Virus record (IMG/VR): IMGVR_UViG_3300025649_000002 | Span: 1-64,000 of that record | Origin: a virus | Taxonomy: Duplodnaviria > Heunggongvirae > Uroviricota > Caudoviricetes | Direction: 5' to 3' (one strand) | Length of the DNA: 64,000 nucleotides | Shown: in pieces, positions 1 to 64,000 of the stretch | Numbering within the stretch: position 1 is the first letter of the stretch | How the letters are laid out: each line of letters starts with the position of its first letter | Notes under the pieces: model-generated | What the model was told of the DNA's origin: nothing | Seen by the model: only the letters and a program-made list of their open reading frames with translations | The model's database searches: none | Translations under genes and position numbers: made by a program

Positions 1-53
1 AGCAATTTTATTTTAAAGTTGGTAATCTAAGGGGATATACGTTAACTTTTTGT

Positions 54-335
54 GTGGGTAGTAGTACTATAAATGTTTATGATGGAACTACGTGGGTTGA
101 AGTTTTTAGTTTTACTAATATATTTATAAATAAATGGGTATATATATGGTTTGATGTTTCGGCTCTTAAGGCAGAACTTTCTGTTTGGTGGTGGGGTAAA
201 AGTGGTGCTACTGTAGTATCAGATATTGATTTATGGGAAACTAGTCCGGATATTTGGATAAGAATAGGTCAGAAATCCCCTGCTATTGATACTCATACAA
301 CATATATTGATGCTATTACAATATCAAGAGTATAA
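54..335 (+). CDS. hypothetical protein, member A of a tandem paralog pair
   Basis: ORF track; shares motifs VYDGTTWVEV / SDIDLWE / THTTYIDAI with ORF 583..990. Confidence 0.4.
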   Translation: MGSSTINVYDGTTWVEVFSFTNIFINKWVYIWFDVSALKAELSVWWWGKSGATVVSDIDLWETSPDIWIRIGQKSPAIDTHTTYIDAITISRV

Positions 336-582
336 ATTCTGACTAGAGAAATAATTGAATGATATCAGAAAAAAATAAGAGGAGCAGGTTTTCTAAATGA
401 ATTATTCTATGATCCAGGAACCTTGTGGAATTGGTGGCCTATATCACCAGCACCTAATGTGGTTACTGGAAACAATTCGAATCCTACCGGTCCATCGTTT
501 GACAGCACATCATGTATAAGATTAACTTCTAGTACTGATAATGCAACTGCTTTTAGACATACTTCATGGAGTGGGTCGGTAA

Positions 583-990
583 ATGGGTTTTTATCCAGAT
601 AACTATAGTGTACAACTAGTTATATATTGTCCTGATGCAAATGATCTCAATATTCCCGACGAGCAATTTCAATTTATATTAACTAATCCTAATGGATATA
701 CATTATGGTTTACAATATCTGCGAATTATTTATATGTTTATAATGGGACTACTTGGGTTGAAATTGATAATAGAGACTTTACAAGTAATTGGAAATTAAT
801 AACTTGGACTGTTAAGGGACTTAAAGCAGATTATGGTCTTTGGTGGTTTGGAGAAACTGCTTCAGTTACAGATATTGATCTCTATACTGACCTTGGTAAT
901 GTAAATTATATGACTATTATTCAAAAACCTCCGATTACTGGAACGCATAATACATATATTGATAGTTTAAATGTAAAAAGAAAAATTTAG
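583..990 (+). CDS. hypothetical protein, paralog of 54..335
   Basis: Shared motifs VYNGTTWVEI, TDIDLYTD, THNTYIDSL; in-frame TAA immediately upstream of ATG. Confidence 0.5.
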   Translation: MGFYPDNYSVQLVIYCPDANDLNIPDEQFQFILTNPNGYTLWFTISANYLYVYNGTTWVEIDNRDFTSNWKLITWTVKGLKADYGLWWFGETASVTDIDLYTDLGNVNYMTIIQKPPITGTHNTYIDSLNVKRKI

Positions 991-1002
991 TAGGAGAAAA
1001 AT

Positions 1003-1371
1003 ATGAAACTTTATTGTCTTATAGAAAATGATGCAATAACAGATGGACCTAGACCAATACCATCTGGATGGAAAAATATTTCTGGTCTAGATTGTTTATC
1101 AGATGCAACATTAAAAACTCATGGTTGGTTACCTATGACACAAACAACTCCAACTTTTGATTCAGCAACACAAAAACTCGGGGAACCTATTTTAGATAGT
1201 ATTGGAGAAGATGAAGTTGTATATACGAGAAATATAATTACAATTACAGATGAAGAAAGAATTAAAACTAAAATTTCACAAATTGTAGCGGCCGAATATG
1301 ATGCTAATAGAGTTTCTGCTATTGAAGATTTAAAAACAGATGGAGTACTTGCACCTGATTACGTAGATTAA
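1003..1371 (+). CDS. hypothetical protein
   Basis: ORF with GGAG RBS 6 nt upstream. Confidence 0.4.
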   Translation: MKLYCLIENDAITDGPRPIPSGWKNISGLDCLSDATLKTHGWLPMTQTTPTFDSATQKLGEPILDSIGEDEVVYTRNIITITDEERIKTKISQIVAAEYDANRVSAIEDLKTDGVLAPDYVD

Positions 1372-1383
1372 TTTTATAATATT

Positions 1384-1401
1384 TAGAACAAATGATAAAG
1401 G
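1384..1401 (+). promoter_or_regulatory. conserved TAGAACAAAT(G)ATAAA promoter-like motif upstream of 1455 gene
   Basis: Motif recurs upstream of about 16 genes. Confidence 0.4.
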
Positions 1402-1454
1402 ACAAAAATAATTGAATATAACATTATATCACTATAGAAATTAAAGGAGATAAC

Positions 1455-2069
1455 ATGTCAGAAAAGTCAATATTGGAAAAATACAATGATAAGATGAACG
1501 AGTTGAAGAATGAAGAAAAAAATACTGATAATACTACAAGAGATAAAATATTTCAAATTAGTATTGCATTAACTGAATTAACAAATTGGATACAAACAAA
1601 AGATGTAGATGTTCCTGTAGAAGTATCATATTGGAAAAGCATGAACAATAACGTTATTAAAAATGAAGTTGAAGCAATAAAATCTGTTATTGATCCTCCT
1701 GCATCGTTTACTGAATTCACTACAAAAAGAGAAGATATTGCTAAAATTCATTGTCAGCAAAAAGATGGAATGCCTGATTTAATAATGGCACCTAATGGAG
1801 CACAACAATATCAATTTTCAGAAGAAGGCGGACTTGAATTCAAAACTGCTGTTGAGAAATTGGAAATTGAATATAAAGAAACTCTTGAAGAAATGCAACA
1901 GAGAGAACCATTGCTTATTGAGTTTTTAGAAAAAGATGTTCCAAGACCTAAATATTGTAAACTCAACTTAAATGATGTTGGTAAAAATATTTCATTAGAT
2001 CCTTGGTTTGATTTATTTTATAATGAAGGTCTTTTGAATGATAATGAATTAAAGGGAGATATTAATTAA
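1455..2069 (+). CDS. hypothetical protein
   Basis: ORF with AAGGAG RBS; 204 aa. Confidence 0.5.
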   Translation: MSEKSILEKYNDKMNELKNEEKNTDNTTRDKIFQISIALTELTNWIQTKDVDVPVEVSYWKSMNNNVIKNEVEAIKSVIDPPASFTEFTTKREDIAKIHCQQKDGMPDLIMAPNGAQQYQFSEEGGLEFKTAVEKLEIEYKETLEEMQQREPLLIEFLEKDVPRPKYCKLNLNDVGKNISLDPWFDLFYNEGLLNDNELKGDIN

Positions 2070-2090
2070 TAAATAAAGGAAATATTCAAT

Positions 2091-2303
2091 ATGGAACAAA
2101 AAACTATTGATAATAATTTTACATATCATACACCCACTGATAAAACTATTCCTTTATTCGAGACAATTCGTAATGATGGAAAAAATTTTGCAACAATAAT
2201 CATGAAACTATGTCCTGAATCACGAGAGAAATCAATTGCCCTTAGAAAACTTGAAGAAGCAGTTATGTGGGCAAATGCATCAATTGCTAGGAATAAACCA
2301 TGA
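2091..2303 (+). CDS. hypothetical protein
   Basis: ORF track, AAGGAA RBS. Confidence 0.35.
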   Translation: MEQKTIDNNFTYHTPTDKTIPLFETIRNDGKNFATIIMKLCPESREKSIALRKLEEAVMWANASIARNKP

Positions 2304-2548
2304 CAAATATTCTTGTAACGTGGGTTGTATATGTATGGGTAACTGTAGCATGTCCAGACTTCACTAGAGATGTTTATACTGACCAAATTAAAACTCAGTA
2401 TAATAAAGAATGTGTAGCAGGATCTGGCGATTATGTGAAGAAAGAAATGTCTAAAGAATTTAAGTCAATGATTGAAGCAAAGAAATTTGTAAATGATTCT
2501 CCAAAAGATTATGATTTTAAATTTGAGAGAGTTGAGAATAAAGAATAA
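2300..2548 (+). CDS. hypothetical protein
   Basis: ORF track, start overlaps upstream stop (ATGA). Confidence 0.35.
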   Translation: MTNILVTWVVYVWVTVACPDFTRDVYTDQIKTQYNKECVAGSGDYVKKEMSKEFKSMIEAKKFVNDSPKDYDFKFERVENKE

Positions 2549-2563
2549 TAAAAGGAGAGACAA

Positions 2564-2941
2564 ATGAAATATATTATATTGTTTTTATTATGTATAACTT
2601 TAATATTTACAATTAATAATCCGAGTTATGCACAAGAAGAAGAAAGACCGGATGATGAGATATATGGATATGTCGGTCAACCAGATAAAGCGAATCCTGT
2701 TCAAGATGTAGATCTTAACCTTTATAAACTTTATTGTTTAGAAGAAATATTAATTGATAATAATAGTATTCAGTCATTACGAATTATAAATGAAGTATTG
2801 ATTGATAATGCTACTACTGATGTTGATGGCGAATATAGTTTTCCAAACCTTCCAAAAGGAACATATATTATAATTCCTTTTTTAATGAACACTAGATTCT
2901 TTCCTGTGAGAGCTGAAGTAGAAGTTCCAGAGGTTAAATGA
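2564..2941 (+). CDS. secreted protein with carboxypeptidase-regulatory-like / Cna-B-like motif
   Basis: N-terminal signal peptide MKYIILFLLCITLIFTINNPSYAQ; motif DGEYSFPNLPKGTYII; AAGGAG RBS. Confidence 0.45.
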   Translation: MKYIILFLLCITLIFTINNPSYAQEEERPDDEIYGYVGQPDKANPVQDVDLNLYKLYCLEEILIDNNSIQSLRIINEVLIDNATTDVDGEYSFPNLPKGTYIIIPFLMNTRFFPVRAEVEVPEVK

Positions 2942-3297
2942 ATACATGGTTAGAGAAAAAGGTATGTACCATAAATGATGGTCAATCAAATCATTATGGT
3001 TTAATTATTGAATGTTCTACATTAGAGGAAAATGATATAGAATCTCTTCCACATGATTGGGAAAACAATGATGCATCTGTAAAAGTGTGGAAAGAAAGAC
3101 ATGAAGGAATAAATTTTGCTAAACTGAATCATTATCATTCAATTCGTATGATGGAAGTATTAGAAGACGGATCATGTAAAAAAATGTATTATAATATTCC
3201 TACCGAAAAATTTTCAATTGTATATATAGAAACTGAGGAACAAGAAATTATATTATTCAAACTTATGCATAACTTGAGGATTGAAAATGGTAATTAA
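2938..3297 (+). CDS. hypothetical protein
   Basis: ORF track, translationally coupled. Confidence 0.4.
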   Translation: MNTWLEKKVCTINDGQSNHYGLIIECSTLEENDIESLPHDWENNDASVKVWKERHEGINFAKLNHYHSIRMMEVLEDGSCKKMYYNIPTEKFSIVYIETEEQEIILFKLMHNLRIENGN

Positions 3298-3466
3298 AAT
3301 AGGCGATATTGTATATGATAATAAAGATGTGCCAATGATGATTATCCTAACGAAAAAGGATAAAGAGAATATTAGAAGTATGCATCCTGCCGCATTTAAA
3401 TATTGTCAGTTTGAGGAAGAAAAATTTACTGAGGATGAAATTCGTGCGTGGATGAAGGAAATATAA
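3281..3466 (+). CDS. hypothetical protein
   Basis: ORF track. Confidence 0.35.
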   Translation: MKMVIKIGDIVYDNKDVPMMIILTKKDKENIRSMHPAAFKYCQFEEEKFTEDEIRAWMKEI

Positions 3467-3467
3467 T

Positions 3468-3683
3468 ATGAGTTTATGGAGCAATGAGATTCAAATAGGC
3501 GAAGTTGTAACAATGCTTCAAGGAAAACATATTTCGGGTTTAAGACATCGAAAGAATCATAATGCGGAAGTTGTTCATATAGATGGTGCTTATATTCTTG
3601 TTCGACCAATGTGGTTAAACAAAGATAGACTTATTGAATTTTACCCTAATGAATTGAAAAGTCTCGGGAGATTTATGAAATGA
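3468..3683 (+). CDS. hypothetical protein
   Basis: ORF track. Confidence 0.35.
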   Translation: MSLWSNEIQIGEVVTMLQGKHISGLRHRKNHNAEVVHIDGAYILVRPMWLNKDRLIEFYPNELKSLGRFMK

Positions 3684-4000
3684 TTATATTGAATGCTGAA
3701 AATTACGATTATTGTGTTAGTCATGGTAAAACGGTACTTTATGTTTGGGCGACATGGTGTGCACCTTGTAAATTTATGAGTGTATACATGCAAGAGATTA
3801 CCGATGAAATATCTGACTCTATAGTATTAATGAAATGTGATGCAGATGATGAAATTTGTTCAAAACTCATGTCTAAATTTGATATTAAAGGTGTGCCGAC
3901 TTTGTTATTCTTTGAAAAAGGTAAAGTTGTAAAACAATTATCTGGAGGGATGACTAAGGATCGTATCATAAAAGAGATTAAAGATGTTTGGTCTGAATAA
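3680..4000 (+). CDS. thioredoxin
   Basis: Active site WATWCAPCK (WCxPC), about 106 aa, thioredoxin fold length. Confidence 0.75.
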   Translation: MIILNAENYDYCVSHGKTVLYVWATWCAPCKFMSVYMQEITDEISDSIVLMKCDADDEICSKLMSKFDIKGVPTLLFFEKGKVVKQLSGGMTKDRIIKEIKDVWSE

Positions 4001-4358
4001 ATTAAAAAAATATATTGCAGATTGTAAGAGAAAGAAAATTTATGAATCTGTAAAACATAGAGTTAGTAATAGACATTGGGATCGAACGTGTATTTTTTGT
4101 GGAAAAAGAGATAACGCTGTAAGAAAAGAAGTATATGATAAATCAGTATATAAAGGTGAATTTCCTAGAACTTTTTATTATCATCATTCTTTTCATCCTA
4201 AATGTTTATTAGATGTTTTGGCGAATCAATGTAAACATAGTGAAGATAAAATTTATAAAGCAATGCAATTAATTAATACTGATTATTTTAAAAGAATAAA
4301 TGCTAAAGTAACTGCAAGAAATTTTAAAACACTACTGAAAGATTTAGATACAATATAA
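3984..4358 (+). CDS. hypothetical Cys/His-rich (zinc-binding?) protein
   Basis: CIFCGK...HHSFHPKC...CKH pattern. Confidence 0.35.
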   Translation: MFGLNKLKKYIADCKRKKIYESVKHRVSNRHWDRTCIFCGKRDNAVRKEVYDKSVYKGEFPRTFYYHHSFHPKCLLDVLANQCKHSEDKIYKAMQLINTDYFKRINAKVTARNFKTLLKDLDTI

Positions 4359-4434
4359 TCGTTTTCGGGAAATAGAAAGGTCTTGGCGATTCAACATAAA
4401 AAGTACTTCTAATGAAGTACTAAAGAGGTGTCAT

Positions 4435-4644
4435 ATGTTTGAAATTGACGAAAAATATACAGTTAAAATTTTAAAATGGGTAAATGAACATAATGAAAAT
4501 TGTCCATTTGAAGATCCCGACAAAGTAGGTGCGATTGGTGGGAGATTTACATATTGTTTTACACCCACTTCATTAGGATGTATTGTAGTAATAAAATGTG
4601 CATGTGGTGAAGAATTAAATTTAACTAATATAGATGATTGGTAA
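4435..4644 (+). CDS. small Cys-rich protein
   Basis: ORF preceded by 8-bp hairpin AGTACTTC-TAAT-GAAGTACT at 4407..4426 and AGAGGTG RBS. Confidence 0.3.
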   Translation: MFEIDEKYTVKILKWVNEHNENCPFEDPDKVGAIGGRFTYCFTPTSLGCIVVIKCACGEELNLTNIDDW

Positions 4645-4671
4645 ATTAATATAATATTATAGGAGACAAAA

Positions 4672-5001
4672 ATGAAATTGTTTGAACCAACACAGAATTT
4701 GATGATAGTGAAAATTATTCCACAGGAAATGAAATCAGAAGGTGGTATTCATTTGATTGCAGGTGCTCAACCATTGAGTCCACTTGTTAAAGCAGAAGTA
4801 TTGGCAGTCGGACCTGGATATATGCAACCAGATGGTTCATTTATTAAAATGAGAATTATAGTAGGCGATAGTGTTACATTCATTCATGGTGGCCTTGTAA
4901 TTGAAACAAATGCAGAAGGCGAATACAGAATCATGAAGGAAGAAGAAATCATTGGCGTTTACAAAGATGATACTACTGTACCTTCTATTGGAAAAGTATA
5001 A
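4672..5001 (+). CDS. groES: GroES-like co-chaperonin (Cpn10)
   Basis: Motifs KSEGGIHL, AEVLAVGPG, VGDSVTF, EYRIMKEEEIIGV align with the GroES family; about 100 aa. Confidence 0.65.
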   Translation: MKLFEPTQNLMIVKIIPQEMKSEGGIHLIAGAQPLSPLVKAEVLAVGPGYMQPDGSFIKMRIIVGDSVTFIHGGLVIETNAEGEYRIMKEEEIIGVYKDDTTVPSIGKV

Positions 5002-5137
5002 ATACTAATGGTTGATAAAGATGTAACTACAACTATACTCGAAACTCATGATGATTATTTCATTGCAGAAGTAGACAATGGAGAAAATAAATGGAGAGTT
5101 CGTGTGAATGATATTTCAAAATTAATGGAAAAAGTAA

Positions 5138-5434
5138 ATGTCCAAAATTGAATTCTATAAAAAGAATTGGAAGATGGGCATACATTTAGTATTTAAAACA
5201 AAAAGATTCGGGGTTAATAATCGGTGGTGGTCGGATTTTGATTCAATGTTTACATGGTCATGGAGACAAAGAATTATAGCGATCATCACTATACGCCCAT
5301 TCATAGAGAATTTAAAACTTATACATTTTCGTGCAGTTGCATGTCATTTTATGACAGATGAAGAAAAGAAAATTGTCGGTTGGTATAAAACAACCCCTTG
5401 GTGGACTAAAATAAATGGACGGTACTTACAATAA
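5138..5434 (+). CDS. hypothetical protein
   Basis: ORF track. Confidence 0.3.
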   Translation: MSKIEFYKKNWKMGIHLVFKTKRFGVNNRWWSDFDSMFTWSWRQRIIAIITIRPFIENLKLIHFRAVACHFMTDEEKKIVGWYKTTPWWTKINGRYLQ

Positions 5435-5536
5435 AAAATTGATAAATCAAGTTCGAGAAATATCTGCAAAGGATATAGAATTATTTGGATATGATTTTGA
5501 TGAACATGAAAAATAACCAAAAAAAGGAGATAATAT

Positions 5537-6040
5537 ATGACTGACAAAGAAGCAATAGAATGGATTGAAAATGGTTATTTTGTAATTGCTAATAATAAAT
5601 TGTATGCTGTCAACTCATCTTCTAAGATGATTAAACATGCAGAAAAAATAAAATTTATGAGTGAATTTTGTGAGTGGGAAGATCGTGATAAACCAGAAGA
5701 ACATGAAAAATTGAAAAAACGTTTTCCTAATCATTCAGTAAGAATGATAGATGATACTAGGGTCAATGTAAATATAAGAGATCTTATAGTACCTCTACAA
5801 GAGGAGGAACAAAAAATGATAAAACCATCGGTCATTGTTGTTGATAAATTAACATACAATGATATAGTTGATGAGAAATTAAGAATTCTTATAAAAACAC
5901 TTGATGGTATGGCACAATCAAGAGGATATTTATCTGCAATAAAAACTGTTGAAACACCAACAGGATTGATTAAGAATACCGAGCGTGATTATGTAGATGC
6001 AATTCATCAGATTGCATCATTTTTCAAAAATAATGAATAA
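5537..6040 (+). CDS. hypothetical protein
   Basis: ORF with AAGGAG RBS. Confidence 0.45.
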   Translation: MTDKEAIEWIENGYFVIANNKLYAVNSSSKMIKHAEKIKFMSEFCEWEDRDKPEEHEKLKKRFPNHSVRMIDDTRVNVNIRDLIVPLQEEEQKMIKPSVIVVDKLTYNDIVDEKLRILIKTLDGMAQSRGYLSAIKTVETPTGLIKNTERDYVDAIHQIASFFKNNE

Positions 6041-6058
6041 TAATTAAAGGGAGTAATA

Positions 6059-6286
6059 ATGAAACAGACTTATTCGATGGTTGAGTGGGATAGTGTAAAA
6101 GAATTTGAAGATTTAAAAGTAGTTATTAAGGCAGTACATGGAACTCTTGGTTTTTCAAAAGAGAATATGTTTTATGATGAATTAAAGAAAAGAAGTTTGT
6201 TAGGTGAGGAACAAACTGTTGATGTACCAGATCAACCAGTTGATGTGCCAATTCCACCTGCGCCTGCTGTAGCAAAAGAAGAATAA
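6059..6286 (+). CDS. hypothetical protein
   Basis: ORF with AAGGGAG RBS. Confidence 0.35.
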   Translation: MKQTYSMVEWDSVKEFEDLKVVIKAVHGTLGFSKENMFYDELKKRSLLGEEQTVDVPDQPVDVPIPPAPAVAKEE

Positions 6287-6296
6287 AAAAATGGGT

Positions 6297-6321
6297 GGGG
6301 GAATTAATTTTCCCCCATTCC
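6297..6321. terminator. bidirectional intrinsic terminator between convergent genes
   Basis: Stem GGGGGAA/TTCCCCC with 6-nt loop, A-run upstream and T-run downstream. Confidence 0.55.
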
Positions 6322-6325
6322 ATTT

Positions 6326-6778
6326 TTAATGTATCGTCTGATCTTTTTCATCTACTCTGAGTCGTTCTTCTTGACATTCAGGACAGTTACATTCATTTTT
6401 ATTAGGATTCATTTTATTAAGCATACGTGCCATTTGTTCCCCTAATTCAGGGGGCAATTTTAAATCAATATTCTTATCGCCCATACCCATATCCCGAAAC
6501 ATTTCTACTAACTTCTTTCCTATTTCAGGAGGAAGTTCTATTCCTTTTTTCATAGATTTCATCAATAGAATTTCTTTAGGAAACAAAACAATAAACACTG
6601 CAATTATTCTGAAATCTGTTTCCTTAAGAAGAGGTTCTAACTTATTAATGAAATTAATTTCCTCTCCCGGTGATGTATCTGCAAATTTTTCCAACTTCTG
6701 TCGAAATTCAAAATATTCATCTTCATTGACTCCACTTAATTTAAGTAATGCATTTAAATCATTAAATCGATTATCCAC
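6326..6778 (-). CDS. hypothetical protein with C-terminal CxC..CPEC motif
   Basis: ORF track; first gene of a 3-gene minus-strand island. Confidence 0.45.
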   Translation of the reverse strand: MDNRFNDLNALLKLSGVNEDEYFEFRQKLEKFADTSPGEEINFINKLEPLLKETDFRIIAVFIVLFPKEILLMKSMKKGIELPPEIGKKLVEMFRDMGMGDKNIDLKLPPELGEQMARMLNKMNPNKNECNCPECQEERLRVDEKDQTIH

Positions 6779-6806
6779 GGATTCCTCCTCTAAAAGATTA
6801 ATAATG

Positions 6807-7031
6807 TTAACTTCGTTTTATTTTAAGTAAACTTCCTCTTGCAATTCCTCGTATATATTCTCGTTCGCCATTACTACCCCACGCTTGATGATATGGAATC
6901 ATACTTCCATGAGATTCTACTCTCGGCAAATTCCATTTTTCAATAGTTTCTAAAGCCTCTATCATTGATTCATATTGTGCCTTCATTACTTTGTATTCTT
7001 TTTTCATTTTACGTCGTTTTACACTTTTCAT
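6807..7031 (-). CDS. hypothetical protein
   Basis: ORF track. Confidence 0.35.
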   Translation of the reverse strand: MKSVKRRKMKKEYKVMKAQYESMIEALETIEKWNLPRVESHGSMIPYHQAWGSNGEREYIRGIARGSLLKIKRS

Positions 7032-7037
7032 TTGATT

Positions 7038-7247
7038 CTAACTCCGATTTGGATGATTGATTGTAAGAACACATATTAGTGAAATAATAATAAATATTCC
7101 CCCAACGATAAAACTTGCAGTTGGTATTTGTGGTATATCATCACGTGCTAAAAAACCATATATTAGACATGTCATTCCAATTCCAAGCATAACATGATAT
7201 GCATCTCGGAAGTCTCTATAATGTTTCATAACTTTCATAACTTTCAT
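7038..7247 (-). CDS. small membrane protein
   Basis: Two hydrophobic segments. Confidence 0.35.
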   Translation of the reverse strand: MKVMKVMKHYRDFRDAYHVMLGIGMTCLIYGFLARDDIPQIPTASFIVGGIFIIISLICVLTINHPNRS

Positions 7248-7321
7248 ATTTTTTCTCCAATTAAAATTAGTTGTAAATGATGTATCACTTATTTATATAT
7301 ATAGATGTTTTTTTCCATAAA

Positions 7322-7337
7322 TAGAACAAATAAATAG
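7322..7337 (+). promoter_or_regulatory. TAGAACAAATAAATAG promoter-like motif
   Basis: Member of the conserved motif family. Confidence 0.35.
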
Positions 7338-7413
7338 TAGTGCCTACCGCAACCCTAACTGTCTTTAAATAATAGGGATTTAGACAGTATCCCGTAATAA
7401 AGGAGAAGTGATT

Positions 7414-8298
7414 ATGGTATATCAAAATAAGTTTGTCGCAGTAGTAAAATGTAATAAAAAAATCCTGAGAGAACAGGGAGAATATGTAACATTGCCATTT
7501 GGATGTGAATATTCTTTACTGTTGAAAAATATGAATTCTCAAAGGGCATCCGTCAGTATTCAAATTGACGGTCAGGAAGTATTAAAAAACCATACTCTAA
7601 TTGTCGATGGTAATTCAGAGGTGGAAATTGAAAGATTTATTGATAGTCTTTCAGAAGGAAATCGATTCAAATTTATTGAGAAAACAAATCAAATAAGTGA
7701 GCATAGAGGTGATAAGATTGATGATGGATTTATTAGAATAGAAGTCAAGTATGAAAAACAAATTGAAGCATGGACGACTATTCATAATACTGTAGAACAT
7801 CATGATTATCATTGGTATCCTGTAACTCCTCGTGGTAGACGTTCATCTGACATGTGGGGAAATCCGTTTGAATATACAACATCTAATAATATTCTGATAG
7901 GATCATCAACCAATTGTTGTGATACTACACCAAGGGCGAAATCGGGTATCGATAATATGTCAAACGTATCTTCATATCATTCATCAGTTGAACCTAATGA
8001 ATCACGGAAAACATTATTGGATGAGATGTCAATGGGTGAAATGCCAATAATGGATGAAGGTATTACGGTTCCTGGTTCACATTCAGATCAATCATTTTCT
8101 TTAGGTACAATTGGAGAATTGGAAAGTGTTTCTACTGTTGTAATTATTCGTCTTCGTGGTACTGTGCCTAATTCAAAAATGAAGGTGAAGAAACCTGTAA
8201 CAGTAAAAACTAAACTGAAATGTGTAACATGTGGATATACATCAAGATCATCTGCAAAATTTTGTAATAAATGTGGCACTGCATTACAAATAATCTAA
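7414..8298 (+). CDS. hypothetical protein with C-terminal zinc ribbon
   Basis: ATG at 7414 with AAGGAG RBS (track used GTG 7408); C-terminal CVTCGY...CNKCG. Confidence 0.5.
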   Translation: MVYQNKFVAVVKCNKKILREQGEYVTLPFGCEYSLLLKNMNSQRASVSIQIDGQEVLKNHTLIVDGNSEVEIERFIDSLSEGNRFKFIEKTNQISEHRGDKIDDGFIRIEVKYEKQIEAWTTIHNTVEHHDYHWYPVTPRGRRSSDMWGNPFEYTTSNNILIGSSTNCCDTTPRAKSGIDNMSNVSSYHSSVEPNESRKTLLDEMSMGEMPIMDEGITVPGSHSDQSFSLGTIGELESVSTVVIIRLRGTVPNSKMKVKKPVTVKTKLKCVTCGYTSRSSAKFCNKCGTALQII

Positions 8299-8322
8299 AC
8301 AAAAAAACGGTGGGTAAATTAT

Positions 8323-8362
8323 AAGGGACATGTAGATAATAGTTATCCACATGTCCCTTTTT
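8323..8362 (+). terminator. intrinsic terminator
   Basis: Perfect 11-bp stem AAGGGACATGT/ACATGTCCCTT followed by TTTTT. Confidence 0.6.
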
Positions 8363-8370
8363 AATGAACT

Positions 8371-8460
8371 GGAGTTGAGGACTCGAACCCCAGTACTTCC
8401 GTCGAAGTGACACCACGCCCTTCCTCTGGAATCGAACTAGATTTCCCATCCCGGCCCCAG
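8371..8460 (-). other. tRNA-like fragment(s): canonical T-arm plus 3' acceptor half, second T-loop-like motif upstream
   Basis: Minus strand reads ...CTGGGGTTCGAGTCCTCAACTCCAG and ...TCTAGTTCGATTCCAGAGG; no complete cloverleaf could be folded by eye. Confidence 0.3.
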
Positions 8461-8480
8461 TTCAAATTCATATATCTAGT

Positions 8481-8945
8481 TTACTGTCGAGTTTGTTGTG
8501 CATCCTCAAATGTCTGATAAATCTTTTGACACTCATCATATTCCTCTTTCAACATTTTTTCATGGTCACCCTTTGAATAAACCGGATGGCCCGGAGTATT
8601 ACTTAAACTAACACATGTAGAAACGTTGAAGTATGGGAATGGTATCAGATTTATATAAGGACATTTTTCGGGTTCGAATACAATTCCACATTCCCTTGCA
8701 ACAAGTTCCGCTTTAGGAATACTAACTAAACCCCATTTCAAATCTTGCCAATTTACTACTGCCATTTTGTACAATGCATTGGCATCCGTGTCAGGAATGA
8801 AATGGGTATACTCCAATTTAGAATAAAACAAATGACTTCCTATTCTTATTCCCATTGGAGCTATAAATGTAATATTATCAATATCATTGACCATATCCAT
8901 TATATCTTTATCACCGCATTTTTCAATTGGGTCATGTTGTTCCAT
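8481..8945 (-). CDS. hypothetical protein
   Basis: ORF track; member of a 4-gene minus-strand island. Confidence 0.4.
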   Translation of the reverse strand: MEQHDPIEKCGDKDIMDMVNDIDNITFIAPMGIRIGSHLFYSKLEYTHFIPDTDANALYKMAVVNWQDLKWGLVSIPKAELVARECGIVFEPEKCPYINLIPFPYFNVSTCVSLSNTPGHPVYSKGDHEKMLKEEYDECQKIYQTFEDAQQTRQ

Positions 8946-9331
8946 GTAAAATCTGCCTCCTTATCTGGATCAGGTTTATTTGGTTCGATATTAATCGTTT
9001 TAAAATTTTTAGATGGGGGTGTCCATTCTAACGCTTCAGTTGAAATTTCATTACAAACAACAATAAAACGATATGTTTTATCCACTTTGAAAATATCTTT
9101 ATAAAGTGTTAAATGATTTTCATTACATCTATACATTGAACCAAGTTCGCCTTCAGTTTTAATGTATACTTGATGAGCACCATTACAACAATCCCATGCA
9201 AATTTACCATAATTTTCTTTTTCTTTTTCAGGTTTATTTGCAAACCATATAAATGTACCTATTACCAAAATCATCAAACAGATTGAAATTATTTTTGACA
9301 CACCTCCTCCTCCTATTACAATCACCCTCAC
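8900..9331 (-). CDS. membrane-anchored hypothetical protein
   Basis: N-terminal TM helix. Confidence 0.4.
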   Translation of the reverse strand: MRVIVIGGGGVSKIISICLMILVIGTFIWFANKPEKEKENYGKFAWDCCNGAHQVYIKTEGELGSMYRCNENHLTLYKDIFKVDKTYRFIVVCNEISTEALEWTPPSKNFKTINIEPNKPDPDKEADFTWNNMTQLKNAVIKI

Positions 9332-9384
9332 AACAACAGACGGTTACCTCAGTGAACATTTTTAATTAATATGATACATATTAT

Positions 9385-18778: not shown

Positions 18779-19459
18779 GTGGATATTGTTCTTCTCATCC
18801 CCGGACATATTAAAACTCAGCATCATATAAGGATGGCAAAAGAAAAAAGTAAATTTGTCGAAATTCTTAAAAAATCTTCTCCTGATTGGTTGAATATTGA
18901 AGTTATATATTCATGTGATTTATTAAATTCAGATGTGAAAAAAACATTCTCTGAAGATTTTACATTCAGAAATTTAAATTTCAATCATTATATAGATTTA
19001 GAAAATATAGAAACAAAAGGAATTGTTAGACCAACAAAATGCGGAATAAAATATACATATTGTAAATATGGACCTAAAAGTTTTTTCGCACGTACTGGTC
19101 AGGATTGTACTCTTGAACCAACTAAATTCATTAAAATGTTATCAGAATTTAAAACTAAAGTTGATGAATTATTTATGCTGGGTGGAAGTGATACAGATAA
19201 AAATTTTAAATTGTGTTTTGATGATGAACAGCAGAAGAAAAAAGTTCCTGTCAGATGGAGATTTTGTCAAGGAAATTTTATGTTTGCACCTACTTGGGTA
19301 TGGAATAAATATTATGTAAATAATCTACCACCACGTACTATTCACTACGCAGATGATTCTGTAGTTTCATGGTTGATACATGATGATGGCGGTGAACTAA
19401 TTCACTATAAAAATAAATTTTGGAAACATCACCAAGAAAAGAATTTTCCTCATGGATAA
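18779..19459 (+). CDS. hypothetical protein
   Basis: ORF track (GTG start; true start uncertain). Confidence 0.4.
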   Translation: MDIVLLIPGHIKTQHHIRMAKEKSKFVEILKKSSPDWLNIEVIYSCDLLNSDVKKTFSEDFTFRNLNFNHYIDLENIETKGIVRPTKCGIKYTYCKYGPKSFFARTGQDCTLEPTKFIKMLSEFKTKVDELFMLGGSDTDKNFKLCFDDEQQKKKVPVRWRFCQGNFMFAPTWVWNKYYVNNLPPRTIHYADDSVVSWLIHDDGGELIHYKNKFWKHHQEKNFPHG

Positions 19460-20612
19460 AAAACTCATAAAACAAAAAATGGATGAACTTGAAGAAAACG
19501 AATTTATGAAAGATGAATGGATTCAATTTTCAACCATCATGAATGAATTTATTTCCGATTCAATATCACTTCGAGCCGCTAGATTTTTATATTCAATATG
19601 TCAAATAAGTAAACCAACATCCATTCTTGACGTTGGTAGTGGATTCTCTTCTTATGTATTCAGAAAATTCAAACAAACTAATGATGTAGAAGTGTATTCA
19701 TTGGCAAATAATGAAGAGCAAAGAATCAAATCAACCCGTTTTAGTGAAAGTTGTAATATTTCATTTGAAAATTTTATTAAATGGAAGGATGTTTATAATT
19801 TAAAGAAACCATTTGATATCGTATTTTTAGATATGGGTGATGCTGAAAAACGGGAAGGAGTTTTAAAAGTTTTAATTAAAAATAATATAAATGAAAATAC
19901 AATATTCATTTTAAATGATATGCATATTAAAGAATTGGGTGAGTTTACAAACAGAAATTTTAATGATAATACTAAACATACAAGGTTTGGAGTCAAAGAA
20001 CTTACGGTAGATGAGTATGGACGATTCTTAGGATTATATACTGCACCAAAAACTCCTCTGTTATCTATAATGACAAGAGTTCATCCAAAACGAAAAAATA
20101 TGTTTGATATTTGTAAAGAATCCTTGATGCATCAAACATCAGATAATTTTGAGCAGGTATTAGTAGTTGATGAATCTGAAAATGGTCAAGGACGTGCTTA
20201 TGCAAATAAAGCGTTTAATATAAACAAAGGGAAATATACCATCAATGGACAATATGTAATGATTCTTGATGATGATGATAAACTAATCAATAATACTCTT
20301 ATTGAAGATTTAGAAAAAATTATTGATGCCGAGAAAAGTGATATGGTCATATGGCGAGGTCATGTCGATGGTTTAGGAAATTTACCACCAGATAATTTAT
20401 GGATGAAAGAACCATTATGTGGAAAGATTGCATCATTTTGTTTTGCAATTAAAAAACAATTATGGGATGAACATATATCCGAGTTTGAAAAAGATATAAG
20501 AGTTGGAGATTATATATTTATAAAATCTATATTCAAAAATAGTCGAAAGGTATCATGGTTGGATAATGTATATGCTGATACTCAACGTGTAAGTCAAGGG
20601 AGTGCTGAATAA
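19452..20612 (+). CDS. bifunctional class-I O-methyltransferase / family-2 glycosyltransferase
   Basis: N-terminal ILDVGSGFS and FDIVFLDMGDAEK (OMT-like); C-terminal GT-A with VLVVDESENG and DxD ILDDDD. Confidence 0.6.
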   Translation: MDKKLIKQKMDELEENEFMKDEWIQFSTIMNEFISDSISLRAARFLYSICQISKPTSILDVGSGFSSYVFRKFKQTNDVEVYSLANNEEQRIKSTRFSESCNISFENFIKWKDVYNLKKPFDIVFLDMGDAEKREGVLKVLIKNNINENTIFILNDMHIKELGEFTNRNFNDNTKHTRFGVKELTVDEYGRFLGLYTAPKTPLLSIMTRVHPKRKNMFDICKESLMHQTSDNFEQVLVVDESENGQGRAYANKAFNINKGKYTINGQYVMILDDDDKLINNTLIEDLEKIIDAEKSDMVIWRGHVDGLGNLPPDNLWMKEPLCGKIASFCFAIKKQLWDEHISEFEKDIRVGDYIFIKSIFKNSRKVSWLDNVYADTQRVSQGSAE

Positions 20613-21397
20613 TGAATATTCCAATGTTTTGGTGGAGAGACGCTAATATTACAACAAATTTTGGAGATGTATTATCTCCTTATATTGTCGAACAATTATC
20701 TGGAAGAACTCCTCAGTATACACAATTACCTGGCAAACTACTAGCGTGTGGTTCTGTCATGGATATGGTAAAAGAAGGAGATGTTATATGGGGAACAGGA
20801 ATATCAAAACCAAATGAAACATATAGATGTAACATGACCATTCATGCTGTAAGAGGTCCACGTACAAGAAAGAATTTATTAATGACTGGACTTGATTGCC
20901 CTTCTGTATATGGCGACCCAGCAATTCTTCTTCCACATTTGTTCAATGTTAAAACAACCAAAAAATATAAATATGGAATCATTCCTCATTATGTTGATTA
21001 TGAACAGGTCAAAAAAACAACAAAGGAAACTGATATTCATATTATCGATATAATGTCAGGAATTGAAAATGTTATTTTAGAAGCACATCAATGTGAATAT
21101 TTATTTTCAAGTTCTCTTCATGGTGTGATATTAGGAGATGTATTTAAGATTCCTACAAGATGGGTTATAATAAGCGATAAGGTTTCGAGTAAGACATTTA
21201 AATTTCTTGACTATTACGAATCAACTAATCGTGATCTATTTTTCATTGATTGGCGAAAGAGATTTGTAATTGACAATGTATTTAATAATTGGTCTCCGCC
21301 CGATATAGATTGTAATAAACTTTTATCTGTATTTCCATATTTGAAATCGGAAATAAAAACTATTGATGATATAATTCCAAAGGAGATTAAGGAATGA
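20612..21397 (+). CDS. polysaccharide pyruvyl-transferase-like protein
   Basis: N-terminal NFGDVLSPYIVEQLSGR motif typical of PS_pyruv_trans; weak. Confidence 0.4.
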   Translation: MNIPMFWWRDANITTNFGDVLSPYIVEQLSGRTPQYTQLPGKLLACGSVMDMVKEGDVIWGTGISKPNETYRCNMTIHAVRGPRTRKNLLMTGLDCPSVYGDPAILLPHLFNVKTTKKYKYGIIPHYVDYEQVKKTTKETDIHIIDIMSGIENVILEAHQCEYLFSSSLHGVILGDVFKIPTRWVIISDKVSSKTFKFLDYYESTNRDLFFIDWRKRFVIDNVFNNWSPPDIDCNKLLSVFPYLKSEIKTIDDIIPKEIKE

Positions 21398-22677
21398 AAG
21401 TAGGACTTATATATTTACCCCATCCTTATTTAGGACAACCAGATGCTCAGGCTCCTTTAGGATTGATGTATCTTGCAACTGCATTAGAAGAGAAAAATAT
21501 TGAATGTGATATATTTAATTTTTCATCTTCTCATACTCATGAGGCATTGAATAAATTAACAAAGTGTGACATATACGGAATCACTGTAACGAGTTTTGAG
21601 TTACCTCAGGCGAATCGTTTTGCTCATTTGATAAAGGAATTGTATCCGGAGTCAAAAGTTATCCTAGGAGGACCGGGCACCTATTCATCTGAATTTGTTG
21701 ACAATGATGTTATTGATTCAATATGTTTGGGTGATGGAGAAATTACAATTATTAATATGATACAAGATGTAAAAACAAAATCTCTTGCTCCTATATATTA
21801 TGGTTTAGCTCCTGCAAATCTTGATACGATTGGATTTCCTGCACGTCACAAATTACATTCAAGTCAAGGTGGAAATATTTTTGCATATAATAAGAATTAC
21901 AAAGGAACTGGAAGTACAATATTGATTACAAGTCGAGGTTGCCCATTCAAATGTGCTTTCTGTGGTTCTCCACATTTTACAAAAATGAATAAAGGTGTAC
22001 GGTATCGTTCAGCAGAAAATATTCGAGATGAGATTATACAAGTTCAAAAAGATTATAACATTCATCAGTTTCGTATTTCAGATGATATGTTTATGTCAAA
22101 TAAAGAACGAGTCTATGAGATATGTGAATTGTTAGGACCATTGGATGTTGTATGGAGAATATCAACCCGAGTGAAACCATTAGATGAAGATTTACTTAAA
22201 TTTATGTATGAAGCAGGATGTAAAGAAGTTTCATTTGGAATTGAAAGTTTTGATAATCATGTATTGAAAGTATTGAAAAAAGGAACCACTGCTGAAGATA
22301 ATGCAAGGGCAGTTGAAATTGCAAAGAAGGTCGGCATGGATGTTCGAATGTTGTTTATGATTAAAACTCCTGGACAACGAAAAGAAACTGTACCATTGAA
22401 CATCGAATGGCTCGAAAGAGTTCCTTATGACATTATTGCTTGTACAACATTCATTCCTATTCCCGGTTGTGATATATGGCATAATCCTAAAGATTATGGA
22501 GTTGAAATTACAGATAGAAATTTAGATCATTACAATTTTTATTTCTTTGGAAAACTGGGAGAGAATAAAGTAAAAAATATTATTAGTTTTATTGATAGAG
22601 ATAATGATGAAGTTAATGCAGAGACTCAAGAGTTTCGTGAATATTTGAAAACTGTTGGAAAGGTGAATAGAGGATGA
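21394..22677 (+). CDS. B12-binding-domain radical SAM enzyme (class B)
   Basis: N-terminal Rossmann-like B12-binding region; canonical CPFKCAFCGS (CxxxCxxC) cluster. Confidence 0.6.
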   Translation: MKVGLIYLPHPYLGQPDAQAPLGLMYLATALEEKNIECDIFNFSSSHTHEALNKLTKCDIYGITVTSFELPQANRFAHLIKELYPESKVILGGPGTYSSEFVDNDVIDSICLGDGEITIINMIQDVKTKSLAPIYYGLAPANLDTIGFPARHKLHSSQGGNIFAYNKNYKGTGSTILITSRGCPFKCAFCGSPHFTKMNKGVRYRSAENIRDEIIQVQKDYNIHQFRISDDMFMSNKERVYEICELLGPLDVVWRISTRVKPLDEDLLKFMYEAGCKEVSFGIESFDNHVLKVLKKGTTAEDNARAVEIAKKVGMDVRMLFMIKTPGQRKETVPLNIEWLERVPYDIIACTTFIPIPGCDIWHNPKDYGVEITDRNLDHYNFYFFGKLGENKVKNIISFIDRDNDEVNAETQEFREYLKTVGKVNRG

Positions 22678-22931
22678 ACACATTAGACAATAATGTTAAA
22701 GTTGATGGTATTGAACATTTCTGTAAATTGATGAGTCTAGGATATCCGTCAGATAAATTCACTGAGGTAACAAAGAAAGAGTTTATTGAATATGTAAGTC
22801 ATATCAATTATAGCAGAAGTAATTGGTGTGATTGTAGAGAGTATATTCAGGTGGGAACAAGAAAGACACTTGCATATTATTTTTATAGACAACAGCGTTT
22901 CTTTATATATGAAAAGGAACATAAAATATAA
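22674..22931 (+). CDS. hypothetical protein
   Basis: ORF track, coupled. Confidence 0.35.
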   Translation: MNTLDNNVKVDGIEHFCKLMSLGYPSDKFTEVTKKEFIEYVSHINYSRSNWCDCREYIQVGTRKTLAYYFYRQQRFFIYEKEHKI

Positions 22932-23473
22932 TGCATATTATAACTCAACATGTTCATGAAATTGTATCGCAGATTATCAATGGATACAAATCTGAATCTA
23001 TAATTGATATGGGTGGTACAGGAAAAATGCATGAGTTTACATTGGGTCATGTTACAAATGCCAATATAAAAAATGGTATCGATGCAACTAATCTACCATT
23101 TGAAGATAATTCATTTGATGTTGCATGTTCAGTTGCAGTTCTTGAACATGTAGATGAACAAGAGAAATTTATTAAGGAATCAATTCGTGTTGCTCGTAAG
23201 GGAGTCGTTCATTGGTTTCCCATAAAATCAGAGGCTTCTGATGCAGTTGAAAATTTTAAAAAGAAACATGGTCATAAACATTTATGTAAACTTCCAACAG
23301 AATATATGGTGGGTGCATTTCCACAATTACTAATTGAAGATTGTGTAACTTGTGAAACCCATCTCTTATTATTATGTAGTATATCTCCAAAATTAAACAA
23401 TAAAGAACTTTATAAACTTATAAGAGAATATGGTTCTGCCTCTTACGGTGCTTTATTGTATAGCGATTTATAG
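22931..23473 (+). CDS. class I SAM-dependent methyltransferase
   Basis: IDMGGTGKM and LPFEDNSFDVACSVAVLEHV (Methyltransf_11-like). Confidence 0.55.
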   Translation: MHIITQHVHEIVSQIINGYKSESIIDMGGTGKMHEFTLGHVTNANIKNGIDATNLPFEDNSFDVACSVAVLEHVDEQEKFIKESIRVARKGVVHWFPIKSEASDAVENFKKKHGHKHLCKLPTEYMVGAFPQLLIEDCVTCETHLLLLCSISPKLNNKELYKLIREYGSASYGALLYSDL

Positions 23474-23569
23474 GTTAATAAAGTCGGTTTATTTTAACCG
23501 TGGATGAATGTAAAGAAAACAACCAAAAGCGTCTTTAACGATATTAAAATATACGATTAGGAGTCTTAA

Positions 23570-24055
23570 ATGATAACTGCTAAATTAACTCGGGGAAATA
23601 GATGTTCAATTGCTAAAGATGCAATGATTGGATATAATGAACATGGTGGTGAGATTGTTTTGGGTAACAATGTACGGATTCGTGAGAGATGTATTCTCAG
23701 AACTTGTACAGGATTATTGAAAATTGGTAACGATGTAATTATAAATTATGATTGTATATTTCATGCAGAGGGTGGAATCGACATCGGTAATGATGTAGTA
23801 TTTAGTCCGAATGTTCAAATGTATGCTTCAAATCATTCAATTGCTCGTGATAAATTAATTCGAAAACAACCTAATAAATCTGAACCAATATTTATTGGTG
23901 ATGATGTATGGATAGGTGCTGGTGCAATTATTCTAGCAGGTGTAACTATTGAAGATGGTGCCGTGATTGGTGCCGGTTCTGTTGTAACCCATAATTATAT
24001 TCCTGGATATGAAATATGGGCAGGCAATCCTGCAAAGAAAATAGGAGAACGATAA
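23570..24055 (+). CDS. hexapeptide-repeat (LbH) acetyltransferase
   Basis: IGDDVWIGAGAIILAGVTIEDGAVIGAGSVV repeats. Confidence 0.65.
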   Translation: MITAKLTRGNRCSIAKDAMIGYNEHGGEIVLGNNVRIRERCILRTCTGLLKIGNDVIINYDCIFHAEGGIDIGNDVVFSPNVQMYASNHSIARDKLIRKQPNKSEPIFIGDDVWIGAGAIILAGVTIEDGAVIGAGSVVTHNYIPGYEIWAGNPAKKIGER

Positions 24056-24067
24056 TAGGGGACTATT

Positions 24068-24250
24068 GTGGATGAATATAAATGGAAATCTATGAATAAA
24101 ATATGTCCATGGAATTATAATGGAAACCCTCCATATATCAGATGTCCAATATATTCTAATACTAAATTATCTATGAAAAATAAACCTCCAAGAGAATCTA
24201 TATGTATAAATAAAGATTGTGTGTTTTATGACTTTATAGGAGAAGACTAA
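24068..24250 (+). CDS. small Cys-rich protein
   Basis: ORF track. Confidence 0.25.
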   Translation: MDEYKWKSMNKICPWNYNGNPPYIRCPIYSNTKLSMKNKPPRESICINKDCVFYDFIGED

Positions 24251-24786
24251 TGCATGGAGATATTGTAGATTTAGAATTACACATTAAAAATTATCTTGAA
24301 ACTTTACAATCTGTGATGGTTCATGAACAATTACAATATGAAATTAAAGATAATATTAATAGAATAATTGATGGTTTTGTTGCTCAAAATAGATTAGAAA
24401 GAAATGAATTTGATATTCAAATATCATTCGATAAAAAAAATCAACACTTAAATTTACAAATAAATGAAAAACCAGTCGAATCAAGTCAATATCCTATTGT
24501 AAAAATTGAGAATCCTGATTATATTACATCGCTTAAACAATCAATATTAGAAGAGTATCCACAATTTACTCCTGGAGAAATTAAACATATTGGTAACATA
24601 ATATCTAATGCTTTTCGATATGTTAATGATTCATGTATAGATAATTGGAGATGTTCTGATGATTCAATTGTTGAAAATTTTAAATATAATGATGCTAAAA
24701 ATAATGGATGTTGTGGATTTTATGATAAAACAATAGAATTGAACTCAGGTAGAAAATTTAAATTTGGATTTAATTATGGTCATTAA
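24250..24786 (+). CDS. hypothetical protein
   Basis: ORF track. Confidence 0.4.
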   Translation: MHGDIVDLELHIKNYLETLQSVMVHEQLQYEIKDNINRIIDGFVAQNRLERNEFDIQISFDKKNQHLNLQINEKPVESSQYPIVKIENPDYITSLKQSILEEYPQFTPGEIKHIGNIISNAFRYVNDSCIDNWRCSDDSIVENFKYNDAKNNGCCGFYDKTIELNSGRKFKFGFNYGH

Positions 24787-24988
24787 AATAATGTTTTGGT
24801 GGGCAGTATTGGGGTTTATTCCATATCAATTAATTGTGTTGAGAAAAATGAAACGTGACCATAAACTTGTGTTATCTGATATTATAAAATCAATACCATT
24901 TGGGTTAGTTGCATTTTTGGCAGTTCTTATCACTAAATTATTTATTAGTAAGGAGAAGCAAAGTGGTAAAGAAAATCATAGCATATAA
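24764..24988 (+). CDS. small membrane protein
   Basis: Two hydrophobic helices. Confidence 0.25.
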   Translation: MDLIMVIKIMFWWAVLGFIPYQLIVLRKMKRDHKLVLSDIIKSIPFGLVAFLAVLITKLFISKEKQSGKENHSI

Positions 24989-25300
24989 ACTTGTTAGAAA
25001 GATGACTGATGGTAAATTAGCATCATTGTTTATAAATATGAGAGCCAGACTTCCACTTAACAAATGGTTAATTGCCGAAGAACATCCTACCAAAGGGTTT
25101 GCATATAGACCTGGTTGGCATTGTACATTGAAACCTATTGCTCCACATTTATCAAAAAAAGATAGAGTATGGGTAAAGGTTGAAATTAAAGGATTGGAAT
25201 ATTATGATAGACCAGAATCTCAAGGTGGTACTTGGATATTGGCGAAACAAATGAAAATATTAAATATGTTACATTGAAATTTCATGGAAGGATTAAAATT

Positions 25301-26227
25301 ATGAAGATACTTTATTTCTCTGACAAATATGCTTGGGATGTAATGGGAACCAAACGATCAATTTTTGAAGAGGTTAAACGTCAAGGAAATGAAATTGTTT
25401 TTTATGATAAGAAACACATTCATATTATCCTTCAGATTATATCACAAATGAAACCGGATCAAATATGGTTTTCACATTCGGCATTAACAATTCCTGAAGC
25501 ATTGAAAAAGAAAATTAAAATTCCTATCATTGGTTTTGGATTTAGTGACCCATATTATTTCCATGAATCACGATTTAAGAGTTATGATGTATATGTTACA
25601 AATCATTATGAGACACTTGAAAAATATAAAGATGTTTTACCAATGCATTATAATCCTACTGCATGTGATTTTAATTTCCATGGTAGAAAAGATTTAGATG
25701 TTAAGGATAAAGATATTGATATTTCAGTTATCGGAGTTGGAATACATCCACGATTCATTCATGACCAAGAACGATTAGTAATTGTTGATATGTTGAGACG
25801 TAACAAACCAGTAAAGTTTAATATTAATTGTTATGGAAAAAAATGGAATAAACATCCTCAGAATTTTAATTTTATTGGGGGTGAGAAATTTTTGGATGTT
25901 ATTAGACGTAGTCATATTGGTTTGGATATTCAAGATGATTGGAGTCCATTAGCACATCGTATGTTTGAATATATTTCATGTGGTACTCCTGTAATAACAC
26001 GACAAAGATCTGAAGTTGAACGTGTTTTTATTCCTGGCAAAGAAATAATAACTTATAAACATTATGGTGATTTATGTGAAAAACTTGAATATTATATGAC
26101 AGATGGTTATGATGAACTTCGTAAAATTGCAGAGGCAGGATATCAAAGATGTATTGCAGAACATGATATTATACATAGAGTTAGTTCCCTCTTATCGTTT
26201 ACTGAAAGTGTGAAAGATGTCAAATAA
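25301..26227 (+). CDS. glycosyltransferase (GT1/GT4-like, CgeB-like)
   Basis: FEYISCGTPVIT motif in C-terminal domain; ATG 25301 preferred over 25232. Confidence 0.5.
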   Translation: MKILYFSDKYAWDVMGTKRSIFEEVKRQGNEIVFYDKKHIHIILQIISQMKPDQIWFSHSALTIPEALKKKIKIPIIGFGFSDPYYFHESRFKSYDVYVTNHYETLEKYKDVLPMHYNPTACDFNFHGRKDLDVKDKDIDISVIGVGIHPRFIHDQERLVIVDMLRRNKPVKFNINCYGKKWNKHPQNFNFIGGEKFLDVIRRSHIGLDIQDDWSPLAHRMFEYISCGTPVITRQRSEVERVFIPGKEIITYKHYGDLCEKLEYYMTDGYDELRKIAEAGYQRCIAEHDIIHRVSSLLSFTESVKDVK

Positions 26228-26269
26228 CATAATCAGAACATATATTAAATAATACATTGGGGGGAATGT

Positions 26270-26446
26270 ATGAAGAGTCCATGTATTGGTTGTTCTAAAT
26301 GGGCAACAAAAAGATTTCCAGAGTGTAGAGTTAAATGTGAAAAAATCGATGATTTTCTTACAGAAGCAAAACAAGGACTTCAACCCGCATTAGGAGAATA
26401 TGTACATATACCATATGGTATAACAAGTTTACCAAAAATTAGTTAA
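26270..26446 (+). CDS. small Cys-rich protein (58 aa), not in ORF track
   Basis: CIGCS...C..C; GGGGGAA RBS. Confidence 0.25.
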   Translation: MKSPCIGCSKWATKRFPECRVKCEKIDDFLTEAKQGLQPALGEYVHIPYGITSLPKIS

Positions 26447-26541
26447 GTCTTAAAGGATGTACGATAATCTTCCATAAACGTGTGGATAAAATTCGACATC
26501 TAAAATTCCCATAATGTTTTATTAATATTAAGGAGGCCATC

Positions 26542-27432
26542 ATGGCGGTAGCAACAGTAAAGATTTTAGGTTTACCAACAGTAACAACAGTAGCAGGAAA
26601 TGTAAAATGTGCAAAGATTGAATTAACATCTCAGAATACGGCCAATAGAGTAAGAATTCAATTAACACCGTTGACAGATGCATTCAATCTTGAAATGGGA
26701 AACAATTTTAATAAAAATCTTGTTCCTCATTTATTCCCGAATATTCATTATACAATGTTACATCCGGCAGGAGATACATGTAGAACATGTGCAGGGAAAT
26801 TGGAGAGTTGTACTCCATCATGTTGGGAGAATGATTGCCCGTATACTATAAAGTATTGTAATAATTATCCATATATTTTATCAAAATATCTTCCAGGAAA
26901 TCCTTGGTCGTTTGTTATGTTAAGAGGACAAATTGAATGGCACTTTGATAATAAAATTTTCGATTGTTTTTGTAGATTTGGTACTCGAGTTAATATGATA
27001 TTTCATCATCTCACATCTGATCCTACTAATGATTCATATATGGGTCATAGATTTGTTGAAAACGGAACTCATAAAAGTATTCATAGTATATCAAATCATA
27101 CTGAGAATAAATTCAATCGTATTTCAGAACAATATAGACTTGCTAAATTACAAAAGAAATCGGGGTGTGTTACACAAGGCACTATTGTGTCATTGAAGCA
27201 GGCACGTAATATCGCCCGAATTGCTATGCATAAAGCAACTGATGGAATTAGAAATGTAGAAGAAGCTCCAGATATGGCATTTGTTATGGCAAATTATAGA
27301 CATGCATTTAAACAAGGTCAATTGTATCTTCCTATTCCAATAGGAAATCATACAGCAGCATCCGCTTCGAGTTTTAAAAATAGGCGTAAAGCGAGAACAA
27401 AAGAAGAAATGATAGCAGCAGGCCTTTTATAA
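26542..27432 (+). CDS. hypothetical Cys-rich protein
   Basis: AAGGAGG RBS; CRTCAGKLESCTPSCWENDCPY cluster. Confidence 0.45.
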   Translation: MAVATVKILGLPTVTTVAGNVKCAKIELTSQNTANRVRIQLTPLTDAFNLEMGNNFNKNLVPHLFPNIHYTMLHPAGDTCRTCAGKLESCTPSCWENDCPYTIKYCNNYPYILSKYLPGNPWSFVMLRGQIEWHFDNKIFDCFCRFGTRVNMIFHHLTSDPTNDSYMGHRFVENGTHKSIHSISNHTENKFNRISEQYRLAKLQKKSGCVTQGTIVSLKQARNIARIAMHKATDGIRNVEEAPDMAFVMANYRHAFKQGQLYLPIPIGNHTAASASSFKNRRKARTKEEMIAAGLL

Positions 27433-27442
27433 ATAAAACTAT

Positions 27443-27520
27443 GCCGGATGAAACTCGGTTTTATCGCCGAGCCGGCTCCATACATAAGAGGGGATAGGGT
27501 CAAACCTATTCCCTCTTTTG
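27443..27520 (+). terminator. two consecutive GC-rich hairpins, second followed by TTTTG
   Basis: GCCGG..CTCGG..CCGAGCCGGC nested stem, then GAGGGGATAGG/CCTATTCCCTC. Confidence 0.5.
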
Positions 27521-27599
27521 CCAAACTAAATCGCCATCTTCCATAATTAGAACAAATTTAAAACATGGGAGTGATTGATATGAAATTATTGAGGAGGTA

Positions 27600-27878
27600 A
27601 TGGATATGAAAATGTTGAAATTAAGGATTATGATATATTGGAATTGGATATTGGATATATTGAGTCTGTTAAAATCAAAGATTAGAGTATGGTGGCATAG
27701 ATTATTCATTCGAAGAGATGAATTTCATCATTCATTAGATATGGATATATCAGCGATGTTACATATGAATCAATCGAAAAGAGATAAATATTTAAAAGAT
27801 CTTAGTAAAAGAAGACAGGTTGCTCATGATAGAGATTTTGAACAGGAAATGAAGATAGTAAGAGGAGCTCTTGAATAA
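27600..27878 (+). CDS. hypothetical protein
   Basis: GAGGAGG RBS; preceded by promoter-like motif at 27548. Confidence 0.35.
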   Translation: MDMKMLKLRIMIYWNWILDILSLLKSKIRVWWHRLFIRRDEFHHSLDMDISAMLHMNQSKRDKYLKDLSKRRQVAHDRDFEQEMKIVRGALE

Positions 27879-28282
27879 TGAAGAAATTAATATGCACAGT
27901 AGGACTACCGAGAAGCGGGAAATCGACATGGGCAAAAGAACAGAACCTTCCAATGGTAAATCCTGATTCGATTCGACTTGGATTATATGGTGAAGCATTT
28001 ATCAAAGAAGCAGAACATATGGTATGGTCTATAGCGACATATATGGTTAAGGCATTGTTTATCGCTGGTCATGATACAGTAATATTAGATGCTACAAGTC
28101 TCACAGTCGCTGCAAGAAATAAATGGCGTTATAATGACTGGGAATGCGAATGGAAAATGTTTGATACTTCAAAAGAAGAATGTATTAGGAGAGCTATTGT
28201 AAGTGAACGTGAAGATCTTATCCATGTAATTGAAATGATGGATACTCATAAAGATATATATGATATTGAAGAAGAAAACTAG
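27878..28282 (+). CDS. P-loop kinase (AAA_33 / polynucleotide-kinase-like)
   Basis: Walker A GLPRSGKST; Walker B-like VILDAT. Confidence 0.55.
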   Translation: MKKLICTVGLPRSGKSTWAKEQNLPMVNPDSIRLGLYGEAFIKEAEHMVWSIATYMVKALFIAGHDTVILDATSLTVAARNKWRYNDWECEWKMFDTSKEECIRRAIVSEREDLIHVIEMMDTHKDIYDIEEEN

Positions 28283-28370
28283 GCAAAAAACGAGGCCCTC
28301 AATAGGCCCCAATCGGGGTCTAAAATTTTGTGAGGACTATTATATAGGTTATAATACTTTTTACTAACTG

Positions 28371-28494
28371 TCAATCTGTTCTCCAATATGATTTCTCAAT
28401 TTTAAAACTTCAATATGTTTTACAATAAGCCTTTCAATATAATTTCCAATGTAAAACTAGTTATACAATTTAAAATTCAATCGGTCCTGCAATG
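28371..28494. repeat. iteron-like array: 10 CAAT-centred units at about 12-bp spacing
   Basis: CAAT at 28372, 28384, 28397, 28411, 28423, 28435, 28447, 28466, 28478, 28490 inside a 400-bp non-coding gap. Confidence 0.5.
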
Positions 28495-28625
28495 AAAATG
28501 GTCTGGGGTTTTTAAAGATGGGTTTTTACTAGGGGTTAATACATCGATGGAATATAGGTGAGTTAAACGGAGGCGAAAACTAAACATTTAAATACATAAA
28601 TGATAGTGTTCAAGATTTAATATAT

Positions 28626-28677
28626 ATAGAACAAATTCGCCATCCATAAATGGTAAATTAGAACAAATATTAAAAAG
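28626..28677 (+). promoter_or_regulatory. two tandem TAGAACAAAT promoter-like motifs
   Basis: Copies at 28626 and 28658 upstream of 28689. Confidence 0.45.
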
Positions 28678-28688
28678 GATTATATGTC

Positions 28689-29315
28689 ATGTCACATACA
28701 ACATACTTTGAAGTTTCTGATATTTTGACAGAATCAGCACAACTTCCTATAAATCCAGACCCTAGAATACAGTCACAAATGCGAGAATTTTTAATGACTG
28801 CAAACTATAGTCTTAAAAAAGGAAATCTGCCCTCCTTAGATAAAATGCCATCATCTTTAAAAATGATTATGGAAAAATTTCCACCAGAAAGAATCTTATC
28901 ATTTGCGAAAAACGATAGACGAGAATTGGATAAGATTGCAAAGGCCGCTGGAAAAATAACAAATAATCGTTCCTTTCAATATGCAATCGCAGCAGGTGCA
29001 ATATTAAAATCTCGAATTAATAAGGAGGATGTAAAAAAGTCCTTAAAAGATATTATTGATTTAATTAAAAAACATAAATCAAAAATCATTGAGGTTGCAA
29101 TTGCTGGTGTCCTTATAGGAATATTATGGTGGTGGATTTCATCTGTTGCATGGATTCCAACATTTTTATTTGGTCTTATATTATTTACTTTAGTATGTTG
29201 GGGTATTAAAACTGCTACTCCTCCTGGTAGTGAAAATGATGATGAATTAAGTTCTGGTAGTTCATCAAGAGGTACTTCTTCAAAAGGTAAGGGTGGGAGT
29301 GATAGTATACTATAA
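28689..29315 (+). CDS. membrane protein with Ser/Gly-rich C-terminal tail
   Basis: C-terminal TM helices. Confidence 0.45.
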   Translation: MSHTTYFEVSDILTESAQLPINPDPRIQSQMREFLMTANYSLKKGNLPSLDKMPSSLKMIMEKFPPERILSFAKNDRRELDKIAKAAGKITNNRSFQYAIAAGAILKSRINKEDVKKSLKDIIDLIKKHKSKIIEVAIAGVLIGILWWWISSVAWIPTFLFGLILFTLVCWGIKTATPPGSENDDELSSGSSSRGTSSKGKGGSDSIL

Positions 29316-29896
29316 TGAAAAATTATCAAGAAGACTGGTTAGACCATGTTAAGTTCAAACATATTTCATACGATGAGTTTCCATTAGCAAAAGAGAAACG
29401 ATACTATTTTTTAGAAAAAGTTTCGGGTCGAGAGTCATCTGTTGTATATAAAAGAAATAAACATTGTTATATGATTGATAGAAATAATGATGTATATGAG
29501 GATTTATATTTATTAGATATGTACAAGAAAGTATTAGATTCTAAAAAATCAATTGATTCTATAATCATTCCTGGTGAAATGATTGCAATTCATCGTGGTA
29601 GAATATTACCAATTAATCAATTAGAAAATTTATTAAAACGATTTTCGACAAGTCGTGATTTGAATAAATTAATCAATCATTATCCATATGATATACTTGC
29701 ATTAAATAATAGACATATAGATTTTTCTACCGTTGTTAATTATCTTACAATGTTTTATATGAAACCACTCATAAAGGTTCCTAAATTTTTCAAAGGTGAT
29801 TTGGAATTAGCATGGAAAAATTTTGTGAAAAAAAGAGGTATTGAAGGATTAATGGCCAGAAAAGAAGGTGGTCCCAATTATTTAATTTTGAAATAG
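29315..29896 (+). CDS. hypothetical protein
   Basis: ORF track, coupled (ATGA). Confidence 0.4.
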   Translation: MKNYQEDWLDHVKFKHISYDEFPLAKEKRYYFLEKVSGRESSVVYKRNKHCYMIDRNNDVYEDLYLLDMYKKVLDSKKSIDSIIIPGEMIAIHRGRILPINQLENLLKRFSTSRDLNKLINHYPYDILALNNRHIDFSTVVNYLTMFYMKPLIKVPKFFKGDLELAWKNFVKKRGIEGLMARKEGGPNYLILK

Positions 29897-29902
29897 GATA
29901 TT

Positions 29903-30754
29903 ATGAAACTAATAGAATCGCTTGGTCCTCATAAATTATTTTATTCATCACCCGGAAATACTGAAGGGTTGACTGATGTAAAACAAACTCTAATTCAACA
30001 CGATGGTACAGTTCTTCTCGATAGTATTCCTATGACAGAATTGGGAGATGGAGTGTATGAATATACTTATAATTTTACTTCTATTGGATGGTATGTGTCT
30101 CACGGGATTAGTGACTCCTTGGGTGGGTCAGATTTGGAGTCGTTACGGGTTGGTGATCCTAGTAACGATTACGTTTATGCGGGTGGCCCAAATGACACCA
30201 CAGTTTCTTACGAAGTTAATACCTTGGATGACACTAATGTAATGACAGGTTGGATGAATGAAATTGGCACCACAAAAATATTCTGGGTCGATGTTACATC
30301 CTTACCTGATGATAAATATTTTTTCAAAATGAATGGAAGAGATACTGCTCGTTTTAATTATCCATTTATACTTCCAACAATTACACCAAAAGGAGTTAAA
30401 TTAGTCCTTGAAAAAGGATATAATTTGTCTGCCTTCTCGGGGACAGGGAAATACAATTTCGATTCAACGGCCGGTGTTTGGGTCAGTCTTTCTAATGATA
30501 TTGAGAATGCGAAAGCATCTGATTTATATGAATATATTAAATATCACTATCCTGCGGTTATTGTACACTATATTAAATCATACTATGAACATCCTACAAA
30601 ACGATTTAAGATTTATGTGCCTGAAATTACACCGAATGATAATGAAAATAATTTTCCTCTGGTTCAAGTCAATCAAGAATCACATCCAGAGAAGAATGCA
30701 TTCTATACTATGTTGACAATGGTGGGAGATGAGATTACAATTGATTGTCGTTAG
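29903..30754 (+). CDS. hypothetical protein
   Basis: ORF track. Confidence 0.45.
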   Translation: MKLIESLGPHKLFYSSPGNTEGLTDVKQTLIQHDGTVLLDSIPMTELGDGVYEYTYNFTSIGWYVSHGISDSLGGSDLESLRVGDPSNDYVYAGGPNDTTVSYEVNTLDDTNVMTGWMNEIGTTKIFWVDVTSLPDDKYFFKMNGRDTARFNYPFILPTITPKGVKLVLEKGYNLSAFSGTGKYNFDSTAGVWVSLSNDIENAKASDLYEYIKYHYPAVIVHYIKSYYEHPTKRFKIYVPEITPNDNENNFPLVQVNQESHPEKNAFYTMLTMVGDEITIDCR

Positions 30755-30761
30755 AAAAAAA

Positions 30762-30798
30762 TAGAGGGGATACGAACTTTCTGCAATTGTCCCCTCTA
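30762..30798 (+). terminator. intrinsic terminator-like hairpin
   Basis: 9-bp stem TAGAGGGGA/TCCCCTCTA. Confidence 0.45.
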
Positions 30799-30947
30799 AG
30801 CAATTGTTGGAATTTTACAAGAGAAGAAGAATTAAATTTCAAAAATGTAGTCGACCATTCTCCTTCTCTTACGCCTGATTATTCACAAGTTTGTCTAGTG
30901 TTAATAATAACAGACGTGTAATGAAAAAAACAGGTCGACTACGAAAT

Positions 30948-31454
30948 TTATTTACATTTTTGATTCCATCTATTTTTTTGAAGCGGTTTTTTAATTTTAA
31001 ATATTTTTGCTATTTTTGATAATGAATGATATTCAACTGGTGTATATTTTGATGCTTCTTTTAATATTAAATTTCGAGTTTCTCGAAGATGACGAATCCA
31101 TGTGCAGATTGATTTAAACTCAGTGGAATTAGTTTTATTGTATTCAGACAATTTTTCTAACCATGCCTCATATTGTTCAGGGTGTGAGGAAAAGTACACT
31201 ATATCATCAGCATGAATCTTTTCGTAATCAGGAGGATTTATTTTACCCATAACTTCAATTTTTGCATTATCAATCAACACTTTAAATTCTGGGTTTGTAC
31301 TATAAATCAAACAATCTTCTAATTGCTTTCCATAACGTATAAGAGGATGTGTGCAATTAGGACAATCAAAATCGAGCTGGTCATAAATTTCAATGTTTTC
31401 TGAACAACCACAACATTTACATATAAAAATTCGTGTAGTTTTGAATATTTTCAT
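30948..31454 (-). CDS. N-terminal zinc-ribbon hypothetical protein
   Basis: CKCCGCS...CPNC; GGAGGG RBS. Confidence 0.45.
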   Translation of the reverse strand: MKIFKTTRIFICKCCGCSENIEIYDQLDFDCPNCTHPLIRYGKQLEDCLIYSTNPEFKVLIDNAKIEVMGKINPPDYEKIHADDIVYFSSHPEQYEAWLEKLSEYNKTNSTEFKSICTWIRHLRETRNLILKEASKYTPVEYHSLSKIAKIFKIKKPLQKNRWNQKCK

Positions 31455-31474
31455 TTACCCTCCTTTTAAAAAAT

Positions 31475-31511
31475 AACATGGGTGGTTCCCCCCATCACCA
31501 CCACCCATGTT
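31475..31511 (-). terminator. hairpin between SPFH gene and downstream gene
   Basis: 11-bp stem AACATGGGTGG/CCACCCATGTT. Confidence 0.45.
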
Positions 31512-31526
31512 ATATAAACTTAAAAA

Positions 31527-32438
31527 TTACTTTCTTGAACCACGAAGGGACTGTCGATTCATTGTTGTCTGTAATGTATCTGCATTAATAGCATTGTAAG
31601 GCAGAACAATTAATTCATTGTTAGGACCTGCTGCCATCTTTTCAAGAACTTCCCACTGCCGCATTGCGAGAATTTCTGCAGTAATAGATTTTGCAAGGAT
31701 TTGATTTCCAGCGGCTTCGGCCTTCTTAGATTCAATAAGGGCTTTACCTTGGGCTCTTGCAATATCTTCCTGACGAATTGCTTGGGCAATTGTTGCTTTT
31801 GCTTCAGCAGCTTTTTTCTGATCATCCAACTGTGCTTTCTTGATTGCCTGACGTTGTGCAGTGATTACAGGATCATAATCAAGATTTGATACGAGAACAT
31901 CTGTTGTTTGAATCGGATATCCTAATGCTTTATATCGTTCAATAACAAGTTTTCTGATATCTGCTTCAATTACTTTACGATCATCCGCAATTGTATCTGT
32001 AGTATATGGACTTACAACATTTCTTGTATTGGAACGCAAAATGTCTTTCATGGCAGTTTTATAGAATCCGCCAAGATCTAACATGAAGCCGTCTATATCA
32101 CCATTCTTTACTGCTTTAGAAGGAACCTTGGCCTTAATCATTTCAATATCTTGTTTTGTAGTCTTGAATGATCCGACCCATTTAACATCAACTTTCATGT
32201 TGACTTTGTCTTTACAAAGGATCTGCAGTGACTCTGTGAATGATTTCAATTTTGAATCTACAAAATAAACCCGGTCTTTTCCCCATGCAGTATAAACGCC
32301 TTTGGTATGTATTTCATTGGCACCAGATGTTTTGGCAACAATAACAACTGTTCCCGGAGGTACTACATTACGAGAACATGCAGATGTAAGAAATAATAAT
32401 GCTACAATTGTGATTAATAATGATATTTTTCTGTTCAT
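31527..32438 (-). CDS. SPFH/band-7 (HflC/prohibitin-like) lipoprotein
   Basis: Lipobox LLFLTSAC; SPFH body; Ala/Gln/Lys-rich coiled-coil C-terminus. Confidence 0.6.
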   Translation of the reverse strand: MNRKISLLITIVALLFLTSACSRNVVPPGTVVIVAKTSGANEIHTKGVYTAWGKDRVYFVDSKLKSFTESLQILCKDKVNMKVDVKWVGSFKTTKQDIEMIKAKVPSKAVKNGDIDGFMLDLGGFYKTAMKDILRSNTRNVVSPYTTDTIADDRKVIEADIRKLVIERYKALGYPIQTTDVLVSNLDYDPVITAQRQAIKKAQLDDQKKAAEAKATIAQAIRQEDIARAQGKALIESKKAEAAGNQILAKSITAEILAMRQWEVLEKMAAGPNNELIVLPYNAINADTLQTTMNRQSLRGSRK

Positions 32439-32440
32439 AA

Positions 32441-32923
32441 TTATTCAACCCCTTCAAGTGAATTTTTAAGAAATGCTTCGTAATCGTCTTTACTCTCATC
32501 TTGTTCAATCTTAACTTCTTCTGCCCGTTTTATTTCGGGTGCTTTCAAAGCCTCTTTGTTTCTTTTTACAATCGCTTCAGGTTTTTGAAAAACTTGTGTC
32601 CTCACCTGATCTTCAACTGTGGTAGGCATTTCAGTTGGTGTACTATTCCATGATCCTATGTTCAGGAATAAATAAAGACATATACCAACTATCCATACAC
32701 CTACATTAATAATCTTTCCCATCTGCCATAATTTATCGATTTCTTTTCGATTCTTTTTGGTGACCTTCTCCATCTTTGTCAATTTACCGATTACACTCTT
32801 AGCCACTATAAAAATAATAATGTTAAGAATTATACCGGCTGGTACTACAATCATTGCATCAAAAAAATTACTCACATCTTTTCTCCCCTTTCTCAAATGG
32901 TTTATAAAATAAATACAAAACAA
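32441..32923 (-). CDS. two-TM membrane protein, putative SPFH partner
   Basis: Translationally coupled immediately upstream of SPFH gene. Confidence 0.45.
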   Translation of the reverse strand: MFCIYFINHLRKGRKDVSNFFDAMIVVPAGIILNIIIFIVAKSVIGKLTKMEKVTKKNRKEIDKLWQMGKIINVGVWIVGICLYLFLNIGSWNSTPTEMPTTVEDQVRTQVFQKPEAIVKRNKEALKAPEIKRAEEVKIEQDESKDDYEAFLKNSLEGVE

Positions 32924-32976
32924 AATCTAATAAAACTTCATTCAAGAATTAATATATATAACCACCAATGGTTATA

Positions 32977-32993
32977 TAGAACAAATATAAAAC
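32977..32993 (+). promoter_or_regulatory. TAGAACAAATATAAAAC promoter-like motif
   Basis: Upstream of 33011. Confidence 0.45.
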
Positions 32994-33010
32994 AACTTAC
33001 GGAGACTATT

Positions 33011-33655
33011 ATGAAAAAATATTTATTTGTTATATTGTTATTAATCGTTGTTTTGGCAGGAACTTCCATTGCGACCAATCAAAATTTTTCAATTCAATCA
33101 TCAAATATTTATCTTGATAATGATGGAACAGGTGGTGATGGTTTATTAGAAAACCCATATGGTCCGCTCTCAGAAATTAATTGGACAACTATTACTAATT
33201 ATATTAATAAAGGTCTCGCTGTTAATATTTATTTAAAGCGTGATGCTGAGTGGACTGAAGAATTCAATGTTAGTGCGGTTGGTCCAGCAGGCAAACCAAT
33301 AACAATGAAATCGTATGGAATTGGTACAGAATCAGTAATTAATGCATCAATGGTTGTCATAGTTAATCCTTCCGTACAATCAAGTGAACAAACTTTAGAA
33401 ACTAAAAACTTTTATCTTGATAATATTGGAACAAGTGGAGATGGATTAACAGCAGATACACCTTCTTCTGATATACCATGGACAGAAATTGCTGAATTAG
33501 TTAATATTGGTCATCCTGTTAATATTAATATAAATTGTGGAACTGTGTGGGATGAATTAAAAATCGGTGTGATTGGTGATAAACCAATAACAATAAAATC
33601 ATATGGAACCGGTGAAGAACCAATAATTAACGGAATGTCGTTTGAATTAATTTAA
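33011..33655 (+). CDS. secreted protein with internal ~100-aa duplication
   Basis: Signal peptide MKKYLFVILLLIVVLAGTSIA; repeats YLDNDGTGGDGL.../YLDNIGTSGDGL...; ATG 33011 with GGAG RBS. Confidence 0.5.
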   Translation: MKKYLFVILLLIVVLAGTSIATNQNFSIQSSNIYLDNDGTGGDGLLENPYGPLSEINWTTITNYINKGLAVNIYLKRDAEWTEEFNVSAVGPAGKPITMKSYGIGTESVINASMVVIVNPSVQSSEQTLETKNFYLDNIGTSGDGLTADTPSSDIPWTEIAELVNIGHPVNININCGTVWDELKIGVIGDKPITIKSYGTGEEPIINGMSFELI

Positions 33656-33676
33656 ATAAACTAAAAGGGTCTTATA

Positions 33677-35164
33677 ATGGCATATTCAATAAGTGGATTT
33701 GTTTCCGAGCAAAACGGAGATCTTGTCCCTAATTGCTATTATCAATTTCTTTTTATAAAAAAAGATTTAGATTCAGATGATACTATATGGAGTAATGTAT
33801 ACCAGACTGATTCACATGGTTATTATTCTCACGATTTATCAGATGGGGATTTACTTGATACAGATGGTAATTTTGATAATGGCGATGAAGTTCTTATCGC
33901 TTATTGGTTGGGAGATAGTACAAGATCCACATCGGTTACACATTACACGGATTGGATTCATGTAATAGATGATAGAGGTAAAGATGTACATGTTCAGAAT
34001 CTGATATTGTTTCCTGAAGGTCCTCCAATTGCACATTTTTATGATCTTCCTGTAGATGGTACTGCGGGTGTTACATATGACATTATAAATGATTCAACTG
34101 CTGTTATTACATTTGAAGAGATAGGTCAGAAGTTTTATCAACATTGTACATATCTCACAATACCTATATTTGAAACAACATGCATTATACAATCTGAATG
34201 GGATTATAGCGACGGAACATCTGAAATATTAATTGGAATTCACGACGGTTCACATGCATGGTTCGATCCAGGTACCTATGACATAACGCTTACTGTAACT
34301 AACGGAGCAGGATTAACTGATAGTTATTCAGAACAAATAAATATAAGACACTCGGTCATTGTTGATTTCATATATGATCCTTCAATAGGTGTTTTAGGGG
34401 AACCTATAACATTTACGAATACAACATTTGATCCAGGAAATCGTGTTGGAACTCATACAAACGGAAAAGAATATTGCTGGGAGTTTTATGATGGCGATAT
34501 CATGGCGGCCGCTAGTAATATTTATTGTGATGATTATACATTCCAACCTGAATATATATTTACAAATCAACCAGATCGTTGTGTAATTTTACGTGCGTAT
34601 TGGAATGATGGTCTTATAGATAGAATTTCAAGTAAGACTATATGTTTACCATTTTTTCCACATGCAAAATTTGAAAAAATTGATACAGGATGTTCACCTA
34701 TATATCGTGATTCATCTGATCCTGGTTCTCCACCTGTTACATATTATTGGTGGGTAATTGAAGAACAAACTCCATCTGGTTGGAGACAATTATTTACATT
34801 AGAAGGTTCTGATCGTGTACAAATAAAATATCACTTTCCTAATATCGGAACCTTTAAAATATGGCACAAAATTCGAGACTCTGGCGGTCTTGAAGATGAA
34901 TATGAACAAATATATCTTGTTGAGGATTGTCCCTGTAAGGTTGGTGTAAGTGAAGGTTCTCTTGGAGGACATTATTTATCATCAGGACCTGGTGGTGCAG
35001 AACGTCCACAACTTATTGTTAGACTAAAGAGTATTAAAGAAAAAAGAAAGAAATTGAAGATGATGTTGACTTTTGTTAAGGTTGAAGAAAAAAAGAAAAA
35101 GAAAACCTCAACAAAAAAGAAATCAACAAAGAAAACTTCTAAAACATCGAGGAGAAAAAAATGA
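33677..35164 (+). CDS. large hypothetical protein with Lys-rich C-terminal tail
   Basis: C-terminal about 60 residues highly basic (KKKKKTSTKKKSTKKTSK). Confidence 0.5.
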   Translation: MAYSISGFVSEQNGDLVPNCYYQFLFIKKDLDSDDTIWSNVYQTDSHGYYSHDLSDGDLLDTDGNFDNGDEVLIAYWLGDSTRSTSVTHYTDWIHVIDDRGKDVHVQNLILFPEGPPIAHFYDLPVDGTAGVTYDIINDSTAVITFEEIGQKFYQHCTYLTIPIFETTCIIQSEWDYSDGTSEILIGIHDGSHAWFDPGTYDITLTVTNGAGLTDSYSEQINIRHSVIVDFIYDPSIGVLGEPITFTNTTFDPGNRVGTHTNGKEYCWEFYDGDIMAAASNIYCDDYTFQPEYIFTNQPDRCVILRAYWNDGLIDRISSKTICLPFFPHAKFEKIDTGCSPIYRDSSDPGSPPVTYYWWVIEEQTPSGWRQLFTLEGSDRVQIKYHFPNIGTFKIWHKIRDSGGLEDEYEQIYLVEDCPCKVGVSEGSLGGHYLSSGPGGAERPQLIVRLKSIKEKRKKLKMMLTFVKVEEKKKKKTSTKKKSTKKTSKTSRRKK

Positions 35165-35631
35165 TAGATATTAAATCATCAGCAGAAGAACGTTTGACAT
35201 TTGCGATGGATTTAAAATCTGCAAGTGAGAAGGACGTAGAGGTTAAATTCAGATTAATGCATGAAGATGTTGAATATGGTTTTACAGGTTCTATAAAAGG
35301 GGGAGAAATTGTTGTTAATCTTCCTGCATTAGATACTGTTATTCCATCTTTAAAAGATAAAGATGTATTAAATGCAAGACTTGAAGCAGTCGCCAATGGT
35401 GATATGTATTTGAAAGCATGGTCAGACACAATTCAAATAGAACGTCCTGTTCAATTGAGGGCGGCGGTTAAAGAGTCTGCGACGATTGTAGATGAAAAAC
35501 CTGCACTTCAGGTATCATCAGTCAAGAAAACTGTTATACGAGAATCAAAAACAAAACCCAGAGATACCATCGCCGTGAATGAGAATGATGTATTGGAACA
35601 AATTAATAAACTTACTGACTCTTTAGGATAA
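35161..35631 (+). CDS. hypothetical protein
   Basis: ORF track, coupled. Confidence 0.4.
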   Translation: MIDIKSSAEERLTFAMDLKSASEKDVEVKFRLMHEDVEYGFTGSIKGGEIVVNLPALDTVIPSLKDKDVLNARLEAVANGDMYLKAWSDTIQIERPVQLRAAVKESATIVDEKPALQVSSVKKTVIRESKTKPRDTIAVNENDVLEQINKLTDSLG

Positions 35632-35643
35632 AGGAAATAGGTT

Positions 35644-36321
35644 ATGGCAAGTAGAAATTTAAAATATTTATATGAACCTTTTCAAAAAATAATAGAAAAG
35701 GCATTAAAAATTGCAGATGAACAAAACTTGCCAATAACGATCACATGTACAAAACGATCACAGATGGAGCAAGAAGCACTTTACGCACAAGGTAGGGAAG
35801 AACTTATAGTTGTAAATGCAAAACGTAAAAAAGTAAAATTGGGCGACATTACTCTCAAACAAAATCAGAGAAAAGTCACTTGGACTTTGAATACATATCA
35901 CTCAACAGAACCCAAATCGATGGCCATAGATTATGCAATTGGTAAATCGACAACAGTAACTTGGGATACAAAAGCAGATCTAAATAACAATAAAATCACT
36001 GATTATAAAGAATTTGGAGAAATTTGTAAAAGTGTCGACCCGGATAATATTCAATGGGGCGGTGATTGGAAAAAAAAGGATTGGTGTCATGTTCAGTGGA
36101 AAAATGGTCGAGAAATAGATCAAACTATCATTGAAGATGTTATACCACCGAAACCGGTAGTAACTTCTCCGGAACCTCGTAAAGAGAAAACTGAGGAGAA
36201 ACCACCGTTAAGTCCTCCGGTAGAAACTGGAGGCATAACCACCGTTGCCCCAACCCCATATAGTCGGGTTGTCAATAATATACTACGGTTATTTTTTAGT
36301 TTATTCAAACCAAAAAAATAA
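35644..36321 (+). CDS. endolysin, M15-family zinc peptidase with Pro-rich C-terminal extension
   Basis: Motifs QMEQEALYAQGR, YHSTEPKSMAIDYAIG, WGGDWKKKDWCHVQW match M15 H..D..H zinc ligands (T5 endolysin-like). Confidence 0.6.
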   Translation: MASRNLKYLYEPFQKIIEKALKIADEQNLPITITCTKRSQMEQEALYAQGREELIVVNAKRKKVKLGDITLKQNQRKVTWTLNTYHSTEPKSMAIDYAIGKSTTVTWDTKADLNNNKITDYKEFGEICKSVDPDNIQWGGDWKKKDWCHVQWKNGREIDQTIIEDVIPPKPVVTSPEPRKEKTEEKPPLSPPVETGGITTVAPTPYSRVVNNILRLFFSLFKPKK

Positions 36322-36365
36322 CCCACCTCCACTTCCCTTCGCCTGTGCGTGCGGATTTTATAAAA

Positions 36366-36410
36366 AGGACCAGATGAAAACCTATATGGAAATCATCTGG
36401 TCCTTTATTT
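36366..36410 (+). terminator. intrinsic terminator
   Basis: 12-bp stem AGGACCAGATGA/TCATCTGGTCCT then TTATTT. Confidence 0.55.
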
Positions 36411-36419
36411 ACTCCTAAA

Positions 36420-36593
36420 TTATTCTACACAGTCAAGAAGTTGGAAAATATAATAAAAGGTTGTGCATGAAAATAGTAATGCAAAACCCCATCCAATACT
36501 AGCATCCCAACTTTTCAATTTAAGATACCCGCATGTCTTTCCTGCAAAATAACTTCCTGCTATTATGAAAGATAAGAATATTAATAATTTCAT
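36420..36593 (-). CDS. small membrane protein (57 aa), not in ORF track
   Basis: MKLLIFLSFIIAGSYFAGKTCGYLKLKSWDASIGWGFALLFSCTTFYYIFQLLDCVE; two hydrophobic segments. Confidence 0.25.
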   Translation of the reverse strand: MKLLIFLSFIIAGSYFAGKTCGYLKLKSWDASIGWGFALLFSCTTFYYIFQLLDCVE

Positions 36594-36638
36594 ACTAATC
36601 CTTTCATTTCACATGTTTAACCACTTCATTTACATCAT

Positions 36639-36980
36639 CTAATCGTGTATAGATTCCTTTATTTTATATGCAAGATTTTGCACACATTCTGGTGCATCAT
36701 CTGGTATTATCAATATAATTTTATCATTTTTCAATTTATCAAATTTCAATTTTCCTTTAAATCCTGGAATACCGAATGCCCAATGTCCCAATATTTTAAT
36801 TTTCAATTCTTTTCCAATTGATGAATAATCATCCAATAAAATCTTTGTTCCATATAGTCGGGAGTTTTTTAATTTTTCCCTTGCAATCCTCTTCACAACC
36901 GAAACAACTCCACGTGAGTCTATCTCTAATATGTTTACCGAATAAGTCGGGTTTGTCGGAAGTACAGGTTTGCCATTCAT
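36639..36980 (-). CDS. hypothetical protein
   Basis: Coupled downstream of AAA+ gene. Confidence 0.4.
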   Translation of the reverse strand: MNGKPVLPTNPTYSVNILEIDSRGVVSVVKRIAREKLKNSRLYGTKILLDDYSSIGKELKIKILGHWAFGIPGFKGKLKFDKLKNDKIILIIPDDAPECVQNLAYKIKESIHD

Positions 36981-36983
36981 AAT

Positions 36984-38252
36984 TTAAATCACTTTCGCAA
37001 GTTCTTTAAGGACAGGATTTCCTTTTAAAACTTTACGGGTAAAATCAACAGATCCCTTTTCCTTCTCTTCATAAATTAAAAGTTTAAGACCAAGGGGAAC
37101 AATAGGTCTAGCAACATTCGTCATTTTCTCAATAACATGACGATAACCATCCAAAATATCTTTATCTTCTTTTGTGACCTTGAAATTCTTTGGTCGCATT
37201 TTCTTAATCAATTCATTGGTTACGGCAGTAATACATGAATATGCCTTAACCTTATTTTTCACGAAATCATTCCAATCGACTTTTGTTCGACCGAGAAGAA
37301 TACCTTCCGCATCCCACTGCATTAACAGTGTACGATATTCAATGAACTTGGTAGCGTAATCATCGCCAACATGTCCTTTAAGTATTTGAAATATTGAACC
37401 ATTCTCCAACCTGTTATTACCAGCGGAATGTTCATACTCATCAAGAGTATATGCTGCATTCGTCCATGATCTTGGAGACGCCCACGCACGAGATTCCATA
37501 GGTGTTGATTGAAGATAATTTGGATAATACTGAATGAATGAGATAATATCCTGACGCAAACCTTTCTTTATTGCAAAGTTCTTTGTCCATGCATCAGCAT
37601 TACTTTCAACATCCAAAAAGAATATTCTGTTCGCAACAGGTGCTAGGATTTGTTGAAACCCTGCTTTATCATCTGAACGATTACCTGCCATTATAATTGA
37701 TACATTATCAGGCAATTTATGATTATGAATTGACCGATATGTTAGAAGTTGAAATAAATATCCCTGAATAGTTTTGTTGCATAGATGTGCATCATCCAAC
37801 AGAAGAATCATTGGAGACTTATCAGGATCTTTAGGTTTGACACGAAGATTTTTAAATGAAAATAATTCAGGTAAAGACCATTTCGTGTACAATGAATCAC
37901 GTGGTGCTTTGACTTCGGGAATATCAATCGTTTTTCCAAATAATGAGATATTACCAAGTTTCTTCACCAATTCAGACAACCATGTCAATGCAGGACTGAA
38001 TCCTCCAACTTTTGGAAGACCTGTAATCTGCTCCAATAACATCGTTGCTACATATGCAACATTCAAACCCCATCCACGCTCAGTACAAATCTGTTCGAAT
38101 ACATCAGACTTGCCAATACCTGGAGGACCTGATATCCACAGGATTGAATGACCGAAATTCTTTTCTATCGCACGATCTCTCATCGCAACATGATTTTCAA
38201 TGAATCTCTTTGCATCATTAAGTTCAATTTTCAATTCCATATTTACTGCCAT
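36984..38252 (-). CDS. AAA+ ATPase, MoxR/CobS-like
   Basis: Walker A GPPGIGKS; Walker B MILLLDDAH. Confidence 0.6.
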   Translation of the reverse strand: MAVNMELKIELNDAKRFIENHVAMRDRAIEKNFGHSILWISGPPGIGKSDVFEQICTERGWGLNVAYVATMLLEQITGLPKVGGFSPALTWLSELVKKLGNISLFGKTIDIPEVKAPRDSLYTKWSLPELFSFKNLRVKPKDPDKSPMILLLDDAHLCNKTIQGYLFQLLTYRSIHNHKLPDNVSIIMAGNRSDDKAGFQQILAPVANRIFFLDVESNADAWTKNFAIKKGLRQDIISFIQYYPNYLQSTPMESRAWASPRSWTNAAYTLDEYEHSAGNNRLENGSIFQILKGHVGDDYATKFIEYRTLLMQWDAEGILLGRTKVDWNDFVKNKVKAYSCITAVTNELIKKMRPKNFKVTKEDKDILDGYRHVIEKMTNVARPIVPLGLKLLIYEEKEKGSVDFTRKVLKGNPVLKELAKVI

Positions 38253-38270
38253 TGGGGTATCTCCTTCACT

Positions 38271-39776
38271 TTATTTAATTCGGATTATCCGACCAGACAC
38301 ATTTTTATACTTGCCATGATTATGATTTACAATATAGATACGAGGAATATCTAACGGCATCAACTTCTGGGTTTCCTCAATATCCGATTCCATATCTGTT
38401 ACTGCTATGAAACATGATATCATTGCATCCGGATCTGAACGTATGATTTCATTCACTCTCTCAAATACATCTTTATGAGAGGTACCACCGAATGTGCGTC
38501 TTGTCAATACTGCTTCCACATCAAGTTCATCAGAAGTGTATTTCTTTTCCCAACTGATAGAATAGTCATGTTTTATAACTATAATATCTTTAAAATGATC
38601 CTTCGAATCATTAACAATTGATGCTGCTTTTCTCACATCATCATCAGACATTGAACCTGATTCATCAACGGAGAAAATCACTGTTCCGTATCGTTCTTCC
38701 TCATCAATAGATGGGAGATATGGAAGTGAAGGATTTGCCATCCATGAGGTTCTAGGTTTGCCCCATGTTAAATCTGACGATTTTTCCATTGCTGTCAAAA
38801 TCGAATCTGCCAATATTTTACCCCAATCAATTTGAACTTTAAATAATCTTTGTAGGAAACTCTTCAATTCTGCAGAGCCAACACCTTTTCGTAATGAAGA
38901 TTCAAGGAGTTGTCGTGACATAGAGACTCGTTGTTGTCGTTTTTCGTCGGCCTCTTTTTTCACTGCTTCTGATTCATATTCAATATCTGGAAAATTTACA
39001 TCTGTGTGGTTGAATTTCTTTCCGCCACCCATATCCAATTCAACTTCAGTAATTTCTACTTGAGGTTCTTCTTCTCCATCACCACCTGTACCACCATCTT
39101 CATCAGGTTCTTCTTCACCTGGTTTTTCTTTACCACTCCCTTTACCACTCTTTTTACCATCTTTATCTGGTTTTCCTGTTCCACTACCTTCTCCATCTCC
39201 AGGTTGTGGATCACCTTCTCCATCGCCTTCGCCTTCCATTCCTTTCATGAATTCAGACAATGCAACAGAATACTTTTTCTTGGTAACCATTTTCTTTTTG
39301 AAAAGTTTGTCATAGACTTCCTCTTCAATCATATTCTCAAACTGTTCATCATACAAAAAGTCATTCTTATACCTTTTGTCTGTCACTATATTTTTGAGAA
39401 TACTATTTTCTCCTGCCTCAACTGCAAGACAAAAGACTAAAGCATTGATTACCAAATCGCCAGCAAAATTCCAAATGGTCTTATCACGATGACCTACTCT
39501 CGCAGTGTGTTTTAACAGGACATGCATGTCTTCATGAATCAACACGAATGCCATTATTTCATCAGGAGTAAATTGTGTGTACATTGGTGATGTTGGATTA
39601 ATGAAAATCTTTTCACCTTCTTCCCATATCGCTGCAGGATGCGGGAGAGATGTTGTGAATATAATATCATATGATAACAATTCAGGCATAAACGGTAAAA
39701 AGATATCCTCACGCAATAATTTTGAAATGACCATATCGACAGTCAGTTTCGTTTGTTCGATCAGAGATTCATCCAT
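38271..39776 (-). CDS. HExxH metallopeptidase-like N-domain plus VWA domain protein (DUF2201/CobT-like architecture)
   Basis: IHEDMHVLLKH (HExxH); acidic Gly/Glu/Asp linker; MIDAS DESGSM (DxSxS). Confidence 0.55.
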   Translation of the reverse strand: MDESLIEQTKLTVDMVISKLLREDIFLPFMPELLSYDIIFTTSLPHPAAIWEEGEKIFINPTSPMYTQFTPDEIMAFVLIHEDMHVLLKHTARVGHRDKTIWNFAGDLVINALVFCLAVEAGENSILKNIVTDKRYKNDFLYDEQFENMIEEEVYDKLFKKKMVTKKKYSVALSEFMKGMEGEGDGEGDPQPGDGEGSGTGKPDKDGKKSGKGSGKEKPGEEEPDEDGGTGGDGEEEPQVEITEVELDMGGGKKFNHTDVNFPDIEYESEAVKKEADEKRQQRVSMSRQLLESSLRKGVGSAELKSFLQRLFKVQIDWGKILADSILTAMEKSSDLTWGKPRTSWMANPSLPYLPSIDEEERYGTVIFSVDESGSMSDDDVRKAASIVNDSKDHFKDIIVIKHDYSISWEKKYTSDELDVEAVLTRRTFGGTSHKDVFERVNEIIRSDPDAMISCFIAVTDMESDIEETQKLMPLDIPRIYIVNHNHGKYKNVSGRIIRIK

Positions 39777-39910
39777 TATAAATTTTCGATTTCTGATTTT
39801 AATTGAGTTTTACATGACATAATTTCCTCCATAAAAAATAAAAATAAAAATGAAACGACACAGAGGGATGCATCGTTTCATTTTTACGATTAAGTGATCA
39901 CTTAAGTTTA

Positions 39911-40444
39911 CTAGTTGGTAGATTTTGAATGTTTAAACTTTGAATCTTTTTTCGCTCGAGTCATAGGTCCTCCCGAATTCTCCTTTGTCATTCCATACAT
40001 TGATCTATCAATTTCAACACCTATTATTTCACCAATTTCTCTTGCTTGATATTTCGAATTTGCACCTTTTCGATATGTCCTATTCAATTCACGAATATGA
40101 AGAACCAACATAATATGATTCTTTGTTGTACCGAATTTTTGCTTCAAAATAGTAGCATCTAAATTCATCAATTTCCACAATTCTTCATCCGGGATATCTT
40201 CACTAGAAGAACCACGAAGCATATGAATGAAGTATTTCAAATGGATTGGAGTACCCTGTTTATACAAAGGGTTTCTAATCGCTGCAGCAATTACCTCATA
40301 TGAGGCATCAACAATTTGGATTCCTGGTCCTCCAGTAATCTTATGAAATCCAAGATTACCTTTTGGTCCTGTTAAATTAATCATCATCATCGGAATCGCT
40401 TTTTGTAAAAATATATTACGACTTAAATCTTTCAACGCTTTCAT
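39911..40444 (-). CDS. hypothetical protein
   Basis: ORF track; hairpin terminator downstream on minus strand. Confidence 0.4.
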   Translation of the reverse strand: MKALKDLSRNIFLQKAIPMMMINLTGPKGNLGFHKITGGPGIQIVDASYEVIAAAIRNPLYKQGTPIHLKYFIHMLRGSSSEDIPDEELWKLMNLDATILKQKFGTTKNHIMLVLHIRELNRTYRKGANSKYQAREIGEIIGVEIDRSMYGMTKENSGGPMTRAKKDSKFKHSKSTN

Positions 40445-40667
40445 TTTTCCCCTTTACTTTAATGAAGCAATTAATATACACCAACCCTCTAATTTAGCGA
40501 TTTGGTAAGCCCCTCTTATCCCTTTCTATCAAATCTAAAAAATATTAATATAAATAAAACTTCACTATCAAAAATTAATATATATAATAGAACGGAACTA
40601 TAAATAATAAATTTCAGTTCGTTAATTTTTTTGAAGAGTTCTGGAACTGACTGTTTTTTCTGAAAAA

Positions 40668-40687
40668 TAAGAACAAATATATAAAGG
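40668..40687 (+). promoter_or_regulatory. TAAGAACAAATATATAAAGG promoter-like motif
   Basis: Conserved motif at head of structural block. Confidence 0.45.
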
Positions 40688-40695
40688 AATTAAAC

Positions 40696-40848
40696 ATGCA
40701 GAAGATATATCAAATTCTTTCTGGCATAGTAAAAAAGGAAAATTGTGCAGCGGGTATTGCTGCTTATGAATCACCCGCGCGAAGTACTCTTCAGAAACCA
40801 CAATATCTTAAACATATTGCTATTGATAAGAAGAAAAAGGAAAAATAA
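40696..40848 (+). CDS. small protein (50 aa), not in ORF track
   Basis: AAGGAA RBS 7 nt before ATG. Confidence 0.25.
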   Translation: MQKIYQILSGIVKKENCAAGIAAYESPARSTLQKPQYLKHIAIDKKKKEK

Positions 40849-40851
40849 TCT

Positions 40852-41721
40852 ATGATGTTCTGTCCTGAATTAAATTACTGGATTTACAAACTATCTTTAA
40901 AGACTCCTGTAAATGAAAAATTGTATCAGGTTCCTGTAAAGATAGATAGTAGATGGGAGTGCCGTGGTTCTGTATTAGATCTTTTATTTAATGATGGATT
41001 CAATGTGCCTACATATGATTTTCATTATAAGGCGGTACCTTTTTATGCACTAGATGATCCTATATTGAAAAGAAGATTATCAATGCATATGCCCGCCACT
41101 ATTGAAACATGGTTAGCAGATGATCCCAAATTCAATACTTATTTCGTAGATAAACCGGCGTCGTATAATTTATTTAATTTCACACCTGAAGAAGAAATTA
41201 TGTTGGATTTACTTCTTGAATATAGAACACAGGGCCAAACAGACTCAACTGCTGATTTGACCGCAGTTGTATATGAAAATTTAGATTCTTCATTATCAAA
41301 ATTAATATATTGTTATTTACAAATGGTTATAAATAATGTTCTTACGTATTTTAATTTTGATACAAATATAGCAGATCCTACAAGATTAATAGAATTGGTA
41401 TATGAAAAATATGTAATAGATTCATATTTTCAATATATGGAAAATAAATATCAAATAATCGATTCTACAACTCCAATGGAAATTGTTGTTACAAAATCAA
41501 TAAAAGAAGAATTTATAATATCCACTATTGTAAATAGAACAATTACAATGAGTCATTTACCACATGATGTGGATCGGATTAGAGTGTTAGTAGGCAATCG
41601 AATAAAAGTAATTGTTAAAGACTATACTGTTACAGATAAGGATATTAAATTACTTTTCAATCTTTCTTGTTTAGATCCTACGGATAAAATATATGTTGAT
41701 TATCCGCATTGTGAAGGATAA
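40852..41721 (+). CDS. hypothetical structural-module protein
   Basis: ORF track. Confidence 0.4.
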   Translation: MMFCPELNYWIYKLSLKTPVNEKLYQVPVKIDSRWECRGSVLDLLFNDGFNVPTYDFHYKAVPFYALDDPILKRRLSMHMPATIETWLADDPKFNTYFVDKPASYNLFNFTPEEEIMLDLLLEYRTQGQTDSTADLTAVVYENLDSSLSKLIYCYLQMVINNVLTYFNFDTNIADPTRLIELVYEKYVIDSYFQYMENKYQIIDSTTPMEIVVTKSIKEEFIISTIVNRTITMSHLPHDVDRIRVLVGNRIKVIVKDYTVTDKDIKLLFNLSCLDPTDKIYVDYPHCEG

Positions 41722-41726
41722 TATAA

Positions 41727-44171
41727 ATGTTTAAGACAGAAACATTTTACCAAATTATTAATTTTCTTCGTGATAATAGTGTAATCGGAGATCTGCCACC
41801 AGAATTAAGACAAACTGCCCTTAACGCACAAACAAGAACTGAACAATTATTTACAAGAGTAATTGATCAGATTCCTTTTAGTTCGCCTGATTACAATAGA
41901 CTTCGTGTATATTTCATTGATTGGTATTCATCTTTAAAAACATTACAGGAAGTTGCAAAAGAATCAACTGATGCATTCAGTTTATCAGATGATCTTCTTG
42001 CAAAAGCTCTAGAAGGTTTTGGATTTCCATATGGTACATACATTACAGGAAGATATGATAAAGTTTTATTTTTATATTCAATCTGTGAATTATATAAAAT
42101 AAAAGGTACTGCTAGTTCAATCAAAAAGGCCTTAGAATTTATGGGTCTATATGATTTAAGAATATTTGAATGGTGGTTGAAATATCATAAATATACTGAT
42201 AATATTTATTTGGAAAGTGCCATTGCAGATTCCGCCGATTCGGGTTATCCAATGGTTACATTTACAATTCCTATTCAAACAGTTAATTACAATACAAGTA
42301 TTTTTAATTCAGATCCACATTGGTTATATACAGAAGATCAGATTCGTGCATTACTTGCAACTAATAATATTACACTACCATCTATTACACCATATTTTAG
42401 TATTTCAGGATTTACTCTTCTCAGTAGTTTATGGCAAGTATATGTTGTTATCTCTAGAATTATTAGAGATCAATGGGAAAAATTTAATACTATAGGATTA
42501 CATGAAGTAGCATCAGAAGATTATGATGTAAAATTAGAATTATGGTATGAAAATTATGTAACTCTATTAGAAGTTGTTCTTTCAATTGCACATGTTTATC
42601 ATAGTTGGACAGGTAGAACTGCAACGTCAATACCTTCTTCGAGTTTTTTATGTTATGCAGATGATGTAAATCCTGGACCCACACAGATTATTGATGAATA
42701 TAATAATATTGTAAGACGACCTGTATCATATGATGAAAGAGAAGATTTGGTTCATCAGTTTTATGAAAAATTTACTGTAAATGAATCAACAAATTTTATT
42801 AATACAGTTGACGATGCAGGAGACCGCTTAGAATTGGTAAATCCCGATCTCAAGGCGTTTCTTGATGATATCCTTACACAAGGTGACGATGTTATATTTG
42901 ATTCACTGAAGAGTCTATTGCGGGAATTAGATGGTTATGCAAGACAGAAATTAAAGATTCAAGGTGTATCATTTGAAAATATTCTTTTAGGTTTTGATTA
43001 CGAAAAAGTTAGAGAAATGGTTGAATTTTTCAAACCTAAGAGGGCAAGAATCATAGGATTAAATGTTGCATATGTAGTATCAAATCCTCTTCTTGATACT
43101 CAGATAGAAAAAGATACAGTAGATTTATCAATACATCAATGGAATTATGAAGATGTTGATGTTGATGATGATTTGGAAAAAACTATTATTACACAATGGG
43201 AAGTGAATAATGATTATATAACATGTCCTCCTGGATGGTCTGGTAGTTATCAAGATCCTGGTTGGGTACCTCCTTCGAGCTGGATTGGTCCTGAACCATA
43301 TATTCCTATTGGTTGGGCATCAATGCCTCAATTAGTAAATGCACCATTACCGGGAACAAAAGTACTACCTCCTGGAACATTCATTCCTGAACATATTTTA
43401 GGAATGTATGACGTGGGGGATAACTATGATGTTGTTATCAATCCAACTGAGTCTTGGCCATTTAATTTTGATAATAATGCATTTTTTGATGCACCACCAA
43501 TGTATCTCACAGGAATACCTATATTTCCTCCTGGTCGAACATTTACATTTGATCCTAATACAGGTGGATATTTTGATCCTATATATGATCCGGGTGGATT
43601 ATATTTAATGTATCCTGTTGTTGATTTTACATTACCAGAATTTCGTTGTACATTGGCAGATCAATTAGAAATATTCTTCCCATCTCCAGATGAAATTTTT
43701 ATACATCCATTGTATTTCAGTGACAATTTAGATTATATAAATGTAAACAATATTTTTAAAGAAACTGCATATCTTAATGAAAAAACTGAATTATCTATAG
43801 AATTACCATCTATTGATAATCTGCCTGAATTAACAGATCAATTAGAAACATTCTTTCCATCTCCAGATGAAATTTTTATACATCCATTGTATTTCAGTGA
43901 CAAAATAGATTATGAAAAAATTACTCATTATACGGGTAATTATATGCCATTACATTTTGATATGGATGCTCAGTTTGATCTTATAAAAAGAGATCCTGGA
44001 GACATATTCAAAGTAGAAGATGAAAGTCTAACAAGTATAAATTTAATGTTTGGAAGACTTGGAAGAACAATGTATTTTGATATGGGATCCAATTTTGATA
44101 ATGAATATCGGGCGGCACCAGATATAGTACCGCTAGATGATGGTATTCAAATAATAATTAATGATATATAA
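41727..44171 (+). CDS. large virion protein (putative tail fiber/baseplate component) with Trp/Pro-rich segment and internal direct repeat
   Basis: 814 aa; PPGWSGSYQDPGWVPPSSWIGPEPYIPIGW; 78-bp near-identical direct repeats at 43659..43736 and 43836..43913. Confidence 0.45.
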   Translation: MFKTETFYQIINFLRDNSVIGDLPPELRQTALNAQTRTEQLFTRVIDQIPFSSPDYNRLRVYFIDWYSSLKTLQEVAKESTDAFSLSDDLLAKALEGFGFPYGTYITGRYDKVLFLYSICELYKIKGTASSIKKALEFMGLYDLRIFEWWLKYHKYTDNIYLESAIADSADSGYPMVTFTIPIQTVNYNTSIFNSDPHWLYTEDQIRALLATNNITLPSITPYFSISGFTLLSSLWQVYVVISRIIRDQWEKFNTIGLHEVASEDYDVKLELWYENYVTLLEVVLSIAHVYHSWTGRTATSIPSSSFLCYADDVNPGPTQIIDEYNNIVRRPVSYDEREDLVHQFYEKFTVNESTNFINTVDDAGDRLELVNPDLKAFLDDILTQGDDVIFDSLKSLLRELDGYARQKLKIQGVSFENILLGFDYEKVREMVEFFKPKRARIIGLNVAYVVSNPLLDTQIEKDTVDLSIHQWNYEDVDVDDDLEKTIITQWEVNNDYITCPPGWSGSYQDPGWVPPSSWIGPEPYIPIGWASMPQLVNAPLPGTKVLPPGTFIPEHILGMYDVGDNYDVVINPTESWPFNFDNNAFFDAPPMYLTGIPIFPPGRTFTFDPNTGGYFDPIYDPGGLYLMYPVVDFTLPEFRCTLADQLEIFFPSPDEIFIHPLYFSDNLDYINVNNIFKETAYLNEKTELSIELPSIDNLPELTDQLETFFPSPDEIFIHPLYFSDKIDYEKITHYTGNYMPLHFDMDAQFDLIKRDPGDIFKVEDESLTSINLMFGRLGRTMYFDMGSNFDNEYRAAPDIVPLDDGIQIIINDI

Positions 44172-44213
44172 TAAGAACAAATAATAAATAGAGTACAAAT
44201 TTGGAGGATAAAG

Positions 44214-44894
44214 ATGGACACTCAAAAAGTTCAAATTACGGACAATTATAAGAAAAACCAGAAGGATAGATTTTCTGCTGCTTCCAAAGGACCAAAAGGT
44301 TATGTTGAAATTTTTGAAAAAAAATCAGGCGGCCTAAATAAAATTGGTGAAGAAGATATTACATTTCCAATACATGAAGGTCCTAATCAGATAGTTTATC
44401 CAGGTCGAGTTTGGTTGATGCAACGTGCATTCAATCAAGAATTAACAGTAGCAGGAACAGAGGGTAGATATATTTCATGGTTTGGTTTAGGAACAGGCGG
44501 AGCAACTGCTGGAGATCCTTTGAATCCCATTTCTCCTCTTATAACAGATACAGAGTTGGATTCAGTTTCTATAATCAATTCAACAGATCTAGTTAATTGT
44601 GTTGATGGTGGTCGTTTACATAAATTTGATTCAATTGTTTATGAAATAGATACTGCAAATAATGACCAGTATTTAATTTCAAAAGTCACTACTACAGTTG
44701 GTCAAGAAGATGCAAATGGTGCGGCAGGTTCTACATATTATGATCTTAGTGAAGCAGGATTATATATATCAGATTCAAATGATACGGCAGAATTTAATTC
44801 AAGTTCTAAGATTTTATTTGCACGAGTTACGTTTAGTACCATCAGAAAACATAATTTACGAGAAATAGTGTTTATTTGGTCGATTTATTTTTAA
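44214..44894 (+). CDS. hypothetical structural protein
   Basis: Promoter motif at 44172; GGAGG RBS. Confidence 0.4.
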   Translation: MDTQKVQITDNYKKNQKDRFSAASKGPKGYVEIFEKKSGGLNKIGEEDITFPIHEGPNQIVYPGRVWLMQRAFNQELTVAGTEGRYISWFGLGTGGATAGDPLNPISPLITDTELDSVSIINSTDLVNCVDGGRLHKFDSIVYEIDTANNDQYLISKVTTTVGQEDANGAAGSTYYDLSEAGLYISDSNDTAEFNSSSKILFARVTFSTIRKHNLREIVFIWSIYF

Positions 44895-44961
44895 AAAAAT
44901 ATAGAACAAATATAAAAGAAAGACAAATTTAATTTTCTTAAATCTATAGGGAGGATATAAG

Positions 44962-46671
44962 ATGGCTATCCCAATTTCACCTGGTGTTTATACCAAAATT
45001 ATAGACCTAAGCGCTTATGTCCAAGCCGTACCCGGAACTATAGGATTATCAGTTATTCTATGTAAGCAGGGAAGAGATAATCAATTGGTCTTTGTATCAA
45101 GTGCAGAAGCATTTGTATCTGAATTTGGAAAACCGAATATTTTGGATTTTGGCAAGAATTATGGCCAAGGACCATATGTAGCAATGAATTTTTTAGGCGT
45201 AGCATCTTCATTGTTTGTATTGAGAGCGCTACCAGATGATGCAGCATATTCTAATATGTTTTTAATGGCAAATGATGCAACGAACGGTATTGATATTGTT
45301 TCTTTTCCGAGTCAGAACTCGGTACGAGAATTGGACACTACTGCCCAGATGACTTTTCCAGTATCTGGCGGAACACAAACACCTCTATGTTATTTCAGAG
45401 CGGTGGGACGTGGTGATTATTACGACAACCTTGGAATCAAAATTTCTGAGAATGTTAATCCAGAAGTAGAAGATATTTATGTAATTGATATCTATGAAAC
45501 TCAATCAGATGGCGACGATCAGATTGTAGAATCATTTGAAGTTTCTTTTTATGAAGATATGCTTGACCAATCTGGTGATTCAGTTTTCATTGAAGATGTT
45601 CTTAACCAATATTCAAAACGACTTCGTTGCAAAGTAAATGATGCGGGTGTTAAGGTTATTGATGATAATCTTATAGATCCAACAAATGTATTTTCAGGTG
45701 CTTCCGCAGAAATCGATCATTTAACAAATGGTTCTGAAGGTGGTCTCCTAGAAGTTAATCCAACAACAGGTAAAATACAGGCAAATCAAGCAATTGCAAC
45801 TCAAGTATTGACTCTTGCTTTTGGTGGTATGTTGACTAATCCTATTACAAGCGAAATAGAAGATAATATCTATGATTTAGATAATATATATTTTACACTT
45901 GTATGGGATGCTGGATATCCATCAGAAGTTAAACGTAAAATCTCTTCATTCGTTGCTGACGATCGTAGAGACTGTATAGCAGTTTTAGATAATGGTGATA
46001 ACCCGACTGCGAATTATGCAATTGATAGACGTGTTGGAACTGGAACTGTATCACCTGATGATTTCCATACATTCAATTCTATGTATCTTGCATTATACGA
46101 ACCATATACTAAAGTATATGATATGTACACTGGACGTGATATCTGGGTTTCTCCTGTATATCATATGGCAACAATGATTCCATTGAACGATCAACTTTAT
46201 GAAATATGGTATCCAAGTGCAGGTTTCAACAGAGGTACAATTGATAAGATTAAGGATATGAGATTCAATTGTAAATTGGGTGATAGAGATAGATTTTATC
46301 TGAATCAATTGAATCCTATTGTTAAGTTTAATGTTGGATATACAGTTTGGGGTCAGTTAACAACTCAGAAGAAACCGAGCAAATTGCAGGATCTTCATGC
46401 AATTCGGACAGTTCTTTATATCAAACGTGCTCTTGAACAATTCTGTAAATTCTTTATTTTCGAATTTAACGATGCTCAGACTTGGGGTCAAATTAGTTCT
46501 TCTATAGGACCATTTTTAGAATACATTAAAAGAGCAAGAGGTCTTAGTTCTTATAATATCGAAGTTGGTGCTACAGAGTATGAACTTAAAGCGAAAATCT
46601 GTCATGTGAATGTTATGTTGGAACCTACTCCAATTATTGAGAAAATTCAACTTAACCTTTTCATAAAATAA
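44962..46671 (+). CDS. putative contractile tail sheath protein
   Basis: N-terminus MAIPISPGVYTKIIDLS...FVSSAEAFVSEFGKPN fits the sheath N-terminal pattern; 569 aa; followed by tube-sized gene. Confidence 0.5.
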   Translation: MAIPISPGVYTKIIDLSAYVQAVPGTIGLSVILCKQGRDNQLVFVSSAEAFVSEFGKPNILDFGKNYGQGPYVAMNFLGVASSLFVLRALPDDAAYSNMFLMANDATNGIDIVSFPSQNSVRELDTTAQMTFPVSGGTQTPLCYFRAVGRGDYYDNLGIKISENVNPEVEDIYVIDIYETQSDGDDQIVESFEVSFYEDMLDQSGDSVFIEDVLNQYSKRLRCKVNDAGVKVIDDNLIDPTNVFSGASAEIDHLTNGSEGGLLEVNPTTGKIQANQAIATQVLTLAFGGMLTNPITSEIEDNIYDLDNIYFTLVWDAGYPSEVKRKISSFVADDRRDCIAVLDNGDNPTANYAIDRRVGTGTVSPDDFHTFNSMYLALYEPYTKVYDMYTGRDIWVSPVYHMATMIPLNDQLYEIWYPSAGFNRGTIDKIKDMRFNCKLGDRDRFYLNQLNPIVKFNVGYTVWGQLTTQKKPSKLQDLHAIRTVLYIKRALEQFCKFFIFEFNDAQTWGQISSSIGPFLEYIKRARGLSSYNIEVGATEYELKAKICHVNVMLEPTPIIEKIQLNLFIK

Positions 46672-46690
46672 AAGTAAGGAGGCAAAAATC

Positions 46691-47446
46691 ATGAATCCAA
46701 GTTTCAATGCCGTAACAGAAAATCCTTTTGATCGTAGATTCGGAGGAACAAGTTCCGGAGTGGCAGATCCATATATTTCTGGTTATCATTTCATTTATTT
46801 CAAAAAATTACCAGATCAACTGGTTAAGAATATCAGTTATGTCGATCAGGGAAACACTCCTAATACTCAGGCACAATTTAAAGATGCAGTTGATGTAAAA
46901 AATACATTATCAGCATCATGTCTTTCAGTAACTCCTCCTGGAGGAACTCTGAACAAGACAGAATTTACTGGTTTGGGCGGAACCAAATGGAGTGTACCAA
47001 CAAACTTCGATTATGGTAATACACTTACTGTGAAGTTTCTTGAGTTTTCTTCAACACCTATCATGAAAATTTTCCACGGATGGATTAAAATGATTCGTGA
47101 CTATAGAACAGGTGTTTCTAATTTGGTTGGTGCTGATTATACTAAGAGTCAGTATGCTGGTACGATGATGTACTGGACTACAAAACCAGATGGTGTGACT
47201 GTTGAATATGCTGCATGTTATACAGGTTGTTTCCCAACTAAGGATCCTCAGGATCTTTATTCTGGTGATATTGGTGCTTATGATAAAGTCGAAGTTGATA
47301 TGGAATTTAGTATTGACTGGGCATGGCACGAACATTGGGTAAAAGCAGAAGCACAGAAACTGTCACAAATTAATTATGATAAGGGTATTACAGCACATGG
47401 TATTGCAAATAAACCTAGTTCACAGGGCCCTGCTGAAATTCCTTAA
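46691..47446 (+). CDS. putative tail tube protein
   Basis: Position immediately after sheath-like gene; AAGGAGG RBS; strong terminator downstream. Confidence 0.4.
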   Translation: MNPSFNAVTENPFDRRFGGTSSGVADPYISGYHFIYFKKLPDQLVKNISYVDQGNTPNTQAQFKDAVDVKNTLSASCLSVTPPGGTLNKTEFTGLGGTKWSVPTNFDYGNTLTVKFLEFSSTPIMKIFHGWIKMIRDYRTGVSNLVGADYTKSQYAGTMMYWTTKPDGVTVEYAACYTGCFPTKDPQDLYSGDIGAYDKVEVDMEFSIDWAWHEHWVKAEAQKLSQINYDKGITAHGIANKPSSQGPAEIP

Positions 47447-47473
47447 AATTGAAGTTCGATTTTAAATTGTACA

Positions 47474-47508
47474 GGAGTGGGTATTAATTTTACCCACTCC
47501 TTTTTTTT
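47474..47508 (+). terminator. strong intrinsic terminator
   Basis: 10-bp stem GGAGTGGGTA/TACCCACTCC then TTTTTTTT. Confidence 0.7.
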
Positions 47509-47579
47509 AACATTAGGAATTTTTATAATTCTTATTGGTTATTCTTGTAGTTTTTATTTAAATATTCAAAGGAACTTTA

Positions 47580-48284
47580 ATGACCCCCGATAATATTTTC
47601 TATACTTATATATACTTAGATCCCAGAAAATTCGGTGTGTATGAATATGGTAATTATAAATTTGATGCGGAACCATTTTATGTAGGTAAAGGGAAAGATG
47701 ATAGATATTTGTTTTATATTCATGAAGCAAAGAGTCATTCTATAAAATATGTTGGAAATAAACATATATATTATAAAATAAAGAAAATTCTAAAAGTGGG
47801 TCTTGAACCTATTATTTTAAAAATTGAAGAGAATTTATTTGAACAATCCGCATTAGATTTAGAAATATGGACGATATGGGCGATTGGTCGTAGTGATTTA
47901 AAATTAGGACCATTGACAAATCTTACAGTTGGTGGAGATGGATTATCTGGACAAATTCTTTCAGATGAACATAAAAGAAAATTATCTGTTGCGCACAAAG
48001 GAAAAATTCTTTCAGATGAACATAAAAGAAAATTATCTGTTGCGCACAAAGGAAAAAATAATCCTTTTTTTGGTCATACCCACACAGCGGCTAGCATTGA
48101 AATAATATCTAAAAAATCATCAAAAACATACCAAGTTTCTTTTCCTGATGGTCATATTGAAGTGATTTCAAATTTGACAAAATTTTCTGCACGCAACGAA
48201 TTGAAATATTCAAGTTTTTTAAATGTTCTCAATAAAGATAAATTATATAAAGGTTATAGGGTAAAGAAGATCATTAATTATTAA
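47580..48284 (+). mobile_element. free-standing GIY-YIG homing endonuclease with tandem NUMOD3-like repeats
   Basis: IYLDP...YVGKGKDDRY GIY-YIG motif; ILSDEHKRKLSVAHKGK x2 encoded by perfect 51-bp tandem repeat 47955..48005 / 48006..48056. Confidence 0.7.
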
Positions 48285-48302
48285 TTTAGGAGGTCAAATG
48301 AA

Positions 48303-49115
48303 ATGAGTGAATTACTCACTAACATCCCCGTAAAGTATCCTGAGTATACGGTGTCCACTCCTCAATCTGTCAAACAGTTTACCGTGAGGTCTCTGAATGT
48401 TCAGGACGAGGAAAAATTGAAAGGTAGTTACCTATCCCCAAATCAATTCGCCCAACATATCAATCAGATTATATTTGATTGTTTGGTGAAGAGACCTGAT
48501 GATTTCAAAACATATGACGATTTTGTTTCGAAATTATCTATAAAGGATAGAGATGCCCTTTTGTACGCTCTGTATCATGTAACGTACAAAGACATTAATA
48601 ACTACGAGATAAGATGTGGAGAATGTGAAAATAAATATGATGTTAGTTTAGATATTTCTAAAGCATTCTCAATGGTTGGTTGGAAGGCGGATGAAAATCC
48701 TGTACCTTTACAAGATAGAGAATTTCCTGTAAAACTTCCTATTTCAAATACCATAACTGCAGTATTGAAGCAACCGACATTGAAGGCAGAAGAAGTAATG
48801 ATGAGTGATATGCTTTTTCAATCAAAAAAGAATCTTGATGTTGGTGTAGAATTACTTGTCATTGAACGCTTTGAAATTGATAAAGAAGGTGCTGTTGCAG
48901 AACAGAAGGATATTATCAAAGAACGTGATAATGTTTTTCATCTTTACAATAAATTGCCTTCAAGAGATCGTAAAGCAATCAACAAGGAATATGCTGCTAA
49001 ATTGGGCAAGTACGGAGTTGAATTAAAGGTCGAAACTCGGTGCACAAAATGTGGAGCAGAATCGTCTACATACATTGACCTTATTACACAATTTTTTCGA
49101 TCATTGTATGAATAG
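48303..49115 (+). CDS. hypothetical protein with zinc-ribbon-like Cys pairs
   Basis: RCGECEN...RCTKCGAES. Confidence 0.4.
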   Translation: MSELLTNIPVKYPEYTVSTPQSVKQFTVRSLNVQDEEKLKGSYLSPNQFAQHINQIIFDCLVKRPDDFKTYDDFVSKLSIKDRDALLYALYHVTYKDINNYEIRCGECENKYDVSLDISKAFSMVGWKADENPVPLQDREFPVKLPISNTITAVLKQPTLKAEEVMMSDMLFQSKKNLDVGVELLVIERFEIDKEGAVAEQKDIIKERDNVFHLYNKLPSRDRKAINKEYAAKLGKYGVELKVETRCTKCGAESSTYIDLITQFFRSLYE

Positions 49116-49317
49116 TGAGGCAGTCGATGCTTACATCGATGCTCTCGAGGAGAATATGTTTCTACTAAAACAATTGTTGAAACAAGGATATATGGACATA
49201 CTATTCATGCCTGTTAATAGATTCCGGAACTGTCTCAAATGGAAAAATAAATTTGATGAAGAGGTCCAGCGTCTTCAGGAAGAGGAACTCAATAAGACAC
49301 AACAGACTATGAAATAA
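49051..49317 (+). CDS. overlapping ORF (GTG start, no RBS), +1 frame relative to 48303..49115
   Basis: 65-nt overlap containing TTTTTT run at 49092..49097; independent expression doubtful. Confidence 0.2.
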   Translation: MEQNRLHTLTLLHNFFDHCMNSEAVDAYIDALEENMFLLKQLLKQGYMDILFMPVNRFRNCLKWKNKFDEEVQRLQEEELNKTQQTMK

Positions 49318-49321
49318 ATAT

Positions 49322-49337
49322 GGGAGGGAAACCTCCC
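49322..49337 (+). terminator. short GC hairpin GGGAGG-GAAA-CCTCCC then T-rich
   Basis: Seen directly. Confidence 0.4.
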
Positions 49338-49375
49338 TATTTACTTTTTAGAACAAATATAAAAAAGGAGTTTAT

Positions 49376-49807
49376 ATGGCTGGGACAGCACTTAAGACGT
49401 TTGAGGATTCAATAAAGGCTCAAGCAGATACAATTTTTGATTTCAAGGATTATTTTAATCCAGCAGGTGATTTCAAAAAAATTGCTGGTATCAATGCCTT
49501 AATTACATCCTTAAGAAACCTCTTAGTTACTCCTTTAGGTACCTATCCATGGGATCCTACTTATGGATCATTATTATATAAAAAAGTATGGGAACCTCTT
49601 GATAACTATTCAAGTGAAGATATAAGACGAGAAATTATTGAAAGGACTCAAGAATTTGATGACCGCATTGATTTAGAATCTGTTGTAATCAATATATTCT
49701 CAGATAATAAAGGTTATCAGGTTAATATAAAAATTAAATATGACCGAAAAAATGAAGAACTTGATCTCACGATTCATCAAGATCAAGGTCTTGGTATGTC
49801 AGATTAA
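49376..49807 (+). CDS. baseplate wedge protein, gp25/GPW-like
   Basis: NLLVTPLGTYPWDPTYGS...WEP and IRREIIERTQEFDDRIDLESVVINI align with T4 gp25 conserved blocks; 143 aa. Confidence 0.7.
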   Translation: MAGTALKTFEDSIKAQADTIFDFKDYFNPAGDFKKIAGINALITSLRNLLVTPLGTYPWDPTYGSLLYKKVWEPLDNYSSEDIRREIIERTQEFDDRIDLESVVINIFSDNKGYQVNIKIKYDRKNEELDLTIHQDQGLGMSD

Positions 49808-49922
49808 TGAAAAAATTTCCTTTTTGTTTTTGGGTTAAATATGGTCATTGGTGTAAAGCATCTCCAATGATTGCAATTGACCATTTATTAAGAGGTGGAA
49901 AAATAAGGATAGGTAAAAAATA

Positions 49923-50573
49923 ATGCAAAGATGGCAAAGAATACATGACTACGCACGTTCCTATCAAGAGTTCGTGTACAAATATTATGCAAGTCATAGT
50001 CATCAGACCTATTTATGCACATACTATAATTTAGATTTACATAATAGTGTGTTTGATGGAGATATGTTAGATGGTGGATCATATGAAAAATTAGGAAGTA
50101 AATCTGGACTACGTTGGCGTAAAATAATGTTTCTTCCTGTATATAATTTAGAAGCGATTCAACCACAAACAAATGCGGATGAAAAAGGTGTTACCAAGTC
50201 AGGTCAAACTACAACATTCAATTTTCCAACTACATACGATATTCAACCACTACCTCATGATTTCATCAAATTTGACCAACATGTATTGAAACCAGATGAT
50301 AATACATATCCGATGTATGAAGTTGAAAATATAGAACGAGCAACAAATACCGATATAACATTCTGGAAAGTATCGTTAAAAAATTCATATCGAAAAGAAG
50401 ATGCATTTGTTGAAAAACATGTTTCATCAGTTCATATGTTTTTTGATTACACAAAGAAAATATATGATTCAGAAACGGGTACGTTTCTATATAGATTATT
50501 AGATAGAAATACACAATTGAAAGTAATAAATAATCATTATAGTAAACGAAGTAATTTTTATTTTGGGAAATAA
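49923..50573 (+). CDS. hypothetical baseplate-module protein
   Basis: Position between gp25-like and large baseplate gene. Confidence 0.35.
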   Translation: MQRWQRIHDYARSYQEFVYKYYASHSHQTYLCTYYNLDLHNSVFDGDMLDGGSYEKLGSKSGLRWRKIMFLPVYNLEAIQPQTNADEKGVTKSGQTTTFNFPTTYDIQPLPHDFIKFDQHVLKPDDNTYPMYEVENIERATNTDITFWKVSLKNSYRKEDAFVEKHVSSVHMFFDYTKKIYDSETGTFLYRLLDRNTQLKVINNHYSKRSNFYFGK

Positions 50574-50625
50574 AAATGAATAATTCATATAAAAAATGCA
50601 ATAAAATACTAGAAGGATTTAAATA

Positions 50626-53304
50626 ATGTCATTTGATTTATCATCCAACTCAATTGAAATACTTAGTGATAGAGAATCTATAAGATCTCAACTTATTGAT
50701 TATGCTAAAACATACTTAGAACTTGAAAACGTTGATTTATATAAAACGTCATTCTTATCTTATGTTATAAATGTAATGTCTATGTTAGCGGCTAATCAAT
50801 TATACTACACATCTTCTATATATAGAGAATTCTTTATCACCGAAGCACAAATGATAGAATCTGTATATAACCTTTCTAAATGGATTGGTTATACACCAGT
50901 ATCTGCAACACCAGCAACTGCAGATATCATGTTAATCCTTCCTTTTTCATTTCAAGATGATGATGTTCAATTTTTAATTCCGAACGATTTTAAGGTTAAA
51001 AGTGATGATATTATTTATACAATAGGTACACAGGAACTCGCTTCAGAACTTACAGTTAAAGTTGATACGCCTGCATTGAATCAATTGATTGAAGATCAAC
51101 TAGATTCGGGTACTGTAGTGCGTGCATATCAGAATAAATCTCTTACCGTTAGAAATAATGCAACTGGTTATTTTTATCCTGTTGCTATAGATACAGAAAG
51201 TGAAACTGCATCAGTCCTTATTCCATTCACACAATATACAACATCAATTCAAGAGAAACATGTTCCTGATGATTTAGAACATTATCAATTCTGGTCAATG
51301 GAAGTTGAATTTGAAGGAATGGATTGGAAGGTTGAAGTATATAGAGAATCTGCAAGTGGTATTTATTCATTTGATGATATTGAAAGTAAATATGATAAAT
51401 TAGAACAAGCAGAAAATAATTCTATTTATACAATGACATCAACCGAAGAAAAATATGTTTGGATATCTACATTGAATAAAGGTGAAATATTATTCGGTAA
51501 TGGTATCATCGGACAACAACCTGAAGCAGGATTAAATATTGTTGTTATCATATATGTTACAAAAGGACTAAGTGGTCGTGTTATTTCCAATTCATTAACC
51601 ACTCCTGACAGTCTTTATTATACAGGAAGTGTAGATAATACTGGTCAAGTTAAAAACTGGAAAGTGAAATTATCTACTACAAATCCAGAAGCAGCAATTG
51701 GAGGTAGTGATTCACCAACAATATCCGAAATTAAATCTGGTGCAATTGCCAATCTGAGAAGTAAACAAAGATTAGTTTCTGATACTGATTATGATGATTT
51801 CGAATATATTATAACTGATACACCTTTAAGTGATACTAAACCTATCCTAAAGAGATCTGATTTAAAAATAAATGAGATTGAAGTATTTTCAAAATTAATA
51901 TATGACGATGGTATAGTTCCAACTCGAAATGTTTCATTAGAAGTTCCGACAACTACAACAATAATTCCAGATGGTACTGAATACGAGATTGATGAAGAAA
52001 ACTATAAAACTATTTTTACAATGTCACTCAATCATAATACAAGTGAAGCGATATATGAATATATTATAAGAAATGTAAGTGTTACTGCTGTACAAGAAAC
52101 GACTTCTGAATATGCACAGTTCTGTTATATTATATTGACTAATGTAAATTTTCTACGTATAGGAAATACTGTAAAAATAACAGCAACTGTTACAAATATT
52201 GAAGATAAAATTGCAACAGGTTCATTTGATTGTGAAATTATGACTAGTTGGAATAGCAGTATATATAATATGACTGCTCAGTATGATTCAGAAACTATTC
52301 CTAACCTTACTGGATTCGACCATACACTTAATGATTATCTTGATATTCCTGTAGGAAATCATAAAATAACTTTTAATATTTTTGGAGAGGTTCCTAATGA
52401 AAATCTTCCTACAAATGAACAGACAGGAGATCCTTTACATGTAGTAAGAAAACCAATTTCAACATATTCATTGTTTATTACAATCAGAAAAGATTTATCA
52501 AGTATAATGAGGAGTTCTATAATAGATCATCCGCCTAATAAAGTACATAATGTTCCGGTTATTCTTAGTCAATATCTAACTGGGATAGATCAATCATTAT
52601 TTGAAGCAAAAGTATTACAGTTATATGTAAATAATATTGAAATGAATGATAAGAAAATGTTGACAGATTTTACAAATATCAAATTTTGTAATACTACAGG
52701 TCGATTGTCAAATATGAAACTGAATACACCTAATATTACTTCAGTTGAAACTATATCAAGAACATCTATTCCACTTAATCCTGCTGATGGTTATCGTGTT
52801 ATTGCAAATGGTACTGAAGATACTTCATGGGTACAGTATAAGGATAAAATTGGAGAATGGGATGATACATCATCAACATGGGATTGGCGCACACCTTCAA
52901 TTAATGATATGATATACATTGCAGATGATGCTAAAAAACTTGTATGGTCAGGATCAGAATGGTTCTATCCTGAATTTGGAATTCCTTTTGATATAGAAGC
53001 AACTATTACTAGAAGTCCAGTGGTGGGTATATCATTGGTTGCTTTAGTTAATAATATTAAAACTGCTTTAATTGATTATTTTACTCCAATATTTGGATTG
53101 GATAAAAATATTGATAGATCAGAGATCATCAAAGTTATAAGAGGAGTTGATGGTGTTATATATGCACAGTTGAAGAAACCTGAAATCGATATTAAATTCA
53201 CATATAAAATAGCAGATCTTGATCAAGATACATTATTAGATTATACTCCTGAATTGGTTGTGTTTTCAAACGAGAATATTACAATTCATGTAGTAAATGA
53301 ATAA
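50626..53304 (+). CDS. large baseplate protein (gp6/J-like position)
   Basis: 892 aa immediately after gp25-like module; assignment positional only. Confidence 0.35.
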   Translation: MSFDLSSNSIEILSDRESIRSQLIDYAKTYLELENVDLYKTSFLSYVINVMSMLAANQLYYTSSIYREFFITEAQMIESVYNLSKWIGYTPVSATPATADIMLILPFSFQDDDVQFLIPNDFKVKSDDIIYTIGTQELASELTVKVDTPALNQLIEDQLDSGTVVRAYQNKSLTVRNNATGYFYPVAIDTESETASVLIPFTQYTTSIQEKHVPDDLEHYQFWSMEVEFEGMDWKVEVYRESASGIYSFDDIESKYDKLEQAENNSIYTMTSTEEKYVWISTLNKGEILFGNGIIGQQPEAGLNIVVIIYVTKGLSGRVISNSLTTPDSLYYTGSVDNTGQVKNWKVKLSTTNPEAAIGGSDSPTISEIKSGAIANLRSKQRLVSDTDYDDFEYIITDTPLSDTKPILKRSDLKINEIEVFSKLIYDDGIVPTRNVSLEVPTTTTIIPDGTEYEIDEENYKTIFTMSLNHNTSEAIYEYIIRNVSVTAVQETTSEYAQFCYIILTNVNFLRIGNTVKITATVTNIEDKIATGSFDCEIMTSWNSSIYNMTAQYDSETIPNLTGFDHTLNDYLDIPVGNHKITFNIFGEVPNENLPTNEQTGDPLHVVRKPISTYSLFITIRKDLSSIMRSSIIDHPPNKVHNVPVILSQYLTGIDQSLFEAKVLQLYVNNIEMNDKKMLTDFTNIKFCNTTGRLSNMKLNTPNITSVETISRTSIPLNPADGYRVIANGTEDTSWVQYKDKIGEWDDTSSTWDWRTPSINDMIYIADDAKKLVWSGSEWFYPEFGIPFDIEATITRSPVVGISLVALVNNIKTALIDYFTPIFGLDKNIDRSEIIKVIRGVDGVIYAQLKKPEIDIKFTYKIADLDQDTLLDYTPELVVFSNENITIHVVNE

Positions 53305-53315
53305 CTAAAAACTTA

Positions 53316-53338
53316 CAGAACAAATATCAAATTCGGAG
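53316..53338 (+). promoter_or_regulatory. CAGAACAAATATCAAATTCGGAG promoter-like motif
   Basis: Conserved motif. Confidence 0.4.
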
Positions 53339-53345
53339 ATATAAC

Positions 53346-53867
53346 ATGAAAAAATCATATATGAAAATGTTAACCGAGCAATATGGTGCTCTTTTTGAAG
53401 AAGATTTAAAGAATTTAAAAACAAAACCTGTTGGTCAAGGTGAACCAATTGAAAAAGCGTTTAAACCTGAAAATAAAAAGGGTATAAAAATTGATGCACC
53501 TGATAATAAACCAGCAGGCGAAAAAAAGATTAAAGGTGCAATAGATATTCAGGATGCTGCAACTGATAGTAAAGATGCAGAGAAGGAAGCAAAAGTGGCT
53601 CTTACAGATAAAATGTTGGAAGGTGAACCAAAGGAAGAAGAAAATCCTAAGGCACAAACAACCACAAGTCCTGCTGAAGGAAAAGTGAATGGTACTGTAA
53701 AACCAATCAAATCACATCTTCCTAAGATCGATAGTAAGAGAACAAACATTGATGAGGCCTTGAAAACTACACAAGGAATATTGATGAAGAAAATTATTAA
53801 TGATCGTAGTAAAGCAGAAAAAGCAGTTCAGGAACAAGTTAAAAAATCTCTTGGTATTCTTGATTAA
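53346..53867 (+). CDS. Lys/Glu-rich hypothetical protein
   Basis: ORF track. Confidence 0.4.
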   Translation: MKKSYMKMLTEQYGALFEEDLKNLKTKPVGQGEPIEKAFKPENKKGIKIDAPDNKPAGEKKIKGAIDIQDAATDSKDAEKEAKVALTDKMLEGEPKEEENPKAQTTTSPAEGKVNGTVKPIKSHLPKIDSKRTNIDEALKTTQGILMKKIINDRSKAEKAVQEQVKKSLGILD

Positions 53868-53878
53868 GGAGTCAATAT

Positions 53879-55012
53879 ATGTTTCGTCTTACGCCCCGTG
53901 GATTGGATGCTACTGATGTAGATAGTACTCGTTTACGTAGATACATAGAAACAAATGTATCAAACGAACTTTCAAAGATGAGTGGAGATTGTTATTATCC
54001 AAAAATATCTCAACTGTACAAAGAACTTTTACACATGACTAATAATGATGATAAAAGTTTAAAGGAATATGCAAAATCAAAGTGGGGTCATTTTAAACGT
54101 AAAGATAAAAAAATGTTTTATCTTCTTGCAGATCCTTATACAACATTATTGATACTCATAACACAATACTTTTTGAATGAAAAAAGTGATCTTACTGGTG
54201 CGATGTGGGCATACAATCTATTTGCATTGCGTTATTATTCAAATTTAATGCATCGATATTTACCTCAAGGTTGTAATCCTGATTATTGGAAATCTGCATT
54301 GGAACGTTTGAGTCATTCTCATTTATTCAGAACCAAAGATACAATTGGTAATAGTGTTATGTATCTCGGAAAACAAACGTTTAAGAGATATGAAAAGGCA
54401 ATGAAAAGAGATGATGTAGATGAGATGGCGAAGATGATTCAGGAAGTACGTAGTCGTATCAATCAATCTATGAGATCTTTCTTTCGACATTATTACGCTG
54501 CCAAAGAAGATAAGGAAACGATTTCTACAACAAAAGGTGATGAGACTGGAGAAGATACTGCAACTCTTGAAAAAAAGAAACGTCAGTTTGCAGAATCAGT
54601 TTCAAAGGATATGTGTGTATATAGAAAACATAATAATAAAGCACTTGAAGAGGCTCGACAAGTTACAAAATTCAATAGAGATTATGCACAGAAATATGCA
54701 AAAGCAATGGCAAATCCTGAATATCAAGAAATGATAGAACTGATAATCTCACTTATGTTACGTCCCCTTACAGAAATGAAAATGATTTGTACAACCAAAT
54801 TCATTGAACATCTCCAAAAACTTATGTCCGTCAAAACAAGTAGACAACCTGTTTACTTCAAAAAGTCTATCATCGAATTACACGATGGTTATATAATTCC
54901 TGCCGTAGGGTTGGACGATTGGTTCGCTTCTAAAACCCTACAAACAAAGAAAATGAGTCGTGATTTGGTTGCATATTATATTGCATTCTTCACACGCTCA
55001 TACCTCTGTTAA
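53879..55012 (+). CDS. hypothetical protein
   Basis: ORF track; stop overlaps convergent gene stop (TTAA). Confidence 0.45.
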   Translation: MFRLTPRGLDATDVDSTRLRRYIETNVSNELSKMSGDCYYPKISQLYKELLHMTNNDDKSLKEYAKSKWGHFKRKDKKMFYLLADPYTTLLILITQYFLNEKSDLTGAMWAYNLFALRYYSNLMHRYLPQGCNPDYWKSALERLSHSHLFRTKDTIGNSVMYLGKQTFKRYEKAMKRDDVDEMAKMIQEVRSRINQSMRSFFRHYYAAKEDKETISTTKGDETGEDTATLEKKKRQFAESVSKDMCVYRKHNNKALEEARQVTKFNRDYAQKYAKAMANPEYQEMIELIISLMLRPLTEMKMICTTKFIEHLQKLMSVKTSRQPVYFKKSIIELHDGYIIPAVGLDDWFASKTLQTKKMSRDLVAYYIAFFTRSYLC

Positions 55013-56205
55013 CCTGTTTGAAAATCCTTAAGAGCTCCTGTTGCATCTTGAACTTTTTGCACAACACGTTCCGTTACACTACGTCCTTCGTCTGGATAAC
55101 TTGACGGCATTAATGCAGTTTTTCCTGGTCTTATTGTTGGTCCTACTCCATTCTGTAAATACGCATCTGGATTTATTTGTTTGGTCAACTCATCTGAAAA
55201 CTCTCGACCATATTTAGATAAATTAGGAATATCTGAACCACTAGTCTTTTTCTTCGTATGTAACATAGATGTATAAAGTAAACCTATATCCATATTTATT
55301 TCAACTAATGATGGTCTTTGATTGAATGCAATTAGATTATCATTACCACCCTTTACAACTGATATTGATTTTATATATCCTGGACTCCATTGAACTAGTC
55401 CTGGAATATGAAAAATACAACACCATGGCCAACTGAATGTATTACCATCTTCACTATAAGGAGTTACAAACATTAACAATGCCATTAAAGGAGCTGTAAT
55501 TAATTGTAATGTTGCTTTTTCATCTCCCGGATAAGGATTGTAAAGTTTTATTGATACTGAATAATTAGGAGAGAAACTAGTATTTTTCCATACTAATGGG
55601 AAGTCTAACTTGTTTCCCATCATCAATCCTTTAGCAGTTTGGGATATATTTTCAATGTTTTTTACACCACCACTTGCTGAATTTAAAATGGAACTTGTTA
55701 TCCCTGCCGCCTTTTCCAATGCCTTCCCTGCCGCATCATCCCCAAATGATTCACCTTCTTTCAATGCCGCTTTCTTAGAAAGAGCCTTCAACATTTCAGA
55801 AGGATCCATTCCACCAGTCATGAAAGACATATCTCTTACACCACTAGATGCTACATTTGCTATACCTTCCAGAAGTGATTCACCATAATCATTATTGAAT
55901 GTTTCTGTTGGAGGATTATTAGACATGAATGCAACACGAAGCATGTCACTTCTCATTTTGATTTCATAAAATTCTTCTAATTCTTTAACAAAATCTCTTT
56001 TTCCAGTAGGAGTTTTGGCCATTGTAAATCCCTGCATACCTTTTGATAATTCAGGCATTGCAGGTCTAATTTCTAATAAAGGCATAGAATCTCGAATCAA
56101 TTGATTCATATCAATATCTGTAGTACCCCCACCTTCAGGTAAACCCCCATCTGCTGTATGAGAAAAACCTGGTGGTAACCCTATAATATCAGGCAAGATT
56201 ATCAT
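55009..56205 (-). CDS. hypothetical virion/tail protein
   Basis: Coupled (ATGA) to tape-measure-like gene. Confidence 0.45.
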   Translation of the reverse strand: MIILPDIIGLPPGFSHTADGGLPEGGGTTDIDMNQLIRDSMPLLEIRPAMPELSKGMQGFTMAKTPTGKRDFVKELEEFYEIKMRSDMLRVAFMSNNPPTETFNNDYGESLLEGIANVASSGVRDMSFMTGGMDPSEMLKALSKKAALKEGESFGDDAAGKALEKAAGITSSILNSASGGVKNIENISQTAKGLMMGNKLDFPLVWKNTSFSPNYSVSIKLYNPYPGDEKATLQLITAPLMALLMFVTPYSEDGNTFSWPWCCIFHIPGLVQWSPGYIKSISVVKGGNDNLIAFNQRPSLVEINMDIGLLYTSMLHTKKKTSGSDIPNLSKYGREFSDELTKQINPDAYLQNGVGPTIRPGKTALMPSSYPDEGRSVTERVVQKVQDATGALKDFQTG

Positions 56206-59200
56206 TATATATTACCTCCCAATGCATTACTGTCAATACTTGACCATGCAGGATTAGATTCTGGACCTGGTGATTGTTGACCTCCATTGCTTACATTAGA
56301 GGATGAATTTGCTATTTTATAATTAGAAGTTACAATATTTGTAGATATGTCACTTGCATTCTTTTTCGATGTTTCTTCTGCTTTCTTTGCAGTATATTTA
56401 CCTGCATTCAATGCTGCTTCTGCTGCTAATGTTTTTTCTTTTGATGCCATTTTCTTTACGGAATCTGATTTAATAATAGGACGTTCTCTTGCAGCTCCAA
56501 CACTAGTTTTCATTACCTCAGCAGCAGCGGCTAATCGAGCGTCATGTTTTATAAACGCTTTGTCTCCATGAGATAATATTTCTCCTTTTTCCAGTCTGTT
56601 CATCTTTCTTTTTGTGAATTTTTCTTTTTGTTCTTTAAACAGTTTTTGATATTCAGTAACATATGCTTTATTATTCTTCTTTATATCGCCTATGGCACTC
56701 ATGGATGCGGATATTGAAGATTCACCTCTGACTATATAAAACTGTTTTCGTGCTTGGAGTTCTTGTTGCATTTTTGAGGTTAAAGGAACACCTCCTGCAA
56801 ATGAATAAGATTTACTAGTATTTTTCTTAAATGGTTGATTTTTTCTTTCTGTTGCTGCTGTCTTAACTTTTATAGCAGTCTCTTGTTTCTTTCTTAATTC
56901 TTTTCGTTTATCAAACTTACTACCCTGCCAACTCCATTTATCAATATATCCAGATGATATATCTGCATTATATTTTTCTGGTGATGATTCTTTTACTTTG
57001 TGAAAATCTTTTATTGCCTTATCTGTATCAGTAACCCATGATCCAGAAGCACCTGATGATTCTTTTTTCCCTCTCCACATACTATCTGTTGAAGTTCCCG
57101 CTTTTCTTGCCGCTAGTCTTAACTTTGCTCGTTTAACTTCTTCTTTTTTAGGATCCATTATTGAAAATGTTTTCTTCTTAAAATTCTTTGCCGCTTCTGC
57201 TGCCTTCACTGCCAATTCTTTTCCTGCTTCAATCGCTTCCTTTGATTTTTCTACAACTTTTTCCTTTGCCTTCTTAGCAATATAAACAGCATCTGTAGTG
57301 ATTCCATATTTCTTTGCCTCTGCAATGTATTCACTACTTTCATTTCTAATCTCTTTTAAACTAATAGAATTTGCCATAACCTTAATATTTTTCGAAATAT
57401 CTGAAAGATAAGAAGTAGATTTTTTAGTATATTTAGAAAGTGATGCAGCGGCTTTTCCACTTCCAGATTTTGCCCAATCCTTTGTAGAATCAATAACCTT
57501 ACTAGAATTCTTCTTACCTTTTTCTGCCCATTTCTTCGCAGAACCAATAACCTCACCAGTATGAACTTTTACTTGTCCTGCCTTTTTAATTATATATGGT
57601 TTCGCTTTCGCTTTCGCAAATCCTTCAAGTTTAGATGATGGTCTGGCAGTGAACAAACTTTTAGTAACCCTACCAACGAACGAATTAGCAACAGAATCTT
57701 TTATTGTTTGCCATATCAATCCTGGTAATGCAGAAATATTCTCCGCCATTATTTTCGCTTTACGTTTTAATGCTTTCCGTATTATTTTAGGTAAATCATT
57801 TTTTAAGAATTTGAATCCTTCTCCCAAACCTTCTATTGCCTTATTGGCGTATTTCAATAACATTTTTGGAAGAGCCAAAAATACTGTTCCCAACCACCAT
57901 TTAACTACATTAAACATTCCTGTTACTATTTCCCATGCCAGATTGGTAATAGATTTTGATATAGCAGGAACTGCTGTTAAAAGGAACCATTTTGGTAATG
58001 ACCAAAATACAAATTTAAGTGAACCTGTTACAACAGTCCATAAAAGACTAATCGTATTTGTAATAATCCATTTTGGCAATTTCCAAATAAATGCCGTGAG
58101 TCCAGTCTTTAGTAGTGATACACTATCACTGAGTGATTTTCCAAGATCTGCAAATGCTTTCTTTGGATTTGTAAATATCATAAATGGGAATTTTATAACA
58201 TCCCATATTAAGTTAACACCAGTTTTTACAACTTTAAAAACCCATTTTGCAATATCAATAAGTCCTGAAAATGCTCCCAGTATCATATCAAATGCTTTTG
58301 CTAATGGTTTGAACAAGTCCCACTTTTTCAATTTTACGCCAAAAAGTTTCTCAGTAAACCAATGTGCTAGGTTTACAAATATACTAATGAAACCATTTAC
58401 AGCTCCTGCTAATGCAGAAGCGATTTTTTGTTTTATAGTAGCATTTTTTCCAAATACTTCTTTCGCTCTAAAGAATCCTGATATACCATTAATAACAGAA
58501 AACAATACTTGTAATGGCCAGAAAAGTTTTTTAACAACTGCTGACATAGCTCCAAATCCAGGAACCAACCTTATCAATACAGCATTGATTTTTGTTATTG
58601 TTTTTCCAATAGTTGTAAATACTTTTGCAAATGGAATTTTTGTAAACATTTTTACAAAATTTGCAATAATTCCGTATGCTTTTGATACTACTATTCCCAC
58701 TTTAGAATTATTTATTCCTCCTAATGCCATTCCAGCACTAGCACCTCGAGCAGAAGAAGCATTTTTTATCGCACCTAATGTCATTCCTGCTTTAGCCCCA
58801 GCACTTTGTACCATAGCAGAATTTTTCAATGCACCTAATGACATACCAACACTAGAACCAAAAGACATTTTTCCAAGTGAAGCAAGTGAAGCAAATGAAG
58901 TACGAATAGAACTTACAATACCAAGACCAAGAGCTTTTATTGTTTTTCCAATTGTTGAAAATCCGTTAAAAAATCCTTTAATTCTTTTCCAGAATGTTGT
59001 GAAAAATACTACACCAATAACTAAAAATGGTTTTAAAAGTTTGAGTAAAAAACCAACAGGACTTTTACGCATACGTTCCCATTGAAGTTTTCTCCACCAG
59101 GTTTCTTCTCGTAATTGTATCTTATTTATTTTTGCATCCTTTGAAGCAGTTTCATCTATATGTTTCAGGATGCTAATGTGTTTATGATCTTGTGAAGATT

Positions 59201-60944
59201 TTGCACGTTTCGACTCTTGTTTCAGAGTCTTCATTTCTTTTGCTTCTCTTTTCTTTGTAATAGGAGAAAATATCCAATCGAATATAGATTTACCCATCGA
59301 TACTTTTCCGAGTGGTTCTCCACCTAATGCCGCAATAATCTTATCTAATTGAATTCGATTTGTTTCTTGAAAATATCTTGTCGCAGTATATAGTATTCCC
59401 AAATGTGCGACTGAATCATGCATAGGACTTCCTGTTGCTGCTGGAAGTTCTCCTTTATATTTATTACCAAATTTGAATCCCATTAATGCTAATGGTTTTG
59501 TTATCATCCACTTAGAAACAAATTTTGTGAAACCTGACAATCCCATCCATAAACCACGCATGAATGGATGACGTAACATAAATGAATCAAATGATGCAGT
59601 GATTCGTTCACTCATTTGAACAGGTTGTTGACCTAGTGCTCTTAGAATCGCTTCATTGATTCCAACCAATCTCCATGTAGGATCTGCAGCAAGTGATCGA
59701 CCTTCTCCACCAACCGCTAAACCAGCACGAAGTGTACGACGAGCAGTTCCAATTTCTCCCAACTGCTTAACTTTGATTCCACGAATATCAGCACCAGCGG
59801 CCAATTGTGCTCTTGATAGAGTTCCTTTTTTCACTGCTTTTTGACGTTGAATCAAATTCATTTTTTCAAGACGAAGACCTTCAATTTTATATCCTGATGC
59901 AGATAATGATGAGCGCCTTGTTGCTCCAGTCTTTACACCGCCTTTGCCAACGGAATCTCTTATTTCTAATAATGCTGATAGCATAGATCTGAAGATAGTA
60001 CTCTCATCTCGTGCTCTTCTAACATCAGTCTTTTTTCTAATAAGGAAAAATCGTTTTGACAGTTTCCTATTCATCGTGTTAGATGATAGAGAATTTGCCT
60101 TTGCAGGAGGTACAACTTTTTCACCCTTATGCACAAGTGCAAGTCCAGTTGACTTAATTTTAGCACCAGTTTGCATTTTAGGTACATCCATTGAAGGACC
60201 TTCTGTACCACCTTTACCAAACCATTTTGAAAGTGTTGCTTTTGATTTATCTTTGAACTTTTTATACATATCTGTTTCGAACATTTTCTCTGTAAAATAT
60301 CCGAGAATTGGATTGACCTTACTAACAACAGATGCCGCCAACTTTGTTTCTTTTATATCAATATCTTCACGTACAGTATTTTGAATGTCTTGTCCTACTT
60401 TCAATGCACCACGGACAGGAGCCGCTGCAGTACGAGTTCCCTTTTGCATTGTTCCGACTATTTTTTTATTTGTTGCTGCAATCTGGGATCTTATATTTGA
60501 CATGAACCCAACCATTTGACCTTGAGTCTTTATGATTTGGTTAGAACTCTCCCTAGTTGCGGATGAGATATCTTTTTCTTGTTTAGCGAATAAAGATGAT
60601 ATACGTTTCTTTGATGCAGATTTTATTTTCTTATATGTTTCAGTCTCCGCCATCTTTTCAGTTGCATAACCTGCTATTGGATTGACTTTAGATACCATTG
60701 ATCCTGCAAGTTTTTTCTCTTTAATGTCTATATCATCACGTACTGCATTTTGAATATCCTGAGCCATTTTTGCAGGTACTCTGACCGGAGTACTACCCAT
60801 ACGAAGAACAGACTTAGATAAATTTTGAACTGATGTTGTTAATGATGAAATAGTTCTTCTATTCAATGTATCATTATCTAATCTGTCCTTAATCGTCTTA
60901 GTCTTTTGTCGTTGTTTGGATTTGTCACTGTAACTGTCTGCCAT
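56205..60944 (-). CDS. tape-measure-like protein (1579 aa)
   Basis: Very long; N-terminal ~50-aa repeats (AQDIQNAVRDDIDIKEKKLAGSMVSKVNPIAGY / GQDIQNTVREDIDIKETKLAASVVSKVNPILGY); central run of hydrophobic helices; basic C-terminus. Confidence 0.5.
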   Translation of the reverse strand: MADSYSDKSKQRQKTKTIKDRLDNDTLNRRTISSLTTSVQNLSKSVLRMGSTPVRVPAKMAQDIQNAVRDDIDIKEKKLAGSMVSKVNPIAGYATEKMAETETYKKIKSASKKRISSLFAKQEKDISSATRESSNQIIKTQGQMVGFMSNIRSQIAATNKKIVGTMQKGTRTAAAPVRGALKVGQDIQNTVREDIDIKETKLAASVVSKVNPILGYFTEKMFETDMYKKFKDKSKATLSKWFGKGGTEGPSMDVPKMQTGAKIKSTGLALVHKGEKVVPPAKANSLSSNTMNRKLSKRFFLIRKKTDVRRARDESTIFRSMLSALLEIRDSVGKGGVKTGATRRSSLSASGYKIEGLRLEKMNLIQRQKAVKKGTLSRAQLAAGADIRGIKVKQLGEIGTARRTLRAGLAVGGEGRSLAADPTWRLVGINEAILRALGQQPVQMSERITASFDSFMLRHPFMRGLWMGLSGFTKFVSKWMITKPLALMGFKFGNKYKGELPAATGSPMHDSVAHLGILYTATRYFQETNRIQLDKIIAALGGEPLGKVSMGKSIFDWIFSPITKKREAKEMKTLKQESKRAKSSQDHKHISILKHIDETASKDAKINKIQLREETWWRKLQWERMRKSPVGFLLKLLKPFLVIGVVFFTTFWKRIKGFFNGFSTIGKTIKALGLGIVSSIRTSFASLASLGKMSFGSSVGMSLGALKNSAMVQSAGAKAGMTLGAIKNASSARGASAGMALGGINNSKVGIVVSKAYGIIANFVKMFTKIPFAKVFTTIGKTITKINAVLIRLVPGFGAMSAVVKKLFWPLQVLFSVINGISGFFRAKEVFGKNATIKQKIASALAGAVNGFISIFVNLAHWFTEKLFGVKLKKWDLFKPLAKAFDMILGAFSGLIDIAKWVFKVVKTGVNLIWDVIKFPFMIFTNPKKAFADLGKSLSDSVSLLKTGLTAFIWKLPKWIITNTISLLWTVVTGSLKFVFWSLPKWFLLTAVPAISKSITNLAWEIVTGMFNVVKWWLGTVFLALPKMLLKYANKAIEGLGEGFKFLKNDLPKIIRKALKRKAKIMAENISALPGLIWQTIKDSVANSFVGRVTKSLFTARPSSKLEGFAKAKAKPYIIKKAGQVKVHTGEVIGSAKKWAEKGKKNSSKVIDSTKDWAKSGSGKAAASLSKYTKKSTSYLSDISKNIKVMANSISLKEIRNESSEYIAEAKKYGITTDAVYIAKKAKEKVVEKSKEAIEAGKELAVKAAEAAKNFKKKTFSIMDPKKEEVKRAKLRLAARKAGTSTDSMWRGKKESSGASGSWVTDTDKAIKDFHKVKESSPEKYNADISSGYIDKWSWQGSKFDKRKELRKKQETAIKVKTAATERKNQPFKKNTSKSYSFAGGVPLTSKMQQELQARKQFYIVRGESSISASMSAIGDIKKNNKAYVTEYQKLFKEQKEKFTKRKMNRLEKGEILSHGDKAFIKHDARLAAAAEVMKTSVGAARERPIIKSDSVKKMASKEKTLAAEAALNAGKYTAKKAEETSKKNASDISTNIVTSNYKIANSSSNVSNGGQQSPGPESNPAWSSIDSNALGGNI

Positions 60945-60955
60945 GAGTTATTACC

Positions 60956-61930
60956 TTATTTTAATGATACCTTTGCTAACTTCTCAATTGCAACATAATG
61001 AGAACGAATAGTTTTTTCGCCCGCTGTTATTGCTGCTACTTCAGAAGGAAATAAAATCTCTTGAACAAATAATGAATTAGGATTTCTATATCCCAAAATT
61101 TTATATGCCTTAGCAAGACATGCATATATCCTTTGAGGAATAGATTCTCTTTCATATACTTGTTGAATATATTGATTTGGATTCGTAATGAATGTATTGA
61201 CTGCTTTCATGAATCCTTCTGCAAGATCAACGTCACTTCCAGTAGTTTTTGTAAACATATCAATTTCTTTTTTATAAGGACCTTCAAAAAACTTTATTGA
61301 ATAATCCTTAGATGTCCATTCTATATTTTTAAGTACTAATTGAATAAACATTTTTACATTATTTTTATCTATATCATTTGAATCAAAATACAGATTAAAG
61401 AATTCAGAATAATATGTCAACCACATTGATTTGAAATAACTTCCAAAACCACCTTTAAGGTTGTAACAAGCGAAATGCATCATTTCATGAAGTAAAGTTT
61501 TTGCCATATCTTTCGAACTTGTCCATATGAAAAACTTCACTCTATTATCCATTAACATATAAATTCTATTTGATTCAGGAGAAAAGAATGCCATGATAGA
61601 CTTGTCATAATCAGTTCCGAACATTTTATGTCCAAGAAAACTAATGATTCCTTTTTTCGAATAACAAGGTATAATAATTCCTCTTCTTGTAAGATTCTCT
61701 AATGCATCTGCAACTGGTCGAGTTTCTTTTCTTTGTTTGACAGCATCAATAAATTTCGCTTTCAATTTATCGGAACTATAGAAATTCATACCAGATAATG
61801 TTCCTGCTTTTTGAAGACCAAACGGTCCAACTCCAAAAGATTCATGCAAAACATCGCCCGGATTTGATTCATCTTCGAATAGATGTTTATTTTTTCGAAG
61901 TTCTTTTTCAGCATATGAATTGAGAAGCAT
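60956..61930 (-). CDS. HExxH putative zinc metallopeptidase-like protein (paralog of 11447..12400)
   Basis: LLHEMMHF motif; conserved blocks and C-terminus shared with 11447..12400. Confidence 0.5.
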   Translation of the reverse strand: MLLNSYAEKELRKNKHLFEDESNPGDVLHESFGVGPFGLQKAGTLSGMNFYSSDKLKAKFIDAVKQRKETRPVADALENLTRRGIIIPCYSKKGIISFLGHKMFGTDYDKSIMAFFSPESNRIYMLMDNRVKFFIWTSSKDMAKTLLHEMMHFACYNLKGGFGSYFKSMWLTYYSEFFNLYFDSNDIDKNNVKMFIQLVLKNIEWTSKDYSIKFFEGPYKKEIDMFTKTTGSDVDLAEGFMKAVNTFITNPNQYIQQVYERESIPQRIYACLAKAYKILGYRNPNSLFVQEILFPSEVAAITAGEKTIRSHYVAIEKLAKVSLK

Positions 61931-61937
61931 GAGTTAT

Positions 61938-61957
61938 CCTTTTTATATTTGTTCTAA
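61938..61957 (-). promoter_or_regulatory. TTAGAACAAATATAAAAAGG promoter-like motif (minus strand)
   Basis: Directly upstream of 61930 start. Confidence 0.45.
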
Positions 61958-61963
61958 TTCCCG

Positions 61964-63715
61964 TTAATCATCAGTATTCCAACCCATTATATCAAACGGA
62001 TTTAAGATAGAATTTTGACTACCTCCAGGTTGGTCTGCTAATTTATGCATATTCTCTTTTGCCTTCTTTAAAACATCTCTATTCATTTGTTCAAGTGATA
62101 CACCACCAGGAAGTTTACTATATACTGAAACAGTATCTGAACTAAGTGTTTCTCCTATTTCGTATCCTGGAAGATCATCATTCCACTCAGCAACTTCGTG
62201 AATATCATCTGATAGTCTTATACCAGTAGGACCTGTAGCAATTCCAACAGGAGGATCATATTGACGAACATATGTACAGAATCCAGATGCCATTACAAGG
62301 TCATCATGTACACCCTTATCTGCTTCAACCTTGAATGAAGTCGCCATTTGTTTTTCAATCAAACCTGCCAATTCAAGGACTAATGATTCTGATTTTATAC
62401 AATCAGGATATTGTGTTATGAATGTATAAAGTGAATCCATCAACATAGGTCGTGATTTTGTGTTAGTATTGAATCCGTACCTCTTAACCTTAGCAGTAGC
62501 CTCTTTCAACTGCTTTGTCGGACTCATCCTATATAGGTTCACCGGAACATCTTCCAACCGTCTAATGTATCCTACAACCTCGGTACCGTATGAATTATCC
62601 TCTGGTATCAATAAGTGATTAACGAATAATTTTGCAACTGTTCTTATATTTTCACAGAAATCAAATACTTCTAATTTACCTCTGAATTCGGCCACTTGAT
62701 TCATTGTTTCATAATCATATACTTCAATGGTAGACTTATCAGATCCACCAGCAGATGCCACATCAATTCCTATCAAATAGTATTTTGTAGGAAGAATTTC
62801 TTCCCACATATATAATAACCCACCTCTCATTTTAAATGATGAGGTAGGTTTCTTTACATTGTCAAATAGTTTCTTTAGGACGTTTAATGGCAACCATGTG
62901 TTCTCAGAACCAATGAATTGCATTTCTAACTCTTGAGCAATCTTACCCTCATTACCACCTAATAGTTTACACTGTGTATCATACCATGTTGGATCATCAA
63001 CGAATTCAGGAATATCTTTCCAATACAATTTACTTGCATGAAACATTCCTGTTCCTGCAACAGCCTCTTTCCATATATCAAAGAAAAACTTTCCTGTACC
63101 TAGAGTACGATTAGGAGTTGAAATAACAATCATTCCAAACGGTACACCTTTTTCACGGGCCACTTGATGTGATTTAAATAGGGCCGGTGCAAAAGCGGTA
63201 TACGCTTCATCAATGAAAGGAATATGAGCGGCCTCATCAATGATACCCAAAGTGATTGCTTTTCCACGAAATAGAGAACCAGGATTTCCTGCATTAACAC
63301 TCTCAGCAAATAATTGACATCCATTATCCAATATAAATGTACGTTCAGTATCTTTCAAAAATTTAGGTTGCATCCATGCAGGGAGATTGTAAAGTAACAT
63401 CATAACCTTACGTGCAAAGTCAGTTGCTTCATCTCCTTTACGGGATACGATACCTATAACTGCATTTTTATAAAATGTACATAACCATGCACAGAATATT
63501 TGTGCTGCAGTTGATCCACCAGTTTGTCGTGTCTTCAACAATGCAACATAATTTACACGAAGAAGGTCTCGTAAGAATTGTTCCTGTGGTGGATACATTT
63601 TTGGAGTCACCGACCCACCAGGCAGACTTAATTTTACATAGATTTTAGCAAAATAAAAGATGTCTTTTTTGCATTTCAAAAATTCTTTTACTTTTTGTTG
63701 GGCATTCATTGCCAT
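61964..63715 (-). CDS. terL: terminase large subunit
   Basis: ATPase LLKTRQTGGST (deviant Walker A) and LGIIDEAAHI (Walker B); nuclease LIGIDVASAGGSDKS ... HDDLVMASGF. Confidence 0.8.
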   Translation of the reverse strand: MAMNAQQKVKEFLKCKKDIFYFAKIYVKLSLPGGSVTPKMYPPQEQFLRDLLRVNYVALLKTRQTGGSTAAQIFCAWLCTFYKNAVIGIVSRKGDEATDFARKVMMLLYNLPAWMQPKFLKDTERTFILDNGCQLFAESVNAGNPGSLFRGKAITLGIIDEAAHIPFIDEAYTAFAPALFKSHQVAREKGVPFGMIVISTPNRTLGTGKFFFDIWKEAVAGTGMFHASKLYWKDIPEFVDDPTWYDTQCKLLGGNEGKIAQELEMQFIGSENTWLPLNVLKKLFDNVKKPTSSFKMRGGLLYMWEEILPTKYYLIGIDVASAGGSDKSTIEVYDYETMNQVAEFRGKLEVFDFCENIRTVAKLFVNHLLIPEDNSYGTEVVGYIRRLEDVPVNLYRMSPTKQLKEATAKVKRYGFNTNTKSRPMLMDSLYTFITQYPDCIKSESLVLELAGLIEKQMATSFKVEADKGVHDDLVMASGFCTYVRQYDPPVGIATGPTGIRLSDDIHEVAEWNDDLPGYEIGETLSSDTVSVYSKLPGGVSLEQMNRDVLKKAKENMHKLADQPGGSQNSILNPFDIMGWNTDD

Positions 63716-63800
63716 AAGAAATTCCTTGGTTGGGATGGAAAATTTTTACTATATATATAAACAATTAGAATGAACAAATTAAACCTTACGTTAATGTATA

Positions 63801-63813
63801 ATATTTGTTCTAA
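63801..63813 (-). promoter_or_regulatory. TTAGAACAAATAT promoter-like motif upstream of terL
   Basis: Minus-strand copy in divergent intergenic region. Confidence 0.35.
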
Positions 63814-63863
63814 TTCACAAGGATACACTCATAAGAGTGACTAATTTTTATTAGGAGGAAGTT

Positions 63864-63971
63864 ATGTTTATAATATCAATAGTAGTAGTAGGTTTAATTC
63901 TTACAGGACTTAATGTATTTCATAAGAATTGGACAGACGAGGACGAAGCAAAAGAATTGTGTCTTGTATAA
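63864..63971 (+). CDS. small hydrophobic protein (35 aa)
   Basis: AGGAGG RBS 6 nt upstream; single TM segment. Confidence 0.2.
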   Translation: MFIISIVVVGLILTGLNVFHKNWTDEDEAKELCLV

Positions 63972-64000
63972 ATTATTAAAATTTAATCGGGAGAATATAT

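Follow-up and report, generated by a model that had tools for sequence, protein, structure and literature searches.

A non-coding gap in the genome of an uncultured T4-like phage carries ten head-to-tail copies of the tetranucleotide CAAT, mostly at 12-bp steps. The best explanation we can offer, held tentatively, is that a protein binds this array of boxes cooperatively on duplex DNA and that the array has a regulatory or architectural role particular to its lineage. The array lies on the + strand at 28372-28493 of the window, the whole stretch of 64,000 nucleotides that was analysed. It is non-random, its core is selectively conserved, it is non-coding and without RNA structure, and it is specific to one lineage. 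That a protein binds it, that duplex DNA is the target and that the role is regulatory are what we infer from these properties. A sequence-only reading of the same DNA had offered two possibilities, iterons that mark an origin of replication or a series of sites for a cooperative DNA-binding protein. The second still explains the data best, while the first fails every available test.

The ten boxes begin at 28372, 28384, 28397, 28411, 28423, 28435, 28447, 28466, 28478 and 28490, with spacings of 12, 13, 14, 12, 12, 12, 19, 12 and 12, exactly as the sequence-only reading had reported. The AT-rich spacers are 8 nt long, with one each of 9, 10 and 15 nt. All boxes share one orientation; ATTG does not occur in the gap, and its closest copy (28265) is within the upstream kinase gene. 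Two extra CAAT are found in the terminator hairpins, at 28300 and 28310. The array is the CAAT density peak of the 64-kb window (10 in 125 bp, with a background of 0.0078 per base), and the highest density in 200 whole-window dinucleotide shuffles was 9. Phasing is a stronger signal than density. Seven boxes form a chain with steps of 11-14 bp, and three further boxes follow past the 19-bp step. Across 100 whole-window shuffles the longest 11-14 bp chain of any 4-mer had 5 members, and comparable chains appeared in 0/100. Shuffles of the gap itself that preserve dinucleotides, and so retain its richness in CA, AA and AT, gave a longest chain of 3 for CAAT and 5 for any 4-mer, with nothing comparable in 5000. 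Chance recurrence in shuffled sequence had been named beforehand as grounds for giving up the periodicity, and neither gap nor window shuffles reproduce it.

Autocorrelation over 28356-28500, a check proposed at the outset, peaks at lag 12 (0.41) and lag 24 (0.44), which is the periodicity of a p6-type array with a 12-bp monomer and a 24-bp dimer. The units fall into blocks of 2, 1, 4 and 3 in 12-bp register. Alternatively, the array divides into two halves of five boxes, 28371-28433 and 28434-28500, in which TCAAT and NCAAT boxes alternate; each half-array spans 63-67 bp. Copies of TCAAT-N8-CAAT, repeat family D1, occur at 28370, 28409 and 28433.

The CAAT core is unchanged in all ten units (40/40 positions), whereas identity among the 8-nt spacers is 34%, close to the 29% that composition alone would give. 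An invariant core between near-random spacers points to selection on the boxes and not to a decaying tandem repeat. Column counts reveal recurrent T-rich runs in the 3′ halves of the spacers. The flank consensus suggested earlier, yTCAATaTg, holds loosely: T at -2 (8/10) and at +2 (7/10) bear it out, but T at -1 and G at +3 are each present in 5/10 units. Tandem Repeats Finder, at a minimum score of 30, did not report the array because the units have only the core in common. The copies of a tandem repeat or minisatellite would be at least ~70% alike, and the spacer identity of 0.34 places the array outside that class. The statement that it is not CRISPR-like was correct. The IHF consensus WATCAANNNNTTR, judged by eye, fits no array unit.

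Structured RNA and coding sequence do not describe the array either. Rfam gave no array match at gathering score, only chance-level ones (E >3), and a tRNA scan found none at the array. Predicted folding is weaker than that of shuffles on both strands (z +1.86 on the + strand, +2.45 on the - strand), unlike what a structured non-coding RNA, riboswitch or tRNA would give. There is no ORF of at least 37 aa over the array and the 13, 14 and 19-nt steps break frame, which speaks against a protein-coding segment or a pseudogene. Coding sequence at this place in relatives would have spoken against the sequence-only reading; the slot is non-coding in them except for an unrelated 23-codon ORF in the L029 allele.

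The gap measures 406 bp from the kinase stop (28282) to an ATG (28689) and holds 0 ORFs of at least 37 aa, in agreement with the earlier description of it as non-coding. On its 5′ side is a polynucleotide kinase-like P-loop kinase of 134 aa (27878-28282, + strand; Pfam AAA_33, E 1e-9; phrog_505 'polynucleotide kinase', E 3e-16) that is 84-89% identical to its sister-lineage copies. A 90-aa ORF at 27606-27878 is the sole neighbour gene that is lineage-specific like the array, and it is an ORFan for which neither homologues nor a PDB match turned up. The downstream flanking gene (28689-29315, + strand) encodes a 208-aa protein with a hydrophobic C-terminal half and no assigned function. This protein has no Pfam, PHROG or PDB match, and its relatives amount to only three protein clusters among 5.8 billion sequences. 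Next comes a ligase-like gene (29315-29896), so called from a sub-threshold DNA_ligase_A_M match (E 1.5e-5).

Several elements surround the array within the gap. Two overlapping G+C-rich hairpins at 28291-28322 are terminator-like on both strands (+ strand, 28303-28322; - strand, 28311-28291, then TTTTTT). The - strand terminator was also found in the sister lineages L029 and L155, and the terminator 17-mer GGCCCTCAATAGGCCCC is unchanged in all three lineages. A sigma-70-like promoter candidate, TTGTGA-16-TATAAT (28328-28355, + strand, 10/12 match), has its predicted start ~10 nt 5′ of the first CAAT box. Its -35 (TTGAGA) is retained in L029 and L155 and its -10 is not. Sigma-70 consensus matches are frequent and mostly intragenic in this AT-rich window, with no intergenic enrichment, so we treat this one as a candidate only. 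Bacteroidetes-type promoters (TTTG ... TAnnTTTG) number 0 in the gap and show no enrichment.

Directly 3′ of the boxes is a second set of short repeats, GGGGTTTTTA, GGGTTTTTA and GGGGTTAAT (28505-28540, + strand; repeat family D7), which are spaced 15 and 12 bp apart. The window has 4 copies of GGGTTTTTA, where 1.04 would be expected. A 99%-identical variant, L032, lacks 28506-28519, a deletion of one 14-bp repeat unit. An A+T-rich hairpin, GAAAACTA ... TAGTGTTC, follows at 28575-28611; the equivalent stem pairs perfectly in L029 (TGAAAACTAT / ATAGTTTTCA), and in L155 its arms (TGAAAATTATTA / TAATAGTTTTCA) show 92% complementarity. The promoter-like motifs that had been placed at 28626 and 28658 hold up as two + strand copies of TAGAACAAAT, at 28627-28636 and 28659-28668, and flank a small inverted repeat CCAT...ATGG (28640-28653). 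The window contains 13 exact copies of TAGAACAAAT, mostly directly 5′ of start codons, and 31 matches with at most one mismatch against 15.9 expected, a number reached in 0/100 shuffles. The extended consensus TAGAACAAATATAAAA, then a ribosome-binding site, stands 5′ of sheath, baseplate and other genes. L029 and L155 conserve the proximal TAGAACAAAT copy only.

Blastn breakpoints and alignments place the array in a lineage-specific non-coding cassette of ~230 bp, within 28334-28595, set between the conserved terminator and the conserved phage promoter motif, with the hairpins at 28291-28322 and 28575-28611 as its conserved left and right borders. The sister alleles L029, L155 and L156 and the near-identical variant L032 were reached via the three clusters of the 208-aa protein. 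Homology is lost over 28334-28574 against L029 and over 28367-28595 against L155. Both of these lineages keep the two flanking operons and fill the slot with unrelated, array-free sequence, giving three unrelated alleles in all. Because the array is missing from two sister lineages, it is not a core element, and its role must be dispensable or replaceable. The array apparently rides a non-coding cassette that is swapped between lineages at a terminator/promoter junction. The array-bearing copies are all identical, with the same sequence in at least 7 independent assemblies, so the argument for selection is the internal contrast between core and spacers only.

Searches beyond these lineages returned no related array. 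The cassette had no similarity to any other sequence gathered in the analysis, and a nucleotide search of 27000-30000 against 50,697 phage records gave 0 matches. Relatives of the kinase in IMG/VR came from 19 loci, 0 of them syntenic and 0 with a CAAT array; the 208-aa protein had no relatives in IMG/VR. A CAAT-N8 array scan of viral contigs produced >120 matches, none resembling this array and nearly all either perfect tandem repeats or - strand Ile-Gly/Ala coding repeats. Scanning for the terminator 17-mer gave 0 viral contigs and 31 metagenome contigs, of which only L192 was related; it is L029-type and truncated, and the scan yielded no further cassette alleles. Neither L158, which extends 7 kb past the window, nor L161 contains a second array.

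We propose that the array is a cis-acting double-stranded DNA site in which a sequence-specific protein would read the CAAT boxes directly and polymerise cooperatively over ~125 bp. At 12 bp per unit on 10.5-bp DNA, adjacent protomers would be rotated by ~50 degrees, and such a complex would either spiral round the DNA or wrap it, or else untwist the helix towards 12 bp/turn. Cooperative binding is supported by the invariant core, the AT-rich spacers, the direct orientation, the 12-bp register, the non-coding status and the lack of RNA structure. The combination of an invariant core and near-random spacers fits direct readout of the core with indirect readout of the spacers. The array stands directly 3′ of an early-type promoter candidate and 5′ of the phage promoter motifs for the next operon, a placement that makes local transcription control or insulation at the operon boundary its most likely role. 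There it might be a roadblock to transcription, silence it, or switch it from early to late. A bolder version of this proposal, which we think rather unlikely, is that the array is the nucleation site of a new phage nucleoprotein filament: its two sets of five invariant boxes would recruit an ORFan protein of phage or host, which would wind or unwind ~125 bp between early-type and late-type promoters, on a mobile cassette without an ORF. DNA-binding, partition and replication families were absent among the Pfam and PHROG matches of the neighbours and the top 25 families in each overview of the window (56 further ORFs), and PDB sequence searches with three neighbour proteins found nothing. Further points weigh against protein binding to the duplex. 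The 12-bp step is out of phase with B-DNA, with the 13, 14 and 19-bp steps disrupting the register, and, the invariance of AAT apart, an element that acts at the RNA level would fit all the features too.

There are two such RNA-level alternatives. On the + strand, the promoter candidate at 28328-28355 would give rise to an unstructured leader with more C than G, serving as a rut-like site or another single-strand lattice that would stop early transcripts ahead of the late-type operon; we judge this unlikely. Sites of the rut type have C in excess of G, at least 70-80 nt of unstructured RNA and cytosines 11-13 nt apart (PMC6407284). The array has 18% C to 7% G, though G exceeds C on this strand window-wide. 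Its C/G ratio lies at 2.4-3.75; the values of 3-3.75 stand at the 95th percentile of 78-nt windows on the + strand, and nowhere else in the co-directional gene block is the ratio as high. Folding prediction gives its + strand RNA less structure than shuffles, cytosines return at intervals of 12-14 nt with a pyrimidine before them in 7/10 units, and a G-rich stretch lies 3′ of the array. However, Rho reads YC, which leaves unexplained why the A, A and T after the C are invariant while the preceding pyrimidine varies. A strict chain of at least 6 cytosines at 11-13 nt, as re-implemented here, breaks at the 14 and 19-nt steps, and the loose rule is passed by 7% of all + strand windows. The promoter itself is a consensus match only, of a class not enriched between genes. 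On the - strand, a non-coding RNA with ten AUUG repeats would be read leftward out of the conserved right flank as far as the - strand terminator, and it might titrate an RNA-binding protein or nuclease as a sponge or decoy; we give this a slender chance. The better terminator, a hairpin and then TTTTTT, is indeed on the - strand and is the sole one detected in all three lineages; the variable cassette could be the body of an allelic RNA gene; and the - strand is unusually unstructured (z +2.45). A leftward promoter match, TTGAAT-17-TATATT, is present in the conserved right flank of L029 and L155, but the array-bearing lineage has ATGGAT at that -35 and no - strand promoter is predicted there. 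Its sole - strand match is GTGACA-17-TAATAT (28695-28667, 9/12). In addition, Rfam has no match, and terminator-like palindromes score on both strands by construction. An RNA-binding protein with a taste for AUUG every 12 nt is not known to us.

Read as a replication origin, the array would offer iterons to a phage initiator or phased units to an unwinding element, and firing might be primed by a transcript from the adjacent promoter, as at T4 origins. Direct repeats do adjoin a promoter candidate, and they loosely recall the tandem 13-mers of bacterial unwinding elements. Iteron origins have at least 3 direct repeats of ~17-22 bp that bind Rep, next to an A+T-rich unwinding element and often DnaA boxes. 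The units here are 12 bp with a 4-bp core, by nearest-neighbour duplex stability the array ranks at the 88th-96th percentile of the window and is no minimum, many stretches elsewhere being less stable, and no DnaA-box-like site with at most one mismatch occurs in 27898-29443. GC skew, which had been suggested as a check for an origin, has no inflection: the cumulative skew is still rising through 28.4 kb, is monotonic over 14-31 kb and tracks gene orientation, in a test that is weak for a T4-like phage with several origins. None of the features of an iteron origin (repeat unit and Rep, unwinding element and DnaA boxes, strand-composition switch) was thus found at the array. No initiator, Rep-like, helicase or primase family was recognised in the window among the top 25 families of each overview, and the slot is without the array in two syntenic sister lineages. 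The repeats of T4 oriE are inside gene 5 and match a coding repeat, which disqualifies them as a non-coding precedent. The array is not demonstrable as a replication origin, and the odds of its being one are poor in our view. The array might also be a relic without present function, either a decayed 12-bp slippage repeat or a decayed - strand Ile-X3 (ATT G..) coding segment in a spacer with fast turnover. The slot is hypervariable with its three unrelated alleles, a 14-bp slippage indel adjoins the array, 12-nt phased ATTG is frequent in the coding DNA of other viral contigs (for example, in glycine-zipper-like segments), and the - strand translation in one register is IGNYIERLIVKHI. Yet neutral decay is incompatible with 40/40 intact core positions beside spacers at 34% identity. 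The 13, 14 and 19-nt steps and several stop codons disrupt every frame, and these breaks are not sequencing errors, as at least 7 independent assemblies agree on the sequence. Neither the 50,697 phage records nor the sequences gathered in the analysis contained a homologous coding sequence, and we regard a relic as improbable. Least probable of all is a partition centromere or a pac site, bound by a centromere-binding protein or a small-terminase ring. In having ten units, five to a set, the array recalls R1 parC and R388 stbS. Its blocks of short direct repeats, 195 bp upstream of the next operon, have the layout of a partition centromere and resemble tubC (PMC6009700), and we infer that ~120 bp could wrap a decameric ring. 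But no ParA, ParM, TubZ, ParB or small-terminase family was seen among the Pfam and PHROG matches (top 25 families of each overview), 33 kb separate the array from the large terminase gene, no plasmid or lysogeny functions were seen in the window of this T4-like myovirus, and the sister lineages do without the array.

If a protein does polymerise on the boxes, the array would provide a small scaffold defined by its sequence (10 units of a 4-bp word with a 12-bp step), useful for studying phage proteins that coat, wrap or unwind DNA. The T4-like lineage that carries it is without cultured relatives, its large terminase sharing only 30% identity with that of the closest isolate. It would also mean that the cassette shuffling known for genes in the hyperplastic regions of T4-like phages moves purely cis-acting DNA as well, the array cassette being the non-coding counterpart of those gene cassettes. 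If the array is functionless, it is a caution that a striking periodic motif near promoters is insufficient for calling an origin. Even the classic '12-nt iterons' of T4 oriE fall on a coding repeat.

Several known systems resemble the array in part. The function of the T4 oriE '12-nt iterons' is still undefined (PMC3016281). We rejected oriE as a precedent, since the T4 sequence puts its repeats in gene 5, on the 24-nt coding repeat of the C-terminal beta-helix, whereas the CAAT array is non-coding and in a hyperplastic spacer. The PeSLs of T4-like phages are composites of a terminator stem-loop and an early-type promoter at the switch to unrelated sequence (PMC4122927). Here too a terminator (28291-28322) and an early-type promoter candidate (28328-28355) stand at the exact homology breakpoint, which falls at 28333 against L029 and 28366 against L155. 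PeSLs are multi-copy and usually bracket ORFs, but this junction is single-copy, the hairpin and promoter segment having no second copy in 64 kb at up to 3 mismatches, and the cassette has no ORF. Like a rut site, the array is C-over-G and unstructured over ~80-120 nt with a C about every 12 nt (PMC6407284); rut requires no invariant tetranucleotide, and transcription of the array is putative.

Protein-coated DNA sites offer further parallels. In type III TubZRC systems, tubC has direct repeats in blocks within 130-350 bp of non-coding DNA, from a terminator to the promoter of the next operon; binding is followed by protein spreading and DNA bending, and the site of prophage c-st has two kinds of iteron (PMC6009700). 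The array likewise consists of block-split direct repeats between terminator and promoter, with a second repeat type (GGGTTTTTA) after the CAAT boxes. It differs in that no tubR or tubZ appears among the top 25 families of each overview and the downstream operon also exists in lineages without the array. The OF/parH site of ParG, from TP228, has 8-12 ACTC tetramer boxes, mostly direct, with A+T-rich spacers; one dimer reads each box directly, the spacers act indirectly, and the cooperatively coated site lies upstream of its operon and doubles as its operator (PMC3130281). Tetramer boxes, direct orientation and A+T-rich spacers are shared with our array, with CAAT in place of ACTC. The period is 8 bp in TP228 and 12 bp here, the TP228 boxes are degenerate where the CAAT boxes are invariant, and the setting is a T4-like phage and not a plasmid, with no parF/parG-like or ribbon-helix-helix protein recognised among the top 25 families of each overview. 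Finally, phi29 p6 covers 12 bp per monomer and 24 bp per dimer in a superhelix of ~63 bp/turn, and the complex contributes both to the early-to-late transcription switch and to activating the origin (PMC10899789). That protein belongs to another phage family, prefers sites near the genome ends and reads bendability via the minor groove, not an invariant word; no p6 homologue came up in the general searches of this phage. The likeness is in the periodicity: the array has peaks at 12 and 24 bp, and its five-box half-arrays of 63-67 bp compare with the ~63 bp of one p6 turn.

The CAAT array is real and non-random. Ten copies are confirmed from the sequence on the + strand, at 28372, 28384, 28397, 28411, 28423, 28435, 28447, 28466, 28478 and 28490, as a sequence-only reading had proposed, and the ~12-bp periodicity claimed for them appears as autocorrelation maxima at lags 12 and 24 (28356-28500). 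The array is the CAAT density peak of the window (10 copies in 125 bp; window G+C 32%, CAAT rate 0.0078 per base), but density by itself is only moderately unusual, since 200 whole-window dinucleotide shuffles reached 9. Phasing, rather than density, is the part that chance does not give. The array holds a chain of seven boxes with 11-14 bp steps; the longest such chain for any of the 256 tetramers was five in 100 whole-window shuffles. Shuffling the gap 5000 times gave chains of at most three for CAAT and five for any tetramer, and none of these shuffles, all of the same composition, reached 12 copies or a seven-box chain. Two extra copies lie inside terminator hairpins (28300 and 28310), and ATTG has zero copies across the entire gap. 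The next densest CAAT cluster of the window (36657-36804, with 8 copies in 125 bp) was rejected as a second array: it is unphased and lies inside a - strand gene (36639-36980), a codon-usage effect.

The array is neither coding nor a structured RNA. The gap spans 406 bp from the kinase stop at 28282 to the start codon at 28689 and is non-coding, as had been claimed, with ORFs all of 36 aa or less; steps of 13, 14 and 19 nt break every reading frame across the array. Rfam gave zero matches at the gathering score and otherwise chance-level ones, no tRNA was found, and 28360-28600 folds worse than shuffles on both strands (z +1.86 and +2.45).

Aligned on the core, the units match in all four CAAT columns (10/10). 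The flanks, described earlier as loosely conserved, amount to a weak preference for T at -2 (8/10) and +2 (7/10), with T-rich positions preceding the next box; only the core is invariant. The 8-nt spacers after the boxes show 34% identity from unit to unit, where composition alone would give 29%, and Tandem Repeats Finder did not detect the array. An invariant core with near-random spacers looks unlike a decaying slippage repeat, and this contrast speaks for maintenance of the word itself. It also contradicts the idea that the array is a functionless relic. TCAAT and NCAAT boxes alternate, TCAAT-N8-CAAT recurs (repeat family D1), and the array can be read as two five-box halves (28371-28433 and 28434-28500). 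The strict 12-bp register holds in blocks of 2, 1, 4 and 3 boxes, separated by the 13, 14 and 19 bp steps.

To the left of the array, overlapping G+C-rich hairpins (28291-28322) score as terminators on both strands and are followed by a sigma-70-like match, TTGTGA-16-TATAAT (28328-28355). This candidate promoter is weakly indicated, since equal matches are frequent in the window and mostly intragenic. The array comes next and then, at 28505-28540, the G/T repeats, a second small repeat set (GGGGTTTTTA, GGGTTTTTA, GGGGTTAAT). An A+T-rich hairpin (28575-28611) lies at the right border of the cassette that holds the array, and two copies of TAGAACAAAT, at 28627 and 28659, stand at the right end of the gap, where two promoter-like motifs had been noted. 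There are 13 exact copies of TAGAACAAAT in the window (for example 1384, 7322, 18438, 27548, 32977, 44902 and 49349 on the + strand, 61956 and 63812 on the - strand). Almost every copy points in the direction of its gene and lies 20-100 nt 5' of the start codon; sheath, baseplate and terminase genes are among those preceded. The motif, whose extended consensus is TAGAACAAATATAAAA with a ribosome-binding site after it, differs from both the sigma-70 and the T4 late (TATAAATA) consensus. It is probably the phage's own promoter class, and would be of late type.

The phage is an uncultured myovirus of the T4 superfamily. Its window encodes a tail sheath, baseplate proteins of gp25-like and T4 type, and a large terminase that is also T4-type; among isolates, Flavobacterium phages come nearest, at 30% identity. 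The gap is preceded by a gene for a polynucleotide-kinase-like P-loop protein (27878-28282) and followed by genes whose products are a 208-aa protein without assigned function, one resembling a ligase, and one of 283 aa. The kinase-like gene and a ligase/capping-enzyme-like nucleotidyltransferase gene (29315-29896; sub-threshold Pfam match, E 1.5e-5) sit 1 kb apart and may be an RNA-repair pair like T4 Pnk/Rnl. Elsewhere, a 70-aa ORF (2091-2303, +) has a precomputed match to PF24729 (Acb2_Tad1_hairpin) in the gene table of contigs L161/L162; PF24729 is an anti-CBASS/anti-Thoeris nucleotide sponge family. A 153-aa stand-alone response-regulator receiver without an output domain, unusual in a phage, is encoded at 16499-16960 (+), to which the Response_reg match of the Pfam overview (E 2.8e-24) was assigned by reading the sequence. 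The GIY-YIG and NUMOD3 matches were assigned in the same way to 47580-48284 (+), a homing endonuclease gene with duplicated NUMOD3 motifs amid tail and baseplate genes. A possible glycan or DNA-modification module lies at 19452-26227 (+), where a run of sugar or modification enzymes is encoded: two glycosyltransferases, a pyruvyl transferase, a B12-binding radical SAM enzyme, a methyltransferase and a hexapeptide acyltransferase. At 36984-39776 (-), a MoxR-like AAA+ ATPase adjoins a DUF2201 metallopeptidase/VWA protein as a paired module.

At least seven independent ENA and JGI assemblies carry the array-bearing sequence without any difference. In a 99% variant (L032) the changes are confined to 28506-28715: a 14-bp deletion of a G/T repeat unit, a 1-bp insertion and 6 substitutions around the promoter and first codons of the 208-aa gene. 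Four independent contigs (L022, L023, L024 and L028) terminate within the same interval. These alignments mark 28506-28715 as a microdiversity hotspot beside an unchanged array, which probably accounts for several contigs breaking off in the gap. More distant are two syntenic sister lineages, L029 (neighbouring DNA 76-86% identical) and L155/L156 (80-86%), which share the left terminator, the right hairpin and the proximal TAGAACAAAT. The hairpin (1372-1411 in L029, 1405-1436 in L155) is retained in all three lineages although its stem and loop sequences differ, which points to conservation of a structure 5' of the promoter motif. Homology ends at 28333 (L029) or 28366 (L155) and restarts at 28575 or 28596. 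The slot between holds unrelated sequence in each sister (198 bp and 122 bp), with no CAAT array, phased motif or autocorrelation peak. The region is not coding in these relatives, L029 having only a 23-codon ORF with a GGAGG site. By this comparison the array lies in a lineage-specific non-coding cassette of ~230 bp and is not essential to the phage group as a whole. Searches with flanking proteins, the CAAT pattern and a terminator 17-mer yielded no more slot alleles, and the cassette has no similarity to any other sequence compared. Its left breakpoint is the terminator/promoter junction, as described for T4-like phages that exchange sequence by PeSL-mediated replacement (PMC4122927); in the window, however, this junction occurs only once. 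Lineage-specific DNA also precedes the kinase gene, so the region is hyperplastic.

Nothing supports the proposal that the array consists of iterons at a replication origin; an accessory origin in a multi-origin phage is compatible with the results, though likewise unsupported by them. The sister lineages lack the array, and cumulative GC skew climbs steadily through the region, tracking gene orientation. Duplex stability by nearest-neighbour calculation is at the 88th-96th percentile, and about thirty sites elsewhere in the window are less stable. The gap has no DnaA-box-like site, and the matches listed for ~85 ORFs (best 25 families in each of two overviews) include none to a replication or partition family. 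The same lack of a partition family, and absence from the sisters, make a centromere or pac site a weak alternative. The 12-nt iterons of T4 oriE are the obvious precedent for an origin (PMC3016281). In the T4 record (AF158101, 5400-5560) they lie inside gene 5 and track the C-terminal beta-helix repeat of gp5, a 24-nt coding repeat (GTTGAAGGTAAT...). We therefore rejected them as an analogue of the non-coding CAAT array; this overlap may explain why the iterons have never been linked to a role in replication (PMC3016281).

Two rival readings place the function in RNA. The + strand could carry a rut-like site or other single-strand lattice, as the array is unstructured, with 18% C against 7% G and a C about every 12 nt (compare PMC6407284), but the invariant AAT would be unexplained and the reading depends on what is only a candidate promoter. 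A - strand ncRNA could cross the array, given that the - strand terminator is the better of the two and present in all lineages. A leftward promoter match occurs in L029 and L155, but it is degenerate in the array-bearing lineage.

The best reading, which we hold tentatively and at somewhat less than even odds, is that a protein binds the array as duplex DNA, in a regulatory or architectural role that is local and dispensable. Its architecture favours the cooperative protein-bound array of the sequence-only reading over the origin offered beside it. A protein would read the 4-bp boxes directly and coat the array cooperatively, because the word is invariant, orientation is uniform and blocks keep a fixed register, because the spacers are A+T-rich with T-runs, and because the array is placed between a terminator/promoter and the promoters of the next operon. 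Among the neighbouring genes, one alone shares the array's lineage specificity, and it encodes a 90-aa ORFan. The array fits none of the known families tested; in form it is like protein-binding repeat arrays already described. ParG arrays, which serve as operator and centromere, have 8-12 ACTC tetramer boxes with AT-rich spacers (PMC3130281), a design similar to the CAAT boxes. The repeats of tubC are arranged in blocks (PMC6009700), as they are here. Finally, phi29 p6, which acts in the early-to-late switch, binds as one monomer per 12 bp with ~63 bp per superhelical turn (PMC10899789), and shares the 12- and 24-bp step with the CAAT array.

Follow-up and report, generated by a model that had tools for sequence, protein, structure and literature searches.

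The window, i.e., the whole 64,000-nucleotide stretch of DNA that was analyzed, belongs to a large, uncultured, myovirus-like phage, which supports the phage context given in an earlier note on this sequence. As that note had also reported, three minus-strand genes (30948-32875) interrupt a plus-strand region; the open reading frames and the flanking strands agree, with the upstream plus-strand neighbor ending at 30754 and the downstream one starting at 33011. The three genes encode a two-TM protein (32441..32875, minus strand, 144 aa from a GTG start), a SPFH/Band 7 lipoprotein (31527..32438, minus strand, 303 aa), for which the two-TM protein is the partner and with which it forms a two-gene operon, and a zinc-ribbon protein (30948-31454, minus strand, 168 aa). 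The GC content of the island (0.31-0.38) resembles that of its surroundings, and the GC skew changes sign across the three genes. A 283-aa gene forms the convergent flank, with its stop codon abutting the terminal hairpin of the island, and a PKD-domain gene, which was used as a search query, is also among the flanks. An M15 endolysin is encoded at 35644-36321, 2.7 kb from the SPFH pair, and a separate small two-TM ORF adjoins it. No known RNA families or tRNAs were found in or near the island.

Two hairpins had been described as bounding the island, and this description holds for one of them. The hairpin at 30762-30798 (feature 30755..30798, minus strand) consists of a 9-bp stem and a 19-nt conserved loop followed by U7; it has a z of -2.94 and is conserved in relatives, and loci L003 and L020 carry an additional canonical bidirectional terminator at this site. 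Because a T7 run follows it on the minus strand, this hairpin probably ends the island's own transcription unit. The other hairpin is internal, being an intrinsic terminator or attenuator in the gap between the SPFH and zinc-ribbon genes (31467..31513, minus strand) with a 14-bp perfect stem (31473-31486 / 31500-31513) and a folding energy of -21.9 kcal/mol (z -4.35, 0/200 shuffles), after which the minus strand reads UUAUUUUUU and then directly the Shine-Dalgarno sequence of the zinc-ribbon gene. A hairpin and T-run were present at this gap in all relatives in a comparison of three distinct relatives, with differing upper-stem sequences, and a terminator is annotated in the equivalent position after the SPFH gene of Klebsiella phage Miami. 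The 10-bp inverted repeat (30847-30856 / 30933-30942) named as a further boundary exists as a repeat but belongs to an extended ~115-nt hairpin, which overlaps the stop codon of the zinc-ribbon gene and forms a structured 3' UTR (30817..30965, minus strand; -41.1 kcal/mol, z -5.31, 0/200 shuffles) partly conserved in relatives; by a rough estimate, several 10-bp inverted repeats within 100 nt are expected per 64 kb. The space between the partner gene and its divergent neighbor (32876..33010) contains the perfect palindrome TATATAACCA-N4-TGGTTATATA at 32955-32978, a candidate operator or promoter element. The palindrome motif is not enriched elsewhere in the window, and a scan for sigma-70-like promoters returned as many sites as expected by chance, with none convincing in 32876..33010.

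The SPFH protein starts with a signal peptide closed by the lipobox LLFLTSAC, the cysteine of which is Cys21 (LTSA-C21), and continues with the SPFH domain, a coiled-coil helix of ~60 residues (190-251), a second helix (254-270), and the C-terminal conserved segment 'NELIVLPYNAI'. The Pfam profile Band_7 (PF01145), run as the check proposed in the earlier note, matched residues 25-215 with 48.6 bits (E 1.3e-12) against a gathering cutoff of 23.6, and the phrog_200 'lipoprotein' profile matched residues 4-294 (E 3.3e-26); what had been read from the sequence, a lipoprotein of the SPFH/Band 7 type ending in a coiled coil, is borne out. The AF2 monomer model (pLDDT 84) comprises the SPFH alpha/beta domain and the long helix 190-251, and Foldseek aligned it over its full length to HflK/C, prohibitin, stomatin, erlin, and QmcA (E 6e-12 to 1e-8). 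The best of these matches were HflK/C chains (7vhq_E at 6e-12, also 9cz2), with prohibitin, stomatin, erlin, and QmcA fitting about equally well at 14-18% identity. The lipobox cysteine occurs in 93/96 full-length homologues, 2-7 residues before a conserved VVPPG, and is replaced by an uncleaved N-terminal TM helix in the other three and in locus L022. The protein is thus predicted to be a lipoprotein anchored at Cys21 and facing away from the cytoplasm. Asp at position +2 after the lipobox cysteine was seen in no homologue; under the E. coli sorting rule, which is not universal, lipoproteins without Asp+2 go to the outer membrane. In an outer-membrane placement, a tall cage would collide with the peptidoglycan, which counts against the scaffold reading given below.

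The partner gene ends with a TAA (32441-32443) located 2 nt from the SPFH ATG at 32438, and the AAGGGG Shine-Dalgarno sequence of the SPFH gene sits within the partner 3' end; the two genes are translationally coupled, as the earlier note had proposed for a two-TM protein in the partner position. The gene itself had been recognized correctly, but the start given at TTG 32923 marks only the maximal ORF (32441-32923). The most likely start is GTG 32875, giving 144 aa, because the Shine-Dalgarno sequence AAGGGGAG lies 7 nt ahead of it, gene calls on identical contigs likewise give 144 aa, and the database entry P0098 agrees. The predicted topology places the N-terminus outside, a K/R-rich loop inside (10 K/R vs 3 D/E), and an acidic tail of ~73 aa (11 K/R vs 16 D/E) outside the cytoplasm. 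The same pattern recurs in an alignment of 20 family members, mostly ~15-35% identical, with 0-1 K/R in the N-tail, a net positive charge on the loop of most members, and a tail that is either acidic or neutral. Two motifs are conserved in the tail, namely P-[ST]-x-x-E-I-x-x-x-N and a C-terminal [DEN][DEN][YF]xx[FLM] helix.

SPFH operons often carry an NfeD-like membrane protein in the position of the partner, and the earlier note had proposed to test the partner for an NfeD fold. It has one NfeD trait in being a membrane protein co-transcribed with a SPFH gene (2-nt gap here; at the other loci, the spacing ranges from 8 nt of overlap to 64 nt of gap). The NfeD identity itself is not supported: no NfeD match was obtained in the partner with Pfam at E<=1, and a profile of 14 partners found no NfeD chain at E<=10 in a PDB copy that includes the QmcA-YbbJ entry 8z5g. 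The partner model is all-helical without strands, at low confidence (pLDDT 57, built from 9 sequences), and a tail this rich in E and K speaks against a beta-barrel. Word-indexed searches for partner homologues returned 4-8 proteins only, and the family was gathered via genomic context.

Wherever the upstream DNA was present, a small TM gene of like architecture directly preceded the SPFH gene (L001-L004, L006-L010, and L029-L031; five IMG/VR contigs; seven GTDB contigs; phages Miami, PA1C, and RVTF4). Metagenomic phages and bacterial chromosomes are both among these loci. In phage PhiSH19, an unannotated 68-aa two-TM ORF occupies the equivalent upstream position. The product of a neighboring PhiSH19 gene, annotated 'superinfection exclusion protein', was also considered as the partner equivalent and rejected, since it is soluble, has no TM segment, and is unrelated; the 68-aa ORF in the gap fits instead. 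The window SPFH protein falls in an uncultured clade at 45-87% identity, and a rough NJ tree places it in a phage-dominated clade. No nucleotide similarity to cultured phages was found, nor were close relatives in IMG/VR via the SPFH protein, the 283-aa flank, or the PKD-domain flank, and the SPFH family profile retrieved 5 distant loci only from IMG/VR. Across unrelated large phages, the pair is patchy and located in early or accessory regions.

Homologues are also present in bacterial chromosomes. For example, the complete chromosome of the Lentisphaerae bacterium WC36 carries the pair between asd, dnaG, and ThiF genes, with a frameshift that may reflect either decay of this copy or a sequencing error. 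A Victivallaceae contig carries it with obg, rluD-like, and rseP-like genes, while the pair is accompanied by dnaB and cysS in locus L023 and by HDOD and WD40-caspase genes in L022. Because homologues lie among housekeeping genes in both Lentisphaerae and Victivallaceae, the pair is regarded as a cellular membrane-scaffold module also carried by phages.

On balance, the operon running from 32875 to 31527 probably encodes a membrane-scaffold complex of cellular origin, which faces away from the cytoplasm and has a role in the host envelope. The SPFH protein would be exported and lipid-anchored at Cys21 and, because its SPFH architecture is complete, would probably assemble, via its coiled-coil helices and C-terminal strand, into a ring or dome at the periplasmic membrane surface, as other full-length SPFH proteins do. 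The partner, made in coupled amounts, would supply the membrane-spanning element and probably dock on the ring via the two conserved motifs of its acidic periplasmic tail, thereby holding the operon slot that NfeD proteins take beside cytoplasm-facing SPFH proteins, without NfeD homology. The co-occurrence of the two genes and their coupling are indirect evidence for such contact. Such a module would be at home in cells, given its housekeeping contexts in Lentisphaerae, Victivallaceae, and Desulfobulbaceae, and many large phages would have had it as an accessory pair for a long time. During infection, it would most likely organize or stabilize the host envelope, with any benefit to the phage being purely conjectural. 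The zinc-ribbon gene would be an unrelated, lineage-specific addition expressed only by read-through of the conserved terminator. A bolder version, which is possible though rather doubtful, regards the pair as a new, NfeD-independent class of SPFH cage, in which the tail motifs plug into the ring and which many large phages keep for a specific step of infection. Protection of the inner membrane and exclusion of rival phages are examples of such a step.

A defensive role has been considered separately, in which the pair acts in the envelope as a moron-type superinfection exclusion system and prevents competing phages from adsorbing or their DNA from entering. Envelope lipoproteins encoded by phages are a classic means of exclusion, and both the patchy occurrence in early or accessory regions of unrelated large phages and the organization of the pair as its own opposite-strand unit bounded by terminators are consistent with this role. 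However, the island was present in the same place in every relative found via the SPFH gene or the flanking 283-aa gene, in a small sample of close relatives only, so that presence/absence polymorphism was not seen, and its divergence matches that of the flanks (SPFH 87% vs flanks 89-90%). The earlier note had suggested that the island could act as a moron-type exclusion system and had named beforehand its conservation in all relatives as the finding that speaks against this; because all sampled relatives carry the island, with divergence and GC like the surroundings, the moron reading is not supported. In addition, neither the SPFH protein nor the partner matched any of the 5027 defence-protein models of PADLOC, in which the zinc-ribbon protein gave a marginal match only (PDC-S19, E 0.007), the annotated exclusion protein of PhiSH19 is soluble and unrelated to the partner, and homologues occur in housekeeping, non-prophage settings on chromosomes. 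Exclusion is thus considered unlikely.

The HflK/C-type identity put forward in the earlier note would imply another mechanism, in which a phage SPFH ring mimics HflK/C and traps or modulates the host FtsH from the periplasm, altering the turnover of membrane or regulatory proteins. The predicted periplasmic orientation matches that of HflK/C, HflK/C chains top the Foldseek list, and several homologues are labelled 'HflC' by JGI, but this label is a generic COG name and the other SPFH families fit the model about equally well. Judged by its sequence, the SPFH protein is not a member of the HflK/HflC family, because the NCBIfam SPFH-family models, including HflK and HflC, gave zero matches at E<=0.1, a single SPFH gene is present and not a K/C pair, and the anchor is a lipid and not a TM helix. 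As a result, the idea of an effect on FtsH and CII is reduced to a resemblance at the superfamily level. The dedicated partner of the SPFH protein and the independent cellular copies of the module further argue against a mimic, which is regarded as quite improbable.

Equally low credence is given to the possibility that the three genes function as a single island, the zinc-ribbon protein being a regulator of the SPFH pair or acting together with it. The genes are contiguous on one strand, close relatives retain all three, and there is no promoter room between the terminator and the zinc-ribbon Shine-Dalgarno sequence, so that the zinc-ribbon gene depends on read-through from the pair. Its product carries a four-Cys zinc ribbon at the N-terminus and is helical and basic toward the C-terminus, and both CxxC knuckles (C12-x2-C15 and C31-P-x-C34) are kept in orthologues 44-70% identical, in line with the CxxC zinc-ribbon protein that had been recognized before. 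However, it matched no Pfam or PHROG family and NCBIfam zinc-finger models only weakly (E 0.015-0.04), its homologues form 2 clusters only among 1.84 billion representative proteins and are confined to the immediate lineage, and all of the more distant loci have another gene after the SPFH gene. By this distribution, the zinc-ribbon gene is a lineage-specific orphan outside the conserved pair; a unit of all three genes is not supported, since only the partner and SPFH genes are widely kept and the zinc-ribbon gene lies behind the terminator. A lysis function, with the two-TM protein as a holin or antiholin or the pair as a two-component spanin, was prompted by the UniRef label 'Holin' of the RVTF4 partner and is consistent with the M15 endolysin 2.7 kb away and with a gene order of inner-membrane protein with charged tail and then lipoprotein that resembles that of i- and o-spanins, but it is very improbable and is rejected on gene context, as the pair lies beside an endolysin in none of the loci examined and among housekeeping genes in bacterial chromosomes, the upstream gene of Miami is annotated as hypothetical only, another small two-TM ORF adjoins the endolysin of the window, and o-spanins are short, unlike the folded 303-aa SPFH protein.

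This locus brings no new principle. SPFH proteins are ancient membrane organizers with cage structures solved only recently, and their recurrence in large phages has been on record, unexplained, for twenty years. A SPFH lipoprotein in a phage is an already known kind of accessory gene, and the sole modestly new point is the conserved non-NfeD partner. In the loci examined with upstream DNA, the phage SPFH lipoprotein is always paired with a small two-helix membrane protein that is not an NfeD, the pair is common to bacterial chromosomes and phages, and the predicted site of action of both proteins is the periplasmic side. This provides a concrete two-protein unit, and because cultured phages, for example Klebsiella phage Miami and Pseudomonas phage PA1C, have homologous pairs, the role of SPFH proteins for the virus can be tested there.

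Among known systems, the phage PHROG 200 lipoproteins are, like the window protein, lipobox SPFH proteins of ~260-300 aa from large lytic phages, including Klebsiella phage Miami gp157, Pseudomonas phages PA1C and RVTF4, Erwinia phages Joad and RisingSun gp131, Vi01-like Salmonella phages, and the T4-like phages 44RR, Aeh1, and RB43. Those of cultured jumbo phages are 21-28% identical to the window protein over ~90% of its length. Annotations of SPFH lipoproteins in phages go back to 2006, as proteins without an assigned function (PMC1524935, PMC7760394, PMC13239085), and their role has been called unclear (PMC7760394, PMC13239085). Miami, PA1C, and RVTF4 share the upstream two-TM gene (phrog_32239), which in the Miami record is a hypothetical gene only; there are cultured jumbo and Vi01-like phages in which it has no name or annotation. 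The partner tail has ~73 aa in the window, in contrast to ~50 aa in cultured-phage partners and ~11 aa in PhiSH19.

E. coli HflK/HflC (7vhq, 7wi3, 9cz2) is the best structural match and likewise combines the SPFH domain with CC1/CC2 helices and a C-terminal segment in the same predicted periplasmic orientation, but it is a heteromer of two paralogues with N-terminal TM anchors, whereas the window encodes a single lipoprotein with ~18% identity. SPFH-NfeD operons, such as QmcA-YbbJ (8z5g), YqiK-YqiJ, FloA/FloT with NfeD proteins, and Pyrococcus PH1511/PH1510, resemble the window in having a small membrane protein gene beside the SPFH gene, co-expressed and with presumed co-assembly into a cage. 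These systems face the cytoplasm and their NfeD protein ends in an OB-fold domain, whereas the window partner has a two-TM hairpin and an acidic tail predicted to be helical and to face the periplasm. There are also cellular parallels: the pairs of Lentisphaerae bacterium WC36 and of MAGs of Victivallaceae, Kiritimatiellota, and Desulfobulbaceae differ from the window pair in being chromosomal and beside housekeeping genes, with a few members TM-anchored without a lipobox, but share with it the two-gene layout, the lipobox-VVPPG start, the partner motifs, and 45-53% identity.

The window is a portion of a large tailed phage with a GC content of ~33%, encoding a tail sheath (44962-46671), a baseplate wedge protein, an M15-type endolysin (35644-36321) and a minus-strand large terminase (61964-63715), and a protein identical to its SPFH protein is encoded on a metagenomic contig of 112,782 bp. 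Genes between ~14 kb and 36 kb lie mostly on the plus strand, and this run is broken at 30948-32923 by three consecutive minus-strand ORFs, across precisely which the sign of the GC skew flips. The earlier note had placed a three-gene island here, and its coordinates and gene count are correct because the ORFs and the change in skew sign coincide. The minus-strand ORFs encode a zinc-ribbon protein (30948-31454, 168 aa), an SPFH protein (31527-32438, 303 aa) and a two-TM partner listed at 32441-32923; GTG 32875, with the Shine-Dalgarno sequence AAGGGGAG 7 nt upstream, is most likely the start of the partner, giving the 144-aa product that gene callers report in identical contigs. Elsewhere in the window, a plus-strand cluster (19452-27432) contains genes for a B12-binding radical SAM protein, a methyltransferase, a hexapeptide transferase and a glycosyltransferase (Pfam labels taken from the identical contig L001), which suggests sugar or cell-surface modification chemistry. 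The endolysin has an amphipathic, basic C-terminal tail, and a 57-aa minus-strand ORF with two hydrophobic segments immediately downstream of it (36420-36593) is a candidate holin; between the lysis and tail regions, a MoxR-like AAA ATPase (phrog_1297) adjoins a DUF2201 protein with a metallopeptidase-like N-domain and a VWA-like domain (36984-39776, minus strand).

The SPFH identity was borne out by the Pfam Band_7 profile (48.6 bits against a cutoff of 23.6 bits, E 1.3e-12), and residues 4-294 also matched phrog_200, a phage family labelled "lipoprotein" (E 3.3e-26). An AlphaFold2 model built from 35 homologues (mean pLDDT 84) comprises a beta-rich part followed by an alpha/beta part on the N-terminal side and, on the C-terminal side, two successive helices, at 190-251 (62 residues) and 254-270, ahead of a C-terminal segment. 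The best named Foldseek match was HflK/C (7vhq_E at 6e-12; also 9cz2), and prohibitin, stomatin, erlin, QmcA-YbbJ (8z5g), flotillin and the major vault protein were likewise matched over nearly the full chain, all at 12-18% identity. No NCBIfam SPFH-family model was matched at E<=0.1, and a PDB-sequence profile search reached prohibitins alone, weakly. By these results the protein carries all the elements of cage-forming SPFH proteins, yet it stands outside every named subfamily. The lipobox, also claimed earlier, is present at the N-terminus (LTSA-C21), and its cysteine lies a few residues N-terminal to an invariant VVPPG motif in 93 of the 96 full-length homologues (45-100% identity). An uncleaved hydrophobic anchor replaces the lipobox in the other three (P0057, P0059 and P0062) and likewise in the SPFH protein of one further genomic locus (L022), and with either anchor type the SPFH domain is predicted outside the cytoplasm. 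HflK/C holds its SPFH domain in the same orientation, whereas QmcA and flotillins have the opposite one. An FtsH-directed mimic of HflK/C, an idea raised earlier, has some resemblance in its favour but loses on membership or context, the protein lying outside the named subfamilies.

The stop codon (TAA) of the partner gene is separated by 2 nt from the ATG of the SPFH gene, and its product has two hydrophobic helices, an intervening loop with 10 K/R against 3 D/E, and an acidic tail of ~73 residues. An NfeD-like identity was rejected, with no NfeD match in Pfam at E<=1 and no NfeD chain in a PDB profile search at E<=10; the PDB copy behind the fold search includes the QmcA-YbbJ complex, and the AlphaFold2 model of the partner contains helices only, at low confidence (pLDDT 57). 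No evidence supports NfeD, and the partner, judged from its sequence, holds the operon position of NfeD but appears to be a different protein. It had no significant match in Pfam, PHROGs, PADLOC or NCBIfam, word-indexed searches recovered close relatives only, and no paper describing it was found in the literature searched. A short membrane protein (110-163 aa) built in the same way is nevertheless encoded directly upstream of SPFH in every locus with upstream DNA, the two genes overlapping by 8 nt at one extreme and standing 64 nt apart at the other; these loci include metagenomic phage contigs of 45-189 kb, five IMG/VR contigs, seven GTDB contigs and the cultured phages Miami, PA1C and RVTF4 (phrog_32239, function unknown). 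In the Vi01-like Salmonella phage PhiSH19 (JN126049), an unannotated 68-aa two-TM ORF (1433-1637, minus strand) occupies the supposedly "intergenic" space ahead of the SPFH lipoprotein gene, extending as far as its start codon, and looks like a gene missed in Vi01-like genomes. Identity to the partner of the window is only about 15-35% for most of these proteins; despite this divergence they share an N-tail devoid of K/R, a loop of positive charge and a pair of motifs in the tail, P-[ST]-x-x-E-I-x-x-x-N and a C-terminal [DEN][DEN][YF]xx[FLM] helix. One family member has a single TM segment and an unchanged tail. By the positive-inside rule, the tail is predicted on the SPFH-domain side of the membrane.

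The best-supported reading is a periplasm-facing scaffold, formed by the SPFH lipoprotein with the two-TM partner as its integral-membrane subunit, which phages would carry to keep the host envelope organised or stable; the SPFH protein would oligomerise, the partner would dock onto it, and the host membrane concerned and the benefit to the phage are conjectured. Established beneath this reading are the domain identity, the lipobox, the coupling of the two genes and their strict co-occurrence, the limits of the operon and a cellular origin.

The CxxC...CPxC of the zinc-ribbon protein, as described earlier, is present and kept in orthologues, and HMMER, run exhaustively against 1.84 billion representative proteins, found only the protein itself and one 44%-identical cluster. 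The gene downstream of SPFH is a different one in all more distant loci, and the zinc-ribbon protein is a lineage-specific neighbour outside the partner-SPFH module. Between the SPFH and zinc-ribbon genes, a perfect 14-bp hairpin (-21.9 kcal/mol, z -4.35) is followed by a U-run on the minus strand; relatives have a hairpin and T-run at the same site with different upper-stem sequences, and phage Miami has an annotated terminator immediately after SPFH. The zinc-ribbon Shine-Dalgarno sequence lies directly 3' of this hairpin, with no space for a promoter, and read-through is probably needed for expression of the gene. The hairpin at 30762-30798 has a U7 run on the minus strand and therefore probably ends the transcripts of the island. 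In the equivalent region of two relatives (L003 and L020), an extra canonical bidirectional terminator, AAAAAAATGCCCACTATGGATGGGCATTTTTT, is inserted next to a conserved "GGATACGAACTTTCTGCAATTGTCCC" element, whose loop is more conserved than its stem. The 10-bp inverted repeat noticed earlier is real and belongs to an extended hairpin of ~115 nt in the zinc-ribbon 3' UTR (30817-30965, minus strand; -41.1 kcal/mol, z -5.3), which relatives retain in part; it may stabilise the transcript, mark a processing site or itself be a small RNA. The RNA elements of the island matched no Rfam family or tRNA. The divergent region upstream of the partner gene, which separates it from the gene for a 214-aa protein, contains a perfect palindrome, TATATAACCA-N4-TGGTTATATA (32955-32978), which may be an operator and shows no enrichment across the rest of the window.

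Relatives were sought with the SPFH protein and the flanking 283-aa gene as queries, and the island occupies the same place and orientation in every one found (L001-L005, L019 and L020), with SPFH about as diverged as the flanking protein (87% against 89-90% identity) and a base composition that is not atypical. The earlier note had proposed a moron and counted conservation in all relatives against it; as all relatives sampled, close ones only, carry the island, the proposal is weakened. A locally variable gene (33011-33655, plus strand) is found in the window and identical contigs and is absent from L003 and L004; its 214-aa product has a signal peptide and an internal ~80-aa tandem duplication (YLDNxGTxGDGL...PITxKSYGxG). 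Across large phages the neighbourhoods of the pair differ and always consist of early or auxiliary genes, and on this wider scale the pair is accessory. Superinfection exclusion has some resemblance in its favour but likewise loses on membership or context. A lysis function loses in the same way, despite a resemblance of its own. Other large-phage contigs with the pair encode a PspA/IM30 homologue adjoining a ligand-gated ion-channel-like protein (L010, 136-1887), a Tad3 family protein (L031, 11376-11903) and a ribosomal protein L7/L12 homologue (L029, 11038-11415).

Cellular homologues were scanned with one genome per species. In Lentisphaerae bacterium WC36, whose chromosome is complete, the pair sits between asd, dnaG and ThiF-family genes; it accompanies obg, rluD-like and rseP-like genes on a Victivallaceae contig, dnaB and cysS on another contig, and HDOD and WD40-caspase genes on a Desulfobulbaceae contig. 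Both cells and viruses therefore carry the module. A frameshift after KLKSYSKN splits the WC36 SPFH gene (L028, 5986-6901), which is a pseudogene unless the shift is a sequencing error. A rough NJ tree places the window in a clade of mostly phage contigs and PVC-group bacterial copies in a second clade, intermixed with IMG/VR contigs, a pattern that points to several transfers and to a long stay in phages.

The observation in the earlier note thus stands, and its interpretation is partly supported. The listing of phage SPFH/Band 7 proteins goes back to T4-like genomes in 2006 (PMC1524935), and such proteins are now annotated in Vi01-like phages (PMC3220722, PMC10892097), RaK2-like and Eneladusvirus jumbo phages (PMC7760394), Erwinia phage RisingSun (PMC6034870) and a Schitoviridae phage (PMC13239085), their role being called unclear or poorly understood (PMC13239085, PMC7760394). 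An SPFH-family protein of a Pasteurella multocida prophage island has been studied as a virulence factor (PMC9872710), and BFVD holds many viral SPFH models, including those of giant viruses. The SPFH gene of the window is a divergent addition to this known, functionally uncharacterised class of phage accessory genes; the conserved non-NfeD partner and the predicted periplasmic orientation refine the picture usefully but do not make this a novel type of system.
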